A stretch of 64,000 nucleotides of DNA from Clostridiales bacterium (GTDB lineage Bacteria > Bacillota > Clostridia > Oscillospirales > UBA644). The notes under the pieces are model-generated. The model had not been told where the DNA came from, made no database searches, and saw only the letters and a list, made by a program, of their open reading frames with translations. Location of the stretch: NCBI GenBank assembly GCA_016281915.1, contig JAEEJO010000066.1, forward strand, positions 54,845 to 118,844, given 5' to 3'. The translations under genes were made by a program, and so were the position numbers. Of the stretch, positions 1-64,000 are shown in pieces (positions within the stretch are counted from its first letter, which is position 1; each line of letters starts with the position of its first letter).

Positions 1-915
1 CTGTTTTACAGACAGGGAATAGTTGCTGTAGATACAACCAAAACTCAGAACGGAACACGCGTTGATTCGGTTATAGTAACGACAAAAAACGGACTTGTAA
101 GGCACAAAGCGAAGATTTTCATAGATTGCACGGGAGACGGCGATCTTTCCGTATGGGCAGGTGCGAAATATATGATCTCTCAGGAACTTCAGCCGGGAAC
201 AATGCGCCTATATCCTGCCGGAAACAGCGACGCGGCTCTTTTTGAGAAATCAGATAAAGCCTGGAGCGAAGCGACCGTAAAAGACCCCGGGCTGAGAGAA
301 ATACTTTGTTCGGGCAGATTCGAAAGCCTGCTGTCTTCAAAAGGAGACAATACAAACCATATTTGCGGATTGAATACCGCAGACAGCGAAAGCCGCAGCG
401 ATACCGAGATAAAGACCAGAAAGCAGATAGTTGAAATGCTTTCGGTAATAAAATCGTCAGGTGCTCCTATGGATATAATAGGCAGCGCGCCGGAATCCGC
501 TCCGAGGGAAAGTCGAAGAATAGAGGGAGATATCGTAATGACAGGAGACGATTACCTTAATAAGCGCATATACGACGATGCGGTATGCTACACATACTGG
601 TTTATCGATATTCACCGGGACAACAAACCCTCAAGGATAGTTTATCTGAATGATGAAAAAACGCCTTCTATCTCACTTGGTGCAATGCGACCCAAGGGTC
701 TCCTGAACGTTTATACTGCGGGACGCTGCGTATCCGCAGACAGGGAAAGCCAGTCTGCAATAAGGGTAAAAGCCTCATGCATGGCGATGGGTCAGGCAGT
801 CGGAGCCGCGGCTGCAGTTGCATTGAGAAATCATACGGTCAACACAAGGCTTGTAAACACGGATGAAGTAAAAGATTATCTGCGCAGTCAGGGAGCAATC
901 GTTCCCGAACGGTAA
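1..915 (+). CDS. FAD-dependent oxidoreductase (5' end outside window)
   Basis: Frame 1 is open from base 1 into listed ORF 172..915 (LFYRQGIVAVD...IDCTGDGDLSVWAGAKY). The C-terminal GRCVSADRESQSAIRVKASCMAMGQAVGAAAAVAL is typical of PF12831-type FAD oxidoreductases. Recognised from memory. Confidence 0.7.
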   Translation: MFYRQGIVAVDTTKTQNGTRVDSVIVTTKNGLVRHKAKIFIDCTGDGDLSVWAGAKYMISQELQPGTMRLYPAGNSDAALFEKSDKAWSEATVKDPGLREILCSGRFESLLSSKGDNTNHICGLNTADSESRSDTEIKTRKQIVEMLSVIKSSGAPMDIIGSAPESAPRESRRIEGDIVMTGDDYLNKRIYDDAVCYTYWFIDIHRDNKPSRIVYLNDEKTPSISLGAMRPKGLLNVYTAGRCVSADRESQSAIRVKASCMAMGQAVGAAAAVALRNHTVNTRLVNTDEVKDYLRSQGAIVPER

Positions 916-930
916 TCTCAAATAAAAAGA

Positions 931-964
931 AAGACCTCTTTTGCGAAGCTGCAAAAGAGGTCTT
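931..964. terminator. Bidirectional hairpin terminator between convergent genes
   Basis: aagacctcttttgc / gaagct / gcaaaagaggtctt forms a perfect 14-bp stem, with A-run upstream and T-rich sequence downstream. Confidence 0.7.
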
Positions 965-966
965 GA

Positions 967-3207
967 TTATTTCTCTATGAATTTTTCCCAGATAAGGACA
1001 TGTTTTTTCATGTCGTTTATATCAAGGACGGCATTGGCAAAGCCCTTCCGAACAAGCTCTGAGGGAACGAATTCATCATATTTTTCAAATACCGGAATTT
1101 CATTGGGATAAACGAGAGAAAGAGGATCGAATTCGTTTTTTGCCTCATCGCAGACAATTTCATAAAACTCCGTTTCGCTTGCCTGCATTGTAAACTGCAT
1201 ATAATACGGACGAGACGACTGAAGTCCCTTGAGACCGAGCCTTTTACCGCAACGTATCTTGAGGAAACGCTCCATCGCAAGAAACGCATACGTGCCTACC
1301 CACGGGAAAAGCGCCCACATGTTTCCGCCGAGACAGATCAGCGGACGGTCCGCCATATGCGATTTACCAAATGTTTCTCTTGCATCGGCAAGACGGCATA
1401 TCGCGTGAGGCATGAGATACGGATACTGTCTGTTTTCATTAAGCACCGCATACATACGCTCTAAAATACGCGTATTTATATCGCCTGCAACGTCACCAAA
1501 ATATGCGGGGATATTTCCTTTTACAAGGGTACAGAATACTTCGCGGCGTTTGTGGTCTACCTCCTCCACTACCCAGACACGGCCCGCTATGGCGATCTTA
1601 TCACCTACAGGCGGCGGTTTTACGATAGTTCCGAGCTGTTCGGATCCGGAGCGGACGGTATACTCGGTATTTTCTCGGAAAACGGCATAGAATTTATAGT
1701 TATTTACGATCCGTTCACCGGTCAGTCCGACGATCAGTCCACCGTTCTCCGTTCGGTTTATATGGTCAGATTCAATAAGGTGCAAAAGCAGGGTTTTATA
1801 ATCTTCTGCAGTTATATTGCTGAACGCAGAAAGCGTCAGAACGCGGGATGCGAGCTCTGCCGGCGTCATTTCGCCGTAAGACGCAAGCGTGCTCATAGTC
1901 TGATGATAAAGAAGGCTGAAAGGCATTCTGAACATACGGGGAGGTTCGACAAATCTCTCCTCGATATACAGCTGTATGAGCGCTATTCCCTGAATAAGAT
2001 ACCATGGGATGCTGTCGGGAAGCATCGCGCGTGCTTCCATATGATCTTCACGCATCACGAACCACATTTCGGCGGGATCGCCCCGTCGTCCTGTTCTGCC
2101 CAGACGCTGAAGGAAGCCTGAAACAGTAAACGGAGCATCGATCTGAAATGCCCGTTCAAGCTTTCCGACGTCTATACCCAGTTCGAGCGTTGCGGTGGCG
2201 CAGACGGACATGAGAGAATCGTCGTCTTTCATTTCCTCTTCCGCACTTTCACGGTATGAAGCGGAAAGATTGCCGTGATGGATAAGAAATCTGTCCGGCT
2301 CTCTGTTCGCCTCGCAATACTGTCTTAGCTGCTGACAAACCGATTCGCATTCTTCGCGCGAATTTGTAAAGACAAGACATTTTTTCCCTTTTGTATGCTC
2401 AAATATATATCCGATACCCGGATCTGCGGCAGCGGGAGCCGTATCTGTAGGATTTTCAATGTGAGGTGAAGGAGCGTTGATAGTTTTTCCTTCATCCGCC
2501 TGAGGAGCCGAATTGTAAAAATGCTCCATGGAAATACGCCAGACCTCTTTGCCGCCGTCGAATTTCGGGATGACGGTTTCTTTTTTGCTGCCGGCGGCGA
2601 GAAATCTGCCCGCAAGCTCCGGATTACCTATCGTTGCGGAAAGGCCTATTCTTCGAGGATCGCATCCTGCTGCGGCGCAAAGACGCTCGATAAGGCAAAA
2701 CGTCTGCAACCCCCTGTCTGCACGGAGCAACGAATGGATCTCATCAATAACTATGAACCGCAGATCACCGAAAAGAGACGGAATTTCCATATGCTTGTTT
2801 ATCAACAGTGATTCCAGAGACTCGGGCGTGATCTGAAGTATGCCCGCCGGTTTTTTGATAAGTTTTCGTTTGGCTGTCTGATTCGCATCTCCGTGCCATC
2901 TTGTTACGGGGATGCCCTGTTCTTCGCAAAGCTCAGTCAGACGGCCGAACTGATCGTTGATAAGCGCTTTGAGCGGGGCGATATAGAGCACGCCGACGGA
3001 TCTCAGCGGATCTTCGTCAAGCAACGTAAGGATCGGGAAAAAAGCAGCCTCTGTTTTACCTGATGCTGTTGAAGCGGTAAGAAGGACGTTTTTATCTGTT
3101 CCGAATATGGCGTCTCCGGCAGCATTCTGAACGGCACGAAGGCTCTGCCATCCGGAGCGGTATATATAGTCCTGAATAAAGGGTGCATATCTTTCGAATA
3201 CATTCAT
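967..3207 (-). CDS. sngC: DEAD/DEAH-box (Lhr-like) helicase, Shango SngC-like
   Basis: 746-aa ORF with helicase motifs ASTASGKTEAAF (I), VIDEIHSL (II), LSATIGN (III) and QRLGRTGRRG (VI), plus a C-terminal extension of about 300 aa. It overlaps the upstream gene by 4 nt (ATGA). Confidence 0.85.
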   Translation of the reverse strand: MNVFERYAPFIQDYIYRSGWQSLRAVQNAAGDAIFGTDKNVLLTASTASGKTEAAFFPILTLLDEDPLRSVGVLYIAPLKALINDQFGRLTELCEEQGIPVTRWHGDANQTAKRKLIKKPAGILQITPESLESLLINKHMEIPSLFGDLRFIVIDEIHSLLRADRGLQTFCLIERLCAAAGCDPRRIGLSATIGNPELAGRFLAAGSKKETVIPKFDGGKEVWRISMEHFYNSAPQADEGKTINAPSPHIENPTDTAPAAADPGIGYIFEHTKGKKCLVFTNSREECESVCQQLRQYCEANREPDRFLIHHGNLSASYRESAEEEMKDDDSLMSVCATATLELGIDVGKLERAFQIDAPFTVSGFLQRLGRTGRRGDPAEMWFVMREDHMEARAMLPDSIPWYLIQGIALIQLYIEERFVEPPRMFRMPFSLLYHQTMSTLASYGEMTPAELASRVLTLSAFSNITAEDYKTLLLHLIESDHINRTENGGLIVGLTGERIVNNYKFYAVFRENTEYTVRSGSEQLGTIVKPPPVGDKIAIAGRVWVVEEVDHKRREVFCTLVKGNIPAYFGDVAGDINTRILERMYAVLNENRQYPYLMPHAICRLADARETFGKSHMADRPLICLGGNMWALFPWVGTYAFLAMERFLKIRCGKRLGLKGLQSSRPYYMQFTMQASETEFYEIVCDEAKNEFDPLSLVYPNEIPVFEKYDEFVPSELVRKGFANAVLDINDMKKHVLIWEKFIEK

Positions 3208-4532
3208 AAGGTAAACTCCACGTATCCGGGGTCGGCATCGTCAGAAACGGCTTCCGAGCCGGCATAACTGAACTCATCTGAATTAAGCAGTGACGCGACG
3301 TCTGTTTCGGGATGCTGATATAAAATATCAAGAAGTTCGATAAAATCACGTATAACTTCACGTGGCGTTATGTTTATGTCCGCGCCTATGCGTGAGTATT
3401 CGATCCTGATAAAAGTAACAAGATCATCCGTGCTGATCTTACGCTCATACCCATAAAGGTCGGCGTGCATTTCCGATAGTTTTTCGCATAATACAAGCAT
3501 TTCTTCTGCGGTAAGAGGTTCAAGTCTTATAACGGGAGCAAGCAGATCTCTTGAGCCCGGTTTTGAAAAACGTCCTTCAGCGAGACGTGAGCGAAGGGCC
3601 TCGTAGCTGTATACTCCGCGGCGCTTGTCTTCCAACGCCTGAGGCGTGGAGCCCATGAGGATACCGAGATATTTCGCCTTGCCCTGAAGAGTATCGTTAT
3701 ACATTGAAAGAAGTTTTTCGTAATTATACTGTCTTGTAACGGAATTAGGTATTTTATAAATGTTTACAAGCTCGTCTATCATTATAAACATACCTGCATA
3801 TCCCGCCATTCTGAAAAACGATGCAAAGAGCTTCAGATAATCGTACCAGTCATCGTCGGTAATGATCATATTGACGCCAAGCTCCGCTTTTGCTTCGCTT
3901 TTCAGCGTATACTCACCGCGAAACCAGCGAACGACATTCGCTTTTTTATCGTCATCGCCCTCAACATATGCGCGGTAATAGGCGGAAAGAAGTCTGGCAA
4001 ACTCAAAACCGTGAACAAGCTCACTTACGGAAGAGGTAACGGCAAGTATCTTTTTATCGGTTGCCGAAGCAAGAAGCGGATCGTCCGGCGATAAGCCTGT
4101 TTCCCGGATCGCTTCGCTCTGGACCGCGCTTATCCAGCGGTCGAGCACGAGCGTCAGTGCGCCTCCTTCGGGCCTGGTTTTTGTTGACAGATTCGATATC
4201 AGCTCACGGTAAGTTGCTATTCCCTGTCCTTTTGTGCCCTGCAGACGTCTTTCGGGAGAGAGGTCGGCATCGGCAACGATAAAACCGCGTTCCATCGCAT
4301 AGTTGCGTATCGTTTGCAGAAGAAAACTTTTGCCGCTGCCGTATCTGCCGACAATAAAGCGGAACGACGCTCCCCCGTCGGAAATGATATCGATATCGTG
4401 AAGAAGAGCCTCTATCTCATTTTTTCTTCCTACCGTTATATACGGCAGACCTATACGGGGCACAACGCCGCCTTTAAGCGAATTGAGCACCGCCTGAGCA
4501 ATGCGTTTGGGCGCTCTTTTCTGATCAGTCAT
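3204..4532 (-). CDS. sngB: P-loop ATPase (DUF2791 / BREX-type ATP-binding domain), Shango SngB-like
   Basis: 442-aa ORF with Walker A GRYGSGKS and Walker B FIMIDEL. It overlaps the upstream gene by 8 nt and the downstream helicase by 4 nt. Confidence 0.8.
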   Translation of the reverse strand: MTDQKRAPKRIAQAVLNSLKGGVVPRIGLPYITVGRKNEIEALLHDIDIISDGGASFRFIVGRYGSGKSFLLQTIRNYAMERGFIVADADLSPERRLQGTKGQGIATYRELISNLSTKTRPEGGALTLVLDRWISAVQSEAIRETGLSPDDPLLASATDKKILAVTSSVSELVHGFEFARLLSAYYRAYVEGDDDKKANVVRWFRGEYTLKSEAKAELGVNMIITDDDWYDYLKLFASFFRMAGYAGMFIMIDELVNIYKIPNSVTRQYNYEKLLSMYNDTLQGKAKYLGILMGSTPQALEDKRRGVYSYEALRSRLAEGRFSKPGSRDLLAPVIRLEPLTAEEMLVLCEKLSEMHADLYGYERKISTDDLVTFIRIEYSRIGADINITPREVIRDFIELLDILYQHPETDVASLLNSDEFSYAGSEAVSDDADPGYVEFTL

Positions 4533-6339
4533 TATTACATCCTCCGAGCAAACGCTCTAAATCTTCAATATAATCTTCAACAACGGACAGTTTATTGTTT
4601 TCGCAAATTACAACTGAGTCCCCTATTTCGTCAAACAGCGACTCATTTATAAAATCAGCAGCTATTGAAGGCATAAGACGGGCATCTTTTATGATCGGAT
4701 CGGCATCTTCTCCCTTAATAAGCGCTTTGAGAATTTGTACCTGTACGGAATCAAGCGGAAGTGACGAATCGTTGATTGAACTCTCGCTCTGCGTGTATTC
4801 TGTCTCTTCTTCGATTTCCTCGTCAGTCAAAAGGCTGTCTCTTGTTATCATTGCATCGGTCCGGATCTTATCAAGACCTGACAGATCGATGGAAATTATC
4901 TGTCTTGACGCTTCTATGATTTCCGTTTGATCCTGTTTGATAACGCCGTTAACGAAAGGTATCGCCCACTCCGCAGCCGCATCTTCTTTGAGGTATCTGC
5001 CGGTTTTAAGATAGCGGCGCAAAAGCGCATCTGTTTCGCGGAGAAATGAGGAAAGCAGCTCGCGATCAAACAATGCCTTTGAGTATGACGTTACAGACCA
5101 TTCGCCGTTGCGGCAACGGTAATATCTTGCATCATTTATAATATAGTCGGTGTTTCCGTTTTTGTTTTTATTATAATAGACCGCATTGGCAAGCGGAAGC
5201 CATCGACAAGTCGTTTTTTTGCCGAAGCAAAGACGGAAAAGAGTTTTTTCGTCTCTTTTATATTCCGAAGCGGCGCGCCACGATTCTGCAAACAGGCGTT
5301 TGCCCCTCTCCTGGTATACGGTGACAACGGGCGATGATGACGTCTTTTTCCCGCCGATCGCGCAAAGAGCGTCAAAGACATCATTATCGGAGTACGCAGA
5401 GGGATTTTTAAGAACTGAAAGAGCAGCGTCTCTATTAACCGTATCGGAATCGAAAGTTTCAATCGCAAGCTCTTTCGGAAGTCCGTTTATGATGATATAA
5501 TCAAGCGTCCAGCTGCGAAGGTTTACACGCATTCGCGGATTGCCGAATCCTGCATCGATATAGCCTTTTTCAAATGCTCTGAGTTTGGATACCGCATCTT
5601 CCGGCGAATCAGCGCCGATACCGTTGATAAGCTCATAAATATAGATATAAGCAGCTGAAACCGGGATAGGACGGAATACTCCTTTTCTTACCTGACTGCG
5701 CCATGAGAAATATCCGCGAAGCTGATTTGTTGTAAGATCGTGATACGTAGGGAAATAGCAGTTAAAATCTCCCGTCCACTCATAATCGTCTTCAAAATCG
5801 TACATAAACAAGGCTTGATTATAGAAATTTCTTGCCTTTGACTCAAGAGATTCTCTGCCGTATTCGTATAGTCTTCGCATCTCGCGGATCCGCAGCGGTG
5901 CAGGATCGGCAGAAGGGATTGATTTTGCGTCAGAGAATGGTATTGCGGTGTCGCTGTATCGTAATTTTTCAGTGAGAAGCTGAGATGCAAGAGTGATTTT
6001 AAAGCCACTTGGGGCGCCTTCGGCAACAGCGCGGTCAAAAATGGAGAATATAACGTCGGGATCGGTAGTTTCATTGAAAACGACCCCTATCCAACGACCT
6101 GCATGCATGCGAAAAGGTGCAGACAGATAAGAGCATGCGGGAGCTGCGCCGCTGTATTTGATATCGCATCTTTCGATTTCTTCTCCAAGGTCTTCGTTCC
6201 ACTGGCGTATGACCAACGCGACCCATTTGCCCGTTTCAGGGTGGCAAAGAACGGAAAAGCCCGGGAAATCCGACCATTTATGCTCTTCCGAAATATGATA
6301 TTTTTCAGCCGCATACTCCGTCAGATCGGAAATTCTCAT
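4525..6339 (-). CDS. sngA: TerB-N / TerB-C domain protein with N-terminal MmcQ/YjbR-like module, Shango SngA-like
   Basis: The ORF extends to 6369, but ATG 6339 is preceded by GGGGGAGGG at 8 nt. TerB-N-like segment: YFPTYHDLTTNQLRGYFSWRSQVRKG. TerB-C-like C-terminus: LDSVQVQIL...AADFINESLFDEIGDSVV. N-terminal YjbR-like segment: WSDFPGFSVLCHPETGKWVALVI...FRMHAGRWIGVVF. Confidence 0.8.
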   Translation of the reverse strand: MRISDLTEYAAEKYHISEEHKWSDFPGFSVLCHPETGKWVALVIRQWNEDLGEEIERCDIKYSGAAPACSYLSAPFRMHAGRWIGVVFNETTDPDVIFSIFDRAVAEGAPSGFKITLASQLLTEKLRYSDTAIPFSDAKSIPSADPAPLRIREMRRLYEYGRESLESKARNFYNQALFMYDFEDDYEWTGDFNCYFPTYHDLTTNQLRGYFSWRSQVRKGVFRPIPVSAAYIYIYELINGIGADSPEDAVSKLRAFEKGYIDAGFGNPRMRVNLRSWTLDYIIINGLPKELAIETFDSDTVNRDAALSVLKNPSAYSDNDVFDALCAIGGKKTSSSPVVTVYQERGKRLFAESWRAASEYKRDEKTLFRLCFGKKTTCRWLPLANAVYYNKNKNGNTDYIINDARYYRCRNGEWSVTSYSKALFDRELLSSFLRETDALLRRYLKTGRYLKEDAAAEWAIPFVNGVIKQDQTEIIEASRQIISIDLSGLDKIRTDAMITRDSLLTDEEIEEETEYTQSESSINDSSLPLDSVQVQILKALIKGEDADPIIKDARLMPSIAADFINESLFDEIGDSVVICENNKLSVVEDYIEDLERLLGGCNND

Positions 6340-6380
6340 TTTCTGCCCTCCCCCTGCGTCAACGCTCATAGTATTCTTTT

Positions 6381-6409
6381 ATTATACAATATAAAACATC
6401 AAAAATCAA
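6381..6409 (-). promoter_or_regulatory. Sigma-A-type promoter of the TerB/ATPase/helicase operon
   Basis: On the minus strand: TTGATT, 17 nt, TATAAT. The -10 element ends about 12 nt upstream of position 6369. Confidence 0.5.
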
Positions 6410-6522
6410 GACCTGTTCGGTTTTTTGACCCGTAAAAAAGAACGCTTACAATTATTTTGATCTTCAGTATTTGGATAAATATGGTTTATTATTATTAACA
6501 ATCAAAAAAAATGTGATTTCTA

Positions 6523-6551
6523 TTGACAATCGTTAAAAAATATAATATAAT
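6523..6551 (+). promoter_or_regulatory. Promoter of permease gene
   Basis: TTGACA (6523-6528), 17 nt, TATAAT (6546-6551). Confidence 0.55.
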
Positions 6552-6633
6552 ACACAATTGTGCGTTCAGATAAAAACAAATTCATCAAAGCTGATAAATC
6601 ATAATAATTTAACGTTCCAAAAGGAGGAGCGAA

Positions 6634-7935
6634 ATGGCTGCTTCGATCATGATCTGCGCAATAACATGCACGCTGATGATCGCCTCGATACTGTTTTTTC
6701 CGAAAATAACCGTAAAAGGACATGAAATAGGAACATACTGGATAGTAACTCTTGCAGGAGCAGGCGTTATTCTTTTGACTCATACCGCAGATATTGCCGA
6801 CGTAGGAAAAGCGCTTACGGCGGACACGGCAATAAACCCTATCAAGATCCTTATCCTGTTTATTTCGATGACGGTTTTATCCGTTTTTCTCGACGAAGCG
6901 GGGTTCTTTTCGTATCTTGCTTCAATAACGCTTGAAAAAGCAGGGAAAAGCCAGCATGCTCTGTTTATGTATTTATACGTCACAGTGTCGGTGCTTACGG
7001 TATTCACATCAAACGATATAATAATTCTGACATTCACTCCTTTTATATGTTATTTTGCCAAAAACGCATCGATAAGCCCCATACCGTATCTTTTTGCAGA
7101 ATTTATAGCGGCGAATACATGGAGCATGGCGCTTATAATAGGAAATCCCACGAACATTTATCTTGCGACCGCTAACGGCATAGGATTTATGGACTATTTC
7201 ATTAATATGATCCTTCCCACGGTTACCGCGGGAGCCGTATCCTTCGCCGTTCTGTTTCTTATATTCAGAAAACAGCTTTCTCAGCCGATCGTTCCGACTA
7301 AAGCCCTTGCAAAGATCCGGGATAAGACGCTTCTCAGCATAGGGATCATACATCTGGGACTGTGTACGGTCCTTCTTGCGATCAGTTCGTATATACACGT
7401 TGAAATGTATTATATCTCCCTCGGCTTTGCAGTCAGCCTCGCAATATGGGTCATTGCGGTGTCGCTGATAAGAAAAAGGAAGCCTGTTGAGCTTATAGAC
7501 TGCATAAAGCGCTCGCCATGGCAGCTTATACCGTTTGTGCTTTCTATGTTTGTAATGATACTCTCCCTTTCGGAAAACGGGGTCACGGATAAGATCGACG
7601 AAATCATATCAAAGGGCGATGAGGTCTTCTCCTTCGGTCTTACATCGTTTGCTTCGGCAAACATAATCAACAATATTCCCATGAGCGTTCTTTTCAGCTC
7701 GATAGCAGAACCGCTGAGCGGAGCTGACAAGACAAGGGCGATATACGCCTCTGTGGTTGGGTCTAATTTAGGCGCGTTTCTTACACCCGTAGGAGCACTT
7801 GCAGGAATAATGTGGTCGTCGATACTGAAATTTCAGAACGTCAGATTCGGTTTTCGTGATTTTGTAAAATACGGAGCGGCTGTATCACTGCCTACGGTGC
7901 TTGCAACGCTTACAGTTCTTGATATAGTGCTTTAA
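6634..7935 (+). CDS. ArsB/NhaD (SLC13-like) family anion permease
   Basis: 433-aa polytopic membrane protein. SD AAAGGAGGAG precedes the ATG. Hydrophobic repeats and ...IIGNPTNIYLA... are typical of the ArsB/NhaD/citrate-transporter superfamily. Confidence 0.7.
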   Translation: MAASIMICAITCTLMIASILFFPKITVKGHEIGTYWIVTLAGAGVILLTHTADIADVGKALTADTAINPIKILILFISMTVLSVFLDEAGFFSYLASITLEKAGKSQHALFMYLYVTVSVLTVFTSNDIIILTFTPFICYFAKNASISPIPYLFAEFIAANTWSMALIIGNPTNIYLATANGIGFMDYFINMILPTVTAGAVSFAVLFLIFRKQLSQPIVPTKALAKIRDKTLLSIGIIHLGLCTVLLAISSYIHVEMYYISLGFAVSLAIWVIAVSLIRKRKPVELIDCIKRSPWQLIPFVLSMFVMILSLSENGVTDKIDEIISKGDEVFSFGLTSFASANIINNIPMSVLFSSIAEPLSGADKTRAIYASVVGSNLGAFLTPVGALAGIMWSSILKFQNVRFGFRDFVKYGAAVSLPTVLATLTVLDIVL

Positions 7936-7965
7936 AAAACAAGTCAGAATTATCAAATAAAAAAA

Positions 7966-7993
7966 CTCCCATGATACGGAAATATCACGGGAG
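7966..7993. terminator. Hairpin terminator between convergent genes
   Basis: ctcccatgat / acggaaat / atcacgggag forms a 10-bp stem with 1 mismatch, flanked by an A-run and a T-rich run. Confidence 0.55.
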
Positions 7994-8009
7994 ACTTTAT
8001 TTTTATTAT

Positions 8010-9050
8010 TCAGGCAAGATCCTTGCACGCCTTTATAAACATTTTAACGTTTTCATACGGCGTATCGCAGCCCATATCGCAGCCGGGGGCAAGAATGAAA
8101 GGTCTGCCGTTTGCGGTTTTTATTCTCTCGCATGCCTCTGCGTATACTTCGTCGGGAGTTCCTGCAAGCAGAGCTCCTGCAGGATTAAGGTTACCCATTA
8201 TAGCCATTTTACCGTCTGCATCGGTAAGAGCGGTATCAAGATCGACAAGGTAATCGCAGGAGAAAGCAAGGACTCCGGAATCACGAAGGCTCTGAATGCG
8301 AGCGCCCGATGCGCCGCAGACATGAGCCATGAAATATTTATAATCTGTGATCTTGTTTTTAAGGTTAACAAGAGCGGGAAGAGCCCATTCTTCATACATT
8401 CCCTGGCTTATGAGATTTCCGCTTGCGACAGGGTCTGCCGGCATAGCGATATCGCATCCGTTTTCACAAAGCAAACGGAACATCTCTGCGCTTATTTCCG
8501 TAGTGAAGTCCATAAGCTGTTCAACGAGTTCAGGTTCATCAGCCATAAGCATTATGAAATCCTGGGTTCCGACAAGGACGGATGCCATCGTGAAAGGAGC
8601 GGCTATATCCCCGAGAAGATATTTTCTGTCTCCGACAAGTTTTTTGACGTTTCTTGTCTGCGTGAGCATGTTTTGGACGAACTCGTTTGCAAGAAGTTTA
8701 TCTCTGATTGTGCTTTTATCAAGAAGAGGTATCTCGTTTTCCGGGTCTTTAAGCGCAGGACCGGCGTTTACGGGGCTGCCGATATCATCGATATGTATAG
8801 GCGAACCGAAAGCATTAAGACATGCTGTAAAAACGCCTGATACTGCACTGATGATATCCGTTTCGATATCGTCTGTCCATTTCGCTATGAGCGAAGCGCC
8901 TCCGTCCGGCATTCCGTACAGGGTGCGGTATGAAATGTTTTCGGTTTTTGCGATCCATGCACCGCCGTCAACGAGAGCAAAAGGGGTTCTGTCAACAGGT
9001 TTTCCGCTGAGAACTGCATCAATACGTTCTTTTGATGTCATAGTGTTCAT
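8010..9050 (-). CDS. Uroporphyrinogen decarboxylase (URO-D) family protein, MtaA/CmuA-like methyltransferase type
   Basis: 346-aa ORF with SD AAAGGAGA. The N-terminus MTSKERIDAVLSGKPVDRTPF and overall length are typical of URO-D-fold methyltransferases. Confidence 0.65.
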   Translation of the reverse strand: MNTMTSKERIDAVLSGKPVDRTPFALVDGGAWIAKTENISYRTLYGMPDGGASLIAKWTDDIETDIISAVSGVFTACLNAFGSPIHIDDIGSPVNAGPALKDPENEIPLLDKSTIRDKLLANEFVQNMLTQTRNVKKLVGDRKYLLGDIAAPFTMASVLVGTQDFIMLMADEPELVEQLMDFTTEISAEMFRLLCENGCDIAMPADPVASGNLISQGMYEEWALPALVNLKNKITDYKYFMAHVCGASGARIQSLRDSGVLAFSCDYLVDLDTALTDADGKMAIMGNLNPAGALLAGTPDEVYAEACERIKTANGRPFILAPGCDMGCDTPYENVKMFIKACKDLA

Positions 9051-9110
9051 AATTGTCTCCTTTTACGGTGTAAATAATACATTATGGTTAACTAAATAAG
9101 TGACTGCCGT

Positions 9111-9980
9111 TTATATACCCGAACCGTTGTCGCCCCATAGCTCGAGTATTTTTTCCGATTTGGAAGAATAGATAACAGTGCTGCCGGCAGGGACGGAATT
9201 TACGATCCACGTGCTTGCGCCGATTATACTGTTATCGCCTATATAAGTGTTGCCTCCGAGTATCGTGGCATTGGCGTAAATAATAACGTTGCTGCCTATA
9301 TTGGGATGTCTTTTCAGATTTTTCACGGGGTTCCCGTTTTTATCTTTCTCAAAGCTTTTCGCGCCGAGAGTAACGCCCTGATAAAGCCTGACATGGTCGC
9401 CTATGACTGCAGTTTCGCCTATAACTATACCCGTGCCGTGGTCGATAAAAAAGTATTCCCCTACCGTTGCTCCGGGGTGGATATCTATGCCTGTTTTTCC
9501 GTGAGCATATTCCGTCATTATTCTGGGGATGAGCGGAATATGCATTTTATATAGCTCATGTGCCATTCTGTATACCGCGACGGCAAAAAAACCCGGATAA
9601 CATAAAAGGACTTCACCGCGCGATTTTGCCGCGGGATCGCCGACATACAGGGCTTCAACATCCGTAAGAAGCGTTTTCTGAAGTTCGGGCAGACACTGCA
9701 TAAATCTGCCTGCAGCTACTTCGGAAGATGAACATGTTTTACCGACAGTTGAGAATGCGCGGCATATCTGCTCGGCAAGAATTTCGAAAACAGTCTTCTC
9801 AACGGTTTCGGGGTCTGATACGGTTTCAGAGCCGAAATAGCCGGGGAAAAGAAGAGAAAGAGTGCCGTTTATCAAGGTGCATATCTTCTCTTTATCAGGA
9901 AAACCCTTACCTTCAGATGAAGGGAACAGATTCGAATCTTTCAGATTATTATTGAGTTTTTGCAGGAGTTCTGATGACAT
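9111..9980 (-). CDS. cysE: Serine O-acetyltransferase
   Basis: 289-aa ORF. Left-handed beta-helix hexapeptide core: GIDIHPGATVGEYFFIDHGTGIVIGETAVIGDHVRLYQGVTLG. Confidence 0.9.
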   Translation of the reverse strand: MSSELLQKLNNNLKDSNLFPSSEGKGFPDKEKICTLINGTLSLLFPGYFGSETVSDPETVEKTVFEILAEQICRAFSTVGKTCSSSEVAAGRFMQCLPELQKTLLTDVEALYVGDPAAKSRGEVLLCYPGFFAVAVYRMAHELYKMHIPLIPRIMTEYAHGKTGIDIHPGATVGEYFFIDHGTGIVIGETAVIGDHVRLYQGVTLGAKSFEKDKNGNPVKNLKRHPNIGSNVIIYANATILGGNTYIGDNSIIGASTWIVNSVPAGSTVIYSSKSEKILELWGDNGSGI

Positions 9981-10013
9981 AATGCGTCTCTCCGGGAAGC
10001 GTTCAGGAAAGTA

Positions 10014-10946
10014 TCAGTCGGCAAACAGCGCCGTGGAATAATATCTGTCTCCGCTGTCAGGCAGAAGAGCAACTATCGTTTTATTTTTGTTTTCGGGCCT
10101 TTTTGCAAGGGTGACGGCGGCATAAAGGGCAGCGCCGGAAGAAATACCGACGGAGATTCCTTCTTTTTTAGCAAGGAGCTTTGAGGTATCAAATGCGTCA
10201 GTGTTTGCAACTCTGATTACCTCATCATATATTTTCGTATTAAGCACGTCGGGAACAAAGCCCGCGCCGATGCCCTGAATTTTATGCGCGCCCGCTCTGC
10301 CTTCAGAAAGAACGGGAGAATCATCCGGTTCTACGGCTACGATGCGGATATCAGGATTTTTCTCTTTAAGGTATTCCCCTGCTCCGGTCAAAGTTCCGCC
10401 CGTTCCTACGCCTGCAACGAATATATCGATATTGCCGTCTGTGTCGTTCCAGATCTCAGGACCGGTAGTTGATTTATGGACTGCAGGATTTGCGGGATTG
10501 ACAAACTGACCGGGAATGAAACTATCGGGTATTTCCGACGCAAGTTCCTCGGCTTTCTGTATAGCGCCTTTCATTCCCTTTGCACCTTCGGTCAAAACGA
10601 CCTCTGCTCCGTAAGCTTTGAGTATATTTCGTCTTTCAACGCTCATGGTTTCCGGCATTGTAAGAATTACTCTGTAGCCCTTTGCAGCGCCTATGGATGC
10701 AAGACCGATCCCGGTATTGCCGGATGTCGGTTCAATTATTACGGATCCCGGTTTAAGAAGGCCTTTGCTCTCAGCATCGTCTATCATAGCTTTTGCAATG
10801 CGGTCTTTAACGCTGCCCGCGGGATTGAAATACTCAAGTTTGACAAGGATCTTAGCTTTAAGATCAAGTATTTTTTCGAGATTTACCGTTTCAACTATCG
10901 GTGTTTTGCCGATAAGTCCAAGTATTCCCTTATATATCTGTGACAT
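10014..10946 (-). CDS. cysK: Cysteine synthase A (O-acetylserine sulfhydrylase)
   Basis: The ORF extends to 10967, but ATG 10946 has GGAGG 8 nt upstream. Contains GKTPIV...[10 protein letters not shown] (PLP lysine motif) and SGNTGIGLA. Confidence 0.92.
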
Positions 10947-10963
10947 TTGTTTTTCCTCCGATT

Positions 10964-12244
10964 TCATATGGCGTTGAATCCGTTTTCGAGGTCGGCGATG
11001 ATATCGTCGATATGCTCTGTACCGATCGAAAGACGTATCGTGTTCTGGCCTATATTCTGTTCGGCAAGTTCTTTATCGGAAAGCTGGGAATGCGTTGTGG
11101 ATGCAGGGTGTATTACGAGGCTCTTTACGTCCGCAACGTTTGCAAGCAGGGAGAATATTTTGAGATTGTCGATAAACCTCCATGCCTCCTCGCGTCCGCC
11201 TTTTATATCGAACGTGAATATCGATCCGCCGCCGTTCGGAAAATATTTCTCATAAAGAGCATGATCGGGATGATTTTCAAGAGACGGATGGTTGACCTTT
11301 TCGACCTTGCGGTGGCTGCTGAGATATTCAACGACCTTTTTTGTATTTTCGGCATGTCTTTCAAGCCTCAGCGACAGTGTTTCAACGCCCTGAAGTAGGA
11401 GAAACGCGTTGAACGGAGATATTGCCGCACCTGTATCGCGAAGAAGAATGGCGCGAATAAACGTAACAAATGCCGCAGGTCCCACTGCATCATAGAAGGA
11501 AACGCCGTGATAGCTTGGGTTCGGATCAGCTATATTCGGATACTTTCCGCTTGCCTTCCAGTTAAATTTGCCGGATTCAACGATTATGCCGCCGAGCGTT
11601 GTTCCGTGTCCGCCGATGAATTTGGTTGCGGAATGAACGACTATATCCGCGCCGTGTTCTATCGGTCTGATAAGATACGGAGTGCCGAAGGTGTTGTCGA
11701 TCACAACGGGGACACCGTGCTTATGGGCGATTGCTGCAACCGCGTCGATATCGGGGATATCGCTGTTCGGATTGCCGAGAGTTTCAAGGAATATCGCCCT
11801 TGTGTCGTCAGTGATGGCGGACTCAACCTCTTTAAGATCATGTATATTGACAAAAGATGTTTTTATTCCGTACTGCGGCAGCGTATGCGCAAGAAGGTTA
11901 TAGCTGCCGCCGTAGATCGTCTTTTGAGCTACTATATGACCGCCGTTGGCTGCAAGAGCCTCGATAGTATATGTAATTGCCGCAGCGCCTGATGAAAGAG
12001 CAAGTGCGGCGCTTCCTCCCTCAAGAGCCGCGATCCTTTTTTCGAGGACTTCCTGAGTTGAATTGGTGAGCCTGCCGTAAATATTGCCTGCGTCGGCAAG
12101 TCCGAAACGGTCTGCCGCATGCTTGCTGTTATGAAAAACGTAGGACGTTGTCTGATATATCGGAACGGCGCGTGAATCCGTTGCAGGATCCGCCTGTTCC
12201 TGACCTACGTGAAGTTGCAGGGTTTCAAATTTATAATCTTTCAT
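10964..12244 (-). CDS. metY: O-acetylhomoserine aminocarboxypropyltransferase / sulfhydrylase
   Basis: 426-aa ORF. Cys/Met-metabolism PLP family: [24 protein letters not shown] and the [13 protein letters not shown]-lysine motif. Confidence 0.92.
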
Positions 12245-12336
12245 GTTCTGATCCTCATTTCATTAATATCATATAGGATGAATTCTTTCATGGCACAATA
12301 TTGAAATGAGAATATAAACTCATTATAATTTGTGTC

Positions 12337-12365
12337 ATTATATCAATATTTAAAAGAGATGTCAA
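12337..12365 (-). promoter_or_regulatory. Consensus promoter upstream of metY-cysK-cysE
   Basis: On the minus strand: TTGACA (12360-12365), 17 nt, TATAAT (12337-12342). Leader of about 90 nt. Confidence 0.6.
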
Positions 12366-12381
12366 GGGATTCATCAAAATG

Positions 12382-12765
12382 TCATATTTCGATTCCTGTC
12401 TTTTTTGAATAGTCTTCAAGCGCCGCATTGACAGCCTCTTCGGCAAGAACGCTGCAATGCATTTTGTGAGCAGGAAGACCGTCAAGTGCTTCGGCGACAG
12501 CCTTATTGGTGAGTTTTTTCACCTCGCTGACGGGTTTGCCTTTGATAAGCTCGGAAGCCATGGAACTTGATGCTATCGCGCTGCCGCATCCGAACGTTTC
12601 AAACTTGACGTCCTTCACTATACCGTTCTCGATTTTCAGATACATTTTCATTATATCTCCGCATTTCGCATTTCCGACTTCACCGACGGCATTTGCGTCT
12701 TCTATTACACCGACGTTTCTCGGGTTGCGGAAATGATCTATTACTTTTTCGCTGTATAAAGCCAT
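12382..12765 (-). CDS. nifU: Fe-S cluster assembly scaffold NifU/IscU
   Basis: 127-aa ORF. HFRNPRNVG...GNAKCGD...FGCGSAIASSS...HCSVLA contains the three conserved Cys of U-type scaffolds. Confidence 0.92.
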   Translation of the reverse strand: MALYSEKVIDHFRNPRNVGVIEDANAVGEVGNAKCGDIMKMYLKIENGIVKDVKFETFGCGSAIASSSMASELIKGKPVSEVKKLTNKAVAEALDGLPAHKMHCSVLAEEAVNAALEDYSKKTGIEI

Positions 12766-12777
12766 TTTATATTCTCC

Positions 12778-13962
12778 TCACAGTATAAATTCTTTTTTGC
12801 CGGAAACAAGGTCTCGCCATATCGGTGAAAAGCCGCGCAGATAGCCGACGACCTGTTTTACCGAACGGATGATATAGTCAACTTCATCCGTCGTTATATC
12901 CTCACCGATACTGAGACGAAGCGAGCCGTGCGCAACATCGTGGACCCTGCCTATCGCCAGAAGTACGTGACTGGGATCGAGCGAACCGGAGGTACAGGCG
13001 GAACCGGAAGATGCACAAATCCCTTTATCGTCAAGCAAGAGAAGTAATGATTCGCCCTCTATGCCTTCAAAACAAAAGCTTACGTTTCCCGGAAGCCTTC
13101 GATCTGCGTCGCCGTTCAATGCGGAATGGGGTATCTCGGATAGCCCTGCGATGAGTCTGTCTCTCATTTTTGAGGTAACTGCGGCGTTTTCAGCGATTTT
13201 ATCGCTTGATATTTTCAAAGCCTTAGCCATTGCCGCTATACAGGGAATATTTTCCGTTCCCGCGCGCTTTCCACGCTCCTGAGCTCCCCCGTTTATAAGA
13301 TTTTCAAGTTTTGATCCTTTTCTTGCATACAGAAAGCCCGCTCCCTTCGGTCCGTGGAATTTATGCGCCGAAGCGGAAAGATAATCTATATTGTCTTTTA
13401 CGACATCTATATTTATATGTCCCACAGCCTGCACGGCATCGGTATGAAAAGGAACGTTCCTGTTTTTGCAGATCCTGCCTATTTCTGCAATCGGCTGAAC
13501 GGTTCCGATCTCGTTGTTTGCATACATGACGGAGACAAGACACGTGTCGCTGCGTATAGCCGACTCGACCTCCGATGGGACTGTAATTCCGTTTTCATGT
13601 ACGTCAAGAAGCGTTATCTCAAAACCCTCTTTTTTGAGCTTTTCAAGCGTGTGAAGGACTGCATGGTGCTCAAACGCCGTGGAAACTATATGCATTCGTC
13701 CTTTTCGTTTTCCTTCGTATGCGGCAGACAACAATGCCTGATTATCGGATTCAGTGCCTCCGGAAGTAAAATATATCTCTGAGGGCTGTGCACCGATCAC
13801 TGCGGCGATCTCCTCCCTTGATTTCTCAATAAGATCCTTTGCATTCTGTCCGTGAGAATAAAGACTTGAAGGGTTTCCCCAGAACTCCCGGGCAGAGTCT
13901 GACATTGTTTTAAGCGCCTCCGGATACATTTGCGTTGTTGCTGCATTATCCGCGTAAATCAT
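12778..13962 (-). CDS. nifS: Cysteine desulfurase NifS/IscS type
   Basis: The ORF extends to 13983, but ATG 13962 (MIYADNAATT) has AGGAG 7 nt upstream. Contains the SAHKFHGPKG PLP-lysine motif and the SSGSACTSG active-site Cys loop. Confidence 0.92.
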   Translation of the reverse strand: MIYADNAATTQMYPEALKTMSDSAREFWGNPSSLYSHGQNAKDLIEKSREEIAAVIGAQPSEIYFTSGGTESDNQALLSAAYEGKRKGRMHIVSTAFEHHAVLHTLEKLKKEGFEITLLDVHENGITVPSEVESAIRSDTCLVSVMYANNEIGTVQPIAEIGRICKNRNVPFHTDAVQAVGHINIDVVKDNIDYLSASAHKFHGPKGAGFLYARKGSKLENLINGGAQERGKRAGTENIPCIAAMAKALKISSDKIAENAAVTSKMRDRLIAGLSEIPHSALNGDADRRLPGNVSFCFEGIEGESLLLLLDDKGICASSGSACTSGSLDPSHVLLAIGRVHDVAHGSLRLSIGEDITTDEVDYIIRSVKQVVGYLRGFSPIWRDLVSGKKEFIL

Positions 13963-13993
13963 TGTTTTCTCCTCTCGATGCAATCTGGAGCAT

Positions 13994-14022
13994 ATTATAC
14001 ACCTATTTCCCTACTTTGTCAA
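13994..14022 (-). promoter_or_regulatory. Promoter of nifS-nifU
   Basis: On the minus strand: TTGACA (14017-14022), 17 nt, TATAAT (13994-13999). Divergent from the Rrf2 promoter. Confidence 0.6.
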
Positions 14023-14044
14023 TAGGTAAATTATTTTTTTTCTA

Positions 14045-14074
14045 TTGACTTTCATGCCTGCTTTGTGGTATAAT
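14045..14074 (+). promoter_or_regulatory. Promoter of Rrf2 regulator gene
   Basis: TTGACT (14045-14050), 18 nt ending in TGG, TATAAT (14069-14074). Confidence 0.55.
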
Positions 14075-14099
14075 AAAAAAAAGAAAGAAGGATGGGAAA

Positions 14100-14495
14100 A
14101 TGATCTCTACACGCGGCAGATATGCCATACGCGTTATGATAGACCTTGCACAGAACGATACTGGAGAGTATATTCCGCTAAAATCTATTGCCGAACGTCA
14201 GGAAATATCGAAAAAATATCTTGAGATAATTGTAAAGGATATGGTTGTTGGCGGACTGATTGCCGCTGCAAGCGGGAAAGGCGGCGGATATAAACTGATA
14301 AAAAAACCGGACGAGTATTCCGTAGGCGAAATACTTGAAATAACTGAAGGTCCGCTTTCATCCGTAGCATGCCTTGCCGGAGAGAAAAACGTTTGCCCAA
14401 GAAGAGAAGCGTGTCTTACCCTGCCGATGTGGACGGAATTTGACGGCATTGTTCACGATTTCTTTTACGGAAAAAAGTTAACTGATTTATTATGA
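14100..14495 (+). CDS. Rrf2 family transcriptional regulator (IscR/CymR-like)
   Basis: 131-aa ORF. MISTRGRYAIRVMIDLA... is a winged-helix N-terminus typical of Rrf2. The C-terminal Cys cluster (SVACLAGEKNVCPRREAC) is compatible with Fe-S ligation. Confidence 0.88.
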   Translation: MISTRGRYAIRVMIDLAQNDTGEYIPLKSIAERQEISKKYLEIIVKDMVVGGLIAAASGKGGGYKLIKKPDEYSVGEILEITEGPLSSVACLAGEKNVCPRREACLTLPMWTEFDGIVHDFFYGKKLTDLL

Positions 14496-14520
14496 TCCAT
14501 GATAAAGCAATAAATTGCAA

Positions 14521-14553
14521 AACTCCTCTTTACCTTAAAGATAAAGAGGAGTT
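14521..14553. terminator. Bidirectional hairpin terminator
   Basis: aactcctcttta / ccttaaaga / taaagaggagtt forms a 12-bp perfect stem. Confidence 0.65.
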
Positions 14554-14576
14554 TCGATATGTATCGGCATATTTGA

Positions 14577-15326
14577 CTATACCGGGTCAATCTCTGGTGC
14601 CGTTTCGTTATTGTCTGCGATGACGACGTCTTTCAGTATGGGAACAAGCCAGCGTTTGCTGTTTTTAATTGAAATGTACCCTGCAACAGCAGATATAAAT
14701 GCGCCCAGCATATCGATAATTATGTCTTCCATAGTATCTGTGAGAGCAGCGTGTCCGATAAGCGATTCGCCTCCGGCGTTCATATATTTCTGCATATTGA
14801 TTCCGAGTATTCCGTCTCCTGCATATTCATATATTTCCCAGAGGGCGCCTATAGAGACCGAAAAAGTAAAGGCGAACAGAGCGACGAAAACAGGAGAAAG
14901 CGTGAAAACGAGTTTTTCGTCATGATTGAGTATCGTTACGACCATAAAGGCAAAGAAACCGGTCATCATACTGCTGAAAAGATGAAGAAAATCATCCCAA
15001 TGAGGAACGAGGTAGTAAAAGCTTCTTACCTCACCGAGAAAAATGGCGCAATAAAGGAAGATTATATAAAGGATATACAGAACGGCCGGCAGTTCAAAAC
15101 GAAAGCGGCGTGCAAGGATCGACGGAATATGAATAACGAGTACTCCGAGGACACATTCAACAAGCATCAGAACGTAATCAGCCCTTGAGTGCAGCGTCGT
15201 TGCTCCTTCTGCGTTTTCAGACGATATGATTCTGAAAACAAGGTATCCGATAGGCAGGATAAAGCTCAGAAGAACAATATAGTAGAGTGATTTTCCGAGG
15301 GTGATTTTAAGGTTCTTTTTACTCAT
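14577..15326 (-). CDS. Integral membrane protein (possibly YjdF/DUF2238-like)
   Basis: 249-aa ORF with about 6 hydrophobic helices. The family call is weak and from memory of the HWDDFLH-type motif. Confidence 0.55.
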   Translation of the reverse strand: MSKKNLKITLGKSLYYIVLLSFILPIGYLVFRIISSENAEGATTLHSRADYVLMLVECVLGVLVIHIPSILARRFRFELPAVLYILYIIFLYCAIFLGEVRSFYYLVPHWDDFLHLFSSMMTGFFAFMVVTILNHDEKLVFTLSPVFVALFAFTFSVSIGALWEIYEYAGDGILGINMQKYMNAGGESLIGHAALTDTMEDIIIDMLGAFISAVAGYISIKNSKRWLVPILKDVVIADNNETAPEIDPV

Positions 15327-15450
15327 TTGTCTGCACCGCTTTTCATAATATAATCATCAAATAAAGTTAAGAATACAGGCATAAAATAAACTGAAACTAA
15401 ACAAAAGCAGGGTTTTAATAAGCAAATTTATAATTATTTCCGAAAAACTA

Positions 15451-15479
15451 TTGACAAATTATAGGCGATAATATATAAT
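15451..15479 (+). promoter_or_regulatory. Promoter of lipoprotein paralogue 1
   Basis: TTGACA (15451-15456), 17 nt, TATAAT (15474-15479). Confidence 0.6.
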
Positions 15480-15516
15480 AATAATGGAAAATCAGAAATA
15501 AGAAAGGAACCTTACC

Positions 15517-16929
15517 ATGAAAAAAGTGATTTCATTGCTGTTTACAGTCTGTATCGTTTTCTCTCTTTGCTGCTGCAGTCAGCAGGCAGAGGAAGCAGTG
15601 CCGAGTTATGAAACTGACCTCGGTGATATCGACTATCAGGGACAGGAATTTGTTTTCGTTCAGCGGAACGGGGAACATTCCACAGGCGAAGAGTATTTCG
15701 GATACGTTGTCAATACCGCTTTTGCAGACCTTGCCCTTGAAAGGGTCAGAGAAGTTGAAAACAAATACAATGTAAAAATCTCAGTCAACACGTCCGGTAA
15801 CGATATAAACAACCTGATAACGACCACATCAGTAACAGGTTTAGTGCCATACGATGCCGTTCAGACAGCGACAAACGCAATGGTAAGTCTTGCAAGAGCC
15901 GGTTATTTTTATGATTTTACATACTTAGGCGATTACCTTGATTATACGAACTCGGCAAAATGGGGAAATAAAGAATATCTTAAGCCCGTATGCTGGGACG
16001 GCGGACTTTACGGCGTTCTTCCCGCAGCATGGCCGATGCTGAAATATCGCTCGATAGACGGCGCAGTTGTTGTAAACGAAACATTGATAAGCCGTCTGAG
16101 CCAGACAGACCCGAGAGAATTTGTTGAGAAAGATGAATGGACGTGGAGAAAGCTTGAGGAACTCATGCCTGTTTACAACCATATAAACGATGCGGGCGAT
16201 GAGGTCAAGGCTCTTGAAACGACTGTGCACTGGCTTTTCAGAACGATGCATCCGACAAACGGAGAAGGAATCATTTATAAGGACGAAAAAGGCGATTATC
16301 AGCTCAGTCTCCACTCCCCCATAACGTTTGAAGCAATGCAGACCGCATGGAACTGGACGTTTGGAGAGTATTCAACTTTTGTTACCATAGACCTCACAAA
16401 CAACTGGACAGCCATGCTCCAGAACTTCCTTGACGGAAAATCGGTTCTTACCCTTATGGACGGCACAGACCTTTGCGGCGCGGAAAATTCGATAGTATAC
16501 AAAATGGAAAACTTCGGCGTTGTTCCTTTCCCTCACGGTCCTAACGGAAACGCGGACAGCACGGGTTCGACGATTACAGCAACAAGATGCATAACCTCGA
16601 TACCGGCTATATGCAAAGACCCGACGATGTCTGCAGTAATACTTAACGCTATCTATGATCCGCTCCCAGGTTATGAAACAGAAGAAGACGAATTTGACTA
16701 TCTCAGAAAGCAGTATTTCTTTGACGACAGAGACGTTACAAACTTCATGAAAATGTACCACACTATTCTTTACAATTACAGACATGAGGGCATAACTGAC
16801 GTATATATCAATATCAAAGGAAATAAGAGTATGCAGGAAAGCCTCGAATCATTTGCAAATTCAGACGAGGATAACAGGCTGAAATACGTTGTAAATATGG
16901 AATCTACCGCCGAAGAAATATTCGGCTGA
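15517..16929 (+). CDS. Lipoprotein, ABC-transporter substrate-binding-protein-like (paralogue 1)
   Basis: 470-aa ORF with signal peptide and lipobox (MKKVISLLFTVCIVFSLCCCS). Shares DPREFVEKDEWTWRKLEE and NFGVVPFPHGPNG blocks with ORFs 18013..19419 and 19762..21147. Confidence 0.7.
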   Translation: MKKVISLLFTVCIVFSLCCCSQQAEEAVPSYETDLGDIDYQGQEFVFVQRNGEHSTGEEYFGYVVNTAFADLALERVREVENKYNVKISVNTSGNDINNLITTTSVTGLVPYDAVQTATNAMVSLARAGYFYDFTYLGDYLDYTNSAKWGNKEYLKPVCWDGGLYGVLPAAWPMLKYRSIDGAVVVNETLISRLSQTDPREFVEKDEWTWRKLEELMPVYNHINDAGDEVKALETTVHWLFRTMHPTNGEGIIYKDEKGDYQLSLHSPITFEAMQTAWNWTFGEYSTFVTIDLTNNWTAMLQNFLDGKSVLTLMDGTDLCGAENSIVYKMENFGVVPFPHGPNGNADSTGSTITATRCITSIPAICKDPTMSAVILNAIYDPLPGYETEEDEFDYLRKQYFFDDRDVTNFMKMYHTILYNYRHEGITDVYINIKGNKSMQESLESFANSDEDNRLKYVVNMESTAEEIFG

Positions 16930-17088
16930 TAAAGGTCGTGTATCGCTTATCTTCTTAAAAACGAGAAGAAAACATGAAAAACCGTGAAAATCAAACTTTT
17001 TCTTCTCACTGCACCGATTTGCGGCTGTAAAGAGCCCAATGAAGTGCTTTAATAGGATGTAACATTCACTTAAAAGCTGAAAATGAAA

Positions 17089-17121
17089 AGACCGGCGTGC
17101 GTTTTTTGCGTGCGCCGGTCT
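17089..17121. terminator. Hairpin terminator between convergent genes
   Basis: agaccggcg ... cgccggtct forms a 9-bp GC-rich stem, followed by tgttt. Confidence 0.55.
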
Positions 17122-17140
17122 GTTTATGAGTCAGTAAAAG

Positions 17141-17698
17141 TTACTGATTCATCGCAAAGTATTTTTCTTTCGAAAGGACACATGAAACGATTCTCTTTTC
17201 AGCGCCGTCCCACGGTCTGACGACGATTTCTTCCCTGTCGCAAACAAAGCCGAAATAATCGGCAATTTTTTTTGATCTTATATTATCATAAAAATAGCTG
17301 TAGCGAAAATCATTTGCGCAAAGGCGGTAAAACGCAAGATCAAGCATGAGGGAAGCTGCCTCTTTTCCGTACCCCCTCCCCTGAAATGCTTTTCCGATGC
17401 ATATCCCGCATTCCTCCCAGTGTCCGTTTTCTGTCTGCCTCATAGAGCAAAGACCGATCGCTTCGTCGGTATCTTTCAAGGATATAAACCATGCAAAACG
17501 ATCCTTCTGAAAGGAAATGCTTCTTTTGCATCTGTCAAGAGCTTCTTCATCTGAAAAAGTCGGTGCAAAAAGCATCCATCTGTAAACATCTTCGTCGCTC
17601 CACACATGCAGAAGCATCGATTTCGAATCGTTCTCTCTTGCTTTTCTGAGAATGATATTATCTCCCGCAATCGTATCAAATGATGAAGAGTAATCCAT
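17141..17698 (-). CDS. GNAT family N-acetyltransferase (RimJ/RimL-like)
   Basis: 185-aa ORF. The acetyl-CoA-binding segment ICIGKAFQGRGYGKEAASLMLDLAF is a Q/RxxGxG/A-type motif. Confidence 0.8.
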   Translation of the reverse strand: MDYSSSFDTIAGDNIILRKARENDSKSMLLHVWSDEDVYRWMLFAPTFSDEEALDRCKRSISFQKDRFAWFISLKDTDEAIGLCSMRQTENGHWEECGICIGKAFQGRGYGKEAASLMLDLAFYRLCANDFRYSYFYDNIRSKKIADYFGFVCDREEIVVRPWDGAEKRIVSCVLSKEKYFAMNQ

Positions 17699-17849
17699 AA
17701 CGCCCTCATTTCTGACAAACAGCGTTTTGATGCTGCCTTTTTGATCGTTGACCGTAATTGTTTTTTCAGTATATTACAGATTCCTGAATTTGTCAATGGT
17801 TCATAATCGGATGATCTGCAGTAAAAATCAACAGTTGATAAGAATCGTA

Positions 17850-17878
17850 TTGACTTTTGCCGAAAAATGTGATATATT
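17850..17878 (+). promoter_or_regulatory. Promoter of lipoprotein paralogue 2
   Basis: TTGACT, 17 nt ending in TGA (an extended -10 TGn), TATATT. Leader of about 130 nt. Confidence 0.5.
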
Positions 17879-18012
17879 TATGATATAAATTTTTAATATT
17901 TATGTCATCACAGGCAAAACAACAGATGCGTTCAAAGCAAGACAAAGGAAACTAACAGGCGACGAGAGGCAAAATAACATTATAATACATAGACCAATAA
18001 CGGAGGTTGACC

Positions 18013-19419
18013 ATGAAAAGAACTGTTTGCATGTTAATTGTTATTCTTATTGCATTTGCGATATGTTCATGCGCAGCAACGGACAACGAGGAATTTCTTG
18101 TTGACTTCAACAGCGGTTTTGACAGCGGAAAAATTGATTTCGGCGGATTTGAGTGCACGATAATGCAGAACCACATGGCCGAAACCACGGCGACAAGCCT
18201 TTTTTCCTATCCTTCAGGAACTTTAATGGAGGATATGCTGCTTCAAAGAAAAAAAGAGATCGAAAACGATGTCAACTGCAAAATAACAATCAAAACTGAC
18301 GGAACGATCAGACTTGACAGCATTGTTCCCGTGCTTGCAAGCGGTTCTTTTGTTGCAGATATTCTCTTCACTTCCGGCCAGCAATCGTTTGTCAGAGCAG
18401 GCTTCTGTTTCCCGCTCGATGCCATGACCGACTACCTTGACTATACAGATTCTTCAAAATACGGCGGCTACGGCATGCTTGAACCGGGACTTTTCAAGGG
18501 CACGGTATACAGCGTATCACCCATCATGTGGCCCGGAAAGCAGATAGTTACCTCATTCGGCGTTTTTGTTGTAAATGAAAATCTCATCTCAAGATACGGA
18601 AGAGTCGATCCGAGAGATTATGTTGAAAACGGTGAATGGACGTGGGATACATTTGAAAAGGTCATTCCAGACTATCAGATAGACGACGGATCCGTTCAGG
18701 CGACAGCCGTGAATATAACATGGGGACTTCTGGAATTTGCAATGATGAACGGAATGCAGTATTATACGATTCAGGATGACGGCTCCGTTCTTCCTGCCAT
18801 AGATTCACCTGAGGTTGCCGAAACGCTTGACTGGTGCTCTCGCCTCTTTGCGAATAACAAAGACTATATCACGTTTAACGATCATGAGACTATGCTTGCA
18901 AAAATGCTCAATGACGAGCTTGTAATGTCTAAGACAGCTGTTGACCACATAATCAGATTTATGAGCTACAAGCTTGATAATTTCGGTGTTGTTCCGATGC
19001 CCTGCGGTCCTCACGGCACATACGGCGAATGGACGAACGCCTACCATGAGAACATAGCATTCATGATACTTTACAATACTTTGGAAGAAAAATGCGCTGC
19101 AACCGTTATTGACCGTTTTTGCGACCCGTTTGAAGGATATGAAACGGAAGACGACCTGAAAAATTATATGTCAAATATTTTCTTTGACGATAGAGATCTT
19201 GACGTTATAATGAGTCTTTTCCGCAATACGCGCTGGGCATATCAGTCCGTTACAAGCATATACGATTTCTTCAACAACGCAGCAACAGCCACAGCGAACG
19301 GAAAGTCGTCCGCAGAAATACTTTCAAGCCAGGCTGAAAGAGTTAACGAGACGATCATCAAAGAAGTTATACCCAACGTTGAATTTATTGAAAGTCTTAA
19401 AAGCTCAAACGGAAACTGA
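18013..19419 (+). CDS. Lipoprotein, substrate-binding-protein-like (paralogue 2)
   Basis: The listed ORF starts at TTG 18007. ATG 18013 lies 6 nt after GGAGG. Signal/lipobox: MKRTVCMLIVILIAFAICSC. Paralogous blocks: DPRDYVENGEWTWDTFEK and NFGVVPMPCGPHG. Confidence 0.7.
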   Translation: MKRTVCMLIVILIAFAICSCAATDNEEFLVDFNSGFDSGKIDFGGFECTIMQNHMAETTATSLFSYPSGTLMEDMLLQRKKEIENDVNCKITIKTDGTIRLDSIVPVLASGSFVADILFTSGQQSFVRAGFCFPLDAMTDYLDYTDSSKYGGYGMLEPGLFKGTVYSVSPIMWPGKQIVTSFGVFVVNENLISRYGRVDPRDYVENGEWTWDTFEKVIPDYQIDDGSVQATAVNITWGLLEFAMMNGMQYYTIQDDGSVLPAIDSPEVAETLDWCSRLFANNKDYITFNDHETMLAKMLNDELVMSKTAVDHIIRFMSYKLDNFGVVPMPCGPHGTYGEWTNAYHENIAFMILYNTLEEKCAATVIDRFCDPFEGYETEDDLKNYMSNIFFDDRDLDVIMSLFRNTRWAYQSVTSIYDFFNNAATATANGKSSAEILSSQAERVNETIIKEVIPNVEFIESLKSSNGN

Positions 19420-19514
19420 TTTTTCGGGACTGGCACGGCAGGCGGAACTCTTTAAAGAATAAGCTTAAACCAAAAGACGTACGCAAATCTCCTATTCAAA
19501 AACTGCATATAAAC

Positions 19515-19545
19515 AAAGCCTTTCCGGGAAAAACGGAAAGGCTTT
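19515..19545 (+). terminator. Rho-independent terminator of paralogue 2
   Basis: aaagcctttccg / ggaaaaa / cggaaaggcttt forms a 12-bp perfect stem, followed by tta. Confidence 0.6.
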
Positions 19546-19609
19546 TATGTATTTTACAGTCTGTTTTTGCAACTTACGCCGTAAAAAATGCAACTTACGC
19601 AAAACGGGG

Positions 19610-19638
19610 TTGACGAAAAGGGTTTTTCGGAGTATAAT
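19610..19638 (+). promoter_or_regulatory. Orphan consensus promoter preceded by two 12-nt direct repeats
   Basis: TTGACG (19610-15), 17 nt, TATAAT (19633-38). TGCAACTTACGC occurs at 19568-19579 and 19589-19600, a 21-bp period. Confidence 0.5.
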
Positions 19639-19644
19639 GCAATC

Positions 19645-19740
19645 ACAAACAAAGATTATTATCTCTTTACAGATTTTTTCATATTTTTTACTCCTTTCTT
19701 TAATTGCTGAAAAGCTCCGATATGCTCGGAGCTTTTTTTC
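19645..19740 (+). ncRNA. Candidate small RNA of about 95 nt (promoter to terminator, no ORF)
   Basis: Lies between the promoter at 19610-19638 and a perfect 10-bp hairpin (aaagctccga/tatgc/tcggagcttt, 19711-19735) followed by TTTTTTT. Contains no ATG-initiated ORF. An unpaired UACUCCUUUCUUU sits just 5' of the terminator. The TSS position is assumed. Confidence 0.35.
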
Positions 19741-19761
19741 ATTGATATTCTTTTTATTATA

Positions 19762-21147
19762 TTATTCGCCGTATACTTCAATTCTTGCTTCGTAATGATA
19801 GACCATATAATCATCAACTATCTTGTCGTAAACGCTTTCAAGAGAATCAAGTATCTGCGGTATGGAATCGTGAGTGCCGAGAACGTTTTCGAGGGCCTTA
19901 CGGGCGCCTTCTTTAAAAAAGCCGTATTCCGTGTTTCGGACTGAGTTTTCGATTACTTCAAAATCGCGTCTGTCGTGGAAGACCTGATACGTCATATAGT
20001 CGATGATATCATCTTTTGTTTTATATTCCTCAAACGGTTCATAGAGCTGTGACAGGATAGCGGCAGAAGCCTCGGGGTCCTTGGCATTTGCCGGTATGCC
20101 GGTAGCAAAGCCGAGTCCTTCATGATAAGAAAGGTATTTTCCCGGTGTGGCGTGAGGGCCCTGCGGAAATGGAATAACGCCGACGTTATCCATATTATAC
20201 ATGATGTATTTGGTGTCTGTGGTAAGCTCATACGTCCATGTAAGATACATGGCTGCTTCGCCTCGAATGAATTCATCGTGACCCGTTGAGTCTGTCTGAG
20301 GATGGAAACAGTGTTTATGTGTTACCTGATAGATATCCTGAGCGCGCTGCATCGCTTCTCTGCCGATATCGGTATAAAGACCGCATACGACCTGTCCGTT
20401 TTCGTAAGCGGAAAGGGCAACGCCGCTTGAAAGGAAAAAGTTTATTGAGAAATATGCAGGATGGCATCTCAGTGCGTAGATGGTGGTTCCGGCATCATCG
20501 AAAGTATATTCTTCGAGTTTTTCCTCAAAAAGATCCCATGTCCAGCTGTTTGTTTCAACAAATTCACGAGGGTCGGTCTGACCGAGTGCAGTTATAATGT
20601 TTTCGTTAACTGCGAGAAGATGGCCTGGAATCCTGTAGACGAGTTCGGGCCATGCAAACGGAACAACGCCGTAAACATCATCGTTCCAGAGCATGGACTG
20701 CAGCATATTCGGTGTGCCCCATTTATCGGTGTTTTCTATATCAAGAAGCTCTTTCAGTCCTGTCAGGTAGCCTGCGCGGACGTCAGAGACGAGATGATAA
20801 CCGTCGCCTTCCATAATATCAAAGGGCTGGGACCCGGACATTACACCCGCGCGCAGCATGCCGATGATCTCGGTATTGTAATAGATATCGATCACACAGT
20901 TGAGCGCATCTTCCACTTCCTTTTTCCGTTTTGCGGCATAGTCGGCATTAGCAGTATCCGTAACGAAGCCTAAAACACTTTCGCCCTCTTCCGCAGACCA
21001 GCCGAATACGGCTCTGAATCCTCCGAGGTCACCTTCTGCAACCTCAAACTCGTATTCCGGTATCATTTCAGGTTCAGCTGTCCCGCACGCGGAGAAAACA
21101 GCGGCAATGATAATCAGAAGAGAAACAACCTTGATAAATCGGGACAT
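19762..21147 (-). CDS. Lipoprotein, substrate-binding-protein-like (paralogue 3)
   Basis: 461-aa ORF with SD TAAGGAG. Signal/lipobox: MSRFIKVVSLLIIIAAVFSAC. Paralogous blocks: DPREFVETNSWTWDLFEE and NVGVIPFPQGPHA. Confidence 0.7.
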   Translation of the reverse strand: MSRFIKVVSLLIIIAAVFSACGTAEPEMIPEYEFEVAEGDLGGFRAVFGWSAEEGESVLGFVTDTANADYAAKRKKEVEDALNCVIDIYYNTEIIGMLRAGVMSGSQPFDIMEGDGYHLVSDVRAGYLTGLKELLDIENTDKWGTPNMLQSMLWNDDVYGVVPFAWPELVYRIPGHLLAVNENIITALGQTDPREFVETNSWTWDLFEEKLEEYTFDDAGTTIYALRCHPAYFSINFFLSSGVALSAYENGQVVCGLYTDIGREAMQRAQDIYQVTHKHCFHPQTDSTGHDEFIRGEAAMYLTWTYELTTDTKYIMYNMDNVGVIPFPQGPHATPGKYLSYHEGLGFATGIPANAKDPEASAAILSQLYEPFEEYKTKDDIIDYMTYQVFHDRRDFEVIENSVRNTEYGFFKEGARKALENVLGTHDSIPQILDSLESVYDKIVDDYMVYHYEARIEVYGE

Positions 21148-21183
21148 TTCAACAGCTCCTTATTCTTCATTATGATTTAATAT

Positions 21184-21213
21184 ATTATACACATAACTGA
21201 TATGAAATGTCAA
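21184..21213 (-). promoter_or_regulatory. Promoter of lipoprotein paralogue 3
   Basis: On the minus strand: TTGACA (21208-13), 18 nt, TATAAT (21184-89). Confidence 0.55.
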
Positions 21214-21246
21214 TAGATTAAAATAAGTTTGTAAAAAATGCACAAA

Positions 21247-21272
21247 AGACCGCCTCTGCAAAGAGGCGGTCT
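21247..21272 (-). terminator. Terminator of 21286..22209
   Basis: agaccgcctct / gcaa / agaggcggtct forms an 11-bp perfect stem. Confidence 0.6.
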
Positions 21273-21285
21273 GACAAAACGGATT

Positions 21286-22209
21286 TCATTCGGCGATAAC
21301 GTGGAAAGGATCGGAATATGCGATATCCTCCCATGTTTCGGGGTCATAAATACGTAACGTGATCTCAACGTCTTCAAGGCGCTCTATATCGTTTTCCTCA
21401 AGGTCGCTGTCAAAGAAATACAGTTTCTCAATCATGTGCTTGCCTGCAGGAATGTTGCATGAGAACAGAGGGTCTATCATAAATCCGTTTACGGAAACAT
21501 CGTGGGCTGAAATATTGATGGGATTATTCAGGGAATTATACATATAGAAAAGGATATATTCGCCGATGAAATCATCGTGTCTTATACCTTTTTCTACGAC
21601 TTCTATTCCGTTGTCGTTATAGACCTGATTTCCGGAATTATCAAAGTTATAAACAAAGCCTGCTGCAGCGGAAGTTTCAATACGAACAGGACCTGTCTCG
21701 CATATAGCATCCCATGAGTCTTTCTTTGAAACTTTAAAATCGAGTTCGATATCCGCGATCACGGTTATACCGCACATTGCAAGATCATCTTCATCAAGAT
21801 AGAGTGAATCATTCGTCTTTTTACCGACAGGGACCGTATCAAACAGAAACGCTGAAAGCGCATATCCGTTTACGCATACGGTATTGACGGTTACGTCAAC
21901 GTCCTCTTCCGAATCGTTTTCAATAAGAATTTTGAGACAGGGACCGAACATGCTATCTGTCACAAGTTCTTTTGCCGTGATTTTGATACCGTTTTCATCA
22001 AGGATGATTTGCGGCTCAATGGTTACTTCGTCTGACGCAGGTTCCTGAGGCTGCTGCGCTACGGTTTCGGTATTCTGTTGGGTCTGAGAATCATCCGTAT
22101 TCGTCTGTTCATTCGTGTTTACAACAGGCTGAATTGCGGAACACGCCGTGAGTGCGGAAAGCGCTATAACAAGCGCAAGGACAATGCTGAATAGTCTGTA
22201 CGGTTTCAT
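21286..22209 (-). CDS. Secreted lipoprotein of unknown function with an internal domain duplication
   Basis: 307-aa ORF with SD AGGAGGAG. Signal/lipobox: LALVIALSALTAC. Two units of about 110 aa share the pattern (D/N)xNGI...V.VNG(Y/F)...P.GK...L(Y)(L/F).(E/D)xDL...W(D/E)xI. Confidence 0.6.
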   Translation of the reverse strand: MKPYRLFSIVLALVIALSALTACSAIQPVVNTNEQTNTDDSQTQQNTETVAQQPQEPASDEVTIEPQIILDENGIKITAKELVTDSMFGPCLKILIENDSEEDVDVTVNTVCVNGYALSAFLFDTVPVGKKTNDSLYLDEDDLAMCGITVIADIELDFKVSKKDSWDAICETGPVRIETSAAAGFVYNFDNSGNQVYNDNGIEVVEKGIRHDDFIGEYILFYMYNSLNNPINISAHDVSVNGFMIDPLFSCNIPAGKHMIEKLYFFDSDLEENDIERLEDVEITLRIYDPETWEDIAYSDPFHVIAE

Positions 22210-22234
22210 TTAATCTCCTCCTGTTATCATTATA

Positions 22235-23269
22235 CTAAAAGCATTTTTGCATTCGTTCTTTTTTGCAATGCTCAATATTGCCGCAGCGGTAACAAAGCTC
22301 GTTTTCACAATAGCCGTCGCTTCTGACAAATGAGCGGATGTTTTCAACGGTTGTCTGCGCAATACTGTCGAGAGCTTCTGCTGTGAGATATGCCTGATGA
22401 GACGTTACTATCACGTTCGGCATTGAAATAAGGCGGGCAAGGATATCGTCACCGAGAATGTGACCGGAGCGGTCTTCAAAGAAAATATCCGCCTCCTCCT
22501 CATAAACGTCAAGACAGGCAGCGCCGATCTTACGCTGTTTTATACCTTCCAGAAGTGCTTCGGCATCTATAAGCCCTCCCCTTGACGTGTTAACGATAAC
22601 AACGCCTTTTTTCATGCTGTCAATGGCTTTCGAATCGATCATATGTCTTGTTTCATCAGTCAGCGGACAGTGAAGCGAGATCACGTCGCTCTTTTCAAAA
22701 AGAGTTTCGAGGGGGACATATTCCATGCCTGAATTATCGGATGGGAATTTGTCATAAGCGAGCACTTTCATACCGAAGCCGCCGCATATGCCGGCAAAAA
22801 TTCTGCCAATTTTGCCCGTTCCGATAACTCCGACCGTTTTACCGTGAAGATCGAAGCCTATAAGCCCGTTGAGAGAAAAATTAAACTCTCTTGTGCGGTT
22901 GTAGGCTTTATGGATACGTCTGACAGACGTCAGAAGAAGCGCCATAGCGTGTTCAGCGACGGAATAAGGCGAATATGCAGGGACGTGAACGACGTGGATT
23001 TTGCCGAATGCATGTTTTATATCGACATTATTGTATCCGGCAGATCTGAGAGCAATCAGTTTTACTCCGTTCGCATAAAGGGCGTCTATCACAGCGGCGT
23101 TGACGGTATCGTTTACAAAGACGCAGACTGCATCGCTGCCGGCGGCAAGATTTACGGTATCTTCGTTCAGTTTTGTTTCATAAAACCTGAATTCCATGCC
23201 GTCAATTGAATTATACTTTTCAAAAGAGGCGATATCATAAGGTTTCGAGTCAAAAAAAGTTACTTTCAT
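22235..23269 (-). CDS. ldhA: D-isomer-specific 2-hydroxyacid dehydrogenase (D-lactate dehydrogenase-like)
   Basis: 344-aa ORF. NAD-binding GVIGTGKIGRIFAGI, the catalytic region SLHCPLT...VNTSRGGLID, and the TSHQAYLT His motif. Has an unusual Cys-rich tail. Confidence 0.85.
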   Translation of the reverse strand: MKVTFFDSKPYDIASFEKYNSIDGMEFRFYETKLNEDTVNLAAGSDAVCVFVNDTVNAAVIDALYANGVKLIALRSAGYNNVDIKHAFGKIHVVHVPAYSPYSVAEHAMALLLTSVRRIHKAYNRTREFNFSLNGLIGFDLHGKTVGVIGTGKIGRIFAGICGGFGMKVLAYDKFPSDNSGMEYVPLETLFEKSDVISLHCPLTDETRHMIDSKAIDSMKKGVVIVNTSRGGLIDAEALLEGIKQRKIGAACLDVYEEEADIFFEDRSGHILGDDILARLISMPNVIVTSHQAYLTAEALDSIAQTTVENIRSFVRSDGYCENELCYRCGNIEHCKKERMQKCF

Positions 23270-23318
23270 AGGGCAATCCTTTCGGGGTACATCTGTTTTT
23301 CGGAACAGAAAGAAAAAA

Positions 23319-24011
23319 TCACAGAAGCTCGGACAGCGAGTGTATCTTCAAAAACGGAACATCGTGATCCGTGCCGGGCGTTGCAGCGATAAGGACGGGA
23401 GTGATGCCGAACTTTGCCGAAGCTGCAATATTTGCCGGATTATCGTCTATAAAGACGGTGTCTTTCGCCTCACATCCGCATTTACTCAGAGCGTCGAGAA
23501 ACATTTCAGGTTCGGGTTTGCAGATACCGAAAGAAAAGCTGAAGGTTGTGAAAGAGAAAAAGTCAAGAAGATCGTGAGCGCGAAGTTTGTTGACGATGCT
23601 TGGCCACGTATCCGAAATCACACCGAGGGCAAAACGGCTTTTCAGTGCCGAAAGCACTTTTACGGCATCGGGATAAGGAACATAATTAGCGGTGTTGAAG
23701 GTGTGGTCCGATGCGATTTCGCCGATCTGTTCATGCGTAAGACCAAGCTCGAGAGCGGCTGAAAGATCCGTGTAAAAATGTGTGAATTCTTCAAGTTCTG
23801 TTTTTTCGTCAAGACAAAGGTGATGCTTCATCAGCTTTCCGGTGCATTCCTTAACAGCGTCTGATATACGCTCGGGGTTTATCGCTTCAAGACGTTTTGA
23901 TGCAAAGCTGTTGAATTTTGCCGTGAACATCCAGTCGCCAGATGCGGGATACAAAACTGTATAGCCTAAGTCAAAGAAAACAACTTTTTTGTTATTGAGA
24001 ATTTCATTCAT
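23319..24011 (-). CDS. HAD superfamily hydrolase
   Basis: 230-aa ORF. Motif I VVFFDLGYT (DxG variant) and the C-terminal VFIDDNPANI motif IV. Confidence 0.7.
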   Translation of the reverse strand: MNEILNNKKVVFFDLGYTVLYPASGDWMFTAKFNSFASKRLEAINPERISDAVKECTGKLMKHHLCLDEKTELEEFTHFYTDLSAALELGLTHEQIGEIASDHTFNTANYVPYPDAVKVLSALKSRFALGVISDTWPSIVNKLRAHDLLDFFSFTTFSFSFGICKPEPEMFLDALSKCGCEAKDTVFIDDNPANIAASAKFGITPVLIAATPGTDHDVPFLKIHSLSELL

Positions 24012-24026
24012 AACTGCTTTTACTGT

Positions 24027-25934
24027 TTACCAGATATTGATTCGTTTTTCGGGTGCGATATACATTTTATCGTTTGCGGTAACACCGAAAGCTTCATACC
24101 ACTCGCCGAAGTTTCTCGGAGGCATATTTGCTCTGAGAACGTTTGGAGAATGAACGTCTACAGAAAGAAGAAGCTGAATATACTCTTCTTTTGCCTTCAT
24201 GCACCATACCCGAGCCCAGTTTTTGAAATATGCCTGATAGTCAGGAGAGGAAAGAGTATGCATTATTTCAAGTGTGACGCCCATACCGCCGTTATCTGCG
24301 ATGTTTTCACTGACAACAAGCTCGCCGTTAACTTTTCCGCCGTGGTATTCAATTCCGTCAAACTGAACGATCATGTCTTTTGTAAGGTCGTTGAAAGACT
24401 TGAAATCCTCTTCAGTCCACCAGTTCTTCAGATTGCCGTGTTCATCGAATTTTGCGCCGTTGTTATCGAATGCGTGAGATATCTCATGTCCGATAACGGC
24501 ACCGATTCCGCCGAGGTTTTCGCTGATGCTCTGTTTAAGTGAGTAGAAAGGCTTCTGAAGTATAGCTGCGGGGAAGGTGATATCGTTGCAGTTAGGATTG
24601 TAGCAGGCGTTTACCATATGTCCAGGCATAGCCCATTCGGTGCGGTCAACGGGCTTGAGTAATTTGTCGATCGCCTCTTTGTTGCGTATTGAAGAAAGTT
24701 TCTGCATTGCATCAAAATACGAATCGTTTTCATCAAAAACAAGTTTTGACCAGAATTCTTTTATATTATCTGGATAGCCCATTTTGATTTCGATGGCAGA
24801 AAGCTTTTTGATCGCCTGTTTTTTCGTTGATTCGGCAAGGAAAGTGTTTTTATTTACGCGGATCTTGTATGTTTCGATGATCTTTTTAACAAGATCGACG
24901 ACATCCTTTTTTGCCACTTCGCCAAAGTAAGTTCTGCCGTAATAAACGCCGACAGGTTCGGAATAAACGGACGATGCTACTCTGTAAGCCTGTTTTTCCA
25001 TTGCAGGGTCAGCCGTAACGCCGGAAAGCGCCCGTCTGTAAGTGCGGCCGAGAGATGCAAGCTCTTCGGAAAGGCATCCCGTGCTTGAAATAAGCGCCTG
25101 AACGTATGCCCAGTGGATATACATTTTGAAGTTTTCCGCGGTGAAATATCCGTTCATCTCTTCGATGGCTTTCGGATCATATACTATAAGCGTTTCGGGA
25201 GCCTTGTCTCCGTAAAGATCGGAAAGGATCTTTTTAATATCAAGGGGAGCGACGCATTTCGCCACTTCATCAATGTTTCTCGGGTTATGGCATTTATAGT
25301 ATTCGGACCATTCGACCTGACTTTTTACTTTCTTTGCAACAAGAGCGTCGAACGCAAGAGTATCTTCAAGATACTTTTTCCGATCTTCTTCGGAAAGATC
25401 GGTATATTTAAGGATTTCAGCCGCCATATTTGAGTAAATGGCAAGAAGCTGAGCCCCTGCGGGGTTTTCTTCTGAATAATACGTTGTGTCGGGAAGAATT
25501 ATCTGAGGGCCAAGAACGATAACGGAATGCTTTTCAGCGTCTTCCATATCAGCTTCAACGCCGATCTGGACAGGAAGATTTATATCGTTCAAAAGAAAGT
25601 AAGCCGCACAGCGGTTAAGATCTTCGGGTGTTTTTACCGATTCGATTTTTTTGAGCATCGCAAGGGCGGGAGCAATGCCTTCTCTGTTTCTTCTTTCGGT
25701 ATCGAGAACTTTTTTGTAAAGAGAAACGGCATATTTCATTTCAGGGATATCCGTAGTCTTTTCACCGTCTGCAAACGCTTTAAAATCTGCCATCATTATC
25801 TTTTCGACGTCCTGATCAAGGTCAGAAAAGCCTCCGGTGGTTGGTCTGTCATCGGGAATTACGGCAGTTTTCAGCCATTCGCCGTTGACCGCCTGATAAA
25901 GATCGTCCTGTATCCTTACATTTTCCTCACTCAT
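24027..25934 (-). CDS. pepO: M13 family metalloendopeptidase (PepO-like)
   Basis: 635-aa ORF. Zincin motif VIGHEISHAFD and downstream ENIADNGG (the third zinc ligand Glu). Confidence 0.9.
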   Translation of the reverse strand: MSEENVRIQDDLYQAVNGEWLKTAVIPDDRPTTGGFSDLDQDVEKIMMADFKAFADGEKTTDIPEMKYAVSLYKKVLDTERRNREGIAPALAMLKKIESVKTPEDLNRCAAYFLLNDINLPVQIGVEADMEDAEKHSVIVLGPQIILPDTTYYSEENPAGAQLLAIYSNMAAEILKYTDLSEEDRKKYLEDTLAFDALVAKKVKSQVEWSEYYKCHNPRNIDEVAKCVAPLDIKKILSDLYGDKAPETLIVYDPKAIEEMNGYFTAENFKMYIHWAYVQALISSTGCLSEELASLGRTYRRALSGVTADPAMEKQAYRVASSVYSEPVGVYYGRTYFGEVAKKDVVDLVKKIIETYKIRVNKNTFLAESTKKQAIKKLSAIEIKMGYPDNIKEFWSKLVFDENDSYFDAMQKLSSIRNKEAIDKLLKPVDRTEWAMPGHMVNACYNPNCNDITFPAAILQKPFYSLKQSISENLGGIGAVIGHEISHAFDNNGAKFDEHGNLKNWWTEEDFKSFNDLTKDMIVQFDGIEYHGGKVNGELVVSENIADNGGMGVTLEIMHTLSSPDYQAYFKNWARVWCMKAKEEYIQLLLSVDVHSPNVLRANMPPRNFGEWYEAFGVTANDKMYIAPEKRINIW

Positions 25935-26042
25935 GTTTATATCTCCTTTATTAAATCAGTTATTATAGCTATATAATTGTTTTTCACGGGTTTTCAATGC
26001 GTTTCAGCGATCGAAAGGACATATTCCTCCTCTGCTTTGCCG

Positions 26043-26345
26043 TTACAGCGTGCCGTTAAAATGAAGGTATAAAAAAACAAGAACGGCGATCTGAATTATC
26101 AGAAACAGCGGAAAGAAAAGTTTGAAATACCAATGCTGGGTCTTATGCCTGCATAAAGTCATTCCGAGAACGCCTCCGAGTCCGCCGAAGCATGCGGCAA
26201 AAAGGAAAAGGACCTTTTCCGGAACGCGGCGCTTGCCTTTTTTGGCGCAACTCTTATCAGATGCCATCGCGGAAAACGAGATAATATTAAGAACAAGAAG
26301 TAAAACGGCTGCTGCGGGAACGATAAAGTTATTAAGATCTGTCAT
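26043..26345 (-). CDS. DUF1294 family small membrane protein
   Basis: 100-aa ORF with SD AAAGGAG. KGKRRVPEKVLFLFAACFGGLGGVLGMTLCRHKTQHWYF matches the DUF1294 signature as I recall it. Confidence 0.7.
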   Translation of the reverse strand: MTDLNNFIVPAAAVLLLVLNIISFSAMASDKSCAKKGKRRVPEKVLFLFAACFGGLGGVLGMTLCRHKTQHWYFKLFFPLFLIIQIAVLVFLYLHFNGTL

Positions 26346-26395
26346 AAATACTCCTTTGAACGGACCATGACCTTATATTTTACAATTTATACCTT

Positions 26396-26424
26396 ATTAT
26401 ACTACAATTATTTCGCCGTGTCAA
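26396..26424 (-). promoter_or_regulatory. Promoter of DUF1294 gene
   Basis: On the minus strand: TTGACA (26419-24), 17 nt, TATAAT (26396-401). Confidence 0.55.
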
Positions 26425-27012
26425 CCAAAAGATTGCGAAAAAGCGTTGACGGTGAAGAAAAAAGAGACGAAAGCAGAAAAACAGGAAAGAACAGACACCC
26501 GAAAACGGATGTCTGTTCTTTTTATTATTGTAACGTGATCTTGTTTCTGCGATACCTTTTTGCCGACAAAAGTGCGGCTGTACGGAATTGTGCATTCGGG
26601 ATCTGAAATCCAGCCGCCGAACGTGTATCCGTCTTTTTCAGGAGCCTTCGGTTCAGCTATTGTGCCGCCTTCGGTAACAGTAATTATTATATCGCCCTCG
26701 TCGCCGTCTTCACTGTCTATAACTATAACAACGGGAATTTCGGTTGAAGGATCGCCTTCGGAGGAAGCGCCTTCAGATAAAGGATCTGTGCCGTCGTTTA
26801 TAATGATATCGCCGTGTGTTTCGATTCCGCCGTTCGCGGTAACGACGCCGTGCCGCTTCCTTCGAACGGAATGTCGTTTTTGTTCGCTTCTGTTACCTCC
26901 GTACCGTTTATCCAAAGACCGAAAGGTTCTTCAGCAAACGACCGGCAGCAAGGTTCGGTATCAGGGCAAAGACGATAAGCATCGCTAAAAGAATGGCCCG
27001 GCGCGATTGTTT
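26421..27012 (-). pseudogene. Decayed gene for a secreted protein with a Listeria-Bacteroides (Flg_new) repeat
   Basis: An SD plus signal-peptide-like start (MKQSRRAILLAMLIVFALIPNLAAG, ATG at 27012) stops after 35 codons. The sequence continues in two other frames (LWINGTEVTEANKNDIPFEGSGTAS; then ...EKDGYTFGGWISDPECTIPY). The longest frame reads through a terminator hairpin (26488-26519) and the next gene's promoter. Confidence 0.5.
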
Positions 27013-27270
27013 CATAAAAATTGCCTCCCTCAGAATTTACGTCCGGAGGGAGGTTTGTTATATCGATTTTAGCCCTCCGAGCGCATGTTGTTTCTCAGAG
27101 GTGTTGTCCTCAGAGGACATAATACTACTTATAAAAGCAGTATCCTATTTCCGCCGTATTGTCAACACTTTTTTGTTGTTTCTTTGCGGTTTTTTGGCTT
27201 TTTTTGCTAATTTTCGGATGGGTTTGCGTTTATTTAAGGATAAAATCGGTACTGACAAAGGGAAATCGCA

Positions 27271-30200
27271 TCAGCCGAGCAGCGGGAGGGTATATTCCAT
27301 GATCATTTCGGCAAGCTCGCCACGGGTAACAGCTGTGTTTTCGGCTTCTGTTTTTTCATAAGATACGCCGACAAGTGAACTGAAAACGGAAAGGCAGTTT
27401 TCGAAATCAGCGCCCGTCAGAGGATCCGAAGAAAGATCGGAGGACGAGAAAATACCGAAAGAAGCAAGTTCGCTGATTGCCTGATCGGGGTCTTTTATAT
27501 CTTCAATGCCGAGAGCATAAAGAGCGATCGCGGCATCGCCTTTTGTTGCGGGAGCGTCAACGCCGAACGTTGTTTTGGTTGCGGGATACATAAGATTATA
27601 ATCGAGAACGAAAGACACTGCATCGTAGTGGGGCAGTCCCTCCCCTACGTCTTCAAGAATAAGTTCGTCGCCCGCAAACGGAGAAAGAACTGTATCGAAG
27701 AAATCTTCGTTTGCGCTTATAGCGGATGAGCTGCCTGCGGTAAAGCGCATACCTTCGGAAACAAGTTTTGCGTATACGTCGGCGTAATCCTGAAGTTTTT
27801 CAACGGTAATGCTCTTAAGATCACGCATATAATCGAGAAGAACGGAGGAATCTGTGTGAAGAAGAGTATCGAATGCGGCACTGACTGCTCCGCTGAGTTC
27901 TCCTGCGCTCTTTGCATAGTATGAATAAGCGGAAAGGATATATCCGTCAAGTTCTTCCTGATCAATTTCGAGTGTTGAAAGGAAATCGGGAAGTTTTTGA
28001 TAAACTTCGTATGTTTCAACGATGTTCGGGTCGCGGTATGAGACAATATATGCGCCGTAGTCTTCGATAAAGCCCGTCATAACGCCGTATGCGCCGTATT
28101 GATCTCTGAGCATGGGATAGAGGTATTTATCACTGACTATGCTTGAAACGGCGTCAAGAGAACCTGAGTATTCATCCATTCCGAGCGTTTCGTAATCGGC
28201 GACTACGCCGTTGAACTGGACGTTTGAGTCAACTATAAGCGCCTCAAAAGACGAAGAGGAAGGCAAGCTGTAATCTGCGCGTTTACGCGGCGTTTCATCG
28301 AGTTTGGAAAAGAAATCCGCGGAATACTGAGCATTAAGAGCAATACTTTCTTCGTTTCCCGCAAAAACAGCGGAAGCGCCGGAGCGGTTATTGAAGAAAT
28401 TTCTTATGTTTTCAAGTTTGAGTTTTACCACGCCCGGGGTTTCCAGTGCGGTTTTTTCAGTCTCTTCAAGGAACTGATAGTATTCGATTCCGTTAAAATA
28501 GTTGTAATAGCGGTATAGCTCGCTGTTTGAACCCATTGTGCGATAAAGCATGGTGGTGTACGGGCTGGAATTAATGCTGTCTTTCAGATTGTCCTTGTAT
28601 TTTCCGATAAGGTTTGCGATGGTTTCTGAGTCGCTGAAATCGGTCTCATACAAAAGCTCGTGCATAAGAGAGTAACCTGTTTCAAGATCTTCATCCGTTG
28701 ATATCCAGCCTGCGCGAAGACGCGGGATAAGGAGTCCGCTTTCTCCGTCCACGGCAAGGGACATGCGTATTTCGCCGTTGTAAAGATAGCGTCCGGTAAG
28801 CAAAGCAAGAGAATCGCGGTCATGTTTTGCGGTATCAAGCTCACCGAGAAGATCGGTGTAAAGGTGGAACCAAAGAATATCCTTTTGCGGAAGCGAGGAT
28901 GCGTCAAGAAGAAGAACTATATCGCCTATTCCGTCAACGTCAGCTATCGCATCGATATACTGAACGCCGTCTTCGCCCATGCGTTCCGAAACATCATATT
29001 CACGGATCTCTTCGGGCAGCGACGCAACGGTGACAGCCTGAAGGGCTTTGACATAAGACGATGCGTCATCTTCGGCAACTTCGCTGTTTGTGGTATCTAT
29101 GATAGCCTGAAGCTCATCGGGCGTCATTGCAGCCTTTACGCCGGCAAGACGCTCTTTTTCTTTGGCATCGAGCTTTTCACGGGCGCCTGGATCGGGAGCA
29201 GTAATGCTGAGGACCGTGATTTCGGGATCAAGAAGGCGGTCGGAAATTGCTTTGACGTAAAGTCCTTCACTGTTCCACTGCTCAAATTTACCCATGGCGT
29301 CAACATAATCCGCATAGCCGAAAACAATGCCTCGGGATGCGTAGTATGATACGAAAGAATCGATAAGATCTACGCCGATATCGCTGCTTTCACCCGTCAG
29401 TCTTACGCTCATAGCAACGGAATTCATAACGGCGTCGACAAGGTCGGCGGAAAAGCCCGTTTCTGCGATTTCTGCAAGGGATGAATTTACGGTTTCGACA
29501 AACGTATCCGCAATATCTTCGTTAACGTTTACCGCTGCAAACGTGATCATATCCTCAGGTCCGTCAATTTCGATGTAGGAGCCGAACGAACCGCGCGGAA
29601 TGGCGCGTTTGAGGTTTTGCATAAGCGGCGATCCGTCTGAATTAAGAAGGTCGGTAAGAGTATTGTATATCATTTCCTCGTTCGGATCGTCCTTAAGACC
29701 GGGGCACATGATACCGTAATAGATAATGCTTGCATTTTCCGTAACGGTGCCTGAAACGGAGGGGAATTTGTAAGTGTTTACGGCATCGTCGGTAATGGGA
29801 GTATAATCATTTTCTTCAAACGAGAATTCGCGCTTTTCATACGGAGAGAACGCTTCGTTTAAGATTTTAAGGAACGCCGTGTAATTCTCAAACTCGCCGT
29901 AAAGGAAAGCGCAGCAGTTTGAAGGATGATAATAAAGATCATGATATGAGCGAAGGCTTTCCCATGTCATATCGGGTATGAACGCAGGATCGCCCCCGGA
30001 TACGTTGCCTATTGTTGAGCCGGGAAATGCGGTGCGGAGAAGGTTGCGGTATGCCTCGCTGTTGATGCTTGTGGCGCCTAGCATTTCAGAATAAACCGTT
30101 CCTTCTATTGTGAGGTCACTTTCCGCATCGGCAAGACGATAGCGCCATGCCTCTTCGCGGAAGATGCTTTCATCTTCAAGAATAAGAGGATGAAGGCAGC

Positions 30201-30666
30201 TGTCGGTATAATAATCGGCATATTTCAGAAGCTGTTCTTCAGAAAGGCTTGCGACGGGATATGTTGTATAAAGCGGCGCAGTCATAGCGTTCATATAAGT
30301 GTTGTAAGTCTGATATGAAAGGTTGAAGAAAAGTGATTTTGACGGATATTTTTCGCTGCCGTCAAGCGTGGAGTGCTCAAAGACATGCGGAAGACCGGTA
30401 TTGTCTATGGCTCTTGTGAAGAACGTAAGATTAAAGACACGGTTTGTATCGTTATTGGCGATATAAACAAGTTCCGCGCCTGTTTTTTCATGCTCCATAA
30501 AATAAATCTGCGCTCCGACAAGAGGGAAATCTCTGGTTTCTTTAACAACAAAACCTTCGATTTTCTGACCGACGCGAAGCGAGCCGCCTGTTCCGGACGT
30601 AACGGTGCAGGCTGAAAGTGACAGCAAAAGAACGAATGCAAGCAGCAAAGGAATTATTTTTTTCAT
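27271..30666 (-). CDS. M16 family (pitrilysin/PreP-like) zinc peptidase lipoprotein
   Basis: 1131-aa ORF with SD AAGGGAG. Signal/lipobox: LLAFVLLLSLSAC. Inverted zincin motif HVFEHSTLDGSEKYPSK (HxxEH). Confidence 0.88.
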   Translation of the reverse strand: MKKIIPLLLAFVLLLSLSACTVTSGTGGSLRVGQKIEGFVVKETRDFPLVGAQIYFMEHEKTGAELVYIANNDTNRVFNLTFFTRAIDNTGLPHVFEHSTLDGSEKYPSKSLFFNLSYQTYNTYMNAMTAPLYTTYPVASLSEEQLLKYADYYTDSCLHPLILEDESIFREEAWRYRLADAESDLTIEGTVYSEMLGATSINSEAYRNLLRTAFPGSTIGNVSGGDPAFIPDMTWESLRSYHDLYYHPSNCCAFLYGEFENYTAFLKILNEAFSPYEKREFSFEENDYTPITDDAVNTYKFPSVSGTVTENASIIYYGIMCPGLKDDPNEEMIYNTLTDLLNSDGSPLMQNLKRAIPRGSFGSYIEIDGPEDMITFAAVNVNEDIADTFVETVNSSLAEIAETGFSADLVDAVMNSVAMSVRLTGESSDIGVDLIDSFVSYYASRGIVFGYADYVDAMGKFEQWNSEGLYVKAISDRLLDPEITVLSITAPDPGAREKLDAKEKERLAGVKAAMTPDELQAIIDTTNSEVAEDDASSYVKALQAVTVASLPEEIREYDVSERMGEDGVQYIDAIADVDGIGDIVLLLDASSLPQKDILWFHLYTDLLGELDTAKHDRDSLALLTGRYLYNGEIRMSLAVDGESGLLIPRLRAGWISTDEDLETGYSLMHELLYETDFSDSETIANLIGKYKDNLKDSINSSPYTTMLYRTMGSNSELYRYYNYFNGIEYYQFLEETEKTALETPGVVKLKLENIRNFFNNRSGASAVFAGNEESIALNAQYSADFFSKLDETPRKRADYSLPSSSSFEALIVDSNVQFNGVVADYETLGMDEYSGSLDAVSSIVSDKYLYPMLRDQYGAYGVMTGFIEDYGAYIVSYRDPNIVETYEVYQKLPDFLSTLEIDQEELDGYILSAYSYYAKSAGELSGAVSAAFDTLLHTDSSVLLDYMRDLKSITVEKLQDYADVYAKLVSEGMRFTAGSSSAISANEDFFDTVLSPFAGDELILEDVGEGLPHYDAVSFVLDYNLMYPATKTTFGVDAPATKGDAAIALYALGIEDIKDPDQAISELASFGIFSSSDLSSDPLTGADFENCLSVFSSLVGVSYEKTEAENTAVTRGELAEMIMEYTLPLLG

Positions 30667-30742
30667 ATTATTTCTCCCTTATGGTATAGAACGGATCGTC
30701 GGATAATAAACAGGTGTTTTCGTAAAATGACGTTTTATCCGG

Positions 30743-31864
30743 TCATGCGTTTTCGGATATCAGACTGTCAAGGCTGACATAATCATATCCGTGCGCATCG
30801 GCGACGTTTTTATTGGTCAGTTTGCCGAGATAGCAGTTGACGCCCGCTTTGACGGCATGGTTTTCGCAGGCTTTTTCAAGTCCCTTGTTCGCGATCTCAA
30901 GACCGTATTTAAGCGTAGCGTTGGTAAGGGCAATAGTGCTCGTTCTGGGAACGGCGCCGGGCATATTGCCTACGCAGTAGTGAACGACGCCCTCTTCAAT
31001 GAACACGGGATCATCGTGAGTGGTCACTCTGGAGCTTTCACCGCAGCCGCCCTGGTCGATTGCAACGTCTACAAATACAGCGCCTTCCTTCATTTCGGGA
31101 AGATAACGTTTTTTGAAGAGTTTCGGTGTTGAGCCGCCGGGAATAAGAACGGATCCGATTACAAGATCAGCATCCTTTACGGCCTTTTCGATGTTGGAAT
31201 CTGACGAATAAAGCGTCTGGATATGAGCGCCGAACATATTGTCAAGTTCTTCAAGACGTTTGAGATTGATATCGAGAATAGTAACATTTGCGCCCATGCC
31301 AACCGCTATTTTGCAGGCGTTCATACCTACAGTGCCTCCGCCAAGAATAACAACGTTTGCTTTAGGAGTTCCGGGAACGCCGGCAAGAAGTATCCCCTCC
31401 CCGCCGAACCTTTTTTCAAGATATTTTGCGCCTTCCTGAATTGAAAGACGTCCGGCGATCTGGGACATAGGAGCAAGGCACGGGAGCGAACGGTCTTTTT
31501 CCTGTATCGTTTCATATGCTACCGCTTTAACGTTGCCGCGCAGCAATGCGTCCATCTGCTGTTTATCTGCAGCGAGATGAAGATACGTGTAGAGAATCAG
31601 TCCGTCATGGAAAAGATGATACTCCTCCTCAAGAGGTTCTTTAACTTTAATCATCATATCAACAAGGTGCCATACATCAGCGGCATTATCGATCAGCGAT
31701 GCGCCTGCGTTGACATATTCATTATCGGAAAAACCCGAGCCGATGCCCGCGCCCTTTTCCATATAAACGTGATGTCCGGCGGCAACATATGACTTAACGT
31801 TATCAGGAGTGAGTCCGACACGGAACTCATTGTTTTTTATTTCTTTTACGCATCCGATTTTCAT
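30743..31864 (-). CDS. ald: Alanine dehydrogenase
   Basis: 373-aa ORF. MKIGCVKEIKNNEFRVGLTP and NAD-binding VVILGGGTVGMNACKIAVGMGA. Confidence 0.93.
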   Translation of the reverse strand: MKIGCVKEIKNNEFRVGLTPDNVKSYVAAGHHVYMEKGAGIGSGFSDNEYVNAGASLIDNAADVWHLVDMMIKVKEPLEEEYHLFHDGLILYTYLHLAADKQQMDALLRGNVKAVAYETIQEKDRSLPCLAPMSQIAGRLSIQEGAKYLEKRFGGEGILLAGVPGTPKANVVILGGGTVGMNACKIAVGMGANVTILDINLKRLEELDNMFGAHIQTLYSSDSNIEKAVKDADLVIGSVLIPGGSTPKLFKKRYLPEMKEGAVFVDVAIDQGGCGESSRVTTHDDPVFIEEGVVHYCVGNMPGAVPRTSTIALTNATLKYGLEIANKGLEKACENHAVKAGVNCYLGKLTNKNVADAHGYDYVSLDSLISENA

Positions 31865-31935
31865 GTGGTTTAATCCTTTCTCGAAAAATCCCGTTATAAC
31901 GCAGTTTCGGTATAATCAGGGCATTTTTTTGTATT

Positions 31936-31964
31936 ATTATAAATCAACAGTGCCGTTTTGTCAA
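31936..31964 (-). promoter_or_regulatory. Promoter of ald
   Basis: On the minus strand: TTGACA (31959-64), 17 nt, TATAAT (31936-41). Confidence 0.55.
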
Positions 31965-32104
31965 CAGGATGATAAAAAAATATTAAATGATTTTATTATG
32001 ACAGGGTGTTTATTTCAGTCACGCGTCGAAAAAATAAGTACAAAATAATACCTCTGCGTTAGTGCGGAGGCATTTGAATGATTATTTATCGGGCTTGAAT
32101 GTTT

Positions 32105-32800
32105 TCAGCCTTCCATAACGTCCCACGGCGTAAGAATTCCGAGCAGCGGTTCGTCTATTCTGCCTGTTTCGGTTACAAGGAGGAGGTTTATTCTGATTTT
32201 TTTTCTGAAAGCGTCAACGACCGTTTTTTCCGCCTCTGAAACGAGCATTGTGCTGCTGACGAACTTAAAAGTGTTCCGGTCTTTTCTGGTGACTGATGTA
32301 TATGACGAGATATCGCAAAAGCGTGTTGAATCGGAGATAATTGCATCATAACCGTCGAGCGTGATCGCAAAAACAGTATCCTTGCCGAAAACGCCGACAA
32401 CCCTGTTATTGTTCATTATAGGCAGATATGAAAACCCGAAAGATTTCATGACCTTCATTTTTTCTATCACATTATCAGTCGGCTCTGCGATCAGGATATT
32501 ACTGCCCTTGACAGCCCTGTCAAGGCACGTAGGCGGCTCTTTCACCTGATCAATAACATTCTGAAGAGTTTTTATCATCGCTTCGCTGGGAGTGACTGCG
32601 AAATCGTCACCGAGCTTGGGATTATGCGTGAGCAAAGCGCGGACTTCCCGGCAGTATTTTATCTGATTGCGTATCTCTTTGAACTGGCTCAGCCTTTCAA
32701 GTCTTGACACTGCGCTTCCGTCCGAAGGCAGCCCGTAATACGTTACCGCAGACTGCTCAAGCTGCTTGTATAAATCAAGGAACAGATCGGTGTTGTTCAT
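32105..32800 (-). CDS. CBS-pair domain protein with helical N-terminal domain (possible HEPN-like)
   Basis: 231-aa ORF. The C-terminal half has two CBS motifs (...SYLPIMNNNRVVGVFGKDTV..., ...LLLVTETGRIDEPLLGILTPWDVM). The N-terminal ~90 aa is helical and contains REVRALLTH (Rx4H). Confidence 0.7.
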   Translation of the reverse strand: MNNTDLFLDLYKQLEQSAVTYYGLPSDGSAVSRLERLSQFKEIRNQIKYCREVRALLTHNPKLGDDFAVTPSEAMIKTLQNVIDQVKEPPTCLDRAVKGSNILIAEPTDNVIEKMKVMKSFGFSYLPIMNNNRVVGVFGKDTVFAITLDGYDAIISDSTRFCDISSYTSVTRKDRNTFKFVSSTMLVSEAEKTVVDAFRKKIRINLLLVTETGRIDEPLLGILTPWDVMEG

Positions 32801-33104
32801 AAATACTCCGTAATTTGTACGTTATTATAGCATCAGTATATCAAACATTATGCAAAATGTCAAGATTCAGTCCTTCACGTTGTTAAAAGGAACGGGAATT
32901 TATCATTTAATAAAAAAGTTTGAGATTAAAAAAATCCATTGAATAAAGTCGTATCTGGCGAAGTGTCAGGAGAAACAGTAACAGTAAAATCAATCATCTG
33001 TTTGGATAATCAATCGAACTGATTGCTTGTTTTTAATTGATTCTTCTGTTATACTGTATGCGTAAGCTTACAAAACAAGAAATCCATCATAAGGAGGATC
33101 ATAA

Positions 33105-33860
33105 ATGACAACTTTAAGTGAAAGACTGAAATTTCTCAGAAAGAGAAAAGATATTACTCAGGAGCAACTTGCAGAGTATATGCATATTTCCCCGCAAGCA
33201 GTCAGTCGTTGGGAAACAGGAGCCACCTCTCCGGACATATCTGCTCTCCCGGTATTGGCAGATCTTTTCAATATATCCGTTGATGAACTGCTCGGGATAA
33301 ACGAGGCTGAAAAGCAGCGCGAAGTAAATAAAACCATTGAGGAAGCGGAAGGCTTGATAAACAAGGGAGTAACCGAAGAGCCTATAATATGCCTGCGTGA
33401 AGCTCTTAACAAGTATCCGAACAACGACAGATTACAAACATGTCTCATGTACGCTCTTTTTGCCGCAAGCGAAGACGAGGAACTGTGCCGTGAATATGAC
33501 TCAGAGATCGTTTCACTTGCATATAGAATCAGTCAGTATTCGACAGACGATGTATGCAGAAATGAAGCCAGACGATTGCTTTTCAGACATTACTGTGAAA
33601 CGAACAGAACGCAGCAGGCATTACTGATCGCAGACGGAATGGCAAAGATCGATACCTGTTATGAACGTAACGTTTACTGGGCGCTTGACGGGGAAGTGCG
33701 AGTAAAGCACCTCTATGAACGAATAGAAGACGATTTGAGGGAGCTTGTTTGGGATCTGTGGGCATACTCTATTCATGCGAATATCGGCAAAGAAAAAGCT
33801 GCTGAATTTGACGACGTTCGGGACAAGATAGAAAAGGCGGTAAAAGGATTATTCAGATAA
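33105..33860 (+). CDS. XRE-family HTH transcriptional regulator with helical (TPR-like) C-terminal domain
   Basis: 251-aa ORF with SD AAGGAGG. The N-terminus LSERLKFLRKRKDITQEQLAEYMHISPQAVSRWETGATSPDISALPVLADLFNISVDELL is a canonical Cro/C1 HTH. Confidence 0.88.
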   Translation: MTTLSERLKFLRKRKDITQEQLAEYMHISPQAVSRWETGATSPDISALPVLADLFNISVDELLGINEAEKQREVNKTIEEAEGLINKGVTEEPIICLREALNKYPNNDRLQTCLMYALFAASEDEELCREYDSEIVSLAYRISQYSTDDVCRNEARRLLFRHYCETNRTQQALLIADGMAKIDTCYERNVYWALDGEVRVKHLYERIEDDLRELVWDLWAYSIHANIGKEKAAEFDDVRDKIEKAVKGLFR

Positions 33861-33995
33861 GTAATATCTTGCATAAAAACAAATATCAGAATCCGACCAG
33901 CTCAACCTTATTACTTATTTTTTACTCTTATAATTGAACCTTAGCGGCGGGTGCCGCAAACGGTTCAATATCGGCAGACGATATTAAACACATAT

Positions 33996-34106
33996 CGAGT
34001 ATCCGTATCTCACCTTCAAAAAAGTCAACGGCAGCGTTCATTGCGTTTGCATCAACAGTGAACATCGCTCAGTCGGAAAATGACGGAGGTGAGATACGGA
34101 TACTCG
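33996..34106. repeat. Perfect 20-bp inverted repeat with 71-nt spacer
   Basis: cgagtatccgtatctcacct (33996-34015) and aggtgagatacggatactcg (34087-34106). Located between convergent genes. Confidence 0.8.
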
Positions 34107-34152
34107 CTCTATTTATTTAATTATTGTATCAAAACAGTGGTATTACCCTTAA

Positions 34153-35214
34153 TCATACGTTTGGGTCGTATCTGTTATATAATTCTTGGTATTTTTCTTT
34201 AAAGGAATCGACACTTAATTGATGCTGATAGTCTTTGTATGCGTCATCGATTATGAATTCATTTTTTAATGCCGAAGAGAGGGTTTCAGCCAGACTTTCA
34301 GCATTCTCGCTTTCAAAAACATATCCAAGATGGTTGGTTTTTATTGTTTCCGCTAAGACCCCATGGCTCGGCCCCAGGATACATTTGCCCATTGCTGCGC
34401 CTTCGCCCAAAGGTCCGCTTGCGCCGTTGAATGATTTACGATACGGCAAAGCAATGATATCAGATGCAGCCAGCGCCATTGCAAACTCATCGTCGGATAA
34501 GAAGTGGAGACATTTTCTGACCCTGTCCTTATACACATCAATCTCGGTGTCTATTGTTTCCTCGGTAATTTCAGTTGCCTGACCTGCGATAAGAAGCTGA
34601 AACGGTTCGGATACGTGTTTCAATGCTTCAAGAAGTATATCAAGACCTTTATTTCTTCTTGTGCTTCCCAGGCAAACGATTGTTTTGACATTCGGATCAA
34701 GATCAAAAAAACGGCAGCCATCCTGTTTAGTCATGATTATTTCATTGAAATGCGGATATTCTATATGCACTGCGTTTTTTATGCCATACCCTGTAAGTTT
34801 GTTTTTCAGATACTCAGAATGGACCACTGAAGCTTTAAATTTTCTGCACAACCTCTTCAGGCTGAGTTTTTCAAGAAATCCTTCTCTGACGGAATGTATC
34901 GTCACGATCTTTTTTGATCGAATAATTCCAAGTAACAGACCGAAATATCTGTAAAAGTAATCTCCATACAAAAAATGAACGAGGTCGGGCTTTTCACGAG
35001 AGACTATTTTTTTGATCCGGAAAATCCACCTGATATACCTGAAAACAGACCTTTTTTTATTGACGGCATCGGGGGGAACAAAGTACTGCTTAACGTCAAA
35101 ATCCATTTTCTCCGGAACTACAAGGATCTTATCGGAATCTTTGCAATCGAACAGCGCCTGCATATACGTTCTGCGATGTCCCGTTACTGAAATATCCACG
35201 TAGATGATTTTCAT
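34153..35214 (-). CDS. Glycosyltransferase family 4 (GT-B)
   Basis: 353-aa ORF. The C-terminal ...ASDIIALPYRKSFNGASGPLGEGAAMGKCILGP... resembles the GT4 EX7E region. Confidence 0.75.
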   Translation of the reverse strand: MKIIYVDISVTGHRRTYMQALFDCKDSDKILVVPEKMDFDVKQYFVPPDAVNKKRSVFRYIRWIFRIKKIVSREKPDLVHFLYGDYFYRYFGLLLGIIRSKKIVTIHSVREGFLEKLSLKRLCRKFKASVVHSEYLKNKLTGYGIKNAVHIEYPHFNEIIMTKQDGCRFFDLDPNVKTIVCLGSTRRNKGLDILLEALKHVSEPFQLLIAGQATEITEETIDTEIDVYKDRVRKCLHFLSDDEFAMALAASDIIALPYRKSFNGASGPLGEGAAMGKCILGPSHGVLAETIKTNHLGYVFESENAESLAETLSSALKNEFIIDDAYKDYQHQLSVDSFKEKYQELYNRYDPNV

Positions 35215-35235
35215 ATATTTAACTTCCTGTTCAAG

Positions 35236-36309
35236 TCACTTTATTTGCCTTATCTTTTGCGTTTTGCCGTAGAATATTAAATCTGCTGCGGGTATTGATT
35301 TAAATACAGCTATAATCACTGTTGTAAAAATAACTGTTAAAATCAGAGAGCAAACAAAATTAATCAGTCCGGAGAAAGTAAAGAAGCTGACTTCGATTGC
35401 CATCAACCTGTTTACACACATATGCGTAGCGTAAATTTCAAGTGTGAATAAACCAAGCTTATCCAGATGGATTCTGTTGAAAACAGTCTCGTATTTTTTG
35501 CATGTTGTCAGAATTACTGCATTACCTGCAAATCCTGAAATAATTCTCATCACAATGCTTATGATACCGTCATCATTATGGTAGAGGTCAAAGTTGAAAA
35601 CGATTCCGAGAAAAATGCCCAGGCACAAGAAGACAATAATATTTCCTGCCTTTGGCCACCACTGTTTCCACCAGTCCTCTGTCCACTTTGTCAACCAACC
35701 GAATCCATAAAAGACAGCATAATAAAGAATATACTTTATGCCAAGAAAGTTTATCCCCGCAAGCTTTGCAATTCCAAGGAGAACCGCCAGGACGATAACG
35801 AGAACGCATCCCGTTTTAGCAATTTTCCATCTACCGGCAGCAAGAGCATAGCTTGCAAGAGCCGTTACACATGAAAGGATAAAAATGACCCATAAAAACC
35901 AAAGCCCGGAATCTACATGATAAAAAAGATGGATCAGGCCTGTAATGGGATTTCGGCCATAATATCCGAGTAATAATACGTCAATCAACAGAAACCACGA
36001 GAAAAACGGCAGTGCGTAGTGCAGAGATGATAACAGAATTCTTTTTGCGAGCATTTTGAAGCTGTCAATTTTTCTTGCGGCAAAATACCCTGATATAAGC
36101 ATAAAGCCCGGCATTTGTACAGCCCAAATAAAATTTGTAAGAATCCCGCCCTCATCAGATACTGAATACTGCAGAACATGACGAATAACAACAAGAATAA
36201 TCAATATTCCCTTATAAACGTCAAGCGTTTTATTTCTTTGTTTGTTTGAATTCAGCAGACTGTTTACCTGCGAACTGTTTTTTTCTTCAGGTGAATTTTC
36301 TGTATTCAT
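35236..36309 (-). CDS. Acyltransferase 3 family membrane O-acyltransferase
   Basis: 357-aa polytopic protein. The N-terminal LDVYKGILIILVVIRHV is typical of the acyltransferase_3 family. Confidence 0.75.
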   Translation of the reverse strand: MNTENSPEEKNSSQVNSLLNSNKQRNKTLDVYKGILIILVVIRHVLQYSVSDEGGILTNFIWAVQMPGFMLISGYFAARKIDSFKMLAKRILLSSLHYALPFFSWFLLIDVLLLGYYGRNPITGLIHLFYHVDSGLWFLWVIFILSCVTALASYALAAGRWKIAKTGCVLVIVLAVLLGIAKLAGINFLGIKYILYYAVFYGFGWLTKWTEDWWKQWWPKAGNIIVFLCLGIFLGIVFNFDLYHNDDGIISIVMRIISGFAGNAVILTTCKKYETVFNRIHLDKLGLFTLEIYATHMCVNRLMAIEVSFFTFSGLINFVCSLILTVIFTTVIIAVFKSIPAADLIFYGKTQKIRQIK

Positions 36310-36410
36310 AAACTTCCCCTTGAATTCTCTGGCGGCGATGAAGATCGTTTATACGATCAGAATATGAACATCTCATAATGTCATTATAACAATGCAGATT
36401 ATAATGCAGA

Positions 36411-37532
36411 TCACAAGAGAATAAATGCGAGTAAAACATAGCCTCTGACCATTGAGCTTGAAAAAAGCAAGGTCAAAACGTTTGCACCGAATAAAAAGCC
36501 GAGCCTCTGATATGAATCATCGTCTGTTCTGAGTACTTTTATCCATTTATAAATGATGTATACGATAAAAGCCGTTCCGAGTATGTAGCCGAATGACAGA
36601 ATACTTTCATATATGACGTTGTGAGGATACGTAGGTGCCCAACCGCCGCCGATGCCCCAGCCTGTGACAGGCTTCAATTGTATCTGCTCTGCAATACTTG
36701 CGAGAATCGTAGAACGACCGGAATCGTGCGTGATAAACTGACTGCTCTTTATGAGGTTGACGGTTCTGCTGCTGACGCCCAGAGTAGTAGCCAGATTTTC
36801 AATAACGCCGATTATTTCTGTCCAGAAAACAATTATAACAACAACTGATGCGACGACTGTCAACGATGTTAATACTTTAGCCTTTTTCGAAACATCCTTA
36901 CTGAGGATAAGTCGGATAACGACGTAAAGACCTATGCTGACAAGCGGACCGCGGGAACAGAATAAAACAGTATAAATAATGTCGATTGCAGCAATAATGA
37001 TATTGTATGCCCTTCTGTTCTCAAAGAATCTGTCGATAAGTATCAGCAGATGCGGTAAAAGAGAATAACCGAGAGACATTGAATAACCGCTGTTTGTATA
37101 GAACAACATACTGAAGTATATGAACACATGGGTTATCAATGAAGTTTTATACATAGAGTCAAGCAGTTTTTTTCTGTCGTCTATTTCATGCAGGCAGCAG
37201 GAAAAGGGAATGCTTGTTACGCACGTAATACGTATACTGTCAACAAAAACGGACATATTGGTGAATGTGTGACGGATATACGTCAGTCCGAATAGAAGCA
37301 GAATGATCAGTTCAACCAGAACAAAAAAGAAGAATCTCTTTTTTTTGATGAGTCCGTACAGACCAAACAGAGTCAATCCGCCTTGAAGGATCATATATAT
37401 TGGTGACCATAAAGATGAAAGCCCGCCTATGCTGCTCAGCGAAACGTTCACACTTAAAAGCAATAAATAACCGCAGCAATAAAGCGACAGATAATGGTCC
37501 GGATTTCTGTTTATCGGTATAGCAATTTTCAT
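36411..37532 (-). CDS. O-antigen/EPS polymerase (Wzy / O-antigen ligase-like) membrane protein
   Basis: 373-aa ORF with about 10 TM segments and one larger loop, sited inside a glycosyltransferase cluster. Confidence 0.6.
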   Translation of the reverse strand: MKIAIPINRNPDHYLSLYCCGYLLLLSVNVSLSSIGGLSSLWSPIYMILQGGLTLFGLYGLIKKKRFFFFVLVELIILLLFGLTYIRHTFTNMSVFVDSIRITCVTSIPFSCCLHEIDDRKKLLDSMYKTSLITHVFIYFSMLFYTNSGYSMSLGYSLLPHLLILIDRFFENRRAYNIIIAAIDIIYTVLFCSRGPLVSIGLYVVIRLILSKDVSKKAKVLTSLTVVASVVVIIVFWTEIIGVIENLATTLGVSSRTVNLIKSSQFITHDSGRSTILASIAEQIQLKPVTGWGIGGGWAPTYPHNVIYESILSFGYILGTAFIVYIIYKWIKVLRTDDDSYQRLGFLFGANVLTLLFSSSMVRGYVLLAFILL

Positions 37533-37572
37533 TATTTACTTCCTTAAGATTTCAATGCTTATAGGGGTTTAT

Positions 37573-38754
37573 TTAACCGGATATTTCTTCAAGAAGGTTT
37601 TGTGCCAGTTTTTTATCCGTCATTTTTGCGGCGGTAAGATACGCATTTTCTGAAATTCTCTGTATTTCGTTGCATGGAGTCGAAGCAAGAGACATAAAAA
37701 GATCCGTCAAAGCATCAACATCTCCGAGAGGAACAAGAAAGCCGTTTTCATTGTTTATTACGACTCCGTCGATTCCTTCGTTTACTGCACCGATCGGTAT
37801 GCAGCCCTGAGACATGGCTTCAACATAGACCATTCCAAAAGTTTCACGGCTGATGAGAACCAGAGCATCGGCTTTTTTCATATACGGAAAAACTTCTTCA
37901 TGCGGAACTTTGCCAATAAAGCTGACAAGATGACTTATATTCAGTTCCGAAACAAGATTTTTAAAATATTCCGCATCCGCGCCGTCGCCCAGCACTTCGA
38001 GCGACATCGACGGAGCCGCTTTGGACACAGCACGCAGGACGGTTTCAAGTCCTTTTGATTTATATAGCGCTCCGACATAGACAAGCTTTTTAACGGCGGT
38101 CCGATAAACCGGTTTTTCATCGACGGCAGTTTCGGGGATACCGGAATACATATATGTGTATTTGTGATCCCCGATAAAAGATGTTATCTGCGGAAGCTGT
38201 TTTCTTGAACGGATAAGAAGGCACGGAACATTTTTCAACGTGGTGCACAGTTCAGAGTTTTTCAAAAAGCTGAAATCAGTGTCATGAATGATCTGAAGCT
38301 GTTTTGTTGCTAATATTGACGCACAGTGTTTAATGACATGGAGAACCGGATCAAGACAATCCCCTATTAAGATATCCTGCTCGGGCATATTTTCGGCTAT
38401 GATCTTTTCTGTTTGACTGCAAAGCTTTTTGAGCGTCTGTTTTCCTGCTTTGCCGTGCGGGATATATTTCATATAATTTCGGCGGTGAATAAAAACGCCG
38501 TTATACAGGTAGTCTTTATCTGTCTGAGCCTCCGGAGGGACGATGAATTTTTTAAGTCCGCTATAGCCTATCTTTCCGAGAATACCTGCAGCGCTGTTAA
38601 ATAATGGTGGGTATTTCCGGCAAAAATGGATCACATGGACCGTATGGCCCATTTTTACCCATTCATAAGCATAGTTATAAAGAAACTGCGTTGCGTATGT
38701 TTTACCCGGACAGTCATAGCTCGGAAAATGTCCGGTGACCAATAGTATATTCAT
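37573..38754 (-). CDS. Glycosyltransferase family 4
   Basis: 393-aa ORF. MNILLVTGHFPS... N-terminus and C-terminal SRETFGMVYVEAMSQGCIPIG (E-x7-E region). Confidence 0.8.
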   Translation of the reverse strand: MNILLVTGHFPSYDCPGKTYATQFLYNYAYEWVKMGHTVHVIHFCRKYPPLFNSAAGILGKIGYSGLKKFIVPPEAQTDKDYLYNGVFIHRRNYMKYIPHGKAGKQTLKKLCSQTEKIIAENMPEQDILIGDCLDPVLHVIKHCASILATKQLQIIHDTDFSFLKNSELCTTLKNVPCLLIRSRKQLPQITSFIGDHKYTYMYSGIPETAVDEKPVYRTAVKKLVYVGALYKSKGLETVLRAVSKAAPSMSLEVLGDGADAEYFKNLVSELNISHLVSFIGKVPHEEVFPYMKKADALVLISRETFGMVYVEAMSQGCIPIGAVNEGIDGVVINNENGFLVPLGDVDALTDLFMSLASTPCNEIQRISENAYLTAAKMTDKKLAQNLLEEISG

Positions 38755-38771
38755 TCTGTTCCTTCCCGCTG

Positions 38772-39344
38772 TCAGCGCAAGCCACGTTCATTGATTATGC
38801 GGGCAGCATTAACCGCATCGTATTTCCACCATTCAGTTTGTTGAAGGTCACGTATCCTGTCTTCTGAAAAGCGGTATTTGATGATCTTTGCAGGCACTCC
38901 GCCTACTATGGCATAATCGGGAACGTCACGGTTTACCACGGCGCCCGCGGCAATGACGGCGCCGTTTCCGACATGAACCCCTCTCAGAATCACTGCATTC
39001 AAACCTATCCAGACGTCATTGCCTATGACCGTTTCTTTTTCGGTAAGGCTGTATTGTTCGCCGCACGCTTTCAGCATAGCCGCAGACGTGCTGACTCGGT
39101 CGATAGGATGCTCGCCGGGACCGATCGTAACAAAAGGTGCGATTGAGCAATAATTACCGATTCTTGCTTCGGTTACGGTTGCAAATCTTCCGAAATAACA
39201 ATAATTTCCGACATATGTTTTTTCGTCGATGACCACTCCGTTTTTAAAGGAGCATTTTTTGCCGTAAGAGCCGTAAACACCTTTTCTGAACGTAAGAATC
39301 CTCCACATACGGTGGAGCGCTTTGCGTAGTTTTGAAGTAATCAT
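38772..39344 (-). CDS. Hexapeptide-repeat (LbH) O-acetyltransferase
   Basis: The ORF extends to 39356. ATG 39344 forms an ATGA overlap with the upstream stop. Hexapeptide repeats: [31 protein letters not shown]. Confidence 0.8.
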
Positions 39345-40210
39345 ATGGTTTTCCATCTTTCAGGTATAAAAGCGTTATTGAAGCTGCTGCCTTTCGGTGC
39401 AACGACAATTCTGTCTTTTGAGTCGCCGAGCCAATTGCCCCACCAGCTGAAAGTGCTTTGGGACATTATACCGTGGCGGCAAAGGCTTATACCGCACAGA
39501 TCGTCTGAAGCGGACCATTTATTATCCTGATAAACGACGTTTTCGCATGATGGAAAAAGTTCTTTTTTACACCATGAAATATCGTCAGAAAAAACTGCAA
39601 AAACCGGAGTTTCAACGATCGATTCAATATATGACTTTGCGCGTCGGTAATAGTCAATCATTTCATTGTCCGAATATCCGTATGCTTTGCCTGCGAGGTC
39701 GCCCCTGCGTATATGAACGGAAACCGTTTCAGTGGTATGGGCAAGCGCAAGCCATTTTTTGACTTTTTCCGTCGTTTCTTCTGGAAAACTGAACTCTTTT
39801 TTTATTTCTTCTGCGCAGTCACAAAAATATTTTTCCGTTTGCCAATATCCGTCATAATAACAGGTCTTTCCGGGCTTATAAGGGACAGCTTCGGTATACG
39901 TATGTCTTTTTTCCTTGACGTAATAGATATTGTCAGGCAGAGAACATCTGAAAAAATTCAATCTTCTTGTTATAAGGCTGATGCTGTGAAGCTGAAACGG
40001 TTTTACGCTTTTCGGGCGCGCTACGGTTTCAAAACCTGAGAGATCAAAACCGGATATTTCAACTCGCCTTTCCGAAACATATCCTGGCTGCTTTTTATAA
40101 AAATCAACATCAAATGCCAGAGTGTCGTTTTTTTCTTTTGCAAGACGATAGCCGAACGCATACTGAAACATCTGATTGCAAAGACCGCCCCAAAGCTTAA
40201 TAATGATCAT
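39341..40210 (-). CDS. Alpha-1,2-fucosyltransferase (GT11)
   Basis: 289-aa ORF. N-terminal [17 protein letters not shown] and the HIRRGD motif ([12 protein letters not shown]), both GT11 signatures. Confidence 0.85.
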
Positions 40211-40248
40211 ATGTTTTCCCCTGTCCCAGATCTGTTATTCTCGATTAA

Positions 40249-41571
40249 TTACAGTCTCCACCATTTCATTCCGGAGGCTTTCAGATCATTAATATTATAC
40301 AGACCCTTAACGTCGATCACAACTTTTTCTTCGTCCGGCACCTGTCTGAAAAGAGTCTTGATGCCGCTGAGTCCGAGAGTTTTGAATTCGTTATGCGCAA
40401 CGGCTGTAATAACGCAATCGACGTCTGAGACGTCCTCGAATTTTGTGAGTTTAATACCGTATTCGTGCAACGCGTCGCGTTCAGATGCCCACGGATCGAC
40501 GACCAATGGAGATATGCCGTAGGTGTTGAGACGTTTTATTATGTCATCGACCTTGCTGTTGCGCGTATCAGGACAGTTTTCTTTAAATGTCAGACCAAGG
40601 ATGGCAACCTTGCTCTTTTTGGGAGCCTGACCGGCTTCAATCATTTTTTTAACGGCGGCATCCGCAACATAAGCGCCCATAGAGTCGTTGACGATACGTC
40701 CGTTCAGAATGATCTGGCTGTGATATCCCAATTTTTCGGCTTCATAAGTAAAATAATAAGGATCTACGCCGATACAGTGACCGCCGACAAGTCCGGGACG
40801 AAAACCGAGAGCATTCCACTTAGTGTTCATGCCGTCTACAACTTCATTTGTGTCTATATCCATACGGTCAAAGACCATTGCGAGTTCGTTCATAAACGCT
40901 ATATTGATATCTCGCTGGCTGTTTTCAACCACTTTTACCGCTTCGGCCGTTCTGAGATTTGAAACAGGATGAGTTCCGACTTCTATGACAAGATCATAGA
41001 CGGATTTGATTTCCGCGAGAGATTCACTGTCTATGCCGGAAACTATTTTGTGTATATTTTCAAGACGGTGAACTTTGTCACCGGGATTAATGCGTTCGGG
41101 AGAATAGCCGACTTTAAAGTCAACGCCGCATTTAAGTCCGCTTTGTTTTTCAAGAATAGGTATGCAGACATCTTCTGTACATCCGGGATAAACGGTGGAC
41201 TCATAAACGACGATCGAACCGCAGGACAGATGACGGCCGACGATCTCTGATGCGCTGACAACAGGTGTAAGATCCGGCGTATGGTCGGTATTGACCGGTG
41301 TGGGAACAGCAACGATGATAAACCTGGCTTTTTCCAAATCTTTTTCATCAGAGGTAAAGTGTATTTTGGTGTTTTTAATTTCTTCATCGCCCACTTCTTT
41401 TGTTGGGTCGATTCCCGAGCGATAAAGAGCGATTTTTTCTTTATTTAAATCAAAACCGATAACGTTCAGCCCTTTTTTCGCAAATGCGTGCGCAATCGGC
41501 ATACCTACATAGCCGAGTCCGACAAGTGCAAGTGATTCAGTTCCGGCAATGAGTTTTTTATAAAGTGACAT
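40249..41571 (-). CDS. Nucleotide-sugar (UDP-N-acetylhexosamine) 6-dehydrogenase, TviB/WbpO/Cap5O-like
   Basis: The ORF extends to 41613. ATG 41571 (MSLYKKLIAG) has TAGGAGA 8 nt upstream. NAD-binding GLGYVGMPIAHAFA and the catalytic Cys loop VGGHCIGVDPYY. Confidence 0.85.
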   Translation of the reverse strand: MSLYKKLIAGTESLALVGLGYVGMPIAHAFAKKGLNVIGFDLNKEKIALYRSGIDPTKEVGDEEIKNTKIHFTSDEKDLEKARFIIVAVPTPVNTDHTPDLTPVVSASEIVGRHLSCGSIVVYESTVYPGCTEDVCIPILEKQSGLKCGVDFKVGYSPERINPGDKVHRLENIHKIVSGIDSESLAEIKSVYDLVIEVGTHPVSNLRTAEAVKVVENSQRDINIAFMNELAMVFDRMDIDTNEVVDGMNTKWNALGFRPGLVGGHCIGVDPYYFTYEAEKLGYHSQIILNGRIVNDSMGAYVADAAVKKMIEAGQAPKKSKVAILGLTFKENCPDTRNSKVDDIIKRLNTYGISPLVVDPWASERDALHEYGIKLTKFEDVSDVDCVITAVAHNEFKTLGLSGIKTLFRQVPDEEKVVIDVKGLYNINDLKASGMKWWRL

Positions 41572-41689
41572 TTTTAATCTCCTACTATCACATGTTCTCT
41601 TAAATATCTTCAAGTTTTTTATGAGTTTTTAAAACCGTATTTTTCGCCGCATGGCGTGAGTTTTCAGACATTTCAGCATTTTCGCGCTG

Positions 41690-42457
41690 TCATCTGCTTA
41701 CATATCTTATCTTCTTATAAACTCCGAATACCATATTCCGCCCTGTATTAAACACTGCTGCAACAGGGTTCTGACCTTCAGATTCTCTATATAGCCTGTA
41801 GTGCCAGCCGATCATGGTCTTTATGCTGTGTGTGCTTATGCTGCCTGTTCTTCCGCGTCGGTAAAGCGCCAGCTCTTCGTTTAAAAGATAGCAGTTTGCC
41901 TTTCTGCAGACCTTGAGCCACATGGCGTAATCATTATTTTTCTTAATATCCGCAATTTGTATAAGCCCAACAGCGTCTCTGTCATACATAACAGTCAGAC
42001 ATCCCGGCCAGCAATAATTAAAAAACCCTGTTTTAGTGATTTTACGGGGTCCAGTAACGGTGATTCCGTTTCTTTTGCCGTCGGAATCTATCTCTGCATA
42101 ATTCGTGTACGAAAAATGATATCCGTTCTCCATCATGAATGTGATCTGCTTTTCCAGCTTATCGGGCATCCACAGATCGTCTGAATCCAGAAATGCGATC
42201 CATTTCCCTTTTGCCTCACGAAGAGCTCTGTTTCGGCTCACTGCGGCACCGCTGTTTTTTTCGTTCTTTAAGTATTTAATCCGCTCATCTGACAGATACT
42301 CTTTCACAACTTGATCGGTATTATCAGACGAGCAGTCATCCACGATAATTAATTCCCAGTCATTATAGCTCTGAGCCAGAACGGAGCGGATTGATGATGA
42401 TATAAAAGAAGCCGTATTATAAGACGGCATAATAATTGACACTAATCCGGACATCAT
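41690..42457 (-). CDS. Glycosyltransferase family 2
   Basis: 255-aa ORF. VSIIMPSYNTASFI...IIVDDCSSDNT...FLDSDD (DxD). Confidence 0.88.
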   Translation of the reverse strand: MMSGLVSIIMPSYNTASFISSSIRSVLAQSYNDWELIIVDDCSSDNTDQVVKEYLSDERIKYLKNEKNSGAAVSRNRALREAKGKWIAFLDSDDLWMPDKLEKQITFMMENGYHFSYTNYAEIDSDGKRNGITVTGPRKITKTGFFNYCWPGCLTVMYDRDAVGLIQIADIKKNNDYAMWLKVCRKANCYLLNEELALYRRGRTGSISTHSIKTMIGWHYRLYRESEGQNPVAAVFNTGRNMVFGVYKKIRYVSR

Positions 42458-43182
42458 CTTTTCTCGTGCTCCTTAATCAATTCCCTGGCATGTTCCTGCA
42501 GCATATCATATTGAGAAACAGACACTTTTCCCTCTTTCAGCAGAGCGTCGCCGTAGTCTAAGGCGGTGGCATTCTCTCCGTCAGTGATGCCCTCCTGCTT
42601 TATCAGCGCGACCTTCACCGTTTCAAGAATAAGTTTAACGTCACCAAGAAAAGTGATTTTTTCGATATATTTCAGATCCCAGTCCAGTTTATCTTCCCAT
42701 GTGATCGCGTTTCGTCCCTTAACCTGAGCAAGACCGCTCAAGCCGGGTTTGACGGTATGGCGCATCCTTTGTCTGTCGGACATAAACACCATATCACGCA
42801 CAAGCTGAGGTCTTGGTCCTATCACGGACATTTCTCCTCGCAGTATGTTGAAAGCTTCCGGAAGCTCATCAAGGCTGGTGGCCCTCAAAGCCCTGCCAAA
42901 CTTGCCGAGCCGTACTTCGTCTGGAAGAAGGTTTCCGTTTTCGTCACGCGCATCGGACATGGTGCGGAACTTGTACATATCAAAGATACGTTCTTTCCCC
43001 GTCTCAGGATCGATCATTCCCGGTCGAGGCTGCCTGAAAAGCACCGGGCGCCCCATTTTGATGCGCACTAAAATTGCAATAATGATGTAAAGCCAGCTGA
43101 AAATGATGATGGCAAGCAGGGAACATATGATATCCAGTAACCGTTTTATGTACTTTTCATAAAAGCCGCGTTTTCGTTGCAT
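42454..43182 (-). CDS. Undecaprenyl-phosphate sugar phosphotransferase (PglC/WcfS-type 'bacterial sugar transferase')
   Basis: The listed ORF starts at GTG 43206. ATG 43182 gives MQRKRGFYEKYIKRLLDI... Motifs: KFRTM and LDELPEAFNILRGEMSVIGPRP. Confidence 0.88.
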   Translation of the reverse strand: MQRKRGFYEKYIKRLLDIICSLLAIIIFSWLYIIIAILVRIKMGRPVLFRQPRPGMIDPETGKERIFDMYKFRTMSDARDENGNLLPDEVRLGKFGRALRATSLDELPEAFNILRGEMSVIGPRPQLVRDMVFMSDRQRMRHTVKPGLSGLAQVKGRNAITWEDKLDWDLKYIEKITFLGDVKLILETVKVALIKQEGITDGENATALDYGDALLKEGKVSVSQYDMLQEHARELIKEHEKR

Positions 43183-43193
43183 ATATGATTTCC

Positions 43194-43415
43194 TTACCTG
43201 AAACACCTGTGAATAATATCAATAATCCTATCCTGCTGCTCGGGCGTCATCTTGTTATCGCTTGGCAGACAGAGTCCTCTGCGGAAAAGGTCGGCTCCAA
43301 CGTCGATTCCGGAGCCTTTTATGTAAGCGTTGGTGCGACCTCTGCCGTTACCTTCGACCGTAACGAAGGGGTTTGAGCGGTATATCGGCTGCATATGCAT
43401 GGGCTTCGAAGTTTG
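43194..43415 (-). pseudogene. 3' fragment (about 70 codons) of a DegT/DnrJ/EryC1/StrS PLP aminotransferase, truncated by element insertion
   Basis: ...SKPMHMQPIYRSNPF...FRRGLCLPSDNKMTPEQQDRIIDII matches the extreme C-terminus of this roughly 370-aa family. An in-frame TGA lies at 43416-43418. Upstream sequence is AT-rich non-coding DNA followed by recombinase genes. Confidence 0.8.
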
Positions 43416-43809
43416 TCAGATGGGATAAACACAATATATTGTAGTTAAAATGAGTCAAATATTCAATAACACCACTATATATTGATTTGTTGAACAAGCT
43501 CAAGTTCCAAATCGCATCGTTTCTCAGCTTGGGTAAACAGAAGAAACCTGCTGGGTGTGTATCCGAATTACAATTTACTCGTAAGTTGAAAACAAACCCA
43601 GTGGGCTGATTTTATTAAGCTAACGAAAAAACAAGAAACATCAGTTTATAGTCTGTTCAAGAATAAGTTGTCTTTTTTCATCCGTAAGCAAAAATCTATG
43701 TTCTTTTGCCGATTTCTACTCCTTTATCTTTTTTTCTCGTAACACAAGGATGTAATAATGCGGTTTTCTGAATGCATCCTTGAATTCCTTTCTTTGTGTA
43801 CTTGAGCAA

Positions 43810-44943
43810 TCAATCAACCTCAACCCCATCACTTTTGATGACTATCCTTTTCGCATCCCCGTATTTCAGCAGATATTCCTCTTTTACATTTCGGCACTTG
43901 CATCCGTTCTTTTTACGCTTTTCCCTGCAGATCCAGGTCTTGATCTTCTCACCACCTGGGCCGTAAACCGTCCTTCGTGTCATGGGAGCACCGCACTCAC
44001 CACAAAAAATTTTCCCATACAAAAAATGTGGCTGACCACCTCTGTGACCAACTTTTTCTCCGATTTTCTTATTTTCTTCCAGCTTTGCCTGAACTGCATC
44101 CCACACATCCCTGCTCACAATAGCTTCATGATCATTTTCCAGGTAGTTGCTCTCGAACATGATTGAAGTGTCAGGTTTTTTGCTTATGAAATCCTTCGGT
44201 GGCTGCTTTTGGAGCAGCTTATCTCCCTTGTAAGTTTCGTTTTTCAAAATGTAAAGGATACTATATCGGCTGAGAGGAGTGTTGTTTCTAGTCTTCACTC
44301 CAATGTCTGTCAGGGTTCTGATGATCTCTTCCACGGTCTTTCCCTGAAGGAAAAGAGCAAAGATGAGCCGTACTGAATCGGCGTACTGGTTTGCCACTAG
44401 CTTTCCATCAACCGTATCATAGCCGAGAATGCGGTTATTTCCCAGGTTAAACTCGCCGCGTTTAAAGCGTTCCTTATATCCCCAGCGGATGTTCTCGGAA
44501 ATGCTGCGACTCTCGTTCTCCGCAATGGCTGACATTAGGGAAAATATGAAGGAACTGGTCGGATCGTCTGTTCTCAGCCTTTCCTTCTCGAACTCAACCG
44601 TCACATTCCTAGATCTCAGCATGTCCGTGTACTTTTTACACTCCGCGACATTGCGCGAGAATCGGGAAACGCTCTTGCAAAGAATCCGGTCGATCTTGCC
44701 GTTCATCGCCGCCTTGATCATTTTCATGAACCCCGGCCTTTTTTCGGCACGAAGTCCAGACAGGCTATCAGAGTACACACCCTCAAGCTCCCAGTCAGTA
44801 CGAAGGCTGATGAGATTGATATAGACTTCCTGTTGTGTCTCTAGGCTGTTTTCCTGAGTGTCCATCTTGGTACTGACTCGGCAGTACACAGCGACCTTCA
44901 TTTTCTTATTTTCCCGTTTCGCAGGAATTCTTGTTATCTGCAT
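43810..44943 (-). CDS. Large serine recombinase (third of three)
   Basis: 377-aa ORF with SD AAGGAGG 7 nt upstream. Catalytic-Ser motif VAVYCRVST, a recombinase domain and the Zn-ribbon CGECGAPM...CREKRKKNGCKC. Confidence 0.9.
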   Translation of the reverse strand: MQITRIPAKRENKKMKVAVYCRVSTKMDTQENSLETQQEVYINLISLRTDWELEGVYSDSLSGLRAEKRPGFMKMIKAAMNGKIDRILCKSVSRFSRNVAECKKYTDMLRSRNVTVEFEKERLRTDDPTSSFIFSLMSAIAENESRSISENIRWGYKERFKRGEFNLGNNRILGYDTVDGKLVANQYADSVRLIFALFLQGKTVEEIIRTLTDIGVKTRNNTPLSRYSILYILKNETYKGDKLLQKQPPKDFISKKPDTSIMFESNYLENDHEAIVSRDVWDAVQAKLEENKKIGEKVGHRGGQPHFLYGKIFCGECGAPMTRRTVYGPGGEKIKTWICREKRKKNGCKCRNVKEEYLLKYGDAKRIVIKSDGVEVD

Positions 44944-44955
44944 GAGTGTCCTCCT

Positions 44956-46335
44956 TTATCCTGCGTGAGCCGAGCTTAGTGCCAGTCCCATCAGGAATTT
45001 GTATTTGTTCTTCTTTACGCCGCATCTAATCCGATCCAGATAGTCGTTGTAGAAAACAGAATAGCGGGATGGGCAGTAGCGTTCTTCGGAGAAATCCAAT
45101 TGCGAGACTTTCGTATCTCCGTCACACCAATGAATTGTCACCTGTTCTTCGTTTAACAGAATTGTCTCCATCGTGTCATCCAGCCAGTAAAATTCGACCG
45201 TTTCCTTTTTCTCGCCATATTTTTCTTCATAGGCTTTGACCATCGCCTCATCCAGCACATTCTGAATGATCAAATAACCCCCACATCCGCCTTCTCCATA
45301 GCACCCCCAGCCGCCGTTCTGGATCCTCTCGCCGTTGTAGTAAAAATTGTTCAGGCTCCCGTGCACCAGCGGCTTCCCGCAATGCGGGCATTTAAGCATT
45401 TCACCGTAAGGATAAGTGCTGTTTCCAACCGCCACATTTCGCATCGCCATGATCTTCTGCGCCTGATCAAAAATGTGACGATCAACTATGGCTTCGTGTG
45501 CATTCTTGACATGGAACTTCGGAAGGGCTCCGTGGTTGCGGATCTGCCTGTGGGTGAGGTGGTTTTCAATGTATGTTTTCTGCATGACCACATCCCCAGC
45601 ATACTTCTCATTTTTGATCATCCGATCAATCTGCAGCCTTTTCCAGCATTTTCCAGCTGGAGGCTTAATGCCCCTTGCGGTCATGTCATTCATGATGTCC
45701 AGCGGAGCTTCCCCGTGCACAAACCGTTCGAAAATTTCCTTAACAACCGCTGCCTCCTCTTTTTGAATGAGGAACATCTCATCATCAGAATGGTAGAAGC
45801 CATAAAGGGGAACCTTAACCTCGTTCCCGGCTTCAAACCTTTTCCGGATGCCCCATTTCACGTTCTCGGAAATACTCCGGCTCTCCTCCTGCGCGAAGGA
45901 TGCCATGATGGTCAGAACCATCTCTGAAAGGGCGTCCGCGGTATCGATTCCTTCTTTTTCAAAAAAGACCTGAACACCGTAACTTTGCAGTTCACGTACC
46001 GTAGAAAGTGTGTCAACCGTATTTCTGGCAAATCTGCTGATGCTCTTGGTGACGATGTAGTCGATTTCTCCGGCTTTGCAGTCCTCGATCATCTGCTGGA
46101 ACTGAACCCTGCCCTTCACCGAAGTCCCGCTTAGCCCCTCATCAACGTACACATTTTTAAGATCCCAATCCCCGCGCTGCGCTGCCCGGAACCGGAAGGT
46201 CTCTATCTGGTTTTCTAAGCTTTCTAGCTGCGCCTCATGGTTTGTGCTCACACGGCAATAGGCGGCAACACGCTTTCTGCTGGCATACTTCGGCTCTTCA
46301 ATTCTCGTTACTGTTTTCGACAAAGCGTTCTCCAT
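44956..46335 (-). CDS. Large serine recombinase (second of three)
   Basis: 459-aa ORF. VAAYCRVST and the Zn-ribbon CPHCGKPL...GCYGEGGCGG. Overlaps the upstream recombinase by 38 nt. Confidence 0.9.
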   Translation of the reverse strand: MENALSKTVTRIEEPKYASRKRVAAYCRVSTNHEAQLESLENQIETFRFRAAQRGDWDLKNVYVDEGLSGTSVKGRVQFQQMIEDCKAGEIDYIVTKSISRFARNTVDTLSTVRELQSYGVQVFFEKEGIDTADALSEMVLTIMASFAQEESRSISENVKWGIRKRFEAGNEVKVPLYGFYHSDDEMFLIQKEEAAVVKEIFERFVHGEAPLDIMNDMTARGIKPPAGKCWKRLQIDRMIKNEKYAGDVVMQKTYIENHLTHRQIRNHGALPKFHVKNAHEAIVDRHIFDQAQKIMAMRNVAVGNSTYPYGEMLKCPHCGKPLVHGSLNNFYYNGERIQNGGWGCYGEGGCGGYLIIQNVLDEAMVKAYEEKYGEKKETVEFYWLDDTMETILLNEEQVTIHWCDGDTKVSQLDFSEERYCPSRYSVFYNDYLDRIRCGVKKNKYKFLMGLALSSAHAG

Positions 46336-47212
46336 CTCTCAATAAAGTCTGATTCGTTACTCGGGGCTGTTTGCGGGAAGCAAGTAGGTATCGGTTCATA
46401 ATCTCCTGCACCCTGTCAAAAAGCTCAGGGCTGACAATTGGCTCATGATGCTCTGTGATGTAAAACTGATCCCGGTAGCCGTTGTTCTTCACTTGCTTTC
46501 CAGGAACCAGGGATATGGTTTTGTGAGATTGATAATCACCCTTGTAGACAACATTTGTAAGCAAGTACTTTAGCCGCCTATGGCTCCATGTAAAGCCACT
46601 CATCTCATTCAGCGTTCTCTGGATATCCGTGTAGTTTTTTCCTTCCGCCGCCATTTTGAAAGCCTTGATGACCAGAGGTGCTTCTTCCCCGTTGATAACC
46701 CATTTATTGTCTCCTCCGTTTTTGTAACCGAAAGAAATCTGGCCGAAAGGGTTGCCCTCCATCGCGTGCTGTTCATGCGCCAGAAGTGTATGCTGACTGA
46801 TACTATGGCTTTCTTCTTCCGCAATGGCAGCAAAAATGTTCAAAACAAAAGCGCATTTCTCATTTTGAGAATTGATATTCTCTTTTTCAAAAATGATGTT
46901 CACCCCAAGATCTTTCAGCTCCCGGATCATTGCAGCACACTCTGCCATGTTGCGAGAAAAACGGGAAATTGACTTTGTGAGGATCAGATCGATCTTTCCA
47001 GCTCTACAGTCATCAATGAGCTTTTGCAGGCCAGGGCGTTTCTCTGTGCTCCAGCCGCTCTTGCCCTTGTCGCCGTAGATGCCCACGAGTTCCATTGTTG
47101 TGTTGGCTTTTATCATGTCTTTATAGTAGCTTACCTGGAGCTCGTAGGAACCATCTTGTGCTTCTTTATCCGTACTGACCCTGCAGTAAGCTGCAGTCTT
47201 TATTTTTTTCAT
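46298..47212 (-). CDS. Serine recombinase (first of three, short, no Zn-ribbon)
   Basis: 304-aa ORF with SD AAAGGAGA. TAAYCRVST, with resolvase and recombinase domains only. Confidence 0.88.
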   Translation of the reverse strand: MKKIKTAAYCRVSTDKEAQDGSYELQVSYYKDMIKANTTMELVGIYGDKGKSGWSTEKRPGLQKLIDDCRAGKIDLILTKSISRFSRNMAECAAMIRELKDLGVNIIFEKENINSQNEKCAFVLNIFAAIAEEESHSISQHTLLAHEQHAMEGNPFGQISFGYKNGGDNKWVINGEEAPLVIKAFKMAAEGKNYTDIQRTLNEMSGFTWSHRRLKYLLTNVVYKGDYQSHKTISLVPGKQVKNNGYRDQFYITEHHEPIVSPELFDRVQEIMNRYLLASRKQPRVTNQTLLRDGERFVENSNEN

Positions 47213-47305
47213 TTTTGTCTCCTTTCCGGTGTTTTCCGCGGTTTTTCCTCTCTCGAGGTAGAGTATTAATCACTCTAAAAGCTAATAATATCAAGTCGTT
47301 CATGC

Positions 47306-47518
47306 CTATATTTCCGGATATAACAGGTAGAATTTTTCGCATGCATTCCGCGTGATTTTGTTGAATTCGTCAACAGTAATTCTGCCGTCGTAGCAGAGCC
47401 TGTTCGCAAACCGAATAACGGACAGATATTCATACTCCCACCGCAGCCTTTTCGTGGGTAATTGACTCTGCGGTATTACCGAGCATGTCGTTTGCACACT
47501 TTGTGATACAGTTTTCAT
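47306..47518 (-). CDS. Small hypothetical protein upstream of the recombinases (start/frame uncertain)
   Basis: 70-aa ORF. Only the C-terminal half (EYEYLSVIRFANRLCYDGRITVDEFNKITRNACEKFY) looks protein-like. The good SD (GGAGG) serves an ATG at 47525-47527 in another frame. Confidence 0.35.
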   Translation of the reverse strand: MKTVSQSVQTTCSVIPQSQLPTKRLRWEYEYLSVIRFANRLCYDGRITVDEFNKITRNACEKFYLLYPEI

Positions 47519-47605
47519 AGTTCATAATTTTTTCCTCCAGTCTGAGAGGTACCCCTCTCACTATCCACTGGAAAAAAACAGTGGCTTTGAACGAAAAAGA
47601 CACAA

Positions 47606-47651
47606 AAAATTAAAAAAAATTACCCGCCATGGATTTTTAGTCCGTGACGGG
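47606..47651 (-). terminator. Rho-independent terminator of the cargo operon
   Basis: On the minus strand: CCCGTCA...TGGCGGG hairpin (47623-29 / 47645-51, 1 mismatch), followed by TAATTTTTTTTAATTTTTT. Confidence 0.6.
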
Positions 47652-47806
47652 CGTTTTACTGATTGATTTAAAATGATTTATGTATTCGAAATACTCACAA
47701 CTCCTTTCGTGGTTCTGCAAAGATATCAGTGCGCTTGGTTGGCTCAGAGGGCAGCTGGTTCAAGTACTGCCGCTATGAACACCTGCTTGTTCAGTTGTTT
47801 TTCTTT

Positions 47807-48019
47807 TCATACCTTATCCTGCAGCGCAGTGATCTGTTTCTGCAATTCTTGTCTGCGAGGATTACGTTTCACAGACTCTTTCAGTGATTTCGCGCTGCCC
47901 GCATGCAATGCATCTCCAGAAATCTGCCTCACTAAGTTTTTATATGCGGTATGCTTATTTAAATTGAAATCGATTCTAGTGCTTTCTCCTTCGCCCTCGC
48001 ACTCAGATATTTCAACCAT
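47807..48019 (-). CDS. Hypothetical 70-aa ORF overlapping the end of the previous gene (possibly its frameshifted continuation)
   Basis: Overlaps 47959..48402 by 61 nt in another frame. The distal part (RIDFNLNKHTAYKNLVRQISGD...QELQKQITALQDKV) looks helical. Confidence 0.25.
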   Translation of the reverse strand: MVEISECEGEGESTRIDFNLNKHTAYKNLVRQISGDALHAGSAKSLKESVKRNPRRQELQKQITALQDKV

Positions 48020-48402
48020 TCATCATACTGGTATTTGGAAATAGCATGGCGGGTTAGCAAAACATCTAGCAACTGTTTCTGCTTGATGAAAAGCCGTCTG
48101 TTCTTCTCCTCATATGAAAGTAACTCCCATTCCTCTGTATCAAGATGAACGCTCATGTCTTTTGCTCTTTCCTCTAACTCATATCTACTATCTTTTTTCG
48201 AAGACTTTCCTGTTCCAAACAATAATGGGAACAAATTAAAGGAGGTCTTGTTGTAGGCAGCCTTTTTGGGGTTCTTAATCCATCCCGCACCTTTCTTGCC
48301 ATAGCCGGGTATGAATGCCGCCTTAATTTTTCTTTTCAACCTGCTTGTTGTCCGTGCTTTGAAAGACCTTTTCAGACTTGGTTTTCTTGCTCCAAATTTC
48401 AT
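47959..48402 (-). CDS. Small basic protein with SHOCT-like C-terminal helix pair
   Basis: 147-aa ORF with SD AAGGAT. Lys/Arg-rich N-terminus (KPSLKRSFKARTTSRLKRKIKAAFIPGYGKKGAGWIKNPKKAAYNK). C-terminal LLDVLLTRHAISKYQYDEWLKYL resembles SHOCT. From memory only. Confidence 0.55.
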   Translation of the reverse strand: MKFGARKPSLKRSFKARTTSRLKRKIKAAFIPGYGKKGAGWIKNPKKAAYNKTSFNLFPLLFGTGKSSKKDSRYELEERAKDMSVHLDTEEWELLSYEEKNRRLFIKQKQLLDVLLTRHAISKYQYDEWLKYLSARAKEKALESISI

Positions 48403-48413
48403 ATACCATATCC

Positions 48414-49208
48414 TTATTTTTTAAGTCCGTCGGTTGATTTATTGTCTGTCTCGCTACTTTCCTCGATTCCGTGATCATTTTTGTTTAATTCATCCAAAAA
48501 TCCCGCGGTTATAATGCCTGATGGCAATGCTATGATGGCGATTCCAAAAACAGATGAAATCATAGTTATTATTCTCCCCATTACCGTTACCGGATAAATA
48601 TCTCCATATCCAACTGTTGTCAGTGAAACTGTTGCCCAATACACGGCATCAAAGAAGTTGTTGAATGATTCCGGCTCGACATTGAAAACTACTAATGCCG
48701 ATATGAAAACATAGACTATTGCCAACAGCCCAACAGTCATCAATGGCCTGCGCTGCCTAACGAAAACCCCTTTAATCATTTTGATACTTTTTGAGTAGCG
48801 AACTGCTTTGAATATACGAAACACACGAAACGTTCGAAAAAGGCGAAACACTTTCAGGATTCTGAAACCACTGTTAATTATGCTTAATGATGGTAGTATG
48901 CATAACAGATCAATAATTGCCATTGGTGTAATAGGATAAATCAAAAATGACCATTTACCCTTTTTTAGTTTCATATCTGCTGTTAAAAGCCTTAGGACAT
49001 AGTCTATGATAAAAATCACGACCGCTATCTTGTCTATACATTCAAATACCAACCACTCATTTTTGAAAGCAAGTGGAATCAAACTAACAACGATTACCGA
49101 CATCATAAAGAAATCATAAGCGTTGCTTAATCTGTCTTTCTCTGAAGCAGGTTCAATAATCTGAAATAGTCGTTTTCTCATTCTTTTCCCTTCACTGTCC
49201 TGAAACAT
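48414..49208 (-). CDS. Voltage-gated-type (6TM) potassium channel
   Basis: 264-aa ORF. The S4 segment has a basic residue every third position (RILKVFRLFRTFRVFRIFKAVRY). Selectivity filter: SLTTVGYGDIYP. ATG 49208 abuts the upstream stop (TAAATG). An alternative ATG at 49181 has GAAGGGA upstream. Confidence 0.88.
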   Translation of the reverse strand: MFQDSEGKRMRKRLFQIIEPASEKDRLSNAYDFFMMSVIVVSLIPLAFKNEWLVFECIDKIAVVIFIIDYVLRLLTADMKLKKGKWSFLIYPITPMAIIDLLCILPSLSIINSGFRILKVFRLFRTFRVFRIFKAVRYSKSIKMIKGVFVRQRRPLMTVGLLAIVYVFISALVVFNVEPESFNNFFDAVYWATVSLTTVGYGDIYPVTVMGRIITMISSVFGIAIIALPSGIITAGFLDELNKNDHGIEESSETDNKSTDGLKK

Positions 49209-51083
49209 TTATGGCTTGCAGTTTCCGCAAGGAGAATAACCTCTATTCATTAGCTCATCCCTGGTTTCATTTGTGACGTCGTAATTCTCCGGTTTGATCT
49301 TTGATACACTGTGACAATCTGGATAATGGAATTTTTTGGTATTGGTGTTAAGAACATAAGTATAAGACTTACCATCTGATGAAGAGTCTGGCGATTGATC
49401 TTTCGTTATCTGTGATGAAGAAGAATTATCAAAGACTATAAAAGTATCTGCATTCGCGTTCTTGGCAACTGTAAATGATACTTTCTTTCCGTCGCTTTCA
49501 CATGTAACGTCGCCCTGAATATCAGTGCGAAATACTGTGACATCAGCGTCCCTTAAGCGACTCAGTGTATCATCTGTAGGATGTCCATAGCTGTTGTTAC
49601 TGCCAACTGATATTACAGCGTATTTGGGCATAATTGCCCTTAAGAACGGATAGCTTGTTGCGTTTTCGCCGCCGTGATGTCCAACCTTTAGAACATCTGC
49701 ACTAAGTTCGGACTCATATTTACTAAGAATAGCCCCCTCCGCTTCTCTGTTTGCATCTCCTGTAAACAAGAAAGATGTCTGACCGTAGACTATTTTTAAT
49801 ACAATTGAGGAGTTATTCGCATCGTTTAAGCTGTTAACTCCAAGTATTTTTATAGAGGCGCTTCCAAGTGTATATGTGTCTCCTGGCTTTGGAACGCTAA
49901 TTCCGCCATTTTTATCTGCGTATTTCTTGAAATCCCTAAATGCATCACTGTCATATGATGTAGACGGACAGAGAATGAGATTTGCGTTCGTATAATTCAG
50001 CGCGCCGGGGAGACCGCCGATATGGTCAGCATGAGGGTGTGAGGCAACCATTATGTCAATCACAGGGACATTCAGGCGTTTCAGAATCGAGTACATCTTG
50101 TCCGAATCGCCTTTATTGCCGCCGTCAATGATCATATAGTGTCCATCACATTGAACAATCGCAGCATCGCCCTGCCCGACATCAATAAACCTAACCCAGA
50201 AAGTTGAAGGTTCATTGTTTTTTGCAGCTGCCTCCGCAGCAGCCTTAGCCTCTGCTTCTGCTTTTGCCTTGGCTTCCGCTTCTGCCTTTGCTCTGGCCTC
50301 TGCCTCTGCTTTTGCCTTGGCTTCGGCCTCTGCTTTTGCTTTAGACTCTGCTTCTGCCTTTGCCTTTGCTTCCGCTTCTGCCTTTGCTTTGGCCTCTGCC
50401 TCTGCTTTCGCTTTGGCCTCTGCCTCTGCCTCAGCCTTCGCTTTAGCCTCTGCCTCTGCTTTCGCTTTGGCCTCTGCCTCCGCTTTTGCCTTGGCTTCGG
50501 CCTCTGTTTTTGCCTTGGCTTCGGCCTCTGCTTTTGCTTTAGCTTCTGCTTCCGCTTTCGCCTCTGCCTCAGCTTTTGCTTTCGCCTCTGCCTCAGCCTT
50601 CGCTTTAGCCTCTGCTTCTGCTTTCGCTTTCGCCTCTGCCTCAGCCTTCGCCTTTGCTTCTTCATCGGCCTTTATTCGAGCCTCTTCTTCAGCTTTTATG
50701 CGGTCTTCTTCTTCAGCTTTCGCCTTTGCTTTTTCTTCGGTTTTTAAGCGTTCCTCTTCTTCAGCGTTGCTGTTTGTATCTTCATCAGACTGATAATCAG
50801 AAATGTCTTTCGTAGAGTTGAGAGTATCTGTAGTTTCCTCTACAACAAAATCTTTTGATAAAGATATATCCTCATTTTCAGGATTTTTAGTAATAGAACC
50901 GATTATTGAGGTCGCAATAAAAAACAAGAATACCCCGGCAAGAACAACAGGCCATATCTTCTGCTTTTTAGCCTTTACTTGTACCGGATTTTGATAACGT
51001 GGTTGATTTTGCTGTTGACCACAATTGGGACAGAATTTGACATTATCATTAATTAGTGCTCCGCATTTAGTACAAAAAGCCAT
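49209..51083 (-). CDS. Membrane-anchored ComEC-type metallo-beta-lactamase-fold protein with N-terminal Zn-ribbon, long charged helical stalk and C-terminal Ada-like Zn-finger
   Basis: The ORF extends to 51119. ATG 51083 (MAFCTKCG...CPNCG) has AAGGTGG 7 nt upstream. TM helix: IWPVVLAGVFLFFIATSIIGSI. About 180 aa of E/A/K repeats. MBL motifs FIDVGQGDA...SHPHADHIGG...KVGHHG. C-terminal FHYPDCHSV...CGNC. Confidence 0.85.
   Translation of the reverse strand: MAFCTKCGALINDNVKFCPNCGQQQNQPRYQNPVQVKAKKQKIWPVVLAGVFLFFIATSIIGSITKNPENEDISLSKDFVVEETTDTLNSTKDISDYQSDEDTNSNAEEEERLKTEEKAKAKAEEEDRIKAEEEARIKADEEAKAKAEAEAKAKAEAEAKAKAEAEAKAKAEAEAKAEAEAKAKAEAEAKAKTEAEAKAKAEAEAKAKAEAEAKAKAEAEAEAKAKAEAEAKAKAEAEAKAKAEAESKAKAEAEAKAKAEAEARAKAEAEAKAKAEAEAKAAAEAAAKNNEPSTFWVRFIDVGQGDAAIVQCDGHYMIIDGGNKGDSDKMYSILKRLNVPVIDIMVASHPHADHIGGLPGALNYTNANLILCPSTSYDSDAFRDFKKYADKNGGISVPKPGDTYTLGSASIKILGVNSLNDANNSSIVLKIVYGQTSFLFTGDANREAEGAILSKYESELSADVLKVGHHGGENATSYPFLRAIMPKYAVISVGSNNSYGHPTDDTLSRLRDADVTVFRTDIQGDVTCESDGKKVSFTVAKNANADTFIVFDNSSSSQITKDQSPDSSSDGKSYTYVLNTNTKKFHYPDCHSVSKIKPENYDVTNETRDELMNRGYSPCGNCKP
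50224..50765. repeat. In-frame degenerate tandem repeat encoding (EAKAKA)n
   Basis: A 12/24-nt periodic gcctctgcttctgcttttgccttggc... tract. It produces mirror ORFs on both strands (50215..50793 +, 50132..50665 -). Confidence 0.85.
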
Positions 51084-51166
51084 ATTGGTCCACCTTTTTA
51101 ATTTGAAAATGATATTCAAAAAGGAAATTTATCTATCTTTACTTTAATATCATAAAATACTAATTA

Positions 51167-51195
51167 AGTATAACAAAAAAGCAATAAAATGTCAA
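51167..51195 (-). promoter_or_regulatory. Promoter of the cargo operon
   Basis: On the minus strand: TTGACA (51190-95), 17 nt, TATACT (51167-72). Confidence 0.55.
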
Positions 51196-51291
51196 GTATT
51201 CGCCATAAAATGATTTTTCCCACAATGGAGCCATTTTCCACAAGTACAAGTAAGATTTTTCTTACTTGACAAAATTTTTATGTTTTCCCTA

Positions 51292-51320
51292 TTGACAAAT
51301 CACTAATCGTGATGTATAAT
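51292..51320 (+). promoter_or_regulatory. Rightward (early) promoter of the phage-like element, with operator-like inverted repeats
   Basis: TTGACA (51292-97), 17 nt, TATAAT (51315-20). ATCAC-N5-GTGAT lies in the spacer (51299-51313). GTGATGTA (51309-16) is repeated inverted as TACATCAC (51350-57). Confidence 0.55.
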
Positions 51321-51385
51321 GCACTCATAGATTCACGTTAAGCGATAAATACATCACAATGCGATCAATGCTGGAGGTGACAAAA

Positions 51386-51592
51386 ATGGAAAAAGAAAGA
51401 GACCGTATAAGGAGAAGCAGTATTACGGAAACGCGTGATCTGATTGTTACCCAGGACTACAACGGGTATATTTCGGTAACGGAGAAGATGACTGGAGCTA
51501 CTATTGTACAGATGCCGTATCTGCAGCTTCTGACAAAAGAACAGCTTGATTTCATAGCGTCTGACTGTCAGTACAGCTATGCAACTGCATAA
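51386..51592 (+). CDS. Hypothetical small early protein
   Basis: The ORF begins at 51359. ATG 51386 has GGAGGTG 7 nt upstream. 68 aa, no recognisable domain. Confidence 0.5.
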   Translation: MEKERDRIRRSSITETRDLIVTQDYNGYISVTEKMTGATIVQMPYLQLLTKEQLDFIASDCQYSYATA

Positions 51593-51624
51593 CGGGAAAG
51601 GGAGAATACAAGGGGACATGGCAT

Positions 51625-51828
51625 TTGAAAAAAGATGAGTGGAAATCTTTCATGTGGCATTGCTTCAACTGCGGCAACATAGTTGTCGGATATATGAACG
51701 GAAAAGGAGAGATTTGCGGAGAGTGTACAAGGTGCGGAACATGCATGGTTCGTGTAATTAAAAGTAAAACACATGACACCGTCAATGTTTATGCGCCGCC
51801 GGGAAGCACCCGGTATGAAGACAACTGA
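51625..51828 (+). CDS. Small Zn-ribbon protein
   Basis: TTG start in the ORF track (first in-frame ATG at 51652). CFNCGN...CGECTRCGTC forms two CxxC pairs. Confidence 0.45.
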   Translation: MKKDEWKSFMWHCFNCGNIVVGYMNGKGEICGECTRCGTCMVRVIKSKTHDTVNVYAPPGSTRYEDN

Positions 51829-51838
51829 ATACAGGTAT

Positions 51839-51958
51839 AACGACGGTTCGGGCAGAGTAATTCGTAAGACCCGATCCAGGTCACATATCGAACCTGTCTT
51901 AAAAGATATGCGGGAACGACGGTTCGGGCAGATTTATTCGTAAGACCCGTTCCAGGTC
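51839..51958 (+). repeat. Two 44-nt direct repeats (41/44 identical, 76-nt period), each able to form a hairpin
   Basis: aacgacggttcgggcaga(gta/ttt)attcgtaagacccg(a/t)tccaggtc at 51839-51882 and 51915-51958. In copy 1, GGTTCGGG pairs with CCCGATCC with 1 mismatch (U-U). In copy 2, CCCGTTCC gives 2 mismatches. Confidence 0.8.
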
Positions 51959-51980
51959 CCCCCGGTATCGCGGCAATACG

Positions 51981-52041
51981 CCGGTAAGGCAGATCTTCGG
52001 AAGAGACAATCTTCCGTTGGTCTGTCTTGCCGGTTTTTTTT
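51981..52041 (+). terminator. Very strong rho-independent terminator
   Basis: A 15-bp outer stem (51981-95 / 52019-33, 3 G-U pairs) plus a 7-bp inner stem (CGGAAGA/TCTTCCG), followed by 8 T. Confidence 0.8.
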
Positions 52042-52282
52042 GTTATCACAGCACATATAGGTCTTTCCAAACCGATAAAAAAAATACAATCTCACAGTCC
52101 GAGATGGCCATAAGGACGATGGGACGCATATAAGGCAGCGATACCGCAAAGGTATCAAATGCGAAGATGCACCCACCGTTGTTTTGCTGCGCCGTTTTCC
52201 GGACAGACAACGCCTGCGGTCATTTTCACTGCAGGCTTCATTTGTGTCCCACCGCCCCTGCCCGGACGGAAAGGAACACAAT

Positions 52283-52783
52283 ATGAAAAACCGCGACAAA
52301 AAGTACTTTATCCCGGTAAACGGGACACTCGTTGAAGTAAGCGAGGAAGTTTACAGGGCATACTACAGGCCTGTCTGGGTCACACGATACCATGCGCAAA
52401 AAACCGGCGAGTGCCGCTGCAGCAAACGACAGCTTTGGCTGTGTGACGGGATCTGCTCAGGCTGCCCGTTTCATACATCCAAAACAAACATCTCCTTTGA
52501 AACGCCCGTTGCAGACGGAGACGAAGATATCACCATCGAAGATGCTCTTCAGGACGACTCCCCCTCTCCGGAATCCATCCTTATGGACAAGGAACTGCTC
52601 GACACCCTGTATGACGAACTTAACCGTCTTGACCCCGAGGGCAGGCGAATCTGCGAGCTTATCATGCAGGGAAAGACCGAGCGCGAGATCGCCGCGGAAA
52701 CAGGCAAATGTCAGTCGACGGTAAACTACAGAAAAAACAAGGTCTTTGCAGTCCTTCGCAGAGCATTGAAAGACTTTATCTGA
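52283..52783 (+). CDS. Sigma-70 region-4-type HTH protein (sigma-factor-like regulator) with Cys-rich N-terminal part
   Basis: The ORF begins at 52184. ATG 52283 follows GGAAAGGAAC. C-terminal LDPEGRRICELIMQGKTEREIAAETGKCQSTVNYRKNKVFAVLRRAL. Cys cluster: CRCSKRQLWLCDGICSGC. Confidence 0.7.
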   Translation: MKNRDKKYFIPVNGTLVEVSEEVYRAYYRPVWVTRYHAQKTGECRCSKRQLWLCDGICSGCPFHTSKTNISFETPVADGDEDITIEDALQDDSPSPESILMDKELLDTLYDELNRLDPEGRRICELIMQGKTEREIAAETGKCQSTVNYRKNKVFAVLRRALKDFI

Positions 52784-52892
52784 TTTTTTCCGCTTAAAAA
52801 AATATTTTTCAATTTTTTTCGTTCAAAACATCTGTGTTCCTCCAGTAGGTAGTGAGAGGGGTATGAATTGCCCCGGAAAGGAGGAAACCAAA

Positions 52893-53099
52893 GTGAACAA
52901 AAAACACCTCGAAGCGGGAAATACCGCGGACCTTATCGGCGTGCTTTCGGCTATAAGCGTCGTATCAAAACGCCTTGCCGGAAAGCTCATTTTACTCGAA
53001 AGCGAAAACTGCGCGAAAACACGTCGTGACGCGGACCCGTGCAGCACATGCTCTTTGCGTTACGACGCAGCTAAAATCGGTCATCGCACATACTATTGA
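52893..53099 (+). CDS. Hypothetical small protein
   Basis: GTG 52893 has AAGGAGG 8 nt upstream. 68 aa. Confidence 0.45.
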   Translation: MNKKHLEAGNTADLIGVLSAISVVSKRLAGKLILLESENCAKTRRDADPCSTCSLRYDAAKIGHRTYY

Positions 53100-53119
53100 A
53101 AGAACAAAGGAGGAAACAA

Positions 53120-53632
53120 ATGAAACTTTATGAGATCAATGATGAGATACTCCGCCTTACCGATCAGATCGTTATCGACGAAGAGACCGGAGAGATAGGT
53201 TGCGATCTTGAAAACATCTGCGCTCAGATAGACTCTCTGCGTATGGAAAAAAGATCGATACTCGAGTATCTCGCAAAACTTGTCCTTAACATCCGCTCAG
53301 AGGCCGCAGCCGTTAATGCGGAGGAAAACAGGCTTTACGAACGAAGAACATCACTTGAAAAGAAAGAGAAACGCCTTTTGCAGATCCTTGACCGCGAATG
53401 CGGCGGAGAGAAGACGGATCTCGGCGTAGCGACGCTTAACTACAGAAAAACGACGAAGCTTGACGTTACCGACCGTGACGCTGCGGTCATGTGGCTTCAA
53501 GACAACCATGAAGACTTTATCCGGTACCGTGAGCCGGAGATAAGCAAAAACGACGTAAAAGCTCTTCTCAACGCCGGCACCGCAGTTCCCGGCTGCGCGC
53601 TTGTGGAAGAAAGATCATATTCTTTAAAGTAA
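53120..53632 (+). CDS. Siphovirus Gp157-like protein
   Basis: ATG 53120 has AAGGAGG 7 nt upstream. MKLYEINDEILRL..., a coiled-coil of about 170 aa, in the usual position ahead of a Sak4-like ATPase. Confidence 0.65.
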   Translation: MKLYEINDEILRLTDQIVIDEETGEIGCDLENICAQIDSLRMEKRSILEYLAKLVLNIRSEAAAVNAEENRLYERRTSLEKKEKRLLQILDRECGGEKTDLGVATLNYRKTTKLDVTDRDAAVMWLQDNHEDFIRYREPEISKNDVKALLNAGTAVPGCALVEERSYSLK

Positions 53633-53644
53633 GAAGGTGAAAAT

Positions 53645-54613
53645 ATGCTGAAAATATCAAAAGGCAAGATCTCGCGTCCGCAAAAAGTAGTTATCTACGG
53701 TCCCGAAGGCATAGGCAAGTCGAGCCTCGCAGCGCAGTTTCCCGACCCTGTCATAATAGACACGGAGGGTGGAACGTCGCATATGGACGTAAGGAGAATA
53801 GATAAGCCTAAAACATGGGACGAACTTCTCTCGATCATTAAAGAAGTAGCCCTTACGCCCGGTGTCTGCAAAACCCTCGTTATCGATACTGCGGACTGGG
53901 CGGAACAGCTCATCGTGTCATATCTCTGCGCAAAATACAAGCAGCAGAGCATTGAGTCTTTCGGCTACGGCAAAGGATACACATATATGTCGGAAGAGTT
54001 TTCGCGTATGCTTTCTCTTTGCGATCTCGTTATCGCAGCAGGGATACACACAGTCATTACCGCTCACGCGAAGATGCGGAAGTTTGAGCAGCCGGACGAA
54101 ATGGGTGCGTATGACAGATGGGAAATGAAGCTTTCAAAGCAGACCGCTCCTCTTTTAAAGGAATGGTGCGACATACTTCTCTTTTGCAACTACCGGACAT
54201 TCGTCGTCACGTCGGAAAACGACTCGAAAAAAGCTCAGGGCGGGAAGCGCGTAATATATACGTCCCATCACCCGGCATGGGATGCGAAGACAAGAGTTCC
54301 CCTCCCCGAAATACTCGATCTTGACTACGCGAACATAGCCGTCGCCGTGGAGGGACAGACAAAGCAGCAGGCTTCAGATATTACCGATGAGCTCTCAGAC
54401 GGATATACCGTATATGACAGGTTCAGACAACTTACGGCGGAATCGGGCTTTACGGAAGACGACGTACGCAGAGTGGTGGCAATGAAAGGTCATTTTTCAG
54501 AAGATACTCCCGTAAAAGATTACGGGGACGCATTCATCACAGGCTGGATATTCAAATACTGGCCTCAGATAACGGAAATTATTGAGAGAACAAAAAAAGA
54601 AGATAACGAATAA
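53645..54613 (+). CDS. Phage AAA_24 / Sak4-like RecA-fold ATPase
   Basis: 322-aa ORF. Walker A VVIYGPEGIGKSS and Walker B LVIDTADW. Confidence 0.8.
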   Translation: MLKISKGKISRPQKVVIYGPEGIGKSSLAAQFPDPVIIDTEGGTSHMDVRRIDKPKTWDELLSIIKEVALTPGVCKTLVIDTADWAEQLIVSYLCAKYKQQSIESFGYGKGYTYMSEEFSRMLSLCDLVIAAGIHTVITAHAKMRKFEQPDEMGAYDRWEMKLSKQTAPLLKEWCDILLFCNYRTFVVTSENDSKKAQGGKRVIYTSHHPAWDAKTRVPLPEILDLDYANIAVAVEGQTKQQASDITDELSDGYTVYDRFRQLTAESGFTEDDVRRVVAMKGHFSEDTPVKDYGDAFITGWIFKYWPQITEIIERTKKEDNE

Positions 54614-54639
54614 TTTATGACTAAAACGGAGGAATAACC

Positions 54640-55134
54640 ATGGAAAACAATTTAAATAACGCACAGGGCATGTTTCTTGACTGGAACGATATCATCGAAA
54701 GCGACGGGCAGGAGTATATAACGCTCAAAGACGGAGATTATGACTTTACCGTTACCGCTTTTGAACGCGGACGCTTTCCCGGCGGGGCAAAGATCCCGCC
54801 CTGCAACAAAGCTTCGCTTACGCTTCAGGTAGAAACGGAAGGCGGCACTGCAACCGTGCATCTTGATCTTCTTCTCTACAAAACGATGGAATGGAAGCTC
54901 TCAGCGTTTTTCCGCTGCATTGGCATGAAAAAGCACGGCGAGAAACTCTCTATGGACTGGACCGGCATTGTTGGCACGACGGGCAGAGCACACTTCAAAA
55001 CAAGGACGTATACTGACCGCGACGGCAACGAACGTACGGCGAACGAGGTAGACAGATTCTATGACAAAGACGAGCTGTCCTCTCTTCCCGTAAAGGACAT
55101 AACTCCGATAACAGAAGATGATCTTCCGTTCTGA
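54640..55134 (+). CDS. DUF669-like phage protein (putative ssDNA-binding)
   Basis: 164-aa ORF with SD GGAGG. The size and position between the Sak4-like ATPase and the primase are the usual DUF669 context. Confidence 0.6.
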   Translation: MENNLNNAQGMFLDWNDIIESDGQEYITLKDGDYDFTVTAFERGRFPGGAKIPPCNKASLTLQVETEGGTATVHLDLLLYKTMEWKLSAFFRCIGMKKHGEKLSMDWTGIVGTTGRAHFKTRTYTDRDGNERTANEVDRFYDKDELSSLPVKDITPITEDDLPF

Positions 55135-55152
55135 TTCAGAAAGGAGACGCAT

Positions 55153-57150
55153 ATGCAAAACAACATACTTGCTGCGCTGAAAGCGTTGGACGTATCCGAG
55201 CTTTCACGCGCAGAGTGGATATCCGTCGGTATGGCGTTAAAAGAGGAAGGTTTTCCCTGCTCCGTATGGGACGACTGGTCTGCGCATGACTCAAGATACC
55301 ATCGCGGCGAGTGCGAATACCTCTGGAAAGGGTTTAAGGGAAATCCCAGGCCTGTTACCGGCGGCACGATAGTTCAGATGGCAAAGGAAAAAGGCTGGAC
55401 GGTCTTTAACGACGACGGCTGCCTTGCCTGGGACGATACTATTGAGTTTGACGGTGTAGAGGATGAGTTTTCGGGATTTACTGACCCTGACGCATGGGAT
55501 CCCGTAAAAGATATATCTACATACATCGAAGTTTTGTTTGAGCCCGGCGATAAAGTCGGCTACGTCACAAACGACGTATGGCAGGACGCCGAAGGCAGAT
55601 GGGTACCGAGCAAAGGCGTCTATGACCGTACTGCCGCGGAGCTTTTAGAATCTCTGAAAAAACATCCCGACGACATAGGAGCGACGTTCGGAGACTGGAA
55701 ACGCGACGTTGGCGCATGGATTCGCTTCAACCCTGTTGACGGCAACGGTGTAAAGAACGAAAACATTACACGCTTTAAATACGCGCTTGTGGAGTCGGAT
55801 ACTTTACCTGTGCCCGAGCAGGACATTCTTTACCGTAAGCTTGAACTGCCCATAGCGGCGCTCGTTCATAGCGGAGGGAAAAGTCTTCACGCGATAGTAA
55901 GGGTCGACGCGAAAGGCTATGACGAATACAGAAAACGCGTAGACTTCCTTTATGACTATATTGAGAAAAACGGTATCTCCATTGACCGTCAGAACAGAAA
56001 CCCGTCCCGTCTGTCACGCATGCCGGGCGTTACGAGAAACGGTTGCAGACAGTATCTTGCGGGCGTTAATCTGGGTAGAAAGTCATGGGTCGACTGGCTC
56101 GACTTTGTCGAAGGCGCGTCAGACGAGCTGCCGGAGATGGAGAGCTTGTCTCAGTACAGAGACAACGCCCCCGCCCTTCCAGAAGAACTGATAGAAGGCG
56201 TGCTTCGCAGAGGGCATAAGATGCTCATTTCAGGCTCGTCAAAGGCGGGAAAGTCGTTTCTTCTTATGGAGCTTTGCATCGCCATCGCGGAAGGGATACA
56301 GTGGCTCGGTTTCAAGTGCCGTAAAGGCAAAGTGCTTTATGTCAATCTTGAGATAGACCCTGCGAGCGCGATCAACAGGTTTCTTAAGATATATGACGCG
56401 CTGGGGATACAAAAGAGAGGAATGGACAACATTGTAGTGTGGAATCTTCGCGGACACGCGGTCCCGCTCGATATGCTCGTTCCTAAGCTTTTACGCAGAG
56501 TGCGCGATCAGAGCTTTGACGCGATAGTGATCGACCCGATATACAAAGTCATAACGGGAGACGAGAACAACGCGTCGGAGATGGGAGCTTTTTGCAACCA
56601 GTTCGACAGGATCTGCTCCGCGACTGGTTGCGCGACGATATACTGCCATCACCACAGCAAAGGAGCTCAGGGCATGAAGAAGGCGATGGACAGAGCGTCC
56701 GGCTCAGGCGTATTTTCCAGAGACCCCGACGCGCAACTGGATATGATACAGCTTGAGCTTTCAGAGACAGTAAAGAACACTGTCCGGGATGGAAACGCCA
56801 CGGCGTGGAGACTGGAGTCATCGCTTCGTGAGTTTCCGAACATCAGGCCCGTCAACTTCTGGTTTGAGTATCCTGTCCACAGAGTAGACACATCAGGGGA
56901 ACTGAAAACAGCGTACGCCGAAGGCAGCCCGATGGCAAATCTGGTCAAAAGCAGCAAATATACGACGCCGGAGGAGCGCAAAATCTCCATAGACACCGCG
57001 TATGATGCCAATTACATGGGCGAGCCCGTTACAATAAAGGATATTGCCGAGTATCTTGGCGTAACGGAACGCTGCGTAAGGGACAGGCTGAAGGAGTTGG
57101 CCGATGAATACTGGACGCACGGCGGCGCAGTTTTAAGGAAAAAGGGATGA
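55153..57150 (+). CDS. Phage primase-helicase (PriCT-2 N-terminus, AEP prim-pol-like core, AAA_25/RepA-like ATPase)
   Basis: 665-aa ORF with SD AAAGGAGA. WISVGMALKEEGFPCSVWDDWS (PriCT-like), HSGGKSLHAIV (AEP-like), Walker A ISGSSKAGKSF. Confidence 0.8.
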   Translation: MQNNILAALKALDVSELSRAEWISVGMALKEEGFPCSVWDDWSAHDSRYHRGECEYLWKGFKGNPRPVTGGTIVQMAKEKGWTVFNDDGCLAWDDTIEFDGVEDEFSGFTDPDAWDPVKDISTYIEVLFEPGDKVGYVTNDVWQDAEGRWVPSKGVYDRTAAELLESLKKHPDDIGATFGDWKRDVGAWIRFNPVDGNGVKNENITRFKYALVESDTLPVPEQDILYRKLELPIAALVHSGGKSLHAIVRVDAKGYDEYRKRVDFLYDYIEKNGISIDRQNRNPSRLSRMPGVTRNGCRQYLAGVNLGRKSWVDWLDFVEGASDELPEMESLSQYRDNAPALPEELIEGVLRRGHKMLISGSSKAGKSFLLMELCIAIAEGIQWLGFKCRKGKVLYVNLEIDPASAINRFLKIYDALGIQKRGMDNIVVWNLRGHAVPLDMLVPKLLRRVRDQSFDAIVIDPIYKVITGDENNASEMGAFCNQFDRICSATGCATIYCHHHSKGAQGMKKAMDRASGSGVFSRDPDAQLDMIQLELSETVKNTVRDGNATAWRLESSLREFPNIRPVNFWFEYPVHRVDTSGELKTAYAEGSPMANLVKSSKYTTPEERKISIDTAYDANYMGEPVTIKDIAEYLGVTERCVRDRLKELADEYWTHGGAVLRKKG

Positions 57151-57329
57151 CGGAAAAGCGATGGAAAAGCAACGCTTTTCCCGGAACGAAATTGCGCTAT
57201 ATAAATATAAATAAATTCCGTCACTGTGTTCCGTGTAACGTTCCGAGTACGGGAAGGGCGCGTCAGCCGCCCCTTCCCTACTACGTAACGGAACGTGGCG
57301 GTTTTACCGAAGATCGAGAGGAGAAAAAT

Positions 57330-57734
57330 ATGAAATTCTTTTTAGACATGATTCCACCGACAGCGACCGCTCAGGAGAAGCAGGTACGCATAGTATGTGG
57401 AAGACCCGTATTCTATGATCCGCTTCCCGTTAAGGCGGCAAAGAAAGCTTTGACGGCAGCGCTGATCCAGCACCGGCCCGAAAGACCGTTTTCAGGTCCC
57501 GTCTCACTGTCGACCATCTGGCTGTTTCCCAAAGGAAAGAGCCACAGGCACGGCGAATGGAGGGCTACAAGACCGGACACGGACAATCTGCAGAAGCTTT
57601 TGAAAGACTGCATGACGCGCTGCGGATTCTGGTACGACGACGCGCTTGTCGTTTGCGAGTCTGTGGAAAAGAAATGGTCTGACGTTCCTACAGGGATATA
57701 TATCGAGATAACGCCTTTGGAGGTGGTCAAATGA
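57330..57734 (+). CDS. rusA: RusA-family Holliday junction resolvase
   Basis: ATG 57330 has GAGAGGAGA upstream. ...TRPDTDNLQKLLKDCMTRCGFWYDDALV... is the RusA catalytic Asp motif. Confidence 0.85.
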   Translation: MKFFLDMIPPTATAQEKQVRIVCGRPVFYDPLPVKAAKKALTAALIQHRPERPFSGPVSLSTIWLFPKGKSHRHGEWRATRPDTDNLQKLLKDCMTRCGFWYDDALVVCESVEKKWSDVPTGIYIEITPLEVVK

Positions 57735-57997
57735 GCGGTTACAAAAACGGCGAAGGATATTCTGATCCCACCGCGGGCGCCGCACTGGCAAGGATCCGCA
57801 AGCAGGAAAGGAACAGACGGAGAAAAGAGATCCGCAGGCATCTTTATCTTCTTAAACAATTGGCCGGAGGTGAAAACAATGGATCTGTGGAAAGAACTGG
57901 CGAACGCGGTAATTGTTCAGGCGGCGAAGGACTACCGCAGTGCGAGAGCGGAACTTCGACGAAGGCCGAGAAGCCAAGGGGCGAAGGCGATGATTAA
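57731..57997 (+). CDS. Hypothetical small phage protein (3' end uncertain)
   Basis: ATGA overlap with the rusA stop. The N-terminus MSGYKNGEGYSDPTAGAALARI is plausible. The distal 119 nt overlap the next, better-supported gene. Confidence 0.35.
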   Translation: MSGYKNGEGYSDPTAGAALARIRKQERNRRRKEIRRHLYLLKQLAGGENNGSVERTGERGNCSGGEGLPQCESGTSTKAEKPRGEGDD

Positions 57998-58094
57998 AGA
58001 CTGCGAGTCGTTCTTTCTATCCAAACGGTTCTGTTTGTTTACAGAGCTTAACGGAGCAGATATATTACGACGATTAGAGGAGGAGTCAAGATGA
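57879..58094 (+). CDS. Hypothetical small phage protein
   Basis: ATG 57879 has GGAGGTG 7 nt upstream. 71 aa. Confidence 0.55.
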   Translation: MDLWKELANAVIVQAAKDYRSARAELRRRPRSQGAKAMIKDCESFFLSKRFCLFTELNGADILRRLEEESR

Positions 58095-58507
58095 CGGCGA
58101 AAGAGTTTTTGTCGCAATATAGGCTAATTGATACACGTATCCGGGACAAGCTCGAACAGATACGCTCACTGCGGGAGCTTGCGGAGAAATGCACATCAGC
58201 CGTATCCGCTTCCTCGGGCAAAGTCGCAAACGGGGACTCTGCGATGGAGAAAACTATAATAGCTATGGTCGATATGGAAAAAGAGGTTCAAAAGGAAATG
58301 GATGACCTCGTCAGGCTCAGAAAAGAGATCTCGGACGCTATAAAGACTGTGGAGAACAAAGAATACCGGACGCTGCTGGAGAAACGGTATCTGGAGTTTT
58401 TCACGATGAAAGAAATCGCGGACGATATGTGGTACGACGTGCGTCACATATACAGGATGCACGATGAGGCTCTGAAATTTGTCCTTATCCCCGAATCCTG
58501 TCAATAA
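58091..58507 (+). CDS. ArpU/DUF1492-type phage late transcription regulator (sigma region-4-like)
   Basis: ATGA overlap with the previous gene. 138 aa. YRTLLEKRYLEFFTMKEIADDMWYDVRHIYRMHDEALK is HTH-like. Sits in the typical position before HNH/terS. Confidence 0.6.
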   Translation: MTAKEFLSQYRLIDTRIRDKLEQIRSLRELAEKCTSAVSASSGKVANGDSAMEKTIIAMVDMEKEVQKEMDDLVRLRKEISDAIKTVENKEYRTLLEKRYLEFFTMKEIADDMWYDVRHIYRMHDEALKFVLIPESCQ

Positions 58508-58578
58508 TGTCATTGATACACACTATATATCATGCGGCATTTTGTGGTATGATATAATCAGAGAAGAATAAATAAAAG

Positions 58579-58609
58579 AGTCTCACGAGATTGCTCCCGT
58601 GAGACTTTT
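58579..58609 (+). terminator. Rho-independent terminator directly upstream of the packaging genes
   Basis: agtctcacg / agattgctc / cgtgagact followed by TTTT. Confidence 0.6.
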
Positions 58610-58633
58610 CATATGCTGCGAAAGGAAGGAACC

Positions 58634-58993
58634 ATGCCCAGAAGACCTAGACGTCCGTGCGGAGTCACCGGCTGTCCGAAGCTTGCCGTCGAAGGCGGAA
58701 TGTACTGTAAAGAGCATGCAAGTAAAGTGCAGCGCACATACGACAGATTCAAACGCGCGCCTGATCACGATAAGCGGTACGGAAGGGCGTGGAAAAAGAT
58801 ACGCGCTCAGTATGTGCTGAGGCACCCTCTTTGTGAGATGTGTTTAAAGGAAGGACGTCTGACGCCTGTTGAAGAGGTTCATCATATTCTGCCGGTATCA
58901 CGCGGCGGAGACAACAGCGAGAGCAATCTTATGAGTCTGTGCCAGAGCTGCCATACTAAGATACATCATGAGATCGGGGACAGACAGAGATGA
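58634..58993 (+). CDS. HNH endonuclease
   Basis: ATG 58634 has AAGGAAGG upstream. Contains CxxC...C Zn-binding motifs and HHILPVSRGGDNSESNLMSLCQSCHTKIH. Confidence 0.88.
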   Translation: MPRRPRRPCGVTGCPKLAVEGGMYCKEHASKVQRTYDRFKRAPDHDKRYGRAWKKIRAQYVLRHPLCEMCLKEGRLTPVEEVHHILPVSRGGDNSESNLMSLCQSCHTKIHHEIGDRQR

Positions 58994-59188
58994 TAGCTAG
59001 AAAAAAAATGTCTCCCCTGGGGCACATCGTTGAGAGGTGTGGGGAGTCCTGTTAAGCATATTATACACAAAATATACTCATTTGTCAAGAATGTCTATCC
59101 GTTAAACGCCAAGGGTTCCAAGCATTCATTCTTAAAACCCTCCATTACTGTTGCATTATACCACAAATCCATGCAAATGTCAACTGCG

Positions 59189-59225
59189 TTATACACTTTG
59201 GCACAATTTTATTATACACTTTGGC
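59189..59225 (+). repeat. Direct repeats TTATACACTTTGGC x2 (23-bp period) in the HNH-terS spacer
   Basis: Located at 59189-59202 and 59212-59225. A third TTATACAC lies at 59061-59068. Confidence 0.75.
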
Positions 59226-59409
59226 GGTTTCGTCCTTCAGTTTAGATAATAAAGTGTTTTGTCAACAGTTCAAGTATTTTTTAATTATGCCCCAAGGGGG
59301 CATCAAAATCTCTGTGACTTTAAGTCCGAGCACCGAGCGCGGGGTCACACGCGCGAAAAAAGCGATTTCAGGCGGGTAATTAAGGCATCGATTTTCAGGA
59401 GGTGATAAC

Positions 59410-59958
59410 ATGCCTACGAAATCAAACAATACAGGCGGGCGCGGAGGCGCAAGGCCGGGAGCGGGAAGGAAGAAGACTGCAATAGCTGACAAAATAATAA
59501 GCGGAAACCCGGGTAACAGAAAGATCACGGTCCTCGATATTCCCGAAATAGAGGGCGTCGATATGCCTAAGCCTCATGATTTTCTCTCTGCAGAACAAAG
59601 GGACGGAAGTTTGCTGCAGGCGGAAGAGATTTACCGGGAAACATGGGACTGGCTGAAAAAGATCGGGTGCGCGGCTAAGATCTCGCCACAGCTTCTGGAA
59701 AGATACGCGATGTGTTCCGCTCGATGGATACAGTGCGAAGAGATGACGAGCAGAATGGGTTTTCTGTCCAAACATCCGACAACGCAAAAGCCGATACCCT
59801 CCCCTTTTATCAATATAGGAATCAATTACATGAACCAGGCAGTAAGGCTCTGGAATGAGATATTCCAGACAGTAAAGGAAAACTGCTCCGTCGAATACGG
59901 CGGTTCAAATCCCCAGGACGACGTTATGGAGCGTCTTCTTCGGGCAAGGAAAGGATAA
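59410..59958 (+). CDS. Phage terminase small subunit, P27 family
   Basis: 182-aa ORF with SD AGGAGGTG. GGRGGARPGAGRKKTAIADKIISGNPGNRKI resembles the P27-family N-terminus. Confidence 0.8.
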   Translation: MPTKSNNTGGRGGARPGAGRKKTAIADKIISGNPGNRKITVLDIPEIEGVDMPKPHDFLSAEQRDGSLLQAEEIYRETWDWLKKIGCAAKISPQLLERYAMCSARWIQCEEMTSRMGFLSKHPTTQKPIPSPFINIGINYMNQAVRLWNEIFQTVKENCSVEYGGSNPQDDVMERLLRARKG

Positions 59959-59962
59959 ATAT

Positions 59963-60748
59963 ATGTTTGAAAAAGTAAATCCATCACACCCGGACAAGAT
60001 CGCAGACCGCATTGCCGGCGCGATCGTAGATCTGGCATACAGAAAAGAAAGAGATCCGAAGATCGCTGTGGAGATCGTTATCGGTCACGGCATTTGTCAT
60101 ATCATAGCGGAATCATCGGTATATATCGATTATGACGAAGTTTCTGAAATCGTAAAACGCATAGCTGGAAGGCTGTCTCTTGATTTCACGTCAGTCTCTC
60201 AGGACAGACAACTTTCGGACAATCAGGCTTCCGGGATACGCTGCGGAGACAACGGTATATTCAAAGGCGTCCCCGTTACAGAGGAGCAGAAAAAGCTGAC
60301 GGCTATAGCTAAAGACATTTACTCCAAATATCCCTTTGACGGTAAATATATCCTTTCCGGAAGAAAGCTCATTATCTGCCAGAGCAATGCGGACAGAGAA
60401 TCACTGAAAGAAACATATCCTTCCGCGGAGATAAACCCAATCGGCTACTGGACCGGTGGCACGGACGTCGATACCGGCGCCGTCAACCGTAAGCTCGGCT
60501 CCGACATGGGCGACTCCGTCACAGGTGGAGGGCTTCACGGCAAAGATCTGTCGAAAGCTGACGTCAGCGTTAATATCTACGCATGGCTGAAAGCCCAGGA
60601 GACAGGCTCACCCGTGGAGCTTGTTTGCGCCATCGGAGACGATACCTTGGACGGAAGACCGTATTCGGAGATCGTGTCGATCGCGAAAGCATATATTGAC
60701 GGCATAGGCGGATTTGAGAAGTTCGCGGAATGGGGGCTTATAATATGA
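59963..60748 (+). CDS. Miniaturised S-adenosylmethionine synthetase (MetK) homologue
   Basis: 261 aa. Collinear MetK motifs: SHPDKIADRI (GHPDK), RCGDNG (GAGDQG), INPIGYWTGGTDVDTGAVNRK (INPTGRF..GGP.GD.GLTGRK), TGGGLHGKDLSKADVS (GGGAFSGKDPSKVDRS). Confidence 0.7.
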   Translation: MFEKVNPSHPDKIADRIAGAIVDLAYRKERDPKIAVEIVIGHGICHIIAESSVYIDYDEVSEIVKRIAGRLSLDFTSVSQDRQLSDNQASGIRCGDNGIFKGVPVTEEQKKLTAIAKDIYSKYPFDGKYILSGRKLIICQSNADRESLKETYPSAEINPIGYWTGGTDVDTGAVNRKLGSDMGDSVTGGGLHGKDLSKADVSVNIYAWLKAQETGSPVELVCAIGDDTLDGRPYSEIVSIAKAYIDGIGGFEKFAEWGLII

Positions 60749-62001
60749 AGACGACTACGGAAATGAAACTCGTCCCTATAGGCAAGCTTGTACCATATGC
60801 AAATAACGCAAGAACGCACTCTCCGGAACAGATCCTGAAGCTGCGGTCTTCTCTGCGTGAGTTCGGTTTTGTAAACCCCGTTATCATCGACCGAGACTAC
60901 GGCGTTATTGCCGGACACGGACGTATACTCGCCGCGAAAGAGGAAGGCATAACCGAAGTACCGTGCGTCTTTGCCGACCATCTCACCGAAGCGCAGAAGA
61001 AAGCGTATATCATCGCAGACAACCGTATGGCGATGGACGCAGGATGGGACGAAGAAATGCTGCGCGTGGAAATCGAAGCTCTGCAATCGGCGGATTTTGA
61101 TCCGCTTCTTACAGGCTTTGACGAAACTGAACTCGCCGACCTGTTTTCGAACGGCAGCGATAAAGATGTAAAGGATGACGGCTTCGACCTCACTGCTGCA
61201 TTGGAGAAGGCTTCCTTTGTGGAGCGCGGCGATGTGTGGACTGTCGGAAAGCACCGTCTCGTCTGCGGCGACGCGACGAACGCGGAGGATGTTGCTCGGC
61301 TCATGAACGGCAAAAGGGCGAACCTGCTTCTTACCGATCCTCCCTACGGAGTCTCATTCAAAAGTTCGGATGGGCTGACCATTCAGAATGACAGTCTCAA
61401 GAACGAGGAATTCTACGCGTTTCTGCTTTCGGCATTCAAAGCTGCGGTGGAACATATGGAGAAAGGCGGTTCGGCGTATGTGTTCCATGCCGACACCGAA
61501 GGGCTGAACTTCCGCAGGGCATTTATCGACGCCGGGTTCCATCTCGCTGGGTGCTGCATCTGGGTGAAGGACTCGCTCGTTCTCGGACGCTCTGATTATC
61601 AGTGGCAGCACGAACCGGTGCTGTACGGATTTCTTCAGAACGGAAAGCATCCCTGGTACTCCGACCGCAAGCAGACGACGGTATGGCAGTTCGCAAAGCC
61701 TAAACGCAATGAAAACCATCCGACATCGAAGCCGCTCGACCTGCTTGGCTATCCCATAGGCAACTCCACCCAGGAAAACGCCGTCATACTGGATACCTTC
61801 GGCGGCAGCGGCTCAACGATGATGGCATGTGAGCAGATGAATCGTGTCTGCCATATGATGGAACTCGATGAAAAATACGCATCCGTTATCCTTCGCAGGG
61901 CCGTCGAGAACGGCATCGCCCCGGAGGATATTTTTGTGGAGCGAGGCGGAGAGAAAATCCCCTACTCTGACCTAGTTAAGGATGTCGCCACCGATGAATG
62001 A
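60745..62001 (+). CDS. ParB-like N-terminal domain fused to an N6-adenine/N4-cytosine DNA methyltransferase
   Basis: ATG 60745 forms an ATGA overlap with the upstream stop. ParB/Srx box: PVIIDRDYGVIAGHGRILAA. Methylase motifs: LLLTDPPYG and DTFGGSGST. Confidence 0.88.
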   Translation: MKTTTEMKLVPIGKLVPYANNARTHSPEQILKLRSSLREFGFVNPVIIDRDYGVIAGHGRILAAKEEGITEVPCVFADHLTEAQKKAYIIADNRMAMDAGWDEEMLRVEIEALQSADFDPLLTGFDETELADLFSNGSDKDVKDDGFDLTAALEKASFVERGDVWTVGKHRLVCGDATNAEDVARLMNGKRANLLLTDPPYGVSFKSSDGLTIQNDSLKNEEFYAFLLSAFKAAVEHMEKGGSAYVFHADTEGLNFRRAFIDAGFHLAGCCIWVKDSLVLGRSDYQWQHEPVLYGFLQNGKHPWYSDRKQTTVWQFAKPKRNENHPTSKPLDLLGYPIGNSTQENAVILDTFGGSGSTMMACEQMNRVCHMMELDEKYASVILRRAVENGIAPEDIFVERGGEKIPYSDLVKDVATDE

Positions 62002-62109
62002 ACAACAAGCGCTCAGAGCCTGTTTCCATGTTAGATCCAACCCGTAATATACACAAAAAATCCCTGTAAATACAGATAAAGATTGTGATGTATTTCATGC
62101 AAAAATGAC

Positions 62110-62138
62110 TTGATATTTATCTCTTTCAGAGGTAATAT
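62110..62138 (+). promoter_or_regulatory. Possible promoter of amidoligase operon
   Basis: TTGATA, 17 nt, TAATAT. Confidence 0.4.
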
Positions 62139-62187
62139 GTGACTGCCGAAAGGGAGAAATCATATACTTTTCAAGGAGACTGAGACG

Positions 62188-63138
62188 ATGAACGCAAGGA
62201 CAGAAAAACAGGTCGAAAGCATGAAGAATCAAACAATTGGTGTCGAAGTTGAGATGAACAATATACGCAGAGAGGACGCTGCAAGAATCGCGGCCGAATA
62301 CTTCGGAACGGGCAGATATGAAAACACGGCGGAGCGCAACGGCTACTGTGCATGGTCAGCATGGGACAGAGATGGCCGCGAGTGGAAATTCCAGAGAGAC
62401 GCTTCCATCAGCGGCCCGGACGCAGAGAAATGCGAGCTTGTAACTCCAATTCTTCACTACGCCGATATAGAGACATTGCAGGAGCTTTGCAGAAGGCTCA
62501 GGCACGCGGGAGCAAAGAGCGATGCGGGACGAGGATGCGGGGTACACATACATATAGGCGCGAACGGACATACGCCGCAAACATTACGAAATCTTGCGAA
62601 CATTATGGCAAGCCACGAAAGTATGATCGCGGAAGCCCTGAAACTTGACCGACGCAGAGTAGACAGATATTGCCGCATGGTGGAGCCAAACTTCCTTAGA
62701 GCGGTCAACCGCAGAAAGCCAAAGACCATGAGTCAGCTCGCGGACATCTGGTATACGACGCAAGGGGCAAGCTACGGAAGGACTCAGCACTATAACGACA
62801 GCCGATACCACATGCTCAACTACCACGCGACATTCACCAAAGGCACGATAGAGTTCCGGCTTTTCCAGTTCGATGAGCCTACAGCGGAGCGCAGTGGTGG
62901 CATACACGCCGGACAGCTGAAGAGTTACATTCAGCTTTGCCTCGCGCTCAGTCAGATGGCAAAGAATGTAAAAACTGCAAGTTCTAAACCTCAGCAGACC
63001 GAAAATCCCAAATTCGCGATGAGGACATGGCTCATTCGCATGGGATTTATAGGCGAAGAGTTCTCAACAGCAAGAGATTTTCTTACCCGCAATCTTTCCG
63101 GGGATACGGCATTCAGACACGGCAGACCCACCGCATAA
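62188..63138 (+). CDS. Amidoligase_2 (glutamine-synthetase-like) family protein
   Basis: 316-aa ORF with SD AAGGAGA. IGVEVEMNNI...WKFQRDASI...CELVTPIL...GCGVHIHIGA is the pattern of the PF12224-type putative amidoligases. Confidence 0.75.
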   Translation: MNARTEKQVESMKNQTIGVEVEMNNIRREDAARIAAEYFGTGRYENTAERNGYCAWSAWDRDGREWKFQRDASISGPDAEKCELVTPILHYADIETLQELCRRLRHAGAKSDAGRGCGVHIHIGANGHTPQTLRNLANIMASHESMIAEALKLDRRRVDRYCRMVEPNFLRAVNRRKPKTMSQLADIWYTTQGASYGRTQHYNDSRYHMLNYHATFTKGTIEFRLFQFDEPTAERSGGIHAGQLKSYIQLCLALSQMAKNVKTASSKPQQTENPKFAMRTWLIRMGFIGEEFSTARDFLTRNLSGDTAFRHGRPTA

Positions 63139-63222
63139 CAGAAAGGAACGCCCTACCCTGACCCGCTTCGGCGGGCTTAAGGCGGTAGAAGAACGTACTC
63201 TTCGGAAAGGATGAAAGCAAAT

Positions 63223-63696
63223 ATGGCAAAAAGATACTACATCGCCTACGGAAGCAACCTCAACGTTCCACAGATGCGCATGCGCTGTCCGCACGCTTCG
63301 ATACTGGGCACAGCGAACATGAAAGGCTGGGAACTACTTTTCAAGGGAAGCAGAACAGGCTACTATCTTACTATCGAAAAGAGTGAAGGTGGTACCGTAC
63401 CCGTGGTCGTATGGGAAGTGACGGAAGAGGATGAGAAGGCTCTTGACCGCTACGAAGGGTTTCCGACATTCTACTACAAAAAAGAGTTCAAGCTCAAGTA
63501 CAAAGGTATACGAACAGGACGGATCAGGTCAGTAACAGCATTCGCATACATAATGCATGAAGACTGTCCTGTCGGTATTCCGAGCAGTATGTATATGCGG
63601 ACCTGCCTTGACGGTTACGATACGTTTTCCTTCAACCGTAAGATCCTGCTCGACGCGTATATAAAATGCAGGGAGGCGTGTAAACATGAAGGATAA
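63223..63696 (+). CDS. Gamma-glutamylcyclotransferase (GGCT/AIG2-like)
   Basis: The ORF begins at 63211. ATG 63223 gives MAKRYYIAYGSNLN (YGSNL motif), and LDRYEG carries the catalytic Glu region. Confidence 0.8.
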   Translation: MAKRYYIAYGSNLNVPQMRMRCPHASILGTANMKGWELLFKGSRTGYYLTIEKSEGGTVPVVVWEVTEEDEKALDRYEGFPTFYYKKEFKLKYKGIRTGRIRSVTAFAYIMHEDCPVGIPSSMYMRTCLDGYDTFSFNRKILLDAYIKCREACKHEG

Positions 63697-63886
63697 CACG
63701 ATTAAAGAAGCCGTATGCCCTCTGTGCGGCAAGACATACCGCGACGCTCCAGCGCTTTCAAGATCTGACAATATAACGCCAATATGCCCCGACTGCGGAA
63801 TAAGACAGGCTCTTAATGACTTAGGGCTGGATAAGATGGAGCAGGAGCGGATCATATATACGATACGGAGGTATACACGAAAATGA
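63686..63886 (+). CDS. Small Zn-ribbon protein
   Basis: 66 aa. CPLCG...CPDCG. Overlaps both neighbours (11 nt and ATGA). Confidence 0.55.
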   Translation: MKDNTIKEAVCPLCGKTYRDAPALSRSDNITPICPDCGIRQALNDLGLDKMEQERIIYTIRRYTRK

Positions 63887-64000
63887 ACAAAGAGGTCTTA
63901 AAAGCGCTTCGTGAGCGCTTCACGCCCGGCACACGCGTCGAGCTCGTCAGAATGAATGATATACAGGCGCCGCCTCCGGGTACGTGCGGAACCGTTCAAG
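63883..64000 (+). CDS. DUF4314-like protein (3' end outside window)
   Basis: MNKEVLKALRERFTPGTRVELVRMNDIQAPPPGTCGTVQ matches the DUF4314 N-terminal pattern as I recall it. Confidence 0.55.
   Translation, partial: MNKEVLKALRERFTPGTRVELVRMNDIQAPPPGTCGTVQ

What the first reader, a model, noticed from the sequence alone, without database searches (positions are those of the whole stretch)
43194..43420. Phage-like element inserted inside the DegT aminotransferase gene of the capsule operon (possible excision-dependent gene switch)
Only the last ~70 codons of a DegT/DnrJ/EryC1/StrS aminotransferase remain (...SKPMHMQPIY...GLCLPSDNKMTPEQQDRII). They end 11 nt before the PglC-type transferase start (ATG 43182), which is the classic partner for amino-sugar initiation. 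Homology stops at about 43,410, with an in-frame TGA at 43416-18. An 8-bp palindrome CTTCGAAG (43404-43411) sits there, followed by AT-rich DNA and three serine recombinases. Serine-recombinase elements that split a gene and restore it on excision are known for other genes (sigK skin, comK, mutSL). Here the target would be the capsule initiating-sugar pathway, so lysogeny could toggle surface polysaccharide, which is itself a phage receptor or barrier.
Basis: partly seen in the sequence, partly recalled or inferred. Interest (0 to 1): 0.65.

Follow-up and report, generated by a model that had tools for sequence, protein, structure and literature searches.

The report
Prophage splitting a capsule aminotransferase gene
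A phage-like element with three serine recombinases is docked at a conserved point inside a sugar-aminotransferase gene at the head of a capsule operon in a ruminant-gut Clostridia bacterium; this is a new target for a known kind of gene-splitting prophage, and whether it works as a reversible switch could not be tested.

Summary
Window 43194-43407 (- strand) encodes only the last 70 codons of a 420-aa DegT/LegC-like sugar aminotransferase. It ends 11 nt before a PglC-type transferase gene. No 5' part lies anywhere in the window.

The break is real, because five independent assemblies show it. It is also site-specific. The about 40 nt on the element side (..ATCCCATCTGACAAACTTCG) recur at 72-87% identity in four other viral contigs that carry related recombinases. 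Each time they are joined at the same nucleotide to the same DegT sequence (AA-GCCCATGCATATGCAGCC). The crossover is probably the AA of the Lys354 codon.

Among the 80 closest species genomes, 77 carry the intact gene, so the split form is an insertion polymorphism.

The element runs off the window, and I found no other junction in any collection. So "excision restores the gene" follows only from how serine integrases work, and "regulated switch" is untested.

The same point, and a second one 23-28 nt downstream, also border many rearrangements that have no phage. These include stacked displaced 3' ends, and permanent truncations occur among them.

The closest precedents are SPbeta in spsM and the serine-integrase triplets of streptococcal ICEs. 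Verdict: a new member of a known kind, of moderate interest.

The parts
43194..43407 (-). 3' remnant of a DegT/LegC-like PLP sugar aminotransferase gene: codons about 354-424 plus the TAA stop. There is no stop or frameshift in the 70 codons. The inferred crossover dinucleotide AA is at 43406-43405.
   Evidence: 86% to residues 355-424 of L003, E 4e-38; dN/dS 0.03-0.07 against intact homologues; position of the junction.
43408..43488 (-). End of the element (its 'P arm'): ..ACTACAATATATTGTGTTTATCCCATCTGACAAACTTCG. It is conserved in other recombinase-bearing viral contigs. It holds promoter-like hexamers that read outward towards the capsule genes.
   Evidence: L015, L021, L029 and L033; related arm in L042, L043, L191 and L247. 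(TTGACT-16-TATTGT and TTGAAT-17-TACAAT; consensus matches only).
43595..43607 (-). Terminator-like hairpin (AGCCCACTGGGTT + T run) after the last recombinase gene. It is conserved in related elements.
   Evidence: L029, L015, L021, L042, L043.
43810..44943 (-). Serine recombinase 1 (377 aa): resolvase, recombinase and zinc-ribbon domains. It is the gene nearest the junction.
   Evidence: Identical protein on four other contigs. 69-79% relatives on 13 viral contigs.
44956..46335 (-). Serine recombinase 2 (459 aa): resolvase and recombinase domains.
   Evidence: (3g13, conjugative-transposon recombinase, E 2e-39).
46298..47212 (-). Serine recombinase 3 (304 aa): resolvase and recombinase domains, no zinc ribbon.
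47959..51119 (-). Accessory genes on the recombinase strand: a 147-aa protein, an ion-transport channel (264 aa), and a zinc-ribbon + (EAKAKA)n + metallo-beta-lactamase-fold protein (636 aa).
52184..64000 (+). Phage early and packaging genes: sigma-like, Gp157, AAA_24, PriCT/AAA_25 primase-helicase, RusA, DUF1492, HNH, small terminase, SAM-synthetase-like, ParB-methyltransferase, amidoligase, GGACT. The element runs off the window.
34153..43182 (-). Capsule/EPS operon downstream of the remnant: PglC-type phosphotransferase, GT2, UDP-glucose dehydrogenase, GT11, hexapeptide acetyltransferase, GT1, a 373-aa membrane protein, acyltransferase_3, GT1.

Best explanation
A temperate phage, or phage-derived element, is integrated inside a DegT/LegC-like sugar aminotransferase gene. 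That gene normally sits directly upstream of the PglC-type initiating transferase of a capsule/EPS operon. The element's integration module is a triplet of large serine recombinases at its left end.

The recombination point is a fixed nucleotide position, most likely the AA of the Lys354 codon (43406-43405). To its left lies a conserved element arm. To its right lies the gene's own sequence GCCCATGCATATGCAGCC.

The insertion removes the last 70 of about 424 residues from the enzyme. It also separates PglC and the rest of the operon from their upstream promoter (inferred). Transcription of the operon would then depend on read-through or on an outward promoter in the element arm (inferred; consensus match only).

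If the 5' part still abuts the far junction, serine-integrase excision with a directionality factor would rejoin the gene exactly. This is inferred from the chemistry of the family and is not shown here. Nothing in the data says that this is used as a regulated switch rather than being ordinary lysogeny.
For: - The fragment is the 3' end of a DegT gene, and the window holds no 5' part.
- The junction is reproduced in five independent assemblies.
- The element arm next to the break is conserved, with the break at the same nucleotide, in L015/L032, L021/L026, L029 and L033. All of these carry relatives of the recombinases.
- A near-identical arm in the four-recombinase phages (L042, L043, L191, L247) is followed by four unrelated sequences after ..ACTTGG-AA. 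This places the exchange at AA.
- 77 of the 80 best-matching GTDB species genomes carry the gene intact, and so do 116 of the 120 best protein hits.
- All three recombinases keep the catalytic motif.
- The flanking 12 kb is phage.
- The remnant shows no decay: dN/dS is 0.03-0.07.
- Serine-integrase triplets that sit at an element's end, are oriented like the target gene and disrupt it are documented in streptococcal ICEs (PMC4701971).
Against: - The right-hand junction was not found in the window, in IMG/VR, in JGI metagenomes, in GTDB genomes, in the protein collection or in the reads.
- A 56.6-kb viral contig with the same junction has no DegT 5' part in the 49 kb upstream.
- Remnants broken at the same nucleotide exist without any phage or recombinase nearby (L007, L011, L065).
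- That the triplet and the phage genes form one element is inferred from gene order only. Other triplet-bearing contigs have unrelated backbones.
- No excised form was seen, but the only read data are low-depth contigs.
Confidence: 0.6

Rival explanations
1. Fixed scar. The remnant is all that is left of the gene. The 5' part has been lost or moved by later rearrangement, so the capsule operon is permanently without this aminotransferase and excision cannot repair anything.
For: - Same-nucleotide remnants occur with no mobile element beside them: L011 (LRR protein genes upstream), L065, and L007 (three stacked remnants between toxin-antitoxin genes).
- Stable 5' alleles truncated 23-28 nt further on occur in several samples (P0212, P0229, P0242, P0199, L052, L053).
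- No right junction was found.
Against: - Here the conserved element arm and apparently intact recombinase genes still sit at the break.
- The remnant has no disabling change.
- The phage genes visible in the window are uninterrupted ORFs.
Confidence: 0.2
2. Gene-preserving integration, as with e14 or phage 21 in icd. The element carries its own copy of the last 70 codons at its far end. The host gene therefore stays whole, and 43194-43407 is only the displaced original 3' end.
For: Some loci have a complete DegT followed by a few genes and then a displaced remnant that starts at the same nucleotide: L008 (a GT2 gene between them) and L014 (GT2, PglC, PglD', remnant, recombinase-like gene, remnant). 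The copies are 73-85% identical in DNA but about 90% in protein, so they came from different functional genes.
Against: - In L029 and L033 the same element arm is followed by only 23-26 nt of DegT-like sequence and then by other mobile DNA.
- There is no second DegT 3' copy on the 56.6-kb viral contig.
- Known serine-integrase triplets disrupt their targets, with 2-8 bp repeats (PMC4701971).
Confidence: 0.12
3. Assembly chimera. A capsule contig and a phage contig were joined through the conserved DegT 3' sequence.
For: The 210-bp remnant is 71-83% identical in DNA across many species in the same metagenomes.
Against: Four contigs from different assemblies, plus a unitig at 100% identity, cross the junction and continue into unique sequence on both sides.
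Confidence: 0.02

Closest known systems
SPbeta prophage in spsM of Bacillus subtilis (SprA serine integrase, SprB directionality factor)
   Same: A temperate phage with a large serine integrase splits a polysaccharide-biosynthesis gene, and precise excision rebuilds the reading frame (PMC5499854, abstract seen).
   Different: - The target there is a CapD/PglF-type dehydratase, not the aminotransferase.
- There is one integrase, not three.
- Excision there is shown and is sporulation-controlled; here neither is shown.
- Similarity of the recombinases to SprA (YokA) is weak (E about 1e-9).
Triplets of serine integrases in streptococcal ICEs (Tn1806-like; targets mutT, traG, hsdM)
   Same: Three adjacent serine-recombinase genes sit at the element's end, in the same orientation as the target gene. 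They insert inside a coding gene and disrupt it, and sometimes cargo genes lie between the triplet and the junction (PMC4701971).
   Different: Those are conjugative elements of streptococci. Here the backbone is phage, the host is a ruminant-gut Clostridia bacterium, and the target gene is new. The best deposited phage relative of recombinase 1 is only 38% identical.
skin element in sigK and phi10403S in comK (gene-intervening elements, 'active lysogeny')
   Same: The concept is the same: an element interrupts a gene and restores it on excision.
   Different: Regulated, non-lytic excision defines those systems. Nothing here bears on regulation. (Own knowledge, plus the mention in PMC4701971.)
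SCC elements at rlmH (orfX) with ccrAB serine recombinases
   Same: One chromosomal site near the 3' end of a conserved gene is used again and again, and elements and remnants stack in tandem. NCBIfam puts recombinase 1 nearest XisF and CcrB, though far below their cut-offs.
   Different: SCC insertion leaves rlmH intact, and the repeats are about 15-18 bp. Here whole 213-bp gene ends are repeated and the gene is cut at codon 354. (Own knowledge for the SCC features.)

Membership tests
DegT/DnrJ/EryC1/StrS aminotransferase (PF01041) | Significant sequence similarity to family members | tested here: met
   tblastn gives 86% identity over residues 355-424 of a 424-aa PF01041 protein, E 4e-38. 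An intact MAG homologue is 96% identical. That homologue is nearest the LegC family in NCBIfam, below its cut-off. The fragment alone is too short for the Pfam model.
DegT/DnrJ/EryC1/StrS aminotransferase (PF01041) | Complete fold with the PLP-binding N-terminal domain | tested here: not met
   Only the last 70 codons are present, and the window holds no other part. It is a gene fragment, not a gene.
Large serine recombinase (integrase) | Resolvase catalytic domain with the serine nucleophile, plus the recombinase domain | tested here: met
   PF00239 and PF07508 are present in all three proteins, and YCRVST is conserved.
Large serine recombinase (integrase) | Zinc-ribbon/coiled-coil domain | tested here: inconclusive
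   PF13408 is found only in the 377-aa protein. The 459-aa protein has a Cys-rich stretch but no Pfam hit, and the 304-aa protein ends before it.
Large serine recombinase (integrase) | Short attP and attB sites that exchange at a 2-bp centre | tested here: inconclusive
   One junction only. AA is inferred from comparing nine junctions. attP and attR were not recovered.
Serine-integrase triplet integration module | Three adjacent genes at the element's extremity, oriented like the target gene, inserted inside a coding gene | tested here: met
   The definition is taken from PMC4701971.
Serine-integrase triplet integration module | Direct repeats of 2-8 bp at the two ends | not testable with these tools
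   The right end lies beyond the window, and the source contig is not in the collections.
Gene-intervening element / phage regulatory switch | Both halves of the gene flank the element in register | tested here: inconclusive
   The 3' half is shown. The 5' half was not found by seven searches.
Gene-intervening element / phage regulatory switch | Excision occurs and rebuilds the gene, under host or developmental control | not testable with these tools
   Only low-depth contigs of four metagenome runs hold the locus, and they show no empty site of this strain.
Temperate tailed phage | Replication, packaging and virion genes | tested here: inconclusive
   Gp157, AAA_24, primase-helicase, RusA, HNH and small terminase are present. 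Large terminase, virion and lysis genes would lie beyond base 64000.

The most novel reading that the evidence does not exclude
The Lys354 point of this aminotransferase gene, together with a second point 23-28 nt downstream, would be a general docking platform in ruminant-gut Clostridia. Serine recombinases would insert and stack not only phages there but also small gene cassettes: glycosyltransferases, sugar-nucleotide enzymes, toxin-antitoxin pairs. Each insertion would displace a 213-bp gene end. Capsule loci would thus be rebuilt in an integron-like way. The arrays of inverted core-like repeats that follow the gene's stop codon in many relatives would be part of this system.
Probability: 0.15. 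Interest if true: 0.75.

Novelty: new member of a known kind. Interest (0 to 1): 0.4.

Why it matters
If the far junction is as predicted, lysogeny by this phage family would switch off the amino-sugar step that feeds the initiating transferase of a surface polysaccharide. It would also put the rest of the operon under phage-end transcription. Infection history would then set the cell surface, which is itself a phage receptor or barrier.

Relatives of the phage carry UDP-glucose dehydrogenase and epimerase genes right at this junction, which points the same way.

The site would also be a new, well-conserved attB for a triple serine-integrase module. It is present intact in dozens of Clostridia species, which is of practical interest for genetic tools in poorly tractable gut anaerobes.

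The concept itself, a serine-integrase prophage splitting a polysaccharide gene, is already established by SPbeta in spsM.

Tried and rejected
- **Fragment alone.** Pfam, NCBIfam and PDB searches gave nothing.
- **Phage collection.** Megablast of 43400-64000 found no match.
- **Walking right.** The last window gene occurs only on a 24-kb JGI contig that ends about 300 bp past the window.
- **Right junction in viral contigs.**
  - A DegT N-terminal alignment, the NAEGRPIW codon pattern and the WKPMHMQP codon pattern found only intact genes or the known left junction.
  - The arm pattern AKCCCNNCTNACAAACTT gave mostly chance hits.
- **Right junction in JGI metagenomes.** The pattern I used could only catch breaks after the core. 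It found two, L052 and L053, and neither is next to a phage.
- **L029 as a free attP.** The sequence after the core proved to be the 3' part of a DUF4406-like phage gene whose intact form is in L141. L029 is therefore more likely two elements in tandem.
- **Reads.** Contigs of runs X1-X4 laid on the window and on an intact homologue gave only other species' genes.
- **Inversion of the gene's 3' end between the core and the inverted repeats.** No assembly shows the flipped form.
- **CapD remnant next to recombinase triplets that sit upstream of intact DegT genes.** None was found.
- **Rfam** for the spacer and for the repeat arrays gave nothing.
- **The all-short top 120 hits.** I do not use this as evidence that remnants are common. 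Intact 96%-identical genes exist but were not listed, so the word-based candidate step favours short proteins.

Full report
**1. What is at the coordinates**

On the - strand, 43407-43194 reads KPMHMQPIYRSNPFVTVEGNGRGRTNAYIKGSGIDVGADLFRRGLCLPSDNKMTPEQQDRIIDIIHRCFR*. An in-frame TGA lies three codons upstream. Eleven nucleotides after the stop, an ATG opens a 242-aa PF02397 sugar phosphotransferase. It is followed by GT2, UDP-glucose dehydrogenase, GT11, an acetyltransferase, GT1, a membrane protein, an acyltransferase and another GT1: a capsule/EPS operon.

The 73-aa peptide alone is too short for Pfam, NCBIfam or PDB. A 424-aa PF01041 protein from a related MAG aligns to it over residues 355-424 at 86% identity (E 4e-38) and to nothing else in the 64 kb. 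An intact homologue in another MAG is 96% identical in protein and is closest to the LegC family. The break is at 43407|43408.

**2. What lies to the left of the break**

- A 402-bp spacer with 34% G+C comes first. It holds a conserved terminator-like hairpin and outward promoter-like hexamers.
- Three serine recombinase genes follow, in the orientation of the aminotransferase remnant. All three keep YCRVST. Only the one nearest the junction has a recognisable zinc ribbon.
- Then come an ion channel and a metallo-beta-lactamase-fold protein on the same strand.
- From 52.2 kb, on the other strand, come phage replication genes, HNH, small terminase and DNA-modification genes. These run off the window.
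- That the triplet and the phage are one element is an inference from gene order.

**3. Is the junction real and specific?**

The identical recombinase with the same spacer and PglC gene is found on four contigs from different assemblies. A unitig of a fifth data set crosses the break without a mismatch.

Relatives of the triplet (69-82% identity) occur on 13 IMG/VR contigs. In every one that extends far enough, a conserved arm is joined to AA-GCCCATGCATATGCAGCC at the same nucleotide. In the window the arm reads ATCCCATCTGACAAACTTCG; the variants are AGCCCATATGACCACCTTGG, ATCCCATCAGTCAATTTGCA, ATCCCATCTTACAAACTTCA and AGCCCATCTAACAAACTTGG. The full DegT remnant follows in L015 and L021.

Phages with four recombinases carry an almost identical arm, ATCCCTACTGACAAACTTGG. 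After AA, it is followed by four unrelated sequences, one of them the 3' end of a dockerin-protein gene. This places the exchange at the AA (43406-43405, Lys354). It also shows that the arm belongs to the element and the sequence to its right belongs to the target.

**4. State of the gene in relatives**

Of the 80 GTDB species genomes with the most similar 3' end, 77 have an intact gene of about 420 codons. Two have remnants only. Of the 120 best proteins found with an N-terminal query, 116 are intact.

None of these genomes is a close relative of the window's organism; only the 210 bp align. A strain-level empty site is therefore not available.

The window's remnant differs from intact homologues almost only at synonymous positions (dN/dS 0.03-0.07) and has no disabling change. 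This fits a recent insertion or a maintained sequence. It cannot tell the two apart.

**5. The missing half**

The 5' part is not in the window. I looked for DegT 5' sequence ending at this point in several places:

- IMG/VR, with three patterns.
- JGI metagenomes.
- The protein collection.
- Metagenome contigs laid on an intact gene.

No junction of the form 'DegT 1-353 + AA + phage arm' turned up. A 56.6-kb viral contig with the same left junction has no DegT 5' part in the 49 kb before it.

What did turn up are 5' parts broken 23-28 nt further on..KPMHMQP|TCSGKVA*..KPMHMQPI|PSA*, L052 and L053. None is next to a phage in the DNA held. Two cases of the element arm keep only 23-26 nt of DegT sequence before another mobile element begins (L029, L033). 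So there seem to be two closely spaced break points.

**6. A hot spot rather than a single event**

Several loci carry DegT 3' ends that start at exactly AAGCCC. Some of these are stacked:

- L007 has three remnants, separated by toxin-antitoxin genes and other small genes.
- L008 has a complete gene, then a GT2 gene, then a remnant.
- L014 has a complete gene, then GT2, PglC and a truncated PglD, then a remnant, a recombinase-like gene and another remnant.
- L011 has LRR-protein genes and then a remnant.
- L065 and L079 carry remnants only.

Copies within one locus are 73-85% identical in DNA but about 90% in protein, so they derive from different functional genes. Their left partners share no motif. 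This shows two things. Permanent remnants exist, which supports the scar rival. And some insertions bring a replacement 3' end, which supports the gene-preserving rival. It also allows the more novel reading of a cassette-stacking platform, which I rate at 0.15.

**7. Mechanism proposed, and what is shown**

- Shown: a remnant of the gene; a conserved element arm at a fixed nucleotide; three apparently functional serine recombinases; phage genes; intact genes in most relatives.
- Inferred from the known chemistry of large serine integrases and from the triplet modules of streptococcal ICEs (PMC4701971): conservative attP x attB exchange at a 2-bp centre; truncation of the enzyme; exact repair on excision with a directionality factor.
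- Inferred from operon layout: loss of the amino-sugar donor for PglC, and dependence of the operon on phage-end transcription.
- Not supported by any data: regulated, non-lytic excision.

**8. Comparison and novelty**

The closest system is SPbeta in spsM, where a serine-integrase phage splits a polysaccharide gene that excision rebuilds (PMC5499854). The integration module itself matches the serine-integrase triplets described for ICEs.

The target gene, the host group and the phage backbone are new. The nearest deposited phage recombinase is 38% identical, and three literature searches found no report of this site. I file it as a new member of a known kind, interest 0.4.

Noticed in passing
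L055 10213-10440; also L056, L060, L062, L067, L008 (after 11890), L011-L013, L014 (after 1284 and 5597), L015 (after 10213), L053, L258: In many relatives the DegT stop codon is followed by an array of 4-8 degenerate repeats of 33-42 bp. The first 20 nt or so of each unit (ATCGGCTGNAYATGMATGAGG) are the reverse complement of the DegT sequence at the break (CCCATGCATATGCAGCCGAT). So inverted repeats flank the gene's 3' end. The array is absent where PglC follows directly, as in the window. There is no Rfam match, TRF does not call it, and no flipped form appears in any assembly.
   Followed up: partly
L007 9053-12440; L014 1-5600; L008 8884-11890; L079 5055-9600: Stacked DegT 3' ends all start at the same nucleotide, with toxin-antitoxin, glycosyltransferase or recombinase-like genes between them. 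The layout resembles a cassette array.
   Followed up: partly
L258 3845-4984; L259; L052; L053; proteins P0212, P0229, P0242, P0199: DegT 5' alleles are cut 23-28 nt downstream of the window's break and recur in several samples. L258 also holds a second, shorter DegT 5' fragment (residues 1-207) and an IS3 element.
   Followed up: partly
L008 9970-10020: A 25-bp tandem duplication (CCAATTTGGAAACCCATGCATATGC, two copies) lies exactly over the break region of an otherwise complete DegT gene and shifts the frame.
   Followed up: no
L015 3164-6962; L029 4606-7163; L022 8606-11163; L026: Relatives of the element carry an HTH-fused UDP-glucose dehydrogenase and an NAD-dependent epimerase between the recombinase triplet and the junction, plus a fourth serine recombinase. 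These are sugar-nucleotide genes delivered into a capsule locus.
   Followed up: partly
L019 1-4902; L046; L138: More distant recombinase triplets (about 30-53% identity) lie 0.6-2.7 kb upstream of intact DegT genes in the same orientation. Their attachment point was not identified.
   Followed up: no
L029 12470-12660; window 43530-43512 and 43433-43415: Direct copies of a motif like the element arm (TTTAKCCCAWCYGWCRAA) precede the junction: five in L029 at about 30-bp spacing and two in the window. These could be extra recombinase-binding sites.
   Followed up: no
L043 19990-20250 (IMG/VR contig 2571042740_000001): The same kind of element arm abuts the 3' fragment of a dockerin-repeat protein gene. 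This recombinase family therefore also splits cellulosome-related genes.
   Followed up: no
window 49209-51119: A 636-aa protein has an N-terminal zinc ribbon, about 200 residues of (EAKAKA)n repeat and a metallo-beta-lactamase fold. The repeat creates long spurious ORFs on both strands (50132-50665, 50215-50793).
   Followed up: no
L033 1650-2150: Here the element arm plus 26 nt of DegT sequence lies upstream of the triplet and points away from it, towards another serine recombinase gene. That is the opposite arrangement to the window.
   Followed up: no

What the first reader, a model, noticed from the sequence alone, without database searches (positions are those of the whole stretch)
47606..51195. 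Self-contained AT-rich cargo operon: surface-tethered MBL (ComEC-type) protein, voltage-gated K+ channel and SHOCT-like protein. Candidate novel prophage-encoded module.
The operon lies between the recombinase module and the element's early promoter, which is the classical moron/defence hot spot. It has its own promoter (TTGACA-17-TATACT, 51167-95) and terminator (47606-51). Genes are tightly coupled (TAAATG at 49206-11, then an 11-nt gap). It is visibly more AT-rich than its flanks: one sampled 60-nt line at 48,841 has 22 G+C versus 34 at 56,101.

Products:
- (i) Zn-ribbon, 1 TM, ~180-aa charged helix, HxHxDH MBL domain of the ComEC type, Ada-like Zn-finger. Its topology puts the hydrolase outside the cell.
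- (ii) A complete 6TM Kv-type channel with TVGYGD.
- (iii) A basic small protein with a SHOCT-like end.

I know of no described system with this combination. Possible roles are superinfection exclusion or a transformation block by a surface nuclease, and abortive infection by K+ efflux or depolarisation. A function in host physiology is also possible.
Basis: partly seen in the sequence, partly recalled or inferred. Interest (0 to 1): 0.75.

Follow-up and report, generated by a model that had tools for sequence, protein, structure and literature searches.

The report
Three unrelated prophage cargo genes
The three-gene operon is real, but the three cargo genes (a surface-tethered ComEC-type metallo-hydrolase, a voltage-gated K+ channel and a small basic protein) travel separately in other phages and mobile elements, so this is not a new conserved system.

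Summary
On the minus strand, 47,606-51,195 carries a strong sigma-70-type promoter, three tightly packed genes and a hairpin-plus-U8 terminator. It lies between three serine recombinase genes and the early region of a Clostridia-type prophage.

- Gene 1 is a type-II membrane protein: Zn-ribbon, one TM, a ~180-aa EAKA-repeat stalk, a ComEC-type MBL domain and a C-terminal Cys/His module.
- Gene 2 is a complete 6TM Kv-type channel with a TVGYGD filter.
- Gene 3 is not SHOCT. It fuses a very widespread unnamed basic N-terminal domain to a long helix from a second unnamed family.

The trio occurs only in copies of this same prophage.
- None of 29 phage loci with the MBL family has the channel.
- About 160 surveyed channel loci show no full MBL partner.
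- Only 1 of 80 basic-domain loci has a channel.

Instead, the channel is a common Clostridia chromosomal gene. Phages have repeatedly captured it between repressor (34/69) and integrase (29/65). The MBL's closest relatives sit beside integrases of prophages and conjugative elements.

Best reading: a lineage-specific stack of independent morons. A weak, recurrent adjacency of the channel to small bitopic membrane proteins remains an open lead.

The parts
51167..51195 (-). Operon promoter: TTGACA-17 nt-TATACT with a TG extended -10.
   Evidence: One search gives 11/12 consensus matches. It lies in a 30% GC intergenic region. A CAAGTA motif that recurs in the neighbouring palindrome overlaps its -35.
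49209..51083 (-). Gene 1, 624 aa: a membrane-anchored ComEC-type MBL hydrolase. The ORF can extend to a TTG at 51119, but AAAGGTGG-N6-ATG at 51083 is the likely start.
   Evidence: (gene callers give 624 aa).
51018..51077 (-). N-terminal zinc ribbon of gene 1 (aa 3-22), predicted cytoplasmic.
   Evidence: Pfam Zn_Ribbon_1 E 3e-7. The positive-inside rule (KAKKQK before the TM) is an inference from the sequence.
50889..50957 (-). Single transmembrane segment of gene 1 (aa 43-65).
   Evidence: Hydrophobic stretch IWPVVLAGVFLFFIATSIIGSIT.
50248..50788 (-). Repeat array of 24/48/72-nt units. It encodes a ~180-aa EAKAKAEA charged helical stalk.
   Evidence: TRF finds 16.5 copies of a 24-nt unit. 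It also gives TolA-like low-complexity hits.
49602..50183 (-). MBL catalytic domain of the ComEC type (DVGQGD, HPHADH, TGD, GHHG and a late His are all present).
   Evidence: Lactamase_B E 3e-16. PDB 9ic4 ComEC MBL E 2e-35. Foldseek top hit 9ic4 at E 2e-20, TM 0.79. The motif residues are invariant in 17 homologues.
49212..49367 (-). C-terminal Cys/His module (YVLNTNTKKFHYPDC...PCGNCKP), Ada-Zn-like and extracytoplasmic.
   Evidence: Ada_Zn_binding E 0.002, below the cut-off. H301/C305/C334/C337 (numbering of the 339-aa query) are invariant. pLDDT is about 90. The same module ends signal-peptide and lipoprotein-type proteins in other loci.
48414..49208 (-). Gene 2, 264 aa: a 6TM voltage-gated-type K+ channel. 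The start is probably M10, at 49181.
   Evidence: Ion_trans E 1e-28 and Ion_trans_2 E 5e-17. Kv7/Kv2/Kv4 structures at E 1e-22. M10 is invariant in homologues.
48798..48866 (-). S4 voltage-sensor helix (FRILKVFRLFRTFRVFRIFKAVR), with R/K at every third residue.
   Evidence: Sequence. The residues are invariant in the alignment.
48600..48617 (-). K+ selectivity filter TVGYGD.
   Evidence: Sequence. T198, G200, Y201, G202 and D203 are invariant; position 199 varies (V here, M in the consensus).
47959..48402 (-). Gene 3, 147 aa: a chimera of a basic N-terminal domain (aa 1-55, nt 48238-48402) and a long helix (aa 73-146, nt 47965-48186).
   Evidence: The N-terminus matches phrog_10934/29766/3374/4721 at E 1e-23 to 1e-25, 73 phage records and at least 572 viral loci. 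The C-terminal half belongs to a family of ~60-aa proteins. AF2 predicts one long helix with pLDDT above 85. There is no SHOCT match.
47606..47652 (-). Intrinsic terminator: an 8+3-bp hairpin followed by U8.
   Evidence: -16.5 kcal/mol, z -2.4.

Best explanation
The region is a genuine, autonomously transcribed moron cassette in the cargo slot between the integration genes and the early promoter of a Clostridia-type prophage. It is a lineage-specific stack of three independently mobile cargo genes, each working on its own. It is not a conserved multi-gene system.

(1) Gene 1 is a type-II membrane protein. A ~27-nm charged helical stalk would hold a ComEC-type binuclear-metal hydrolase and an Ada-like Cys/His module outside the cell wall. 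Most likely it is an ectonuclease that degrades DNA at the cell surface (transforming DNA, or DNA of competing elements). MGE-borne secreted DNases that block transformation do this. The fold and family are shown; the activity and substrate are inferred.

(2) Gene 2 is a host-type Kv channel that phages have repeatedly captured into the repressor-integrase operon, so it is made in lysogens. I infer that it changes the K+ conductance of the lysogen membrane in response to voltage. Either it acts as a RexB-like exclusion or abortive device, triggered by the depolarisation a superinfecting phage causes, or it supplies K+ homeostasis to the host. The sequence cannot separate these two.

(3) Gene 3 joins a very common basic N-terminal domain of integrase-proximal phage proteins to a coiled-coil-like helix. 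Its role is unknown.
For: The operon is real.

The element is a prophage.
- Sigma-like factor, Gam-like protein, AAA_24, primase, RusA, small terminase.
- Three serine recombinases, then host glycosyltransferases.

The genes travel independently.
- Exact look-up finds the trio only in copies of this prophage.
- 0 of 29 viral MBL loci have a channel within 8 kb.
- 1 of 80 basic-domain loci has a channel.
- 73 phage records carry the basic domain and 14 carry the channel; no accession appears in both listed tables.
- No full MBL lies next to the channel in 160 channel loci.

The channel is a host gene captured by phages.
- At least 583 genome matches, with housekeeping neighbours.
- In viral contigs the upstream gene is an HTH_3 repressor in 34/69. 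The downstream gene is a tyrosine or serine recombinase in 29/65. The same layout is seen in Dulem virus 33 and Lactobacillus phage PLE2.

The MBL is cargo of mobile elements.
- Its closest relatives (63-64% identity) lie directly after a recombinase or integrase. One of these is on a conjugative element with MobL/TraG.
- Its viral neighbours are integrases, endolysins, ImmA and repressors.

The MBL is of the ComEC type. ComEC-like MBL domains also match defence effectors: Avs1a, LmuA, DRT-MBL.

There is precedent for MGE DNases that block transformation: IdeA, SxnA, Dns (PMC12378983).

GC is lower over genes 2-3 and the 3' part of gene 1.
Against: - No expression or activity data exist.
- The tight packing of the three genes under one promoter would also fit a functional unit.
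- The channel shows a recurrent minority adjacency to small bitopic proteins. These carry the basic domain (7 independent loci), the C-terminal Cys/His module (about 6) or a multi-Zn-ribbon-2TM domain (about 6). This could reflect a functional pairing that the sample sizes used here cannot exclude.
- Each survey kept at most 80 loci and had no taxon-matched background.
- The second-best structural match of the MBL domain is the pneumococcal phosphorylcholine esterase Pce/CbpE. A non-DNA substrate is therefore possible.
Confidence: 0.72

Rival explanations
1. One reading: the three genes form one novel prophage defence or exclusion system. The surface nuclease, the K+ channel and the small protein would act together, for example as sensor, effector and regulator.
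For: One promoter, one terminator and near-zero intergenic gaps. The position is a classical defence hot spot. MBL domains of this type serve as effectors in known defence systems.
Against: There is no conserved co-occurrence. The trio occurs only in identical copies. 0 of 29 MBL loci carry the channel. Channel loci have no adjacent full MBL. The nearest relatives of each gene sit in unrelated contexts. PADLOC gives no hit for the channel or for gene 3.
Confidence: 0.06
2. A two-gene module. The Kv channel would work with an adjacent small bitopic membrane protein that has a cytoplasmic basic or zinc-binding N-terminal domain (basic domain, DUF4236, Zn-ribbons). That protein would be an auxiliary or regulatory subunit. 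In this window, genes 1 and 3 would both be partners of that type.
For: The basic-domain protein lies immediately downstream of the channel in L011, L050, L062, L065, L115 and L284, and adjacent in L164. Multi-Zn-ribbon-2TM proteins are adjacent in L008, L011, L057, L070, L099 and L101, and appear in none of the 109 control loci. Cys/His-module proteins are adjacent in L059, L067, L071, L087 and L111. DUF4236 proteins are neighbours in about 8 loci.
Against: More than 80% of channel loci have no such neighbour. In most phages the channel is flanked directly by repressor and integrase. Basic-domain proteins occur overwhelmingly without a channel (79/80). The Cys/His module is about as frequent in control loci (2/80) as in viral channel loci (2/80). 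These protein types are very abundant in Clostridia and share the same cargo slot, so adjacency is expected. The controls are not taxon-matched. Gene 3 here has no TM segment.
Confidence: 0.12
3. Gene 1 is not a nuclease. It would be a surface phosphodiesterase that remodels the cell envelope, acting on teichoic-acid or polysaccharide decorations as pneumococcal Pce/CbpE does. That would change phage receptors and so give superinfection exclusion by receptor modification.
For: Pce/CbpE is the second-best structural match (Foldseek E 2e-14) and a weak sequence match. The long stalk places the enzyme in or beyond the wall.
Against: The sequence match to ComEC MBL domains is about 30 orders of magnitude better (E 2e-35 against 9e-5). 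The C-terminal module resembles a DNA-binding Ada zinc domain. There is no choline-binding or wall-binding repeat.
Confidence: 0.12

Closest known systems
Prophage morons / lysogenic-conversion cassettes (independent transcription units between integrase and repressor, e.g. lambda rexAB, lactococcal sie2009, streptococcal ltp)
   Same: It has its own promoter and terminator. It lies in the integrase-proximal slot. Its composition differs in part from the rest of the prophage. Its membrane and surface proteins are expected to be made in the lysogen.
   Different: The genes are not homologous to any characterised Sie or Rex protein. No cI-type repressor gene sits at the divergent promoter; the MBL gene occupies that place.
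Phage-borne Kv-type 'ion transporter' genes (phrog_7872; Lactobacillus phage PLE2 gp27, Dulem virus 33 XCD07631)
   Same: Same family: phrog_7872 E 1e-42, and 61% identity to the Dulem virus 33 protein. The position is also the same, in the lysogeny module on the repressor/integrase strand.
   Different: Here the upstream gene is an MBL hydrolase rather than a repressor. The nearest relatives (77-84% identity) are chromosomal, not phage copies. I found no tested function for any phage copy; one survey lists yugO-like channels as enriched in gut phages of spore-formers (PMC10294663).
ComEC C-terminal MBL nuclease domain, and standalone phage/MGE copies (phrog_14556; Geobacillus phage GBSV1 'late competence protein'; Clostridium phage c-st MBL protein)
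   Same: All metal-binding motifs are present. The best sequence and structure matches are to ComEC MBL domains. phrog_14556 matches at E 7e-83 and includes the C-terminal module.
   Different: It has no competence channel domain and no OB-fold domain. It is anchored by a Zn-ribbon plus one TM, and it carries an unusually long repeat stalk.
MGE-encoded secreted DNases that inhibit natural transformation (IdeA/SxnA of Vibrio ICEs, Dns of Campylobacter CJIE1)
   Same: A mobile element carries an extracytoplasmic nuclease-type enzyme beside its integration genes. The expected effect is on incoming DNA (PMC12378983).
   Different: The enzyme fold is unrelated (MBL against endonuclease I/NS type). 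No activity or transformation phenotype has been tested.
Lambda RexB
   Same: A membrane ion-conducting protein encoded in the lysogeny operon of a temperate phage. This is an analogy of position and of expected effect on membrane potential.
   Different: There is no homology and no RexA-like partner. The channel is K+-selective and has its own voltage sensor. The comparison rests on my own knowledge of RexAB and was not tested here.

Membership tests
Voltage-gated K+ channel (6TM, Ion_trans PF00520) | Six TM segments with an S4 that carries R/K at every third position | tested here: met
   Ion_trans E 1e-28 over residues 30-237. The alignment to Kv7.5 covers residues 9-241. The S4 sequence is FRILKVFRLFRTFRVFRIFKAVR.
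Voltage-gated K+ channel (6TM, Ion_trans PF00520) | K+ selectivity filter T-[VI]-G-[YF]-G-D | tested here: met
   TVGYGD at residues 198-203. T198, G200, Y201, G202 and D203 are invariant in 17 homologues; position 199 varies (V here, M in the consensus).
Voltage-gated K+ channel (6TM, Ion_trans PF00520) | Voltage-dependent K+ conductance, and its polarity | not testable with these tools
   This needs electrophysiology or flux assays. NCBIfam models for MVP and Kch match only far below their cut-offs.
ComEC-type MBL nuclease domain | Binuclear metal site motifs (D-x-G-x-G-D, HxHxDH, TGD, GHHG, late His) | tested here: met
   DVGQGD, HPHADH, TGD and GHHG are present and invariant in the family alignment.
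ComEC-type MBL nuclease domain | Closest sequence and structure relatives are ComEC MBL domains | tested here: met
   9ic4 E 2e-35 and full-length ComEC structures at E 1e-33 to 1e-29. Foldseek rank 1 is 9ic4, TM 0.79. TIGR00361 matches positions 439-663 at E 3e-34.
ComEC/Rec2 competence protein (TIGR00361 equivalog) | Competence channel domain plus N-terminal OB-fold domain; score above the curated cut-off | tested here: not met
   118 bits against a cut-off of 190. Only the C-terminal MBL part aligns, and the protein has one TM.
SHOCT domain (PF09851 / PF20612) | Profile match of the C-terminal segment of gene 3 | tested here: not met
   No SHOCT family hit at E <= 5 for gene 3 or for six relatives of its C-terminal half. 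AF2 predicts one continuous 74-residue helix. The neighbouring 70-aa ORF at 47306-47518 gives a weak SHOCT_2 hit (E 0.016), but gene 3 does not.
Known anti-phage defence systems (PADLOC-DB v2) | Hits of the component proteins to the proteins of one system | tested here: not met
   Only generic MBL-domain matches for gene 1 (DRT-MBL, LmuA, Avs1a, PDC-M48B). Genes 2 and 3 give nothing.
Conserved multi-gene system (operon-level family) | Co-occurrence of the component genes in diverged, unrelated genomes | tested here: not met
   The trio occurs only in identical prophage copies. 0 of 29 MBL loci carry the channel. 1 of 80 basic-domain loci carries the channel. 160 channel loci show no adjacent full MBL.
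Moron (independent transcription unit in a prophage) | Own promoter and terminator, located between functional modules, deviant base composition | tested here: met
   Promoter 11/12. Terminator. Position between the recombinases and the early operon. GC is 36-41% against 44-52% over part of the unit. Transcription itself was not tested.

The most novel reading that the evidence does not exclude
The Kv channel may not be a lone gene. It could be the core of a flexible two-component membrane module. Its partner would be an adjacent bitopic protein with a small cytoplasmic basic or zinc-binding head (the unnamed basic domain, DUF4236 or Zn-ribbons) and a variable ectodomain. In this window both flanking genes would be partners of that kind. 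An ectodomain such as the nuclease would sense events at the surface and gate K+ flux, giving a new kind of phage- or DNA-triggered electrical exclusion system.
Probability: 0.08. Interest if true: 0.75.

Novelty: new member of a known kind. Interest (0 to 1): 0.3.

Why it matters
As a three-gene system it does not hold up, so it should not be pursued as a new defence system.

The by-products are of moderate interest to phage biologists.
- A Kv-type K+ channel is a recurrent passenger of the repressor-integrase operon of Clostridia and Firmicutes phages. I found no tested function for it. It could be a voltage-triggered counterpart of lambda RexB.
- Surface-tethered ComEC-type MBL hydrolases are common integrase-adjacent cargo of prophages and conjugative elements in gut Clostridia. 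They are candidates for blocking incoming DNA.
- A highly conserved ~55-aa basic N-terminal domain is present in at least 572 viral contigs and has no Pfam family.

Tried and rejected
- DNA-level search of the operon against 50,697 phage records found only the channel gene of Dulem virus 33 and low-complexity matches to the repeat stalk.
- PADLOC gave only generic MBL hits.
- Pfam and NCBIfam gave nothing for gene 3. SHOCT is rejected.
- The Anti-Pycsar Apyc1 label on homologues is a weak generic MBL match: 16.7 bits against a cut-off of 50.
- Rfam found no RNA family in 43-53 kb.
- I asked whether the Cys/His-module proteins are specifically linked to the channel. Their frequency is similar in control loci (2/80) and in viral channel loci (2/80), so this is not convincing.
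- Two further basic-domain plus Zn-ribbon proteins (P0221, P0122) were checked for an upstream channel. One is preceded by an HTH gene. The other lies at a contig end next to an unrelated ORF fragment.
- I looked for a cI-type repressor among the ORFs around the divergent promoters. None was recognisable.
- Window recombinase and early proteins were searched against loci carrying the C-terminal family of gene 3. No informative linkage appeared.
- Two literature searches for phage-encoded potassium channels found no functional study of a bacteriophage K+ channel.

Full report
WHAT IS THERE

On the minus strand the window carries three consecutive ORFs.
- 49209-51119 is the first. Its likely start is the ATG at 51083, behind AAAGGTGG. 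That gives the 624 aa used by gene callers on identical metagenome contigs.
- 48414-49208 encodes 264 aa.
- 47959-48402 encodes 147 aa.

Upstream lies a near-consensus promoter, TTGACA-17-TATACT with a TG extension, at 51195..51167. It is back to back with a perfect TTGACA-17-TATAAT at 51292-51320 that drives the early genes. Downstream, about 300 nt after the third stop, a hairpin of -16.5 kcal/mol (z -2.4) is followed by eight U.

The first two genes abut (TAA then ATG), and 11 nt separate the second from the third. One caveat applies. All 17 aligned channel homologues have a Met at position 10 and their consensus starts there. The channel may therefore start at 49181, behind a GAAGG.

GC is 36-41% across 47,800-49,400 but 45-55% across the repeat part of gene 1. 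The flanks are 44-52%. The AT-richness is therefore real but partial. No Rfam family is present.

THE ELEMENT

Identical copies on metagenome contigs show the same order of genes. Early and replication genes come first (PriCT_2/AAA_25 primase, AAA_24, Sipho_Gp157). Then come the three genes, three serine recombinases, and finally host glycosyltransferase genes.

PHROG matches identify a sigma-like factor, a Gam-like protein, a primase, RusA, a small terminase and a methyltransferase. This is a prophage.

No cI-type HTH gene is recognisable at the divergent promoters. The MBL gene sits where many phages have the repressor.

GENE 1

The domain order is as follows.
- Zn-ribbon: Zn_Ribbon_1 E 3e-7.
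- One TM segment. A KAKKQK cluster precedes it and acidic residues follow it, so the protein is N-in, C-out by the positive-inside rule. This is an inference.
- A ~180-aa EAKAKAEA stalk, encoded by 24-nt repeats.
- An MBL domain.
- A C-terminal Cys/His module.

The MBL domain is of the ComEC type.
- TIGR00361 matches positions 439-663 at E 3e-34, far below the full-protein cut-off.
- The crystal structure of a ComEC MBL domain (9ic4) matches at E 2e-35, and full ComEC structures at 1e-33 to 1e-29.
- The AF2 model (pLDDT 82) has 9ic4 as its top Foldseek hit: E 2e-20, TM 0.79.
- All metal-site motifs are invariant in the family.
- The second-best fold match is the pneumococcal surface phosphorylcholine esterase Pce/CbpE. 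That keeps a non-DNA substrate possible.

The C-terminal module matches Ada_Zn_binding weakly (E 0.002). Several homologues carry a precomputed hit to it. The same module ends proteins that begin with signal peptides or lipoboxes in other loci. This supports an extracytoplasmic location.

A 180-residue helix would span about 27 nm, enough to cross a Gram-positive wall. This too is an inference.

GENE 2

This is a complete minimal Kv-type channel.
- Ion_trans E 1e-28.
- Alignment to Kv7, Kv2, Kv4 and Kv1 structures over residues 9-241 at E 1e-22.
- An S4 helix with R/K at every third residue, and the TVGYGD filter.
- No cytoplasmic regulatory domain.

GENE 3

This is not SHOCT. No Pfam or NCBIfam family matches.

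Residues 1-55 are a strongly conserved basic domain, MKFGxRKPSLKKSxKARTTGKxKRxxKKAxIPGYGKKGxGWIKNPKKAAYNK.
- It matches four PHROGs at E about 1e-23 to 1e-25.
- It is found in 73 phage records, mostly Streptococcus and Lactococcus. For many listed hits the match lies near one end of the record.
- It is found in at least 572 viral contigs.
- It usually occurs either alone (66-70 aa) or before a TM segment, Zn-ribbons, or a TM2 or HIRAN domain.

Residues ~88-147 belong to a second unnamed family of ~60-aa proteins, (W)xxLSYEEKNRxLFLRQKxxLDxFLERGAISQAQHDKSLHDL. It was found in 28 metagenome loci. None of those loci contains a channel, an MBL or the basic domain, and none of the seven sequences tested has a Pfam match.

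AF2 predicts this part as one long helix with pLDDT above 85.

IS IT A SYSTEM?

(a) Exact look-up. The trio occurs only in copies of this prophage.

(b) Channel-centred survey of 80 genome and 80 viral loci.
- No locus other than the prophage itself has a full MBL gene adjacent.
- In viral contigs the upstream same-strand neighbour is an HTH_3 repressor in 34 of 69; 10 of these carry Peptidase_S24. The downstream neighbour is a tyrosine (19) or serine (10) recombinase in 29 of 65.
- The annotated phages Dulem virus 33 and Lactobacillus PLE2 have the same layout.
- In genomes the neighbours are housekeeping genes.
- The nearest relatives (77-84% identity) lie in varied, mostly chromosomal settings. 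These include a dcw cluster, a position after phosphofructokinase, an R-M island and a position between glycosidases. One lies on a mobilisable element.
- The channel is thus a common Clostridia gene that phages have captured repeatedly.

(c) MBL-centred survey.
- 0 of 29 viral loci have a channel within 8 kb.
- The neighbours are integrases, endolysins, ImmA-type proteases and repressors.
- The closest relatives (63-64% identity) lie directly after a serine recombinase or a tyrosine integrase. One is at the edge of a conjugative element with MobL and a TraG-type coupling protein.

(d) Basic-domain-centred survey. Only 1 of 80 loci has a channel.

Each gene is therefore an independent, mobile cargo gene. 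The combination is specific to this lineage.

A RESIDUAL LEAD

The channel's immediate neighbour is, in a minority of loci, a small bitopic protein of one of these types.
- Basic domain: L011, L050, L062, L065/L113, L115 and L284, with L164 on the other strand.
- C-terminal Cys/His module: L059, L067, L071, L087 and L111, with L068 on the other strand.
- A multi-Zn-ribbon-2TM domain: L008, L011, L057, L070, L099 and L101. This type appears in none of the 109 control loci.
- DUF4236.

These protein types are abundant in Clostridia and use the same cargo slot. The Cys/His module is as frequent in control loci as in viral channel loci. My controls are not taxon-matched. I treat this as an unproven lead with a probability of about 0.1.

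MECHANISM

Shown: the folds, motifs, topology signals, operon signals and genomic distribution.

Inferred:
- Gene 1 is a stalk-displayed ectonuclease acting on DNA at the surface. This is analogous to the MGE-borne DNases IdeA, SxnA and Dns, which block transformation (PMC12378983). It also fits the use of ComEC-like MBL domains as effectors in Avs1a, LmuA and DRT-MBL.
- Gene 2 gives the lysogen an extra voltage-gated K+ conductance. It could act as a RexB-like exclusion or abortive device that opens when a superinfecting phage perturbs the membrane potential. It could equally serve host K+ homeostasis. I rate these two as about equally likely, and the sequence cannot decide.
- A survey of gut phages lists yugO-like K+ channels as enriched in phages of spore-formers (PMC10294663). 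I found no functional study.
- The role of gene 3 is unknown.

VERDICT

The interpretation as a novel three-gene module is not supported. The region is a new member of a known kind, a composite moron cassette, and is of modest interest.

Noticed in passing
window 51185-51275: The intergenic region between the divergent promoters holds a perfect palindrome, CAAGTAAG-ATTTTT-CTTACTTG (about 51248-51269). Further CAAGTA copies lie at 51241 and at 51193-51198, and the last of these overlaps the -35 of the operon promoter. This looks like an operator array, so the cargo operon may be under phage repressor or Cro-type control.
   Followed up: partly
window 51100-52800: No cI-type HTH repressor gene is recognisable at the divergent promoter pair. 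The MBL gene occupies the usual repressor position. The first early ORFs (77 aa and a 67-aa Cys-rich protein) have no family. They are followed by a sigma-70 region-4-like protein (52184-52783, phrog_13787 E 1e-53).
   Followed up: partly
window 43810-47518: Three tandem large serine recombinase genes (377, 459 and 304 aa) form the integration module. The 304-aa copy shows no Zn_ribbon_recom match, and only the 377-aa copy has one. They are preceded by a 70-aa ORF (47306-47518) with a weak SHOCT_2 match (E 0.016) and a phrog_2996 match (E 1e-4).
   Followed up: no
window 48238-48402; loci L206-L285: A ~55-aa basic N-terminal domain (MKFGxRKPSLKKSxKARTTGKxKR...IPGYGKKGxGWIKNPKKAAYNK) is 65-80% identical across Streptococcus, Lactococcus and Clostridia phages. 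It occurs in at least 572 viral contigs, often as a 66-70-aa protein of its own. It has no Pfam family and its function is unknown.
   Followed up: partly
window 47652-47958: About 300 nt lie between the stop of gene 3 and the terminator. This stretch holds a 70-aa ORF (47807-48019) that overlaps the end of gene 3 and is conserved only in copies of this prophage. It has no family match, and it is unclear whether it is coding.
   Followed up: partly
window 51839-51958: Two direct copies of a 44-nt sequence, 93% identical and 76 nt apart, lie in the early region (AACGACGGTTCGGGCAGAGTAATTCGTAAGACCCGATCCAGGTC).
   Followed up: no
L059, L067, L071, L087, L111 (next to channel genes); window 49212-49367: A ~50-aa extracytoplasmic Cys/His module (YVLNTNTxKFHxPxCxSV...GYxxCGxCxP) ends many otherwise unrelated secreted or membrane-anchored proteins in Clostridia mobile elements. 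These include MBL hydrolases and DUF4236-headed proteins. It may be an extracellular DNA- or ligand-binding module.
   Followed up: partly
L297-L324 (metagenome loci): The C-terminal half of gene 3 belongs to an unnamed family of ~60-aa proteins (LSYEEKNRxLFLRQKKTLDMFLERGAISQAQHDKSLHDL). In L297 the member lies in a chromosomal setting, next to a membrane protein with a classical SHOCT-like C-terminal motif.
   Followed up: partly
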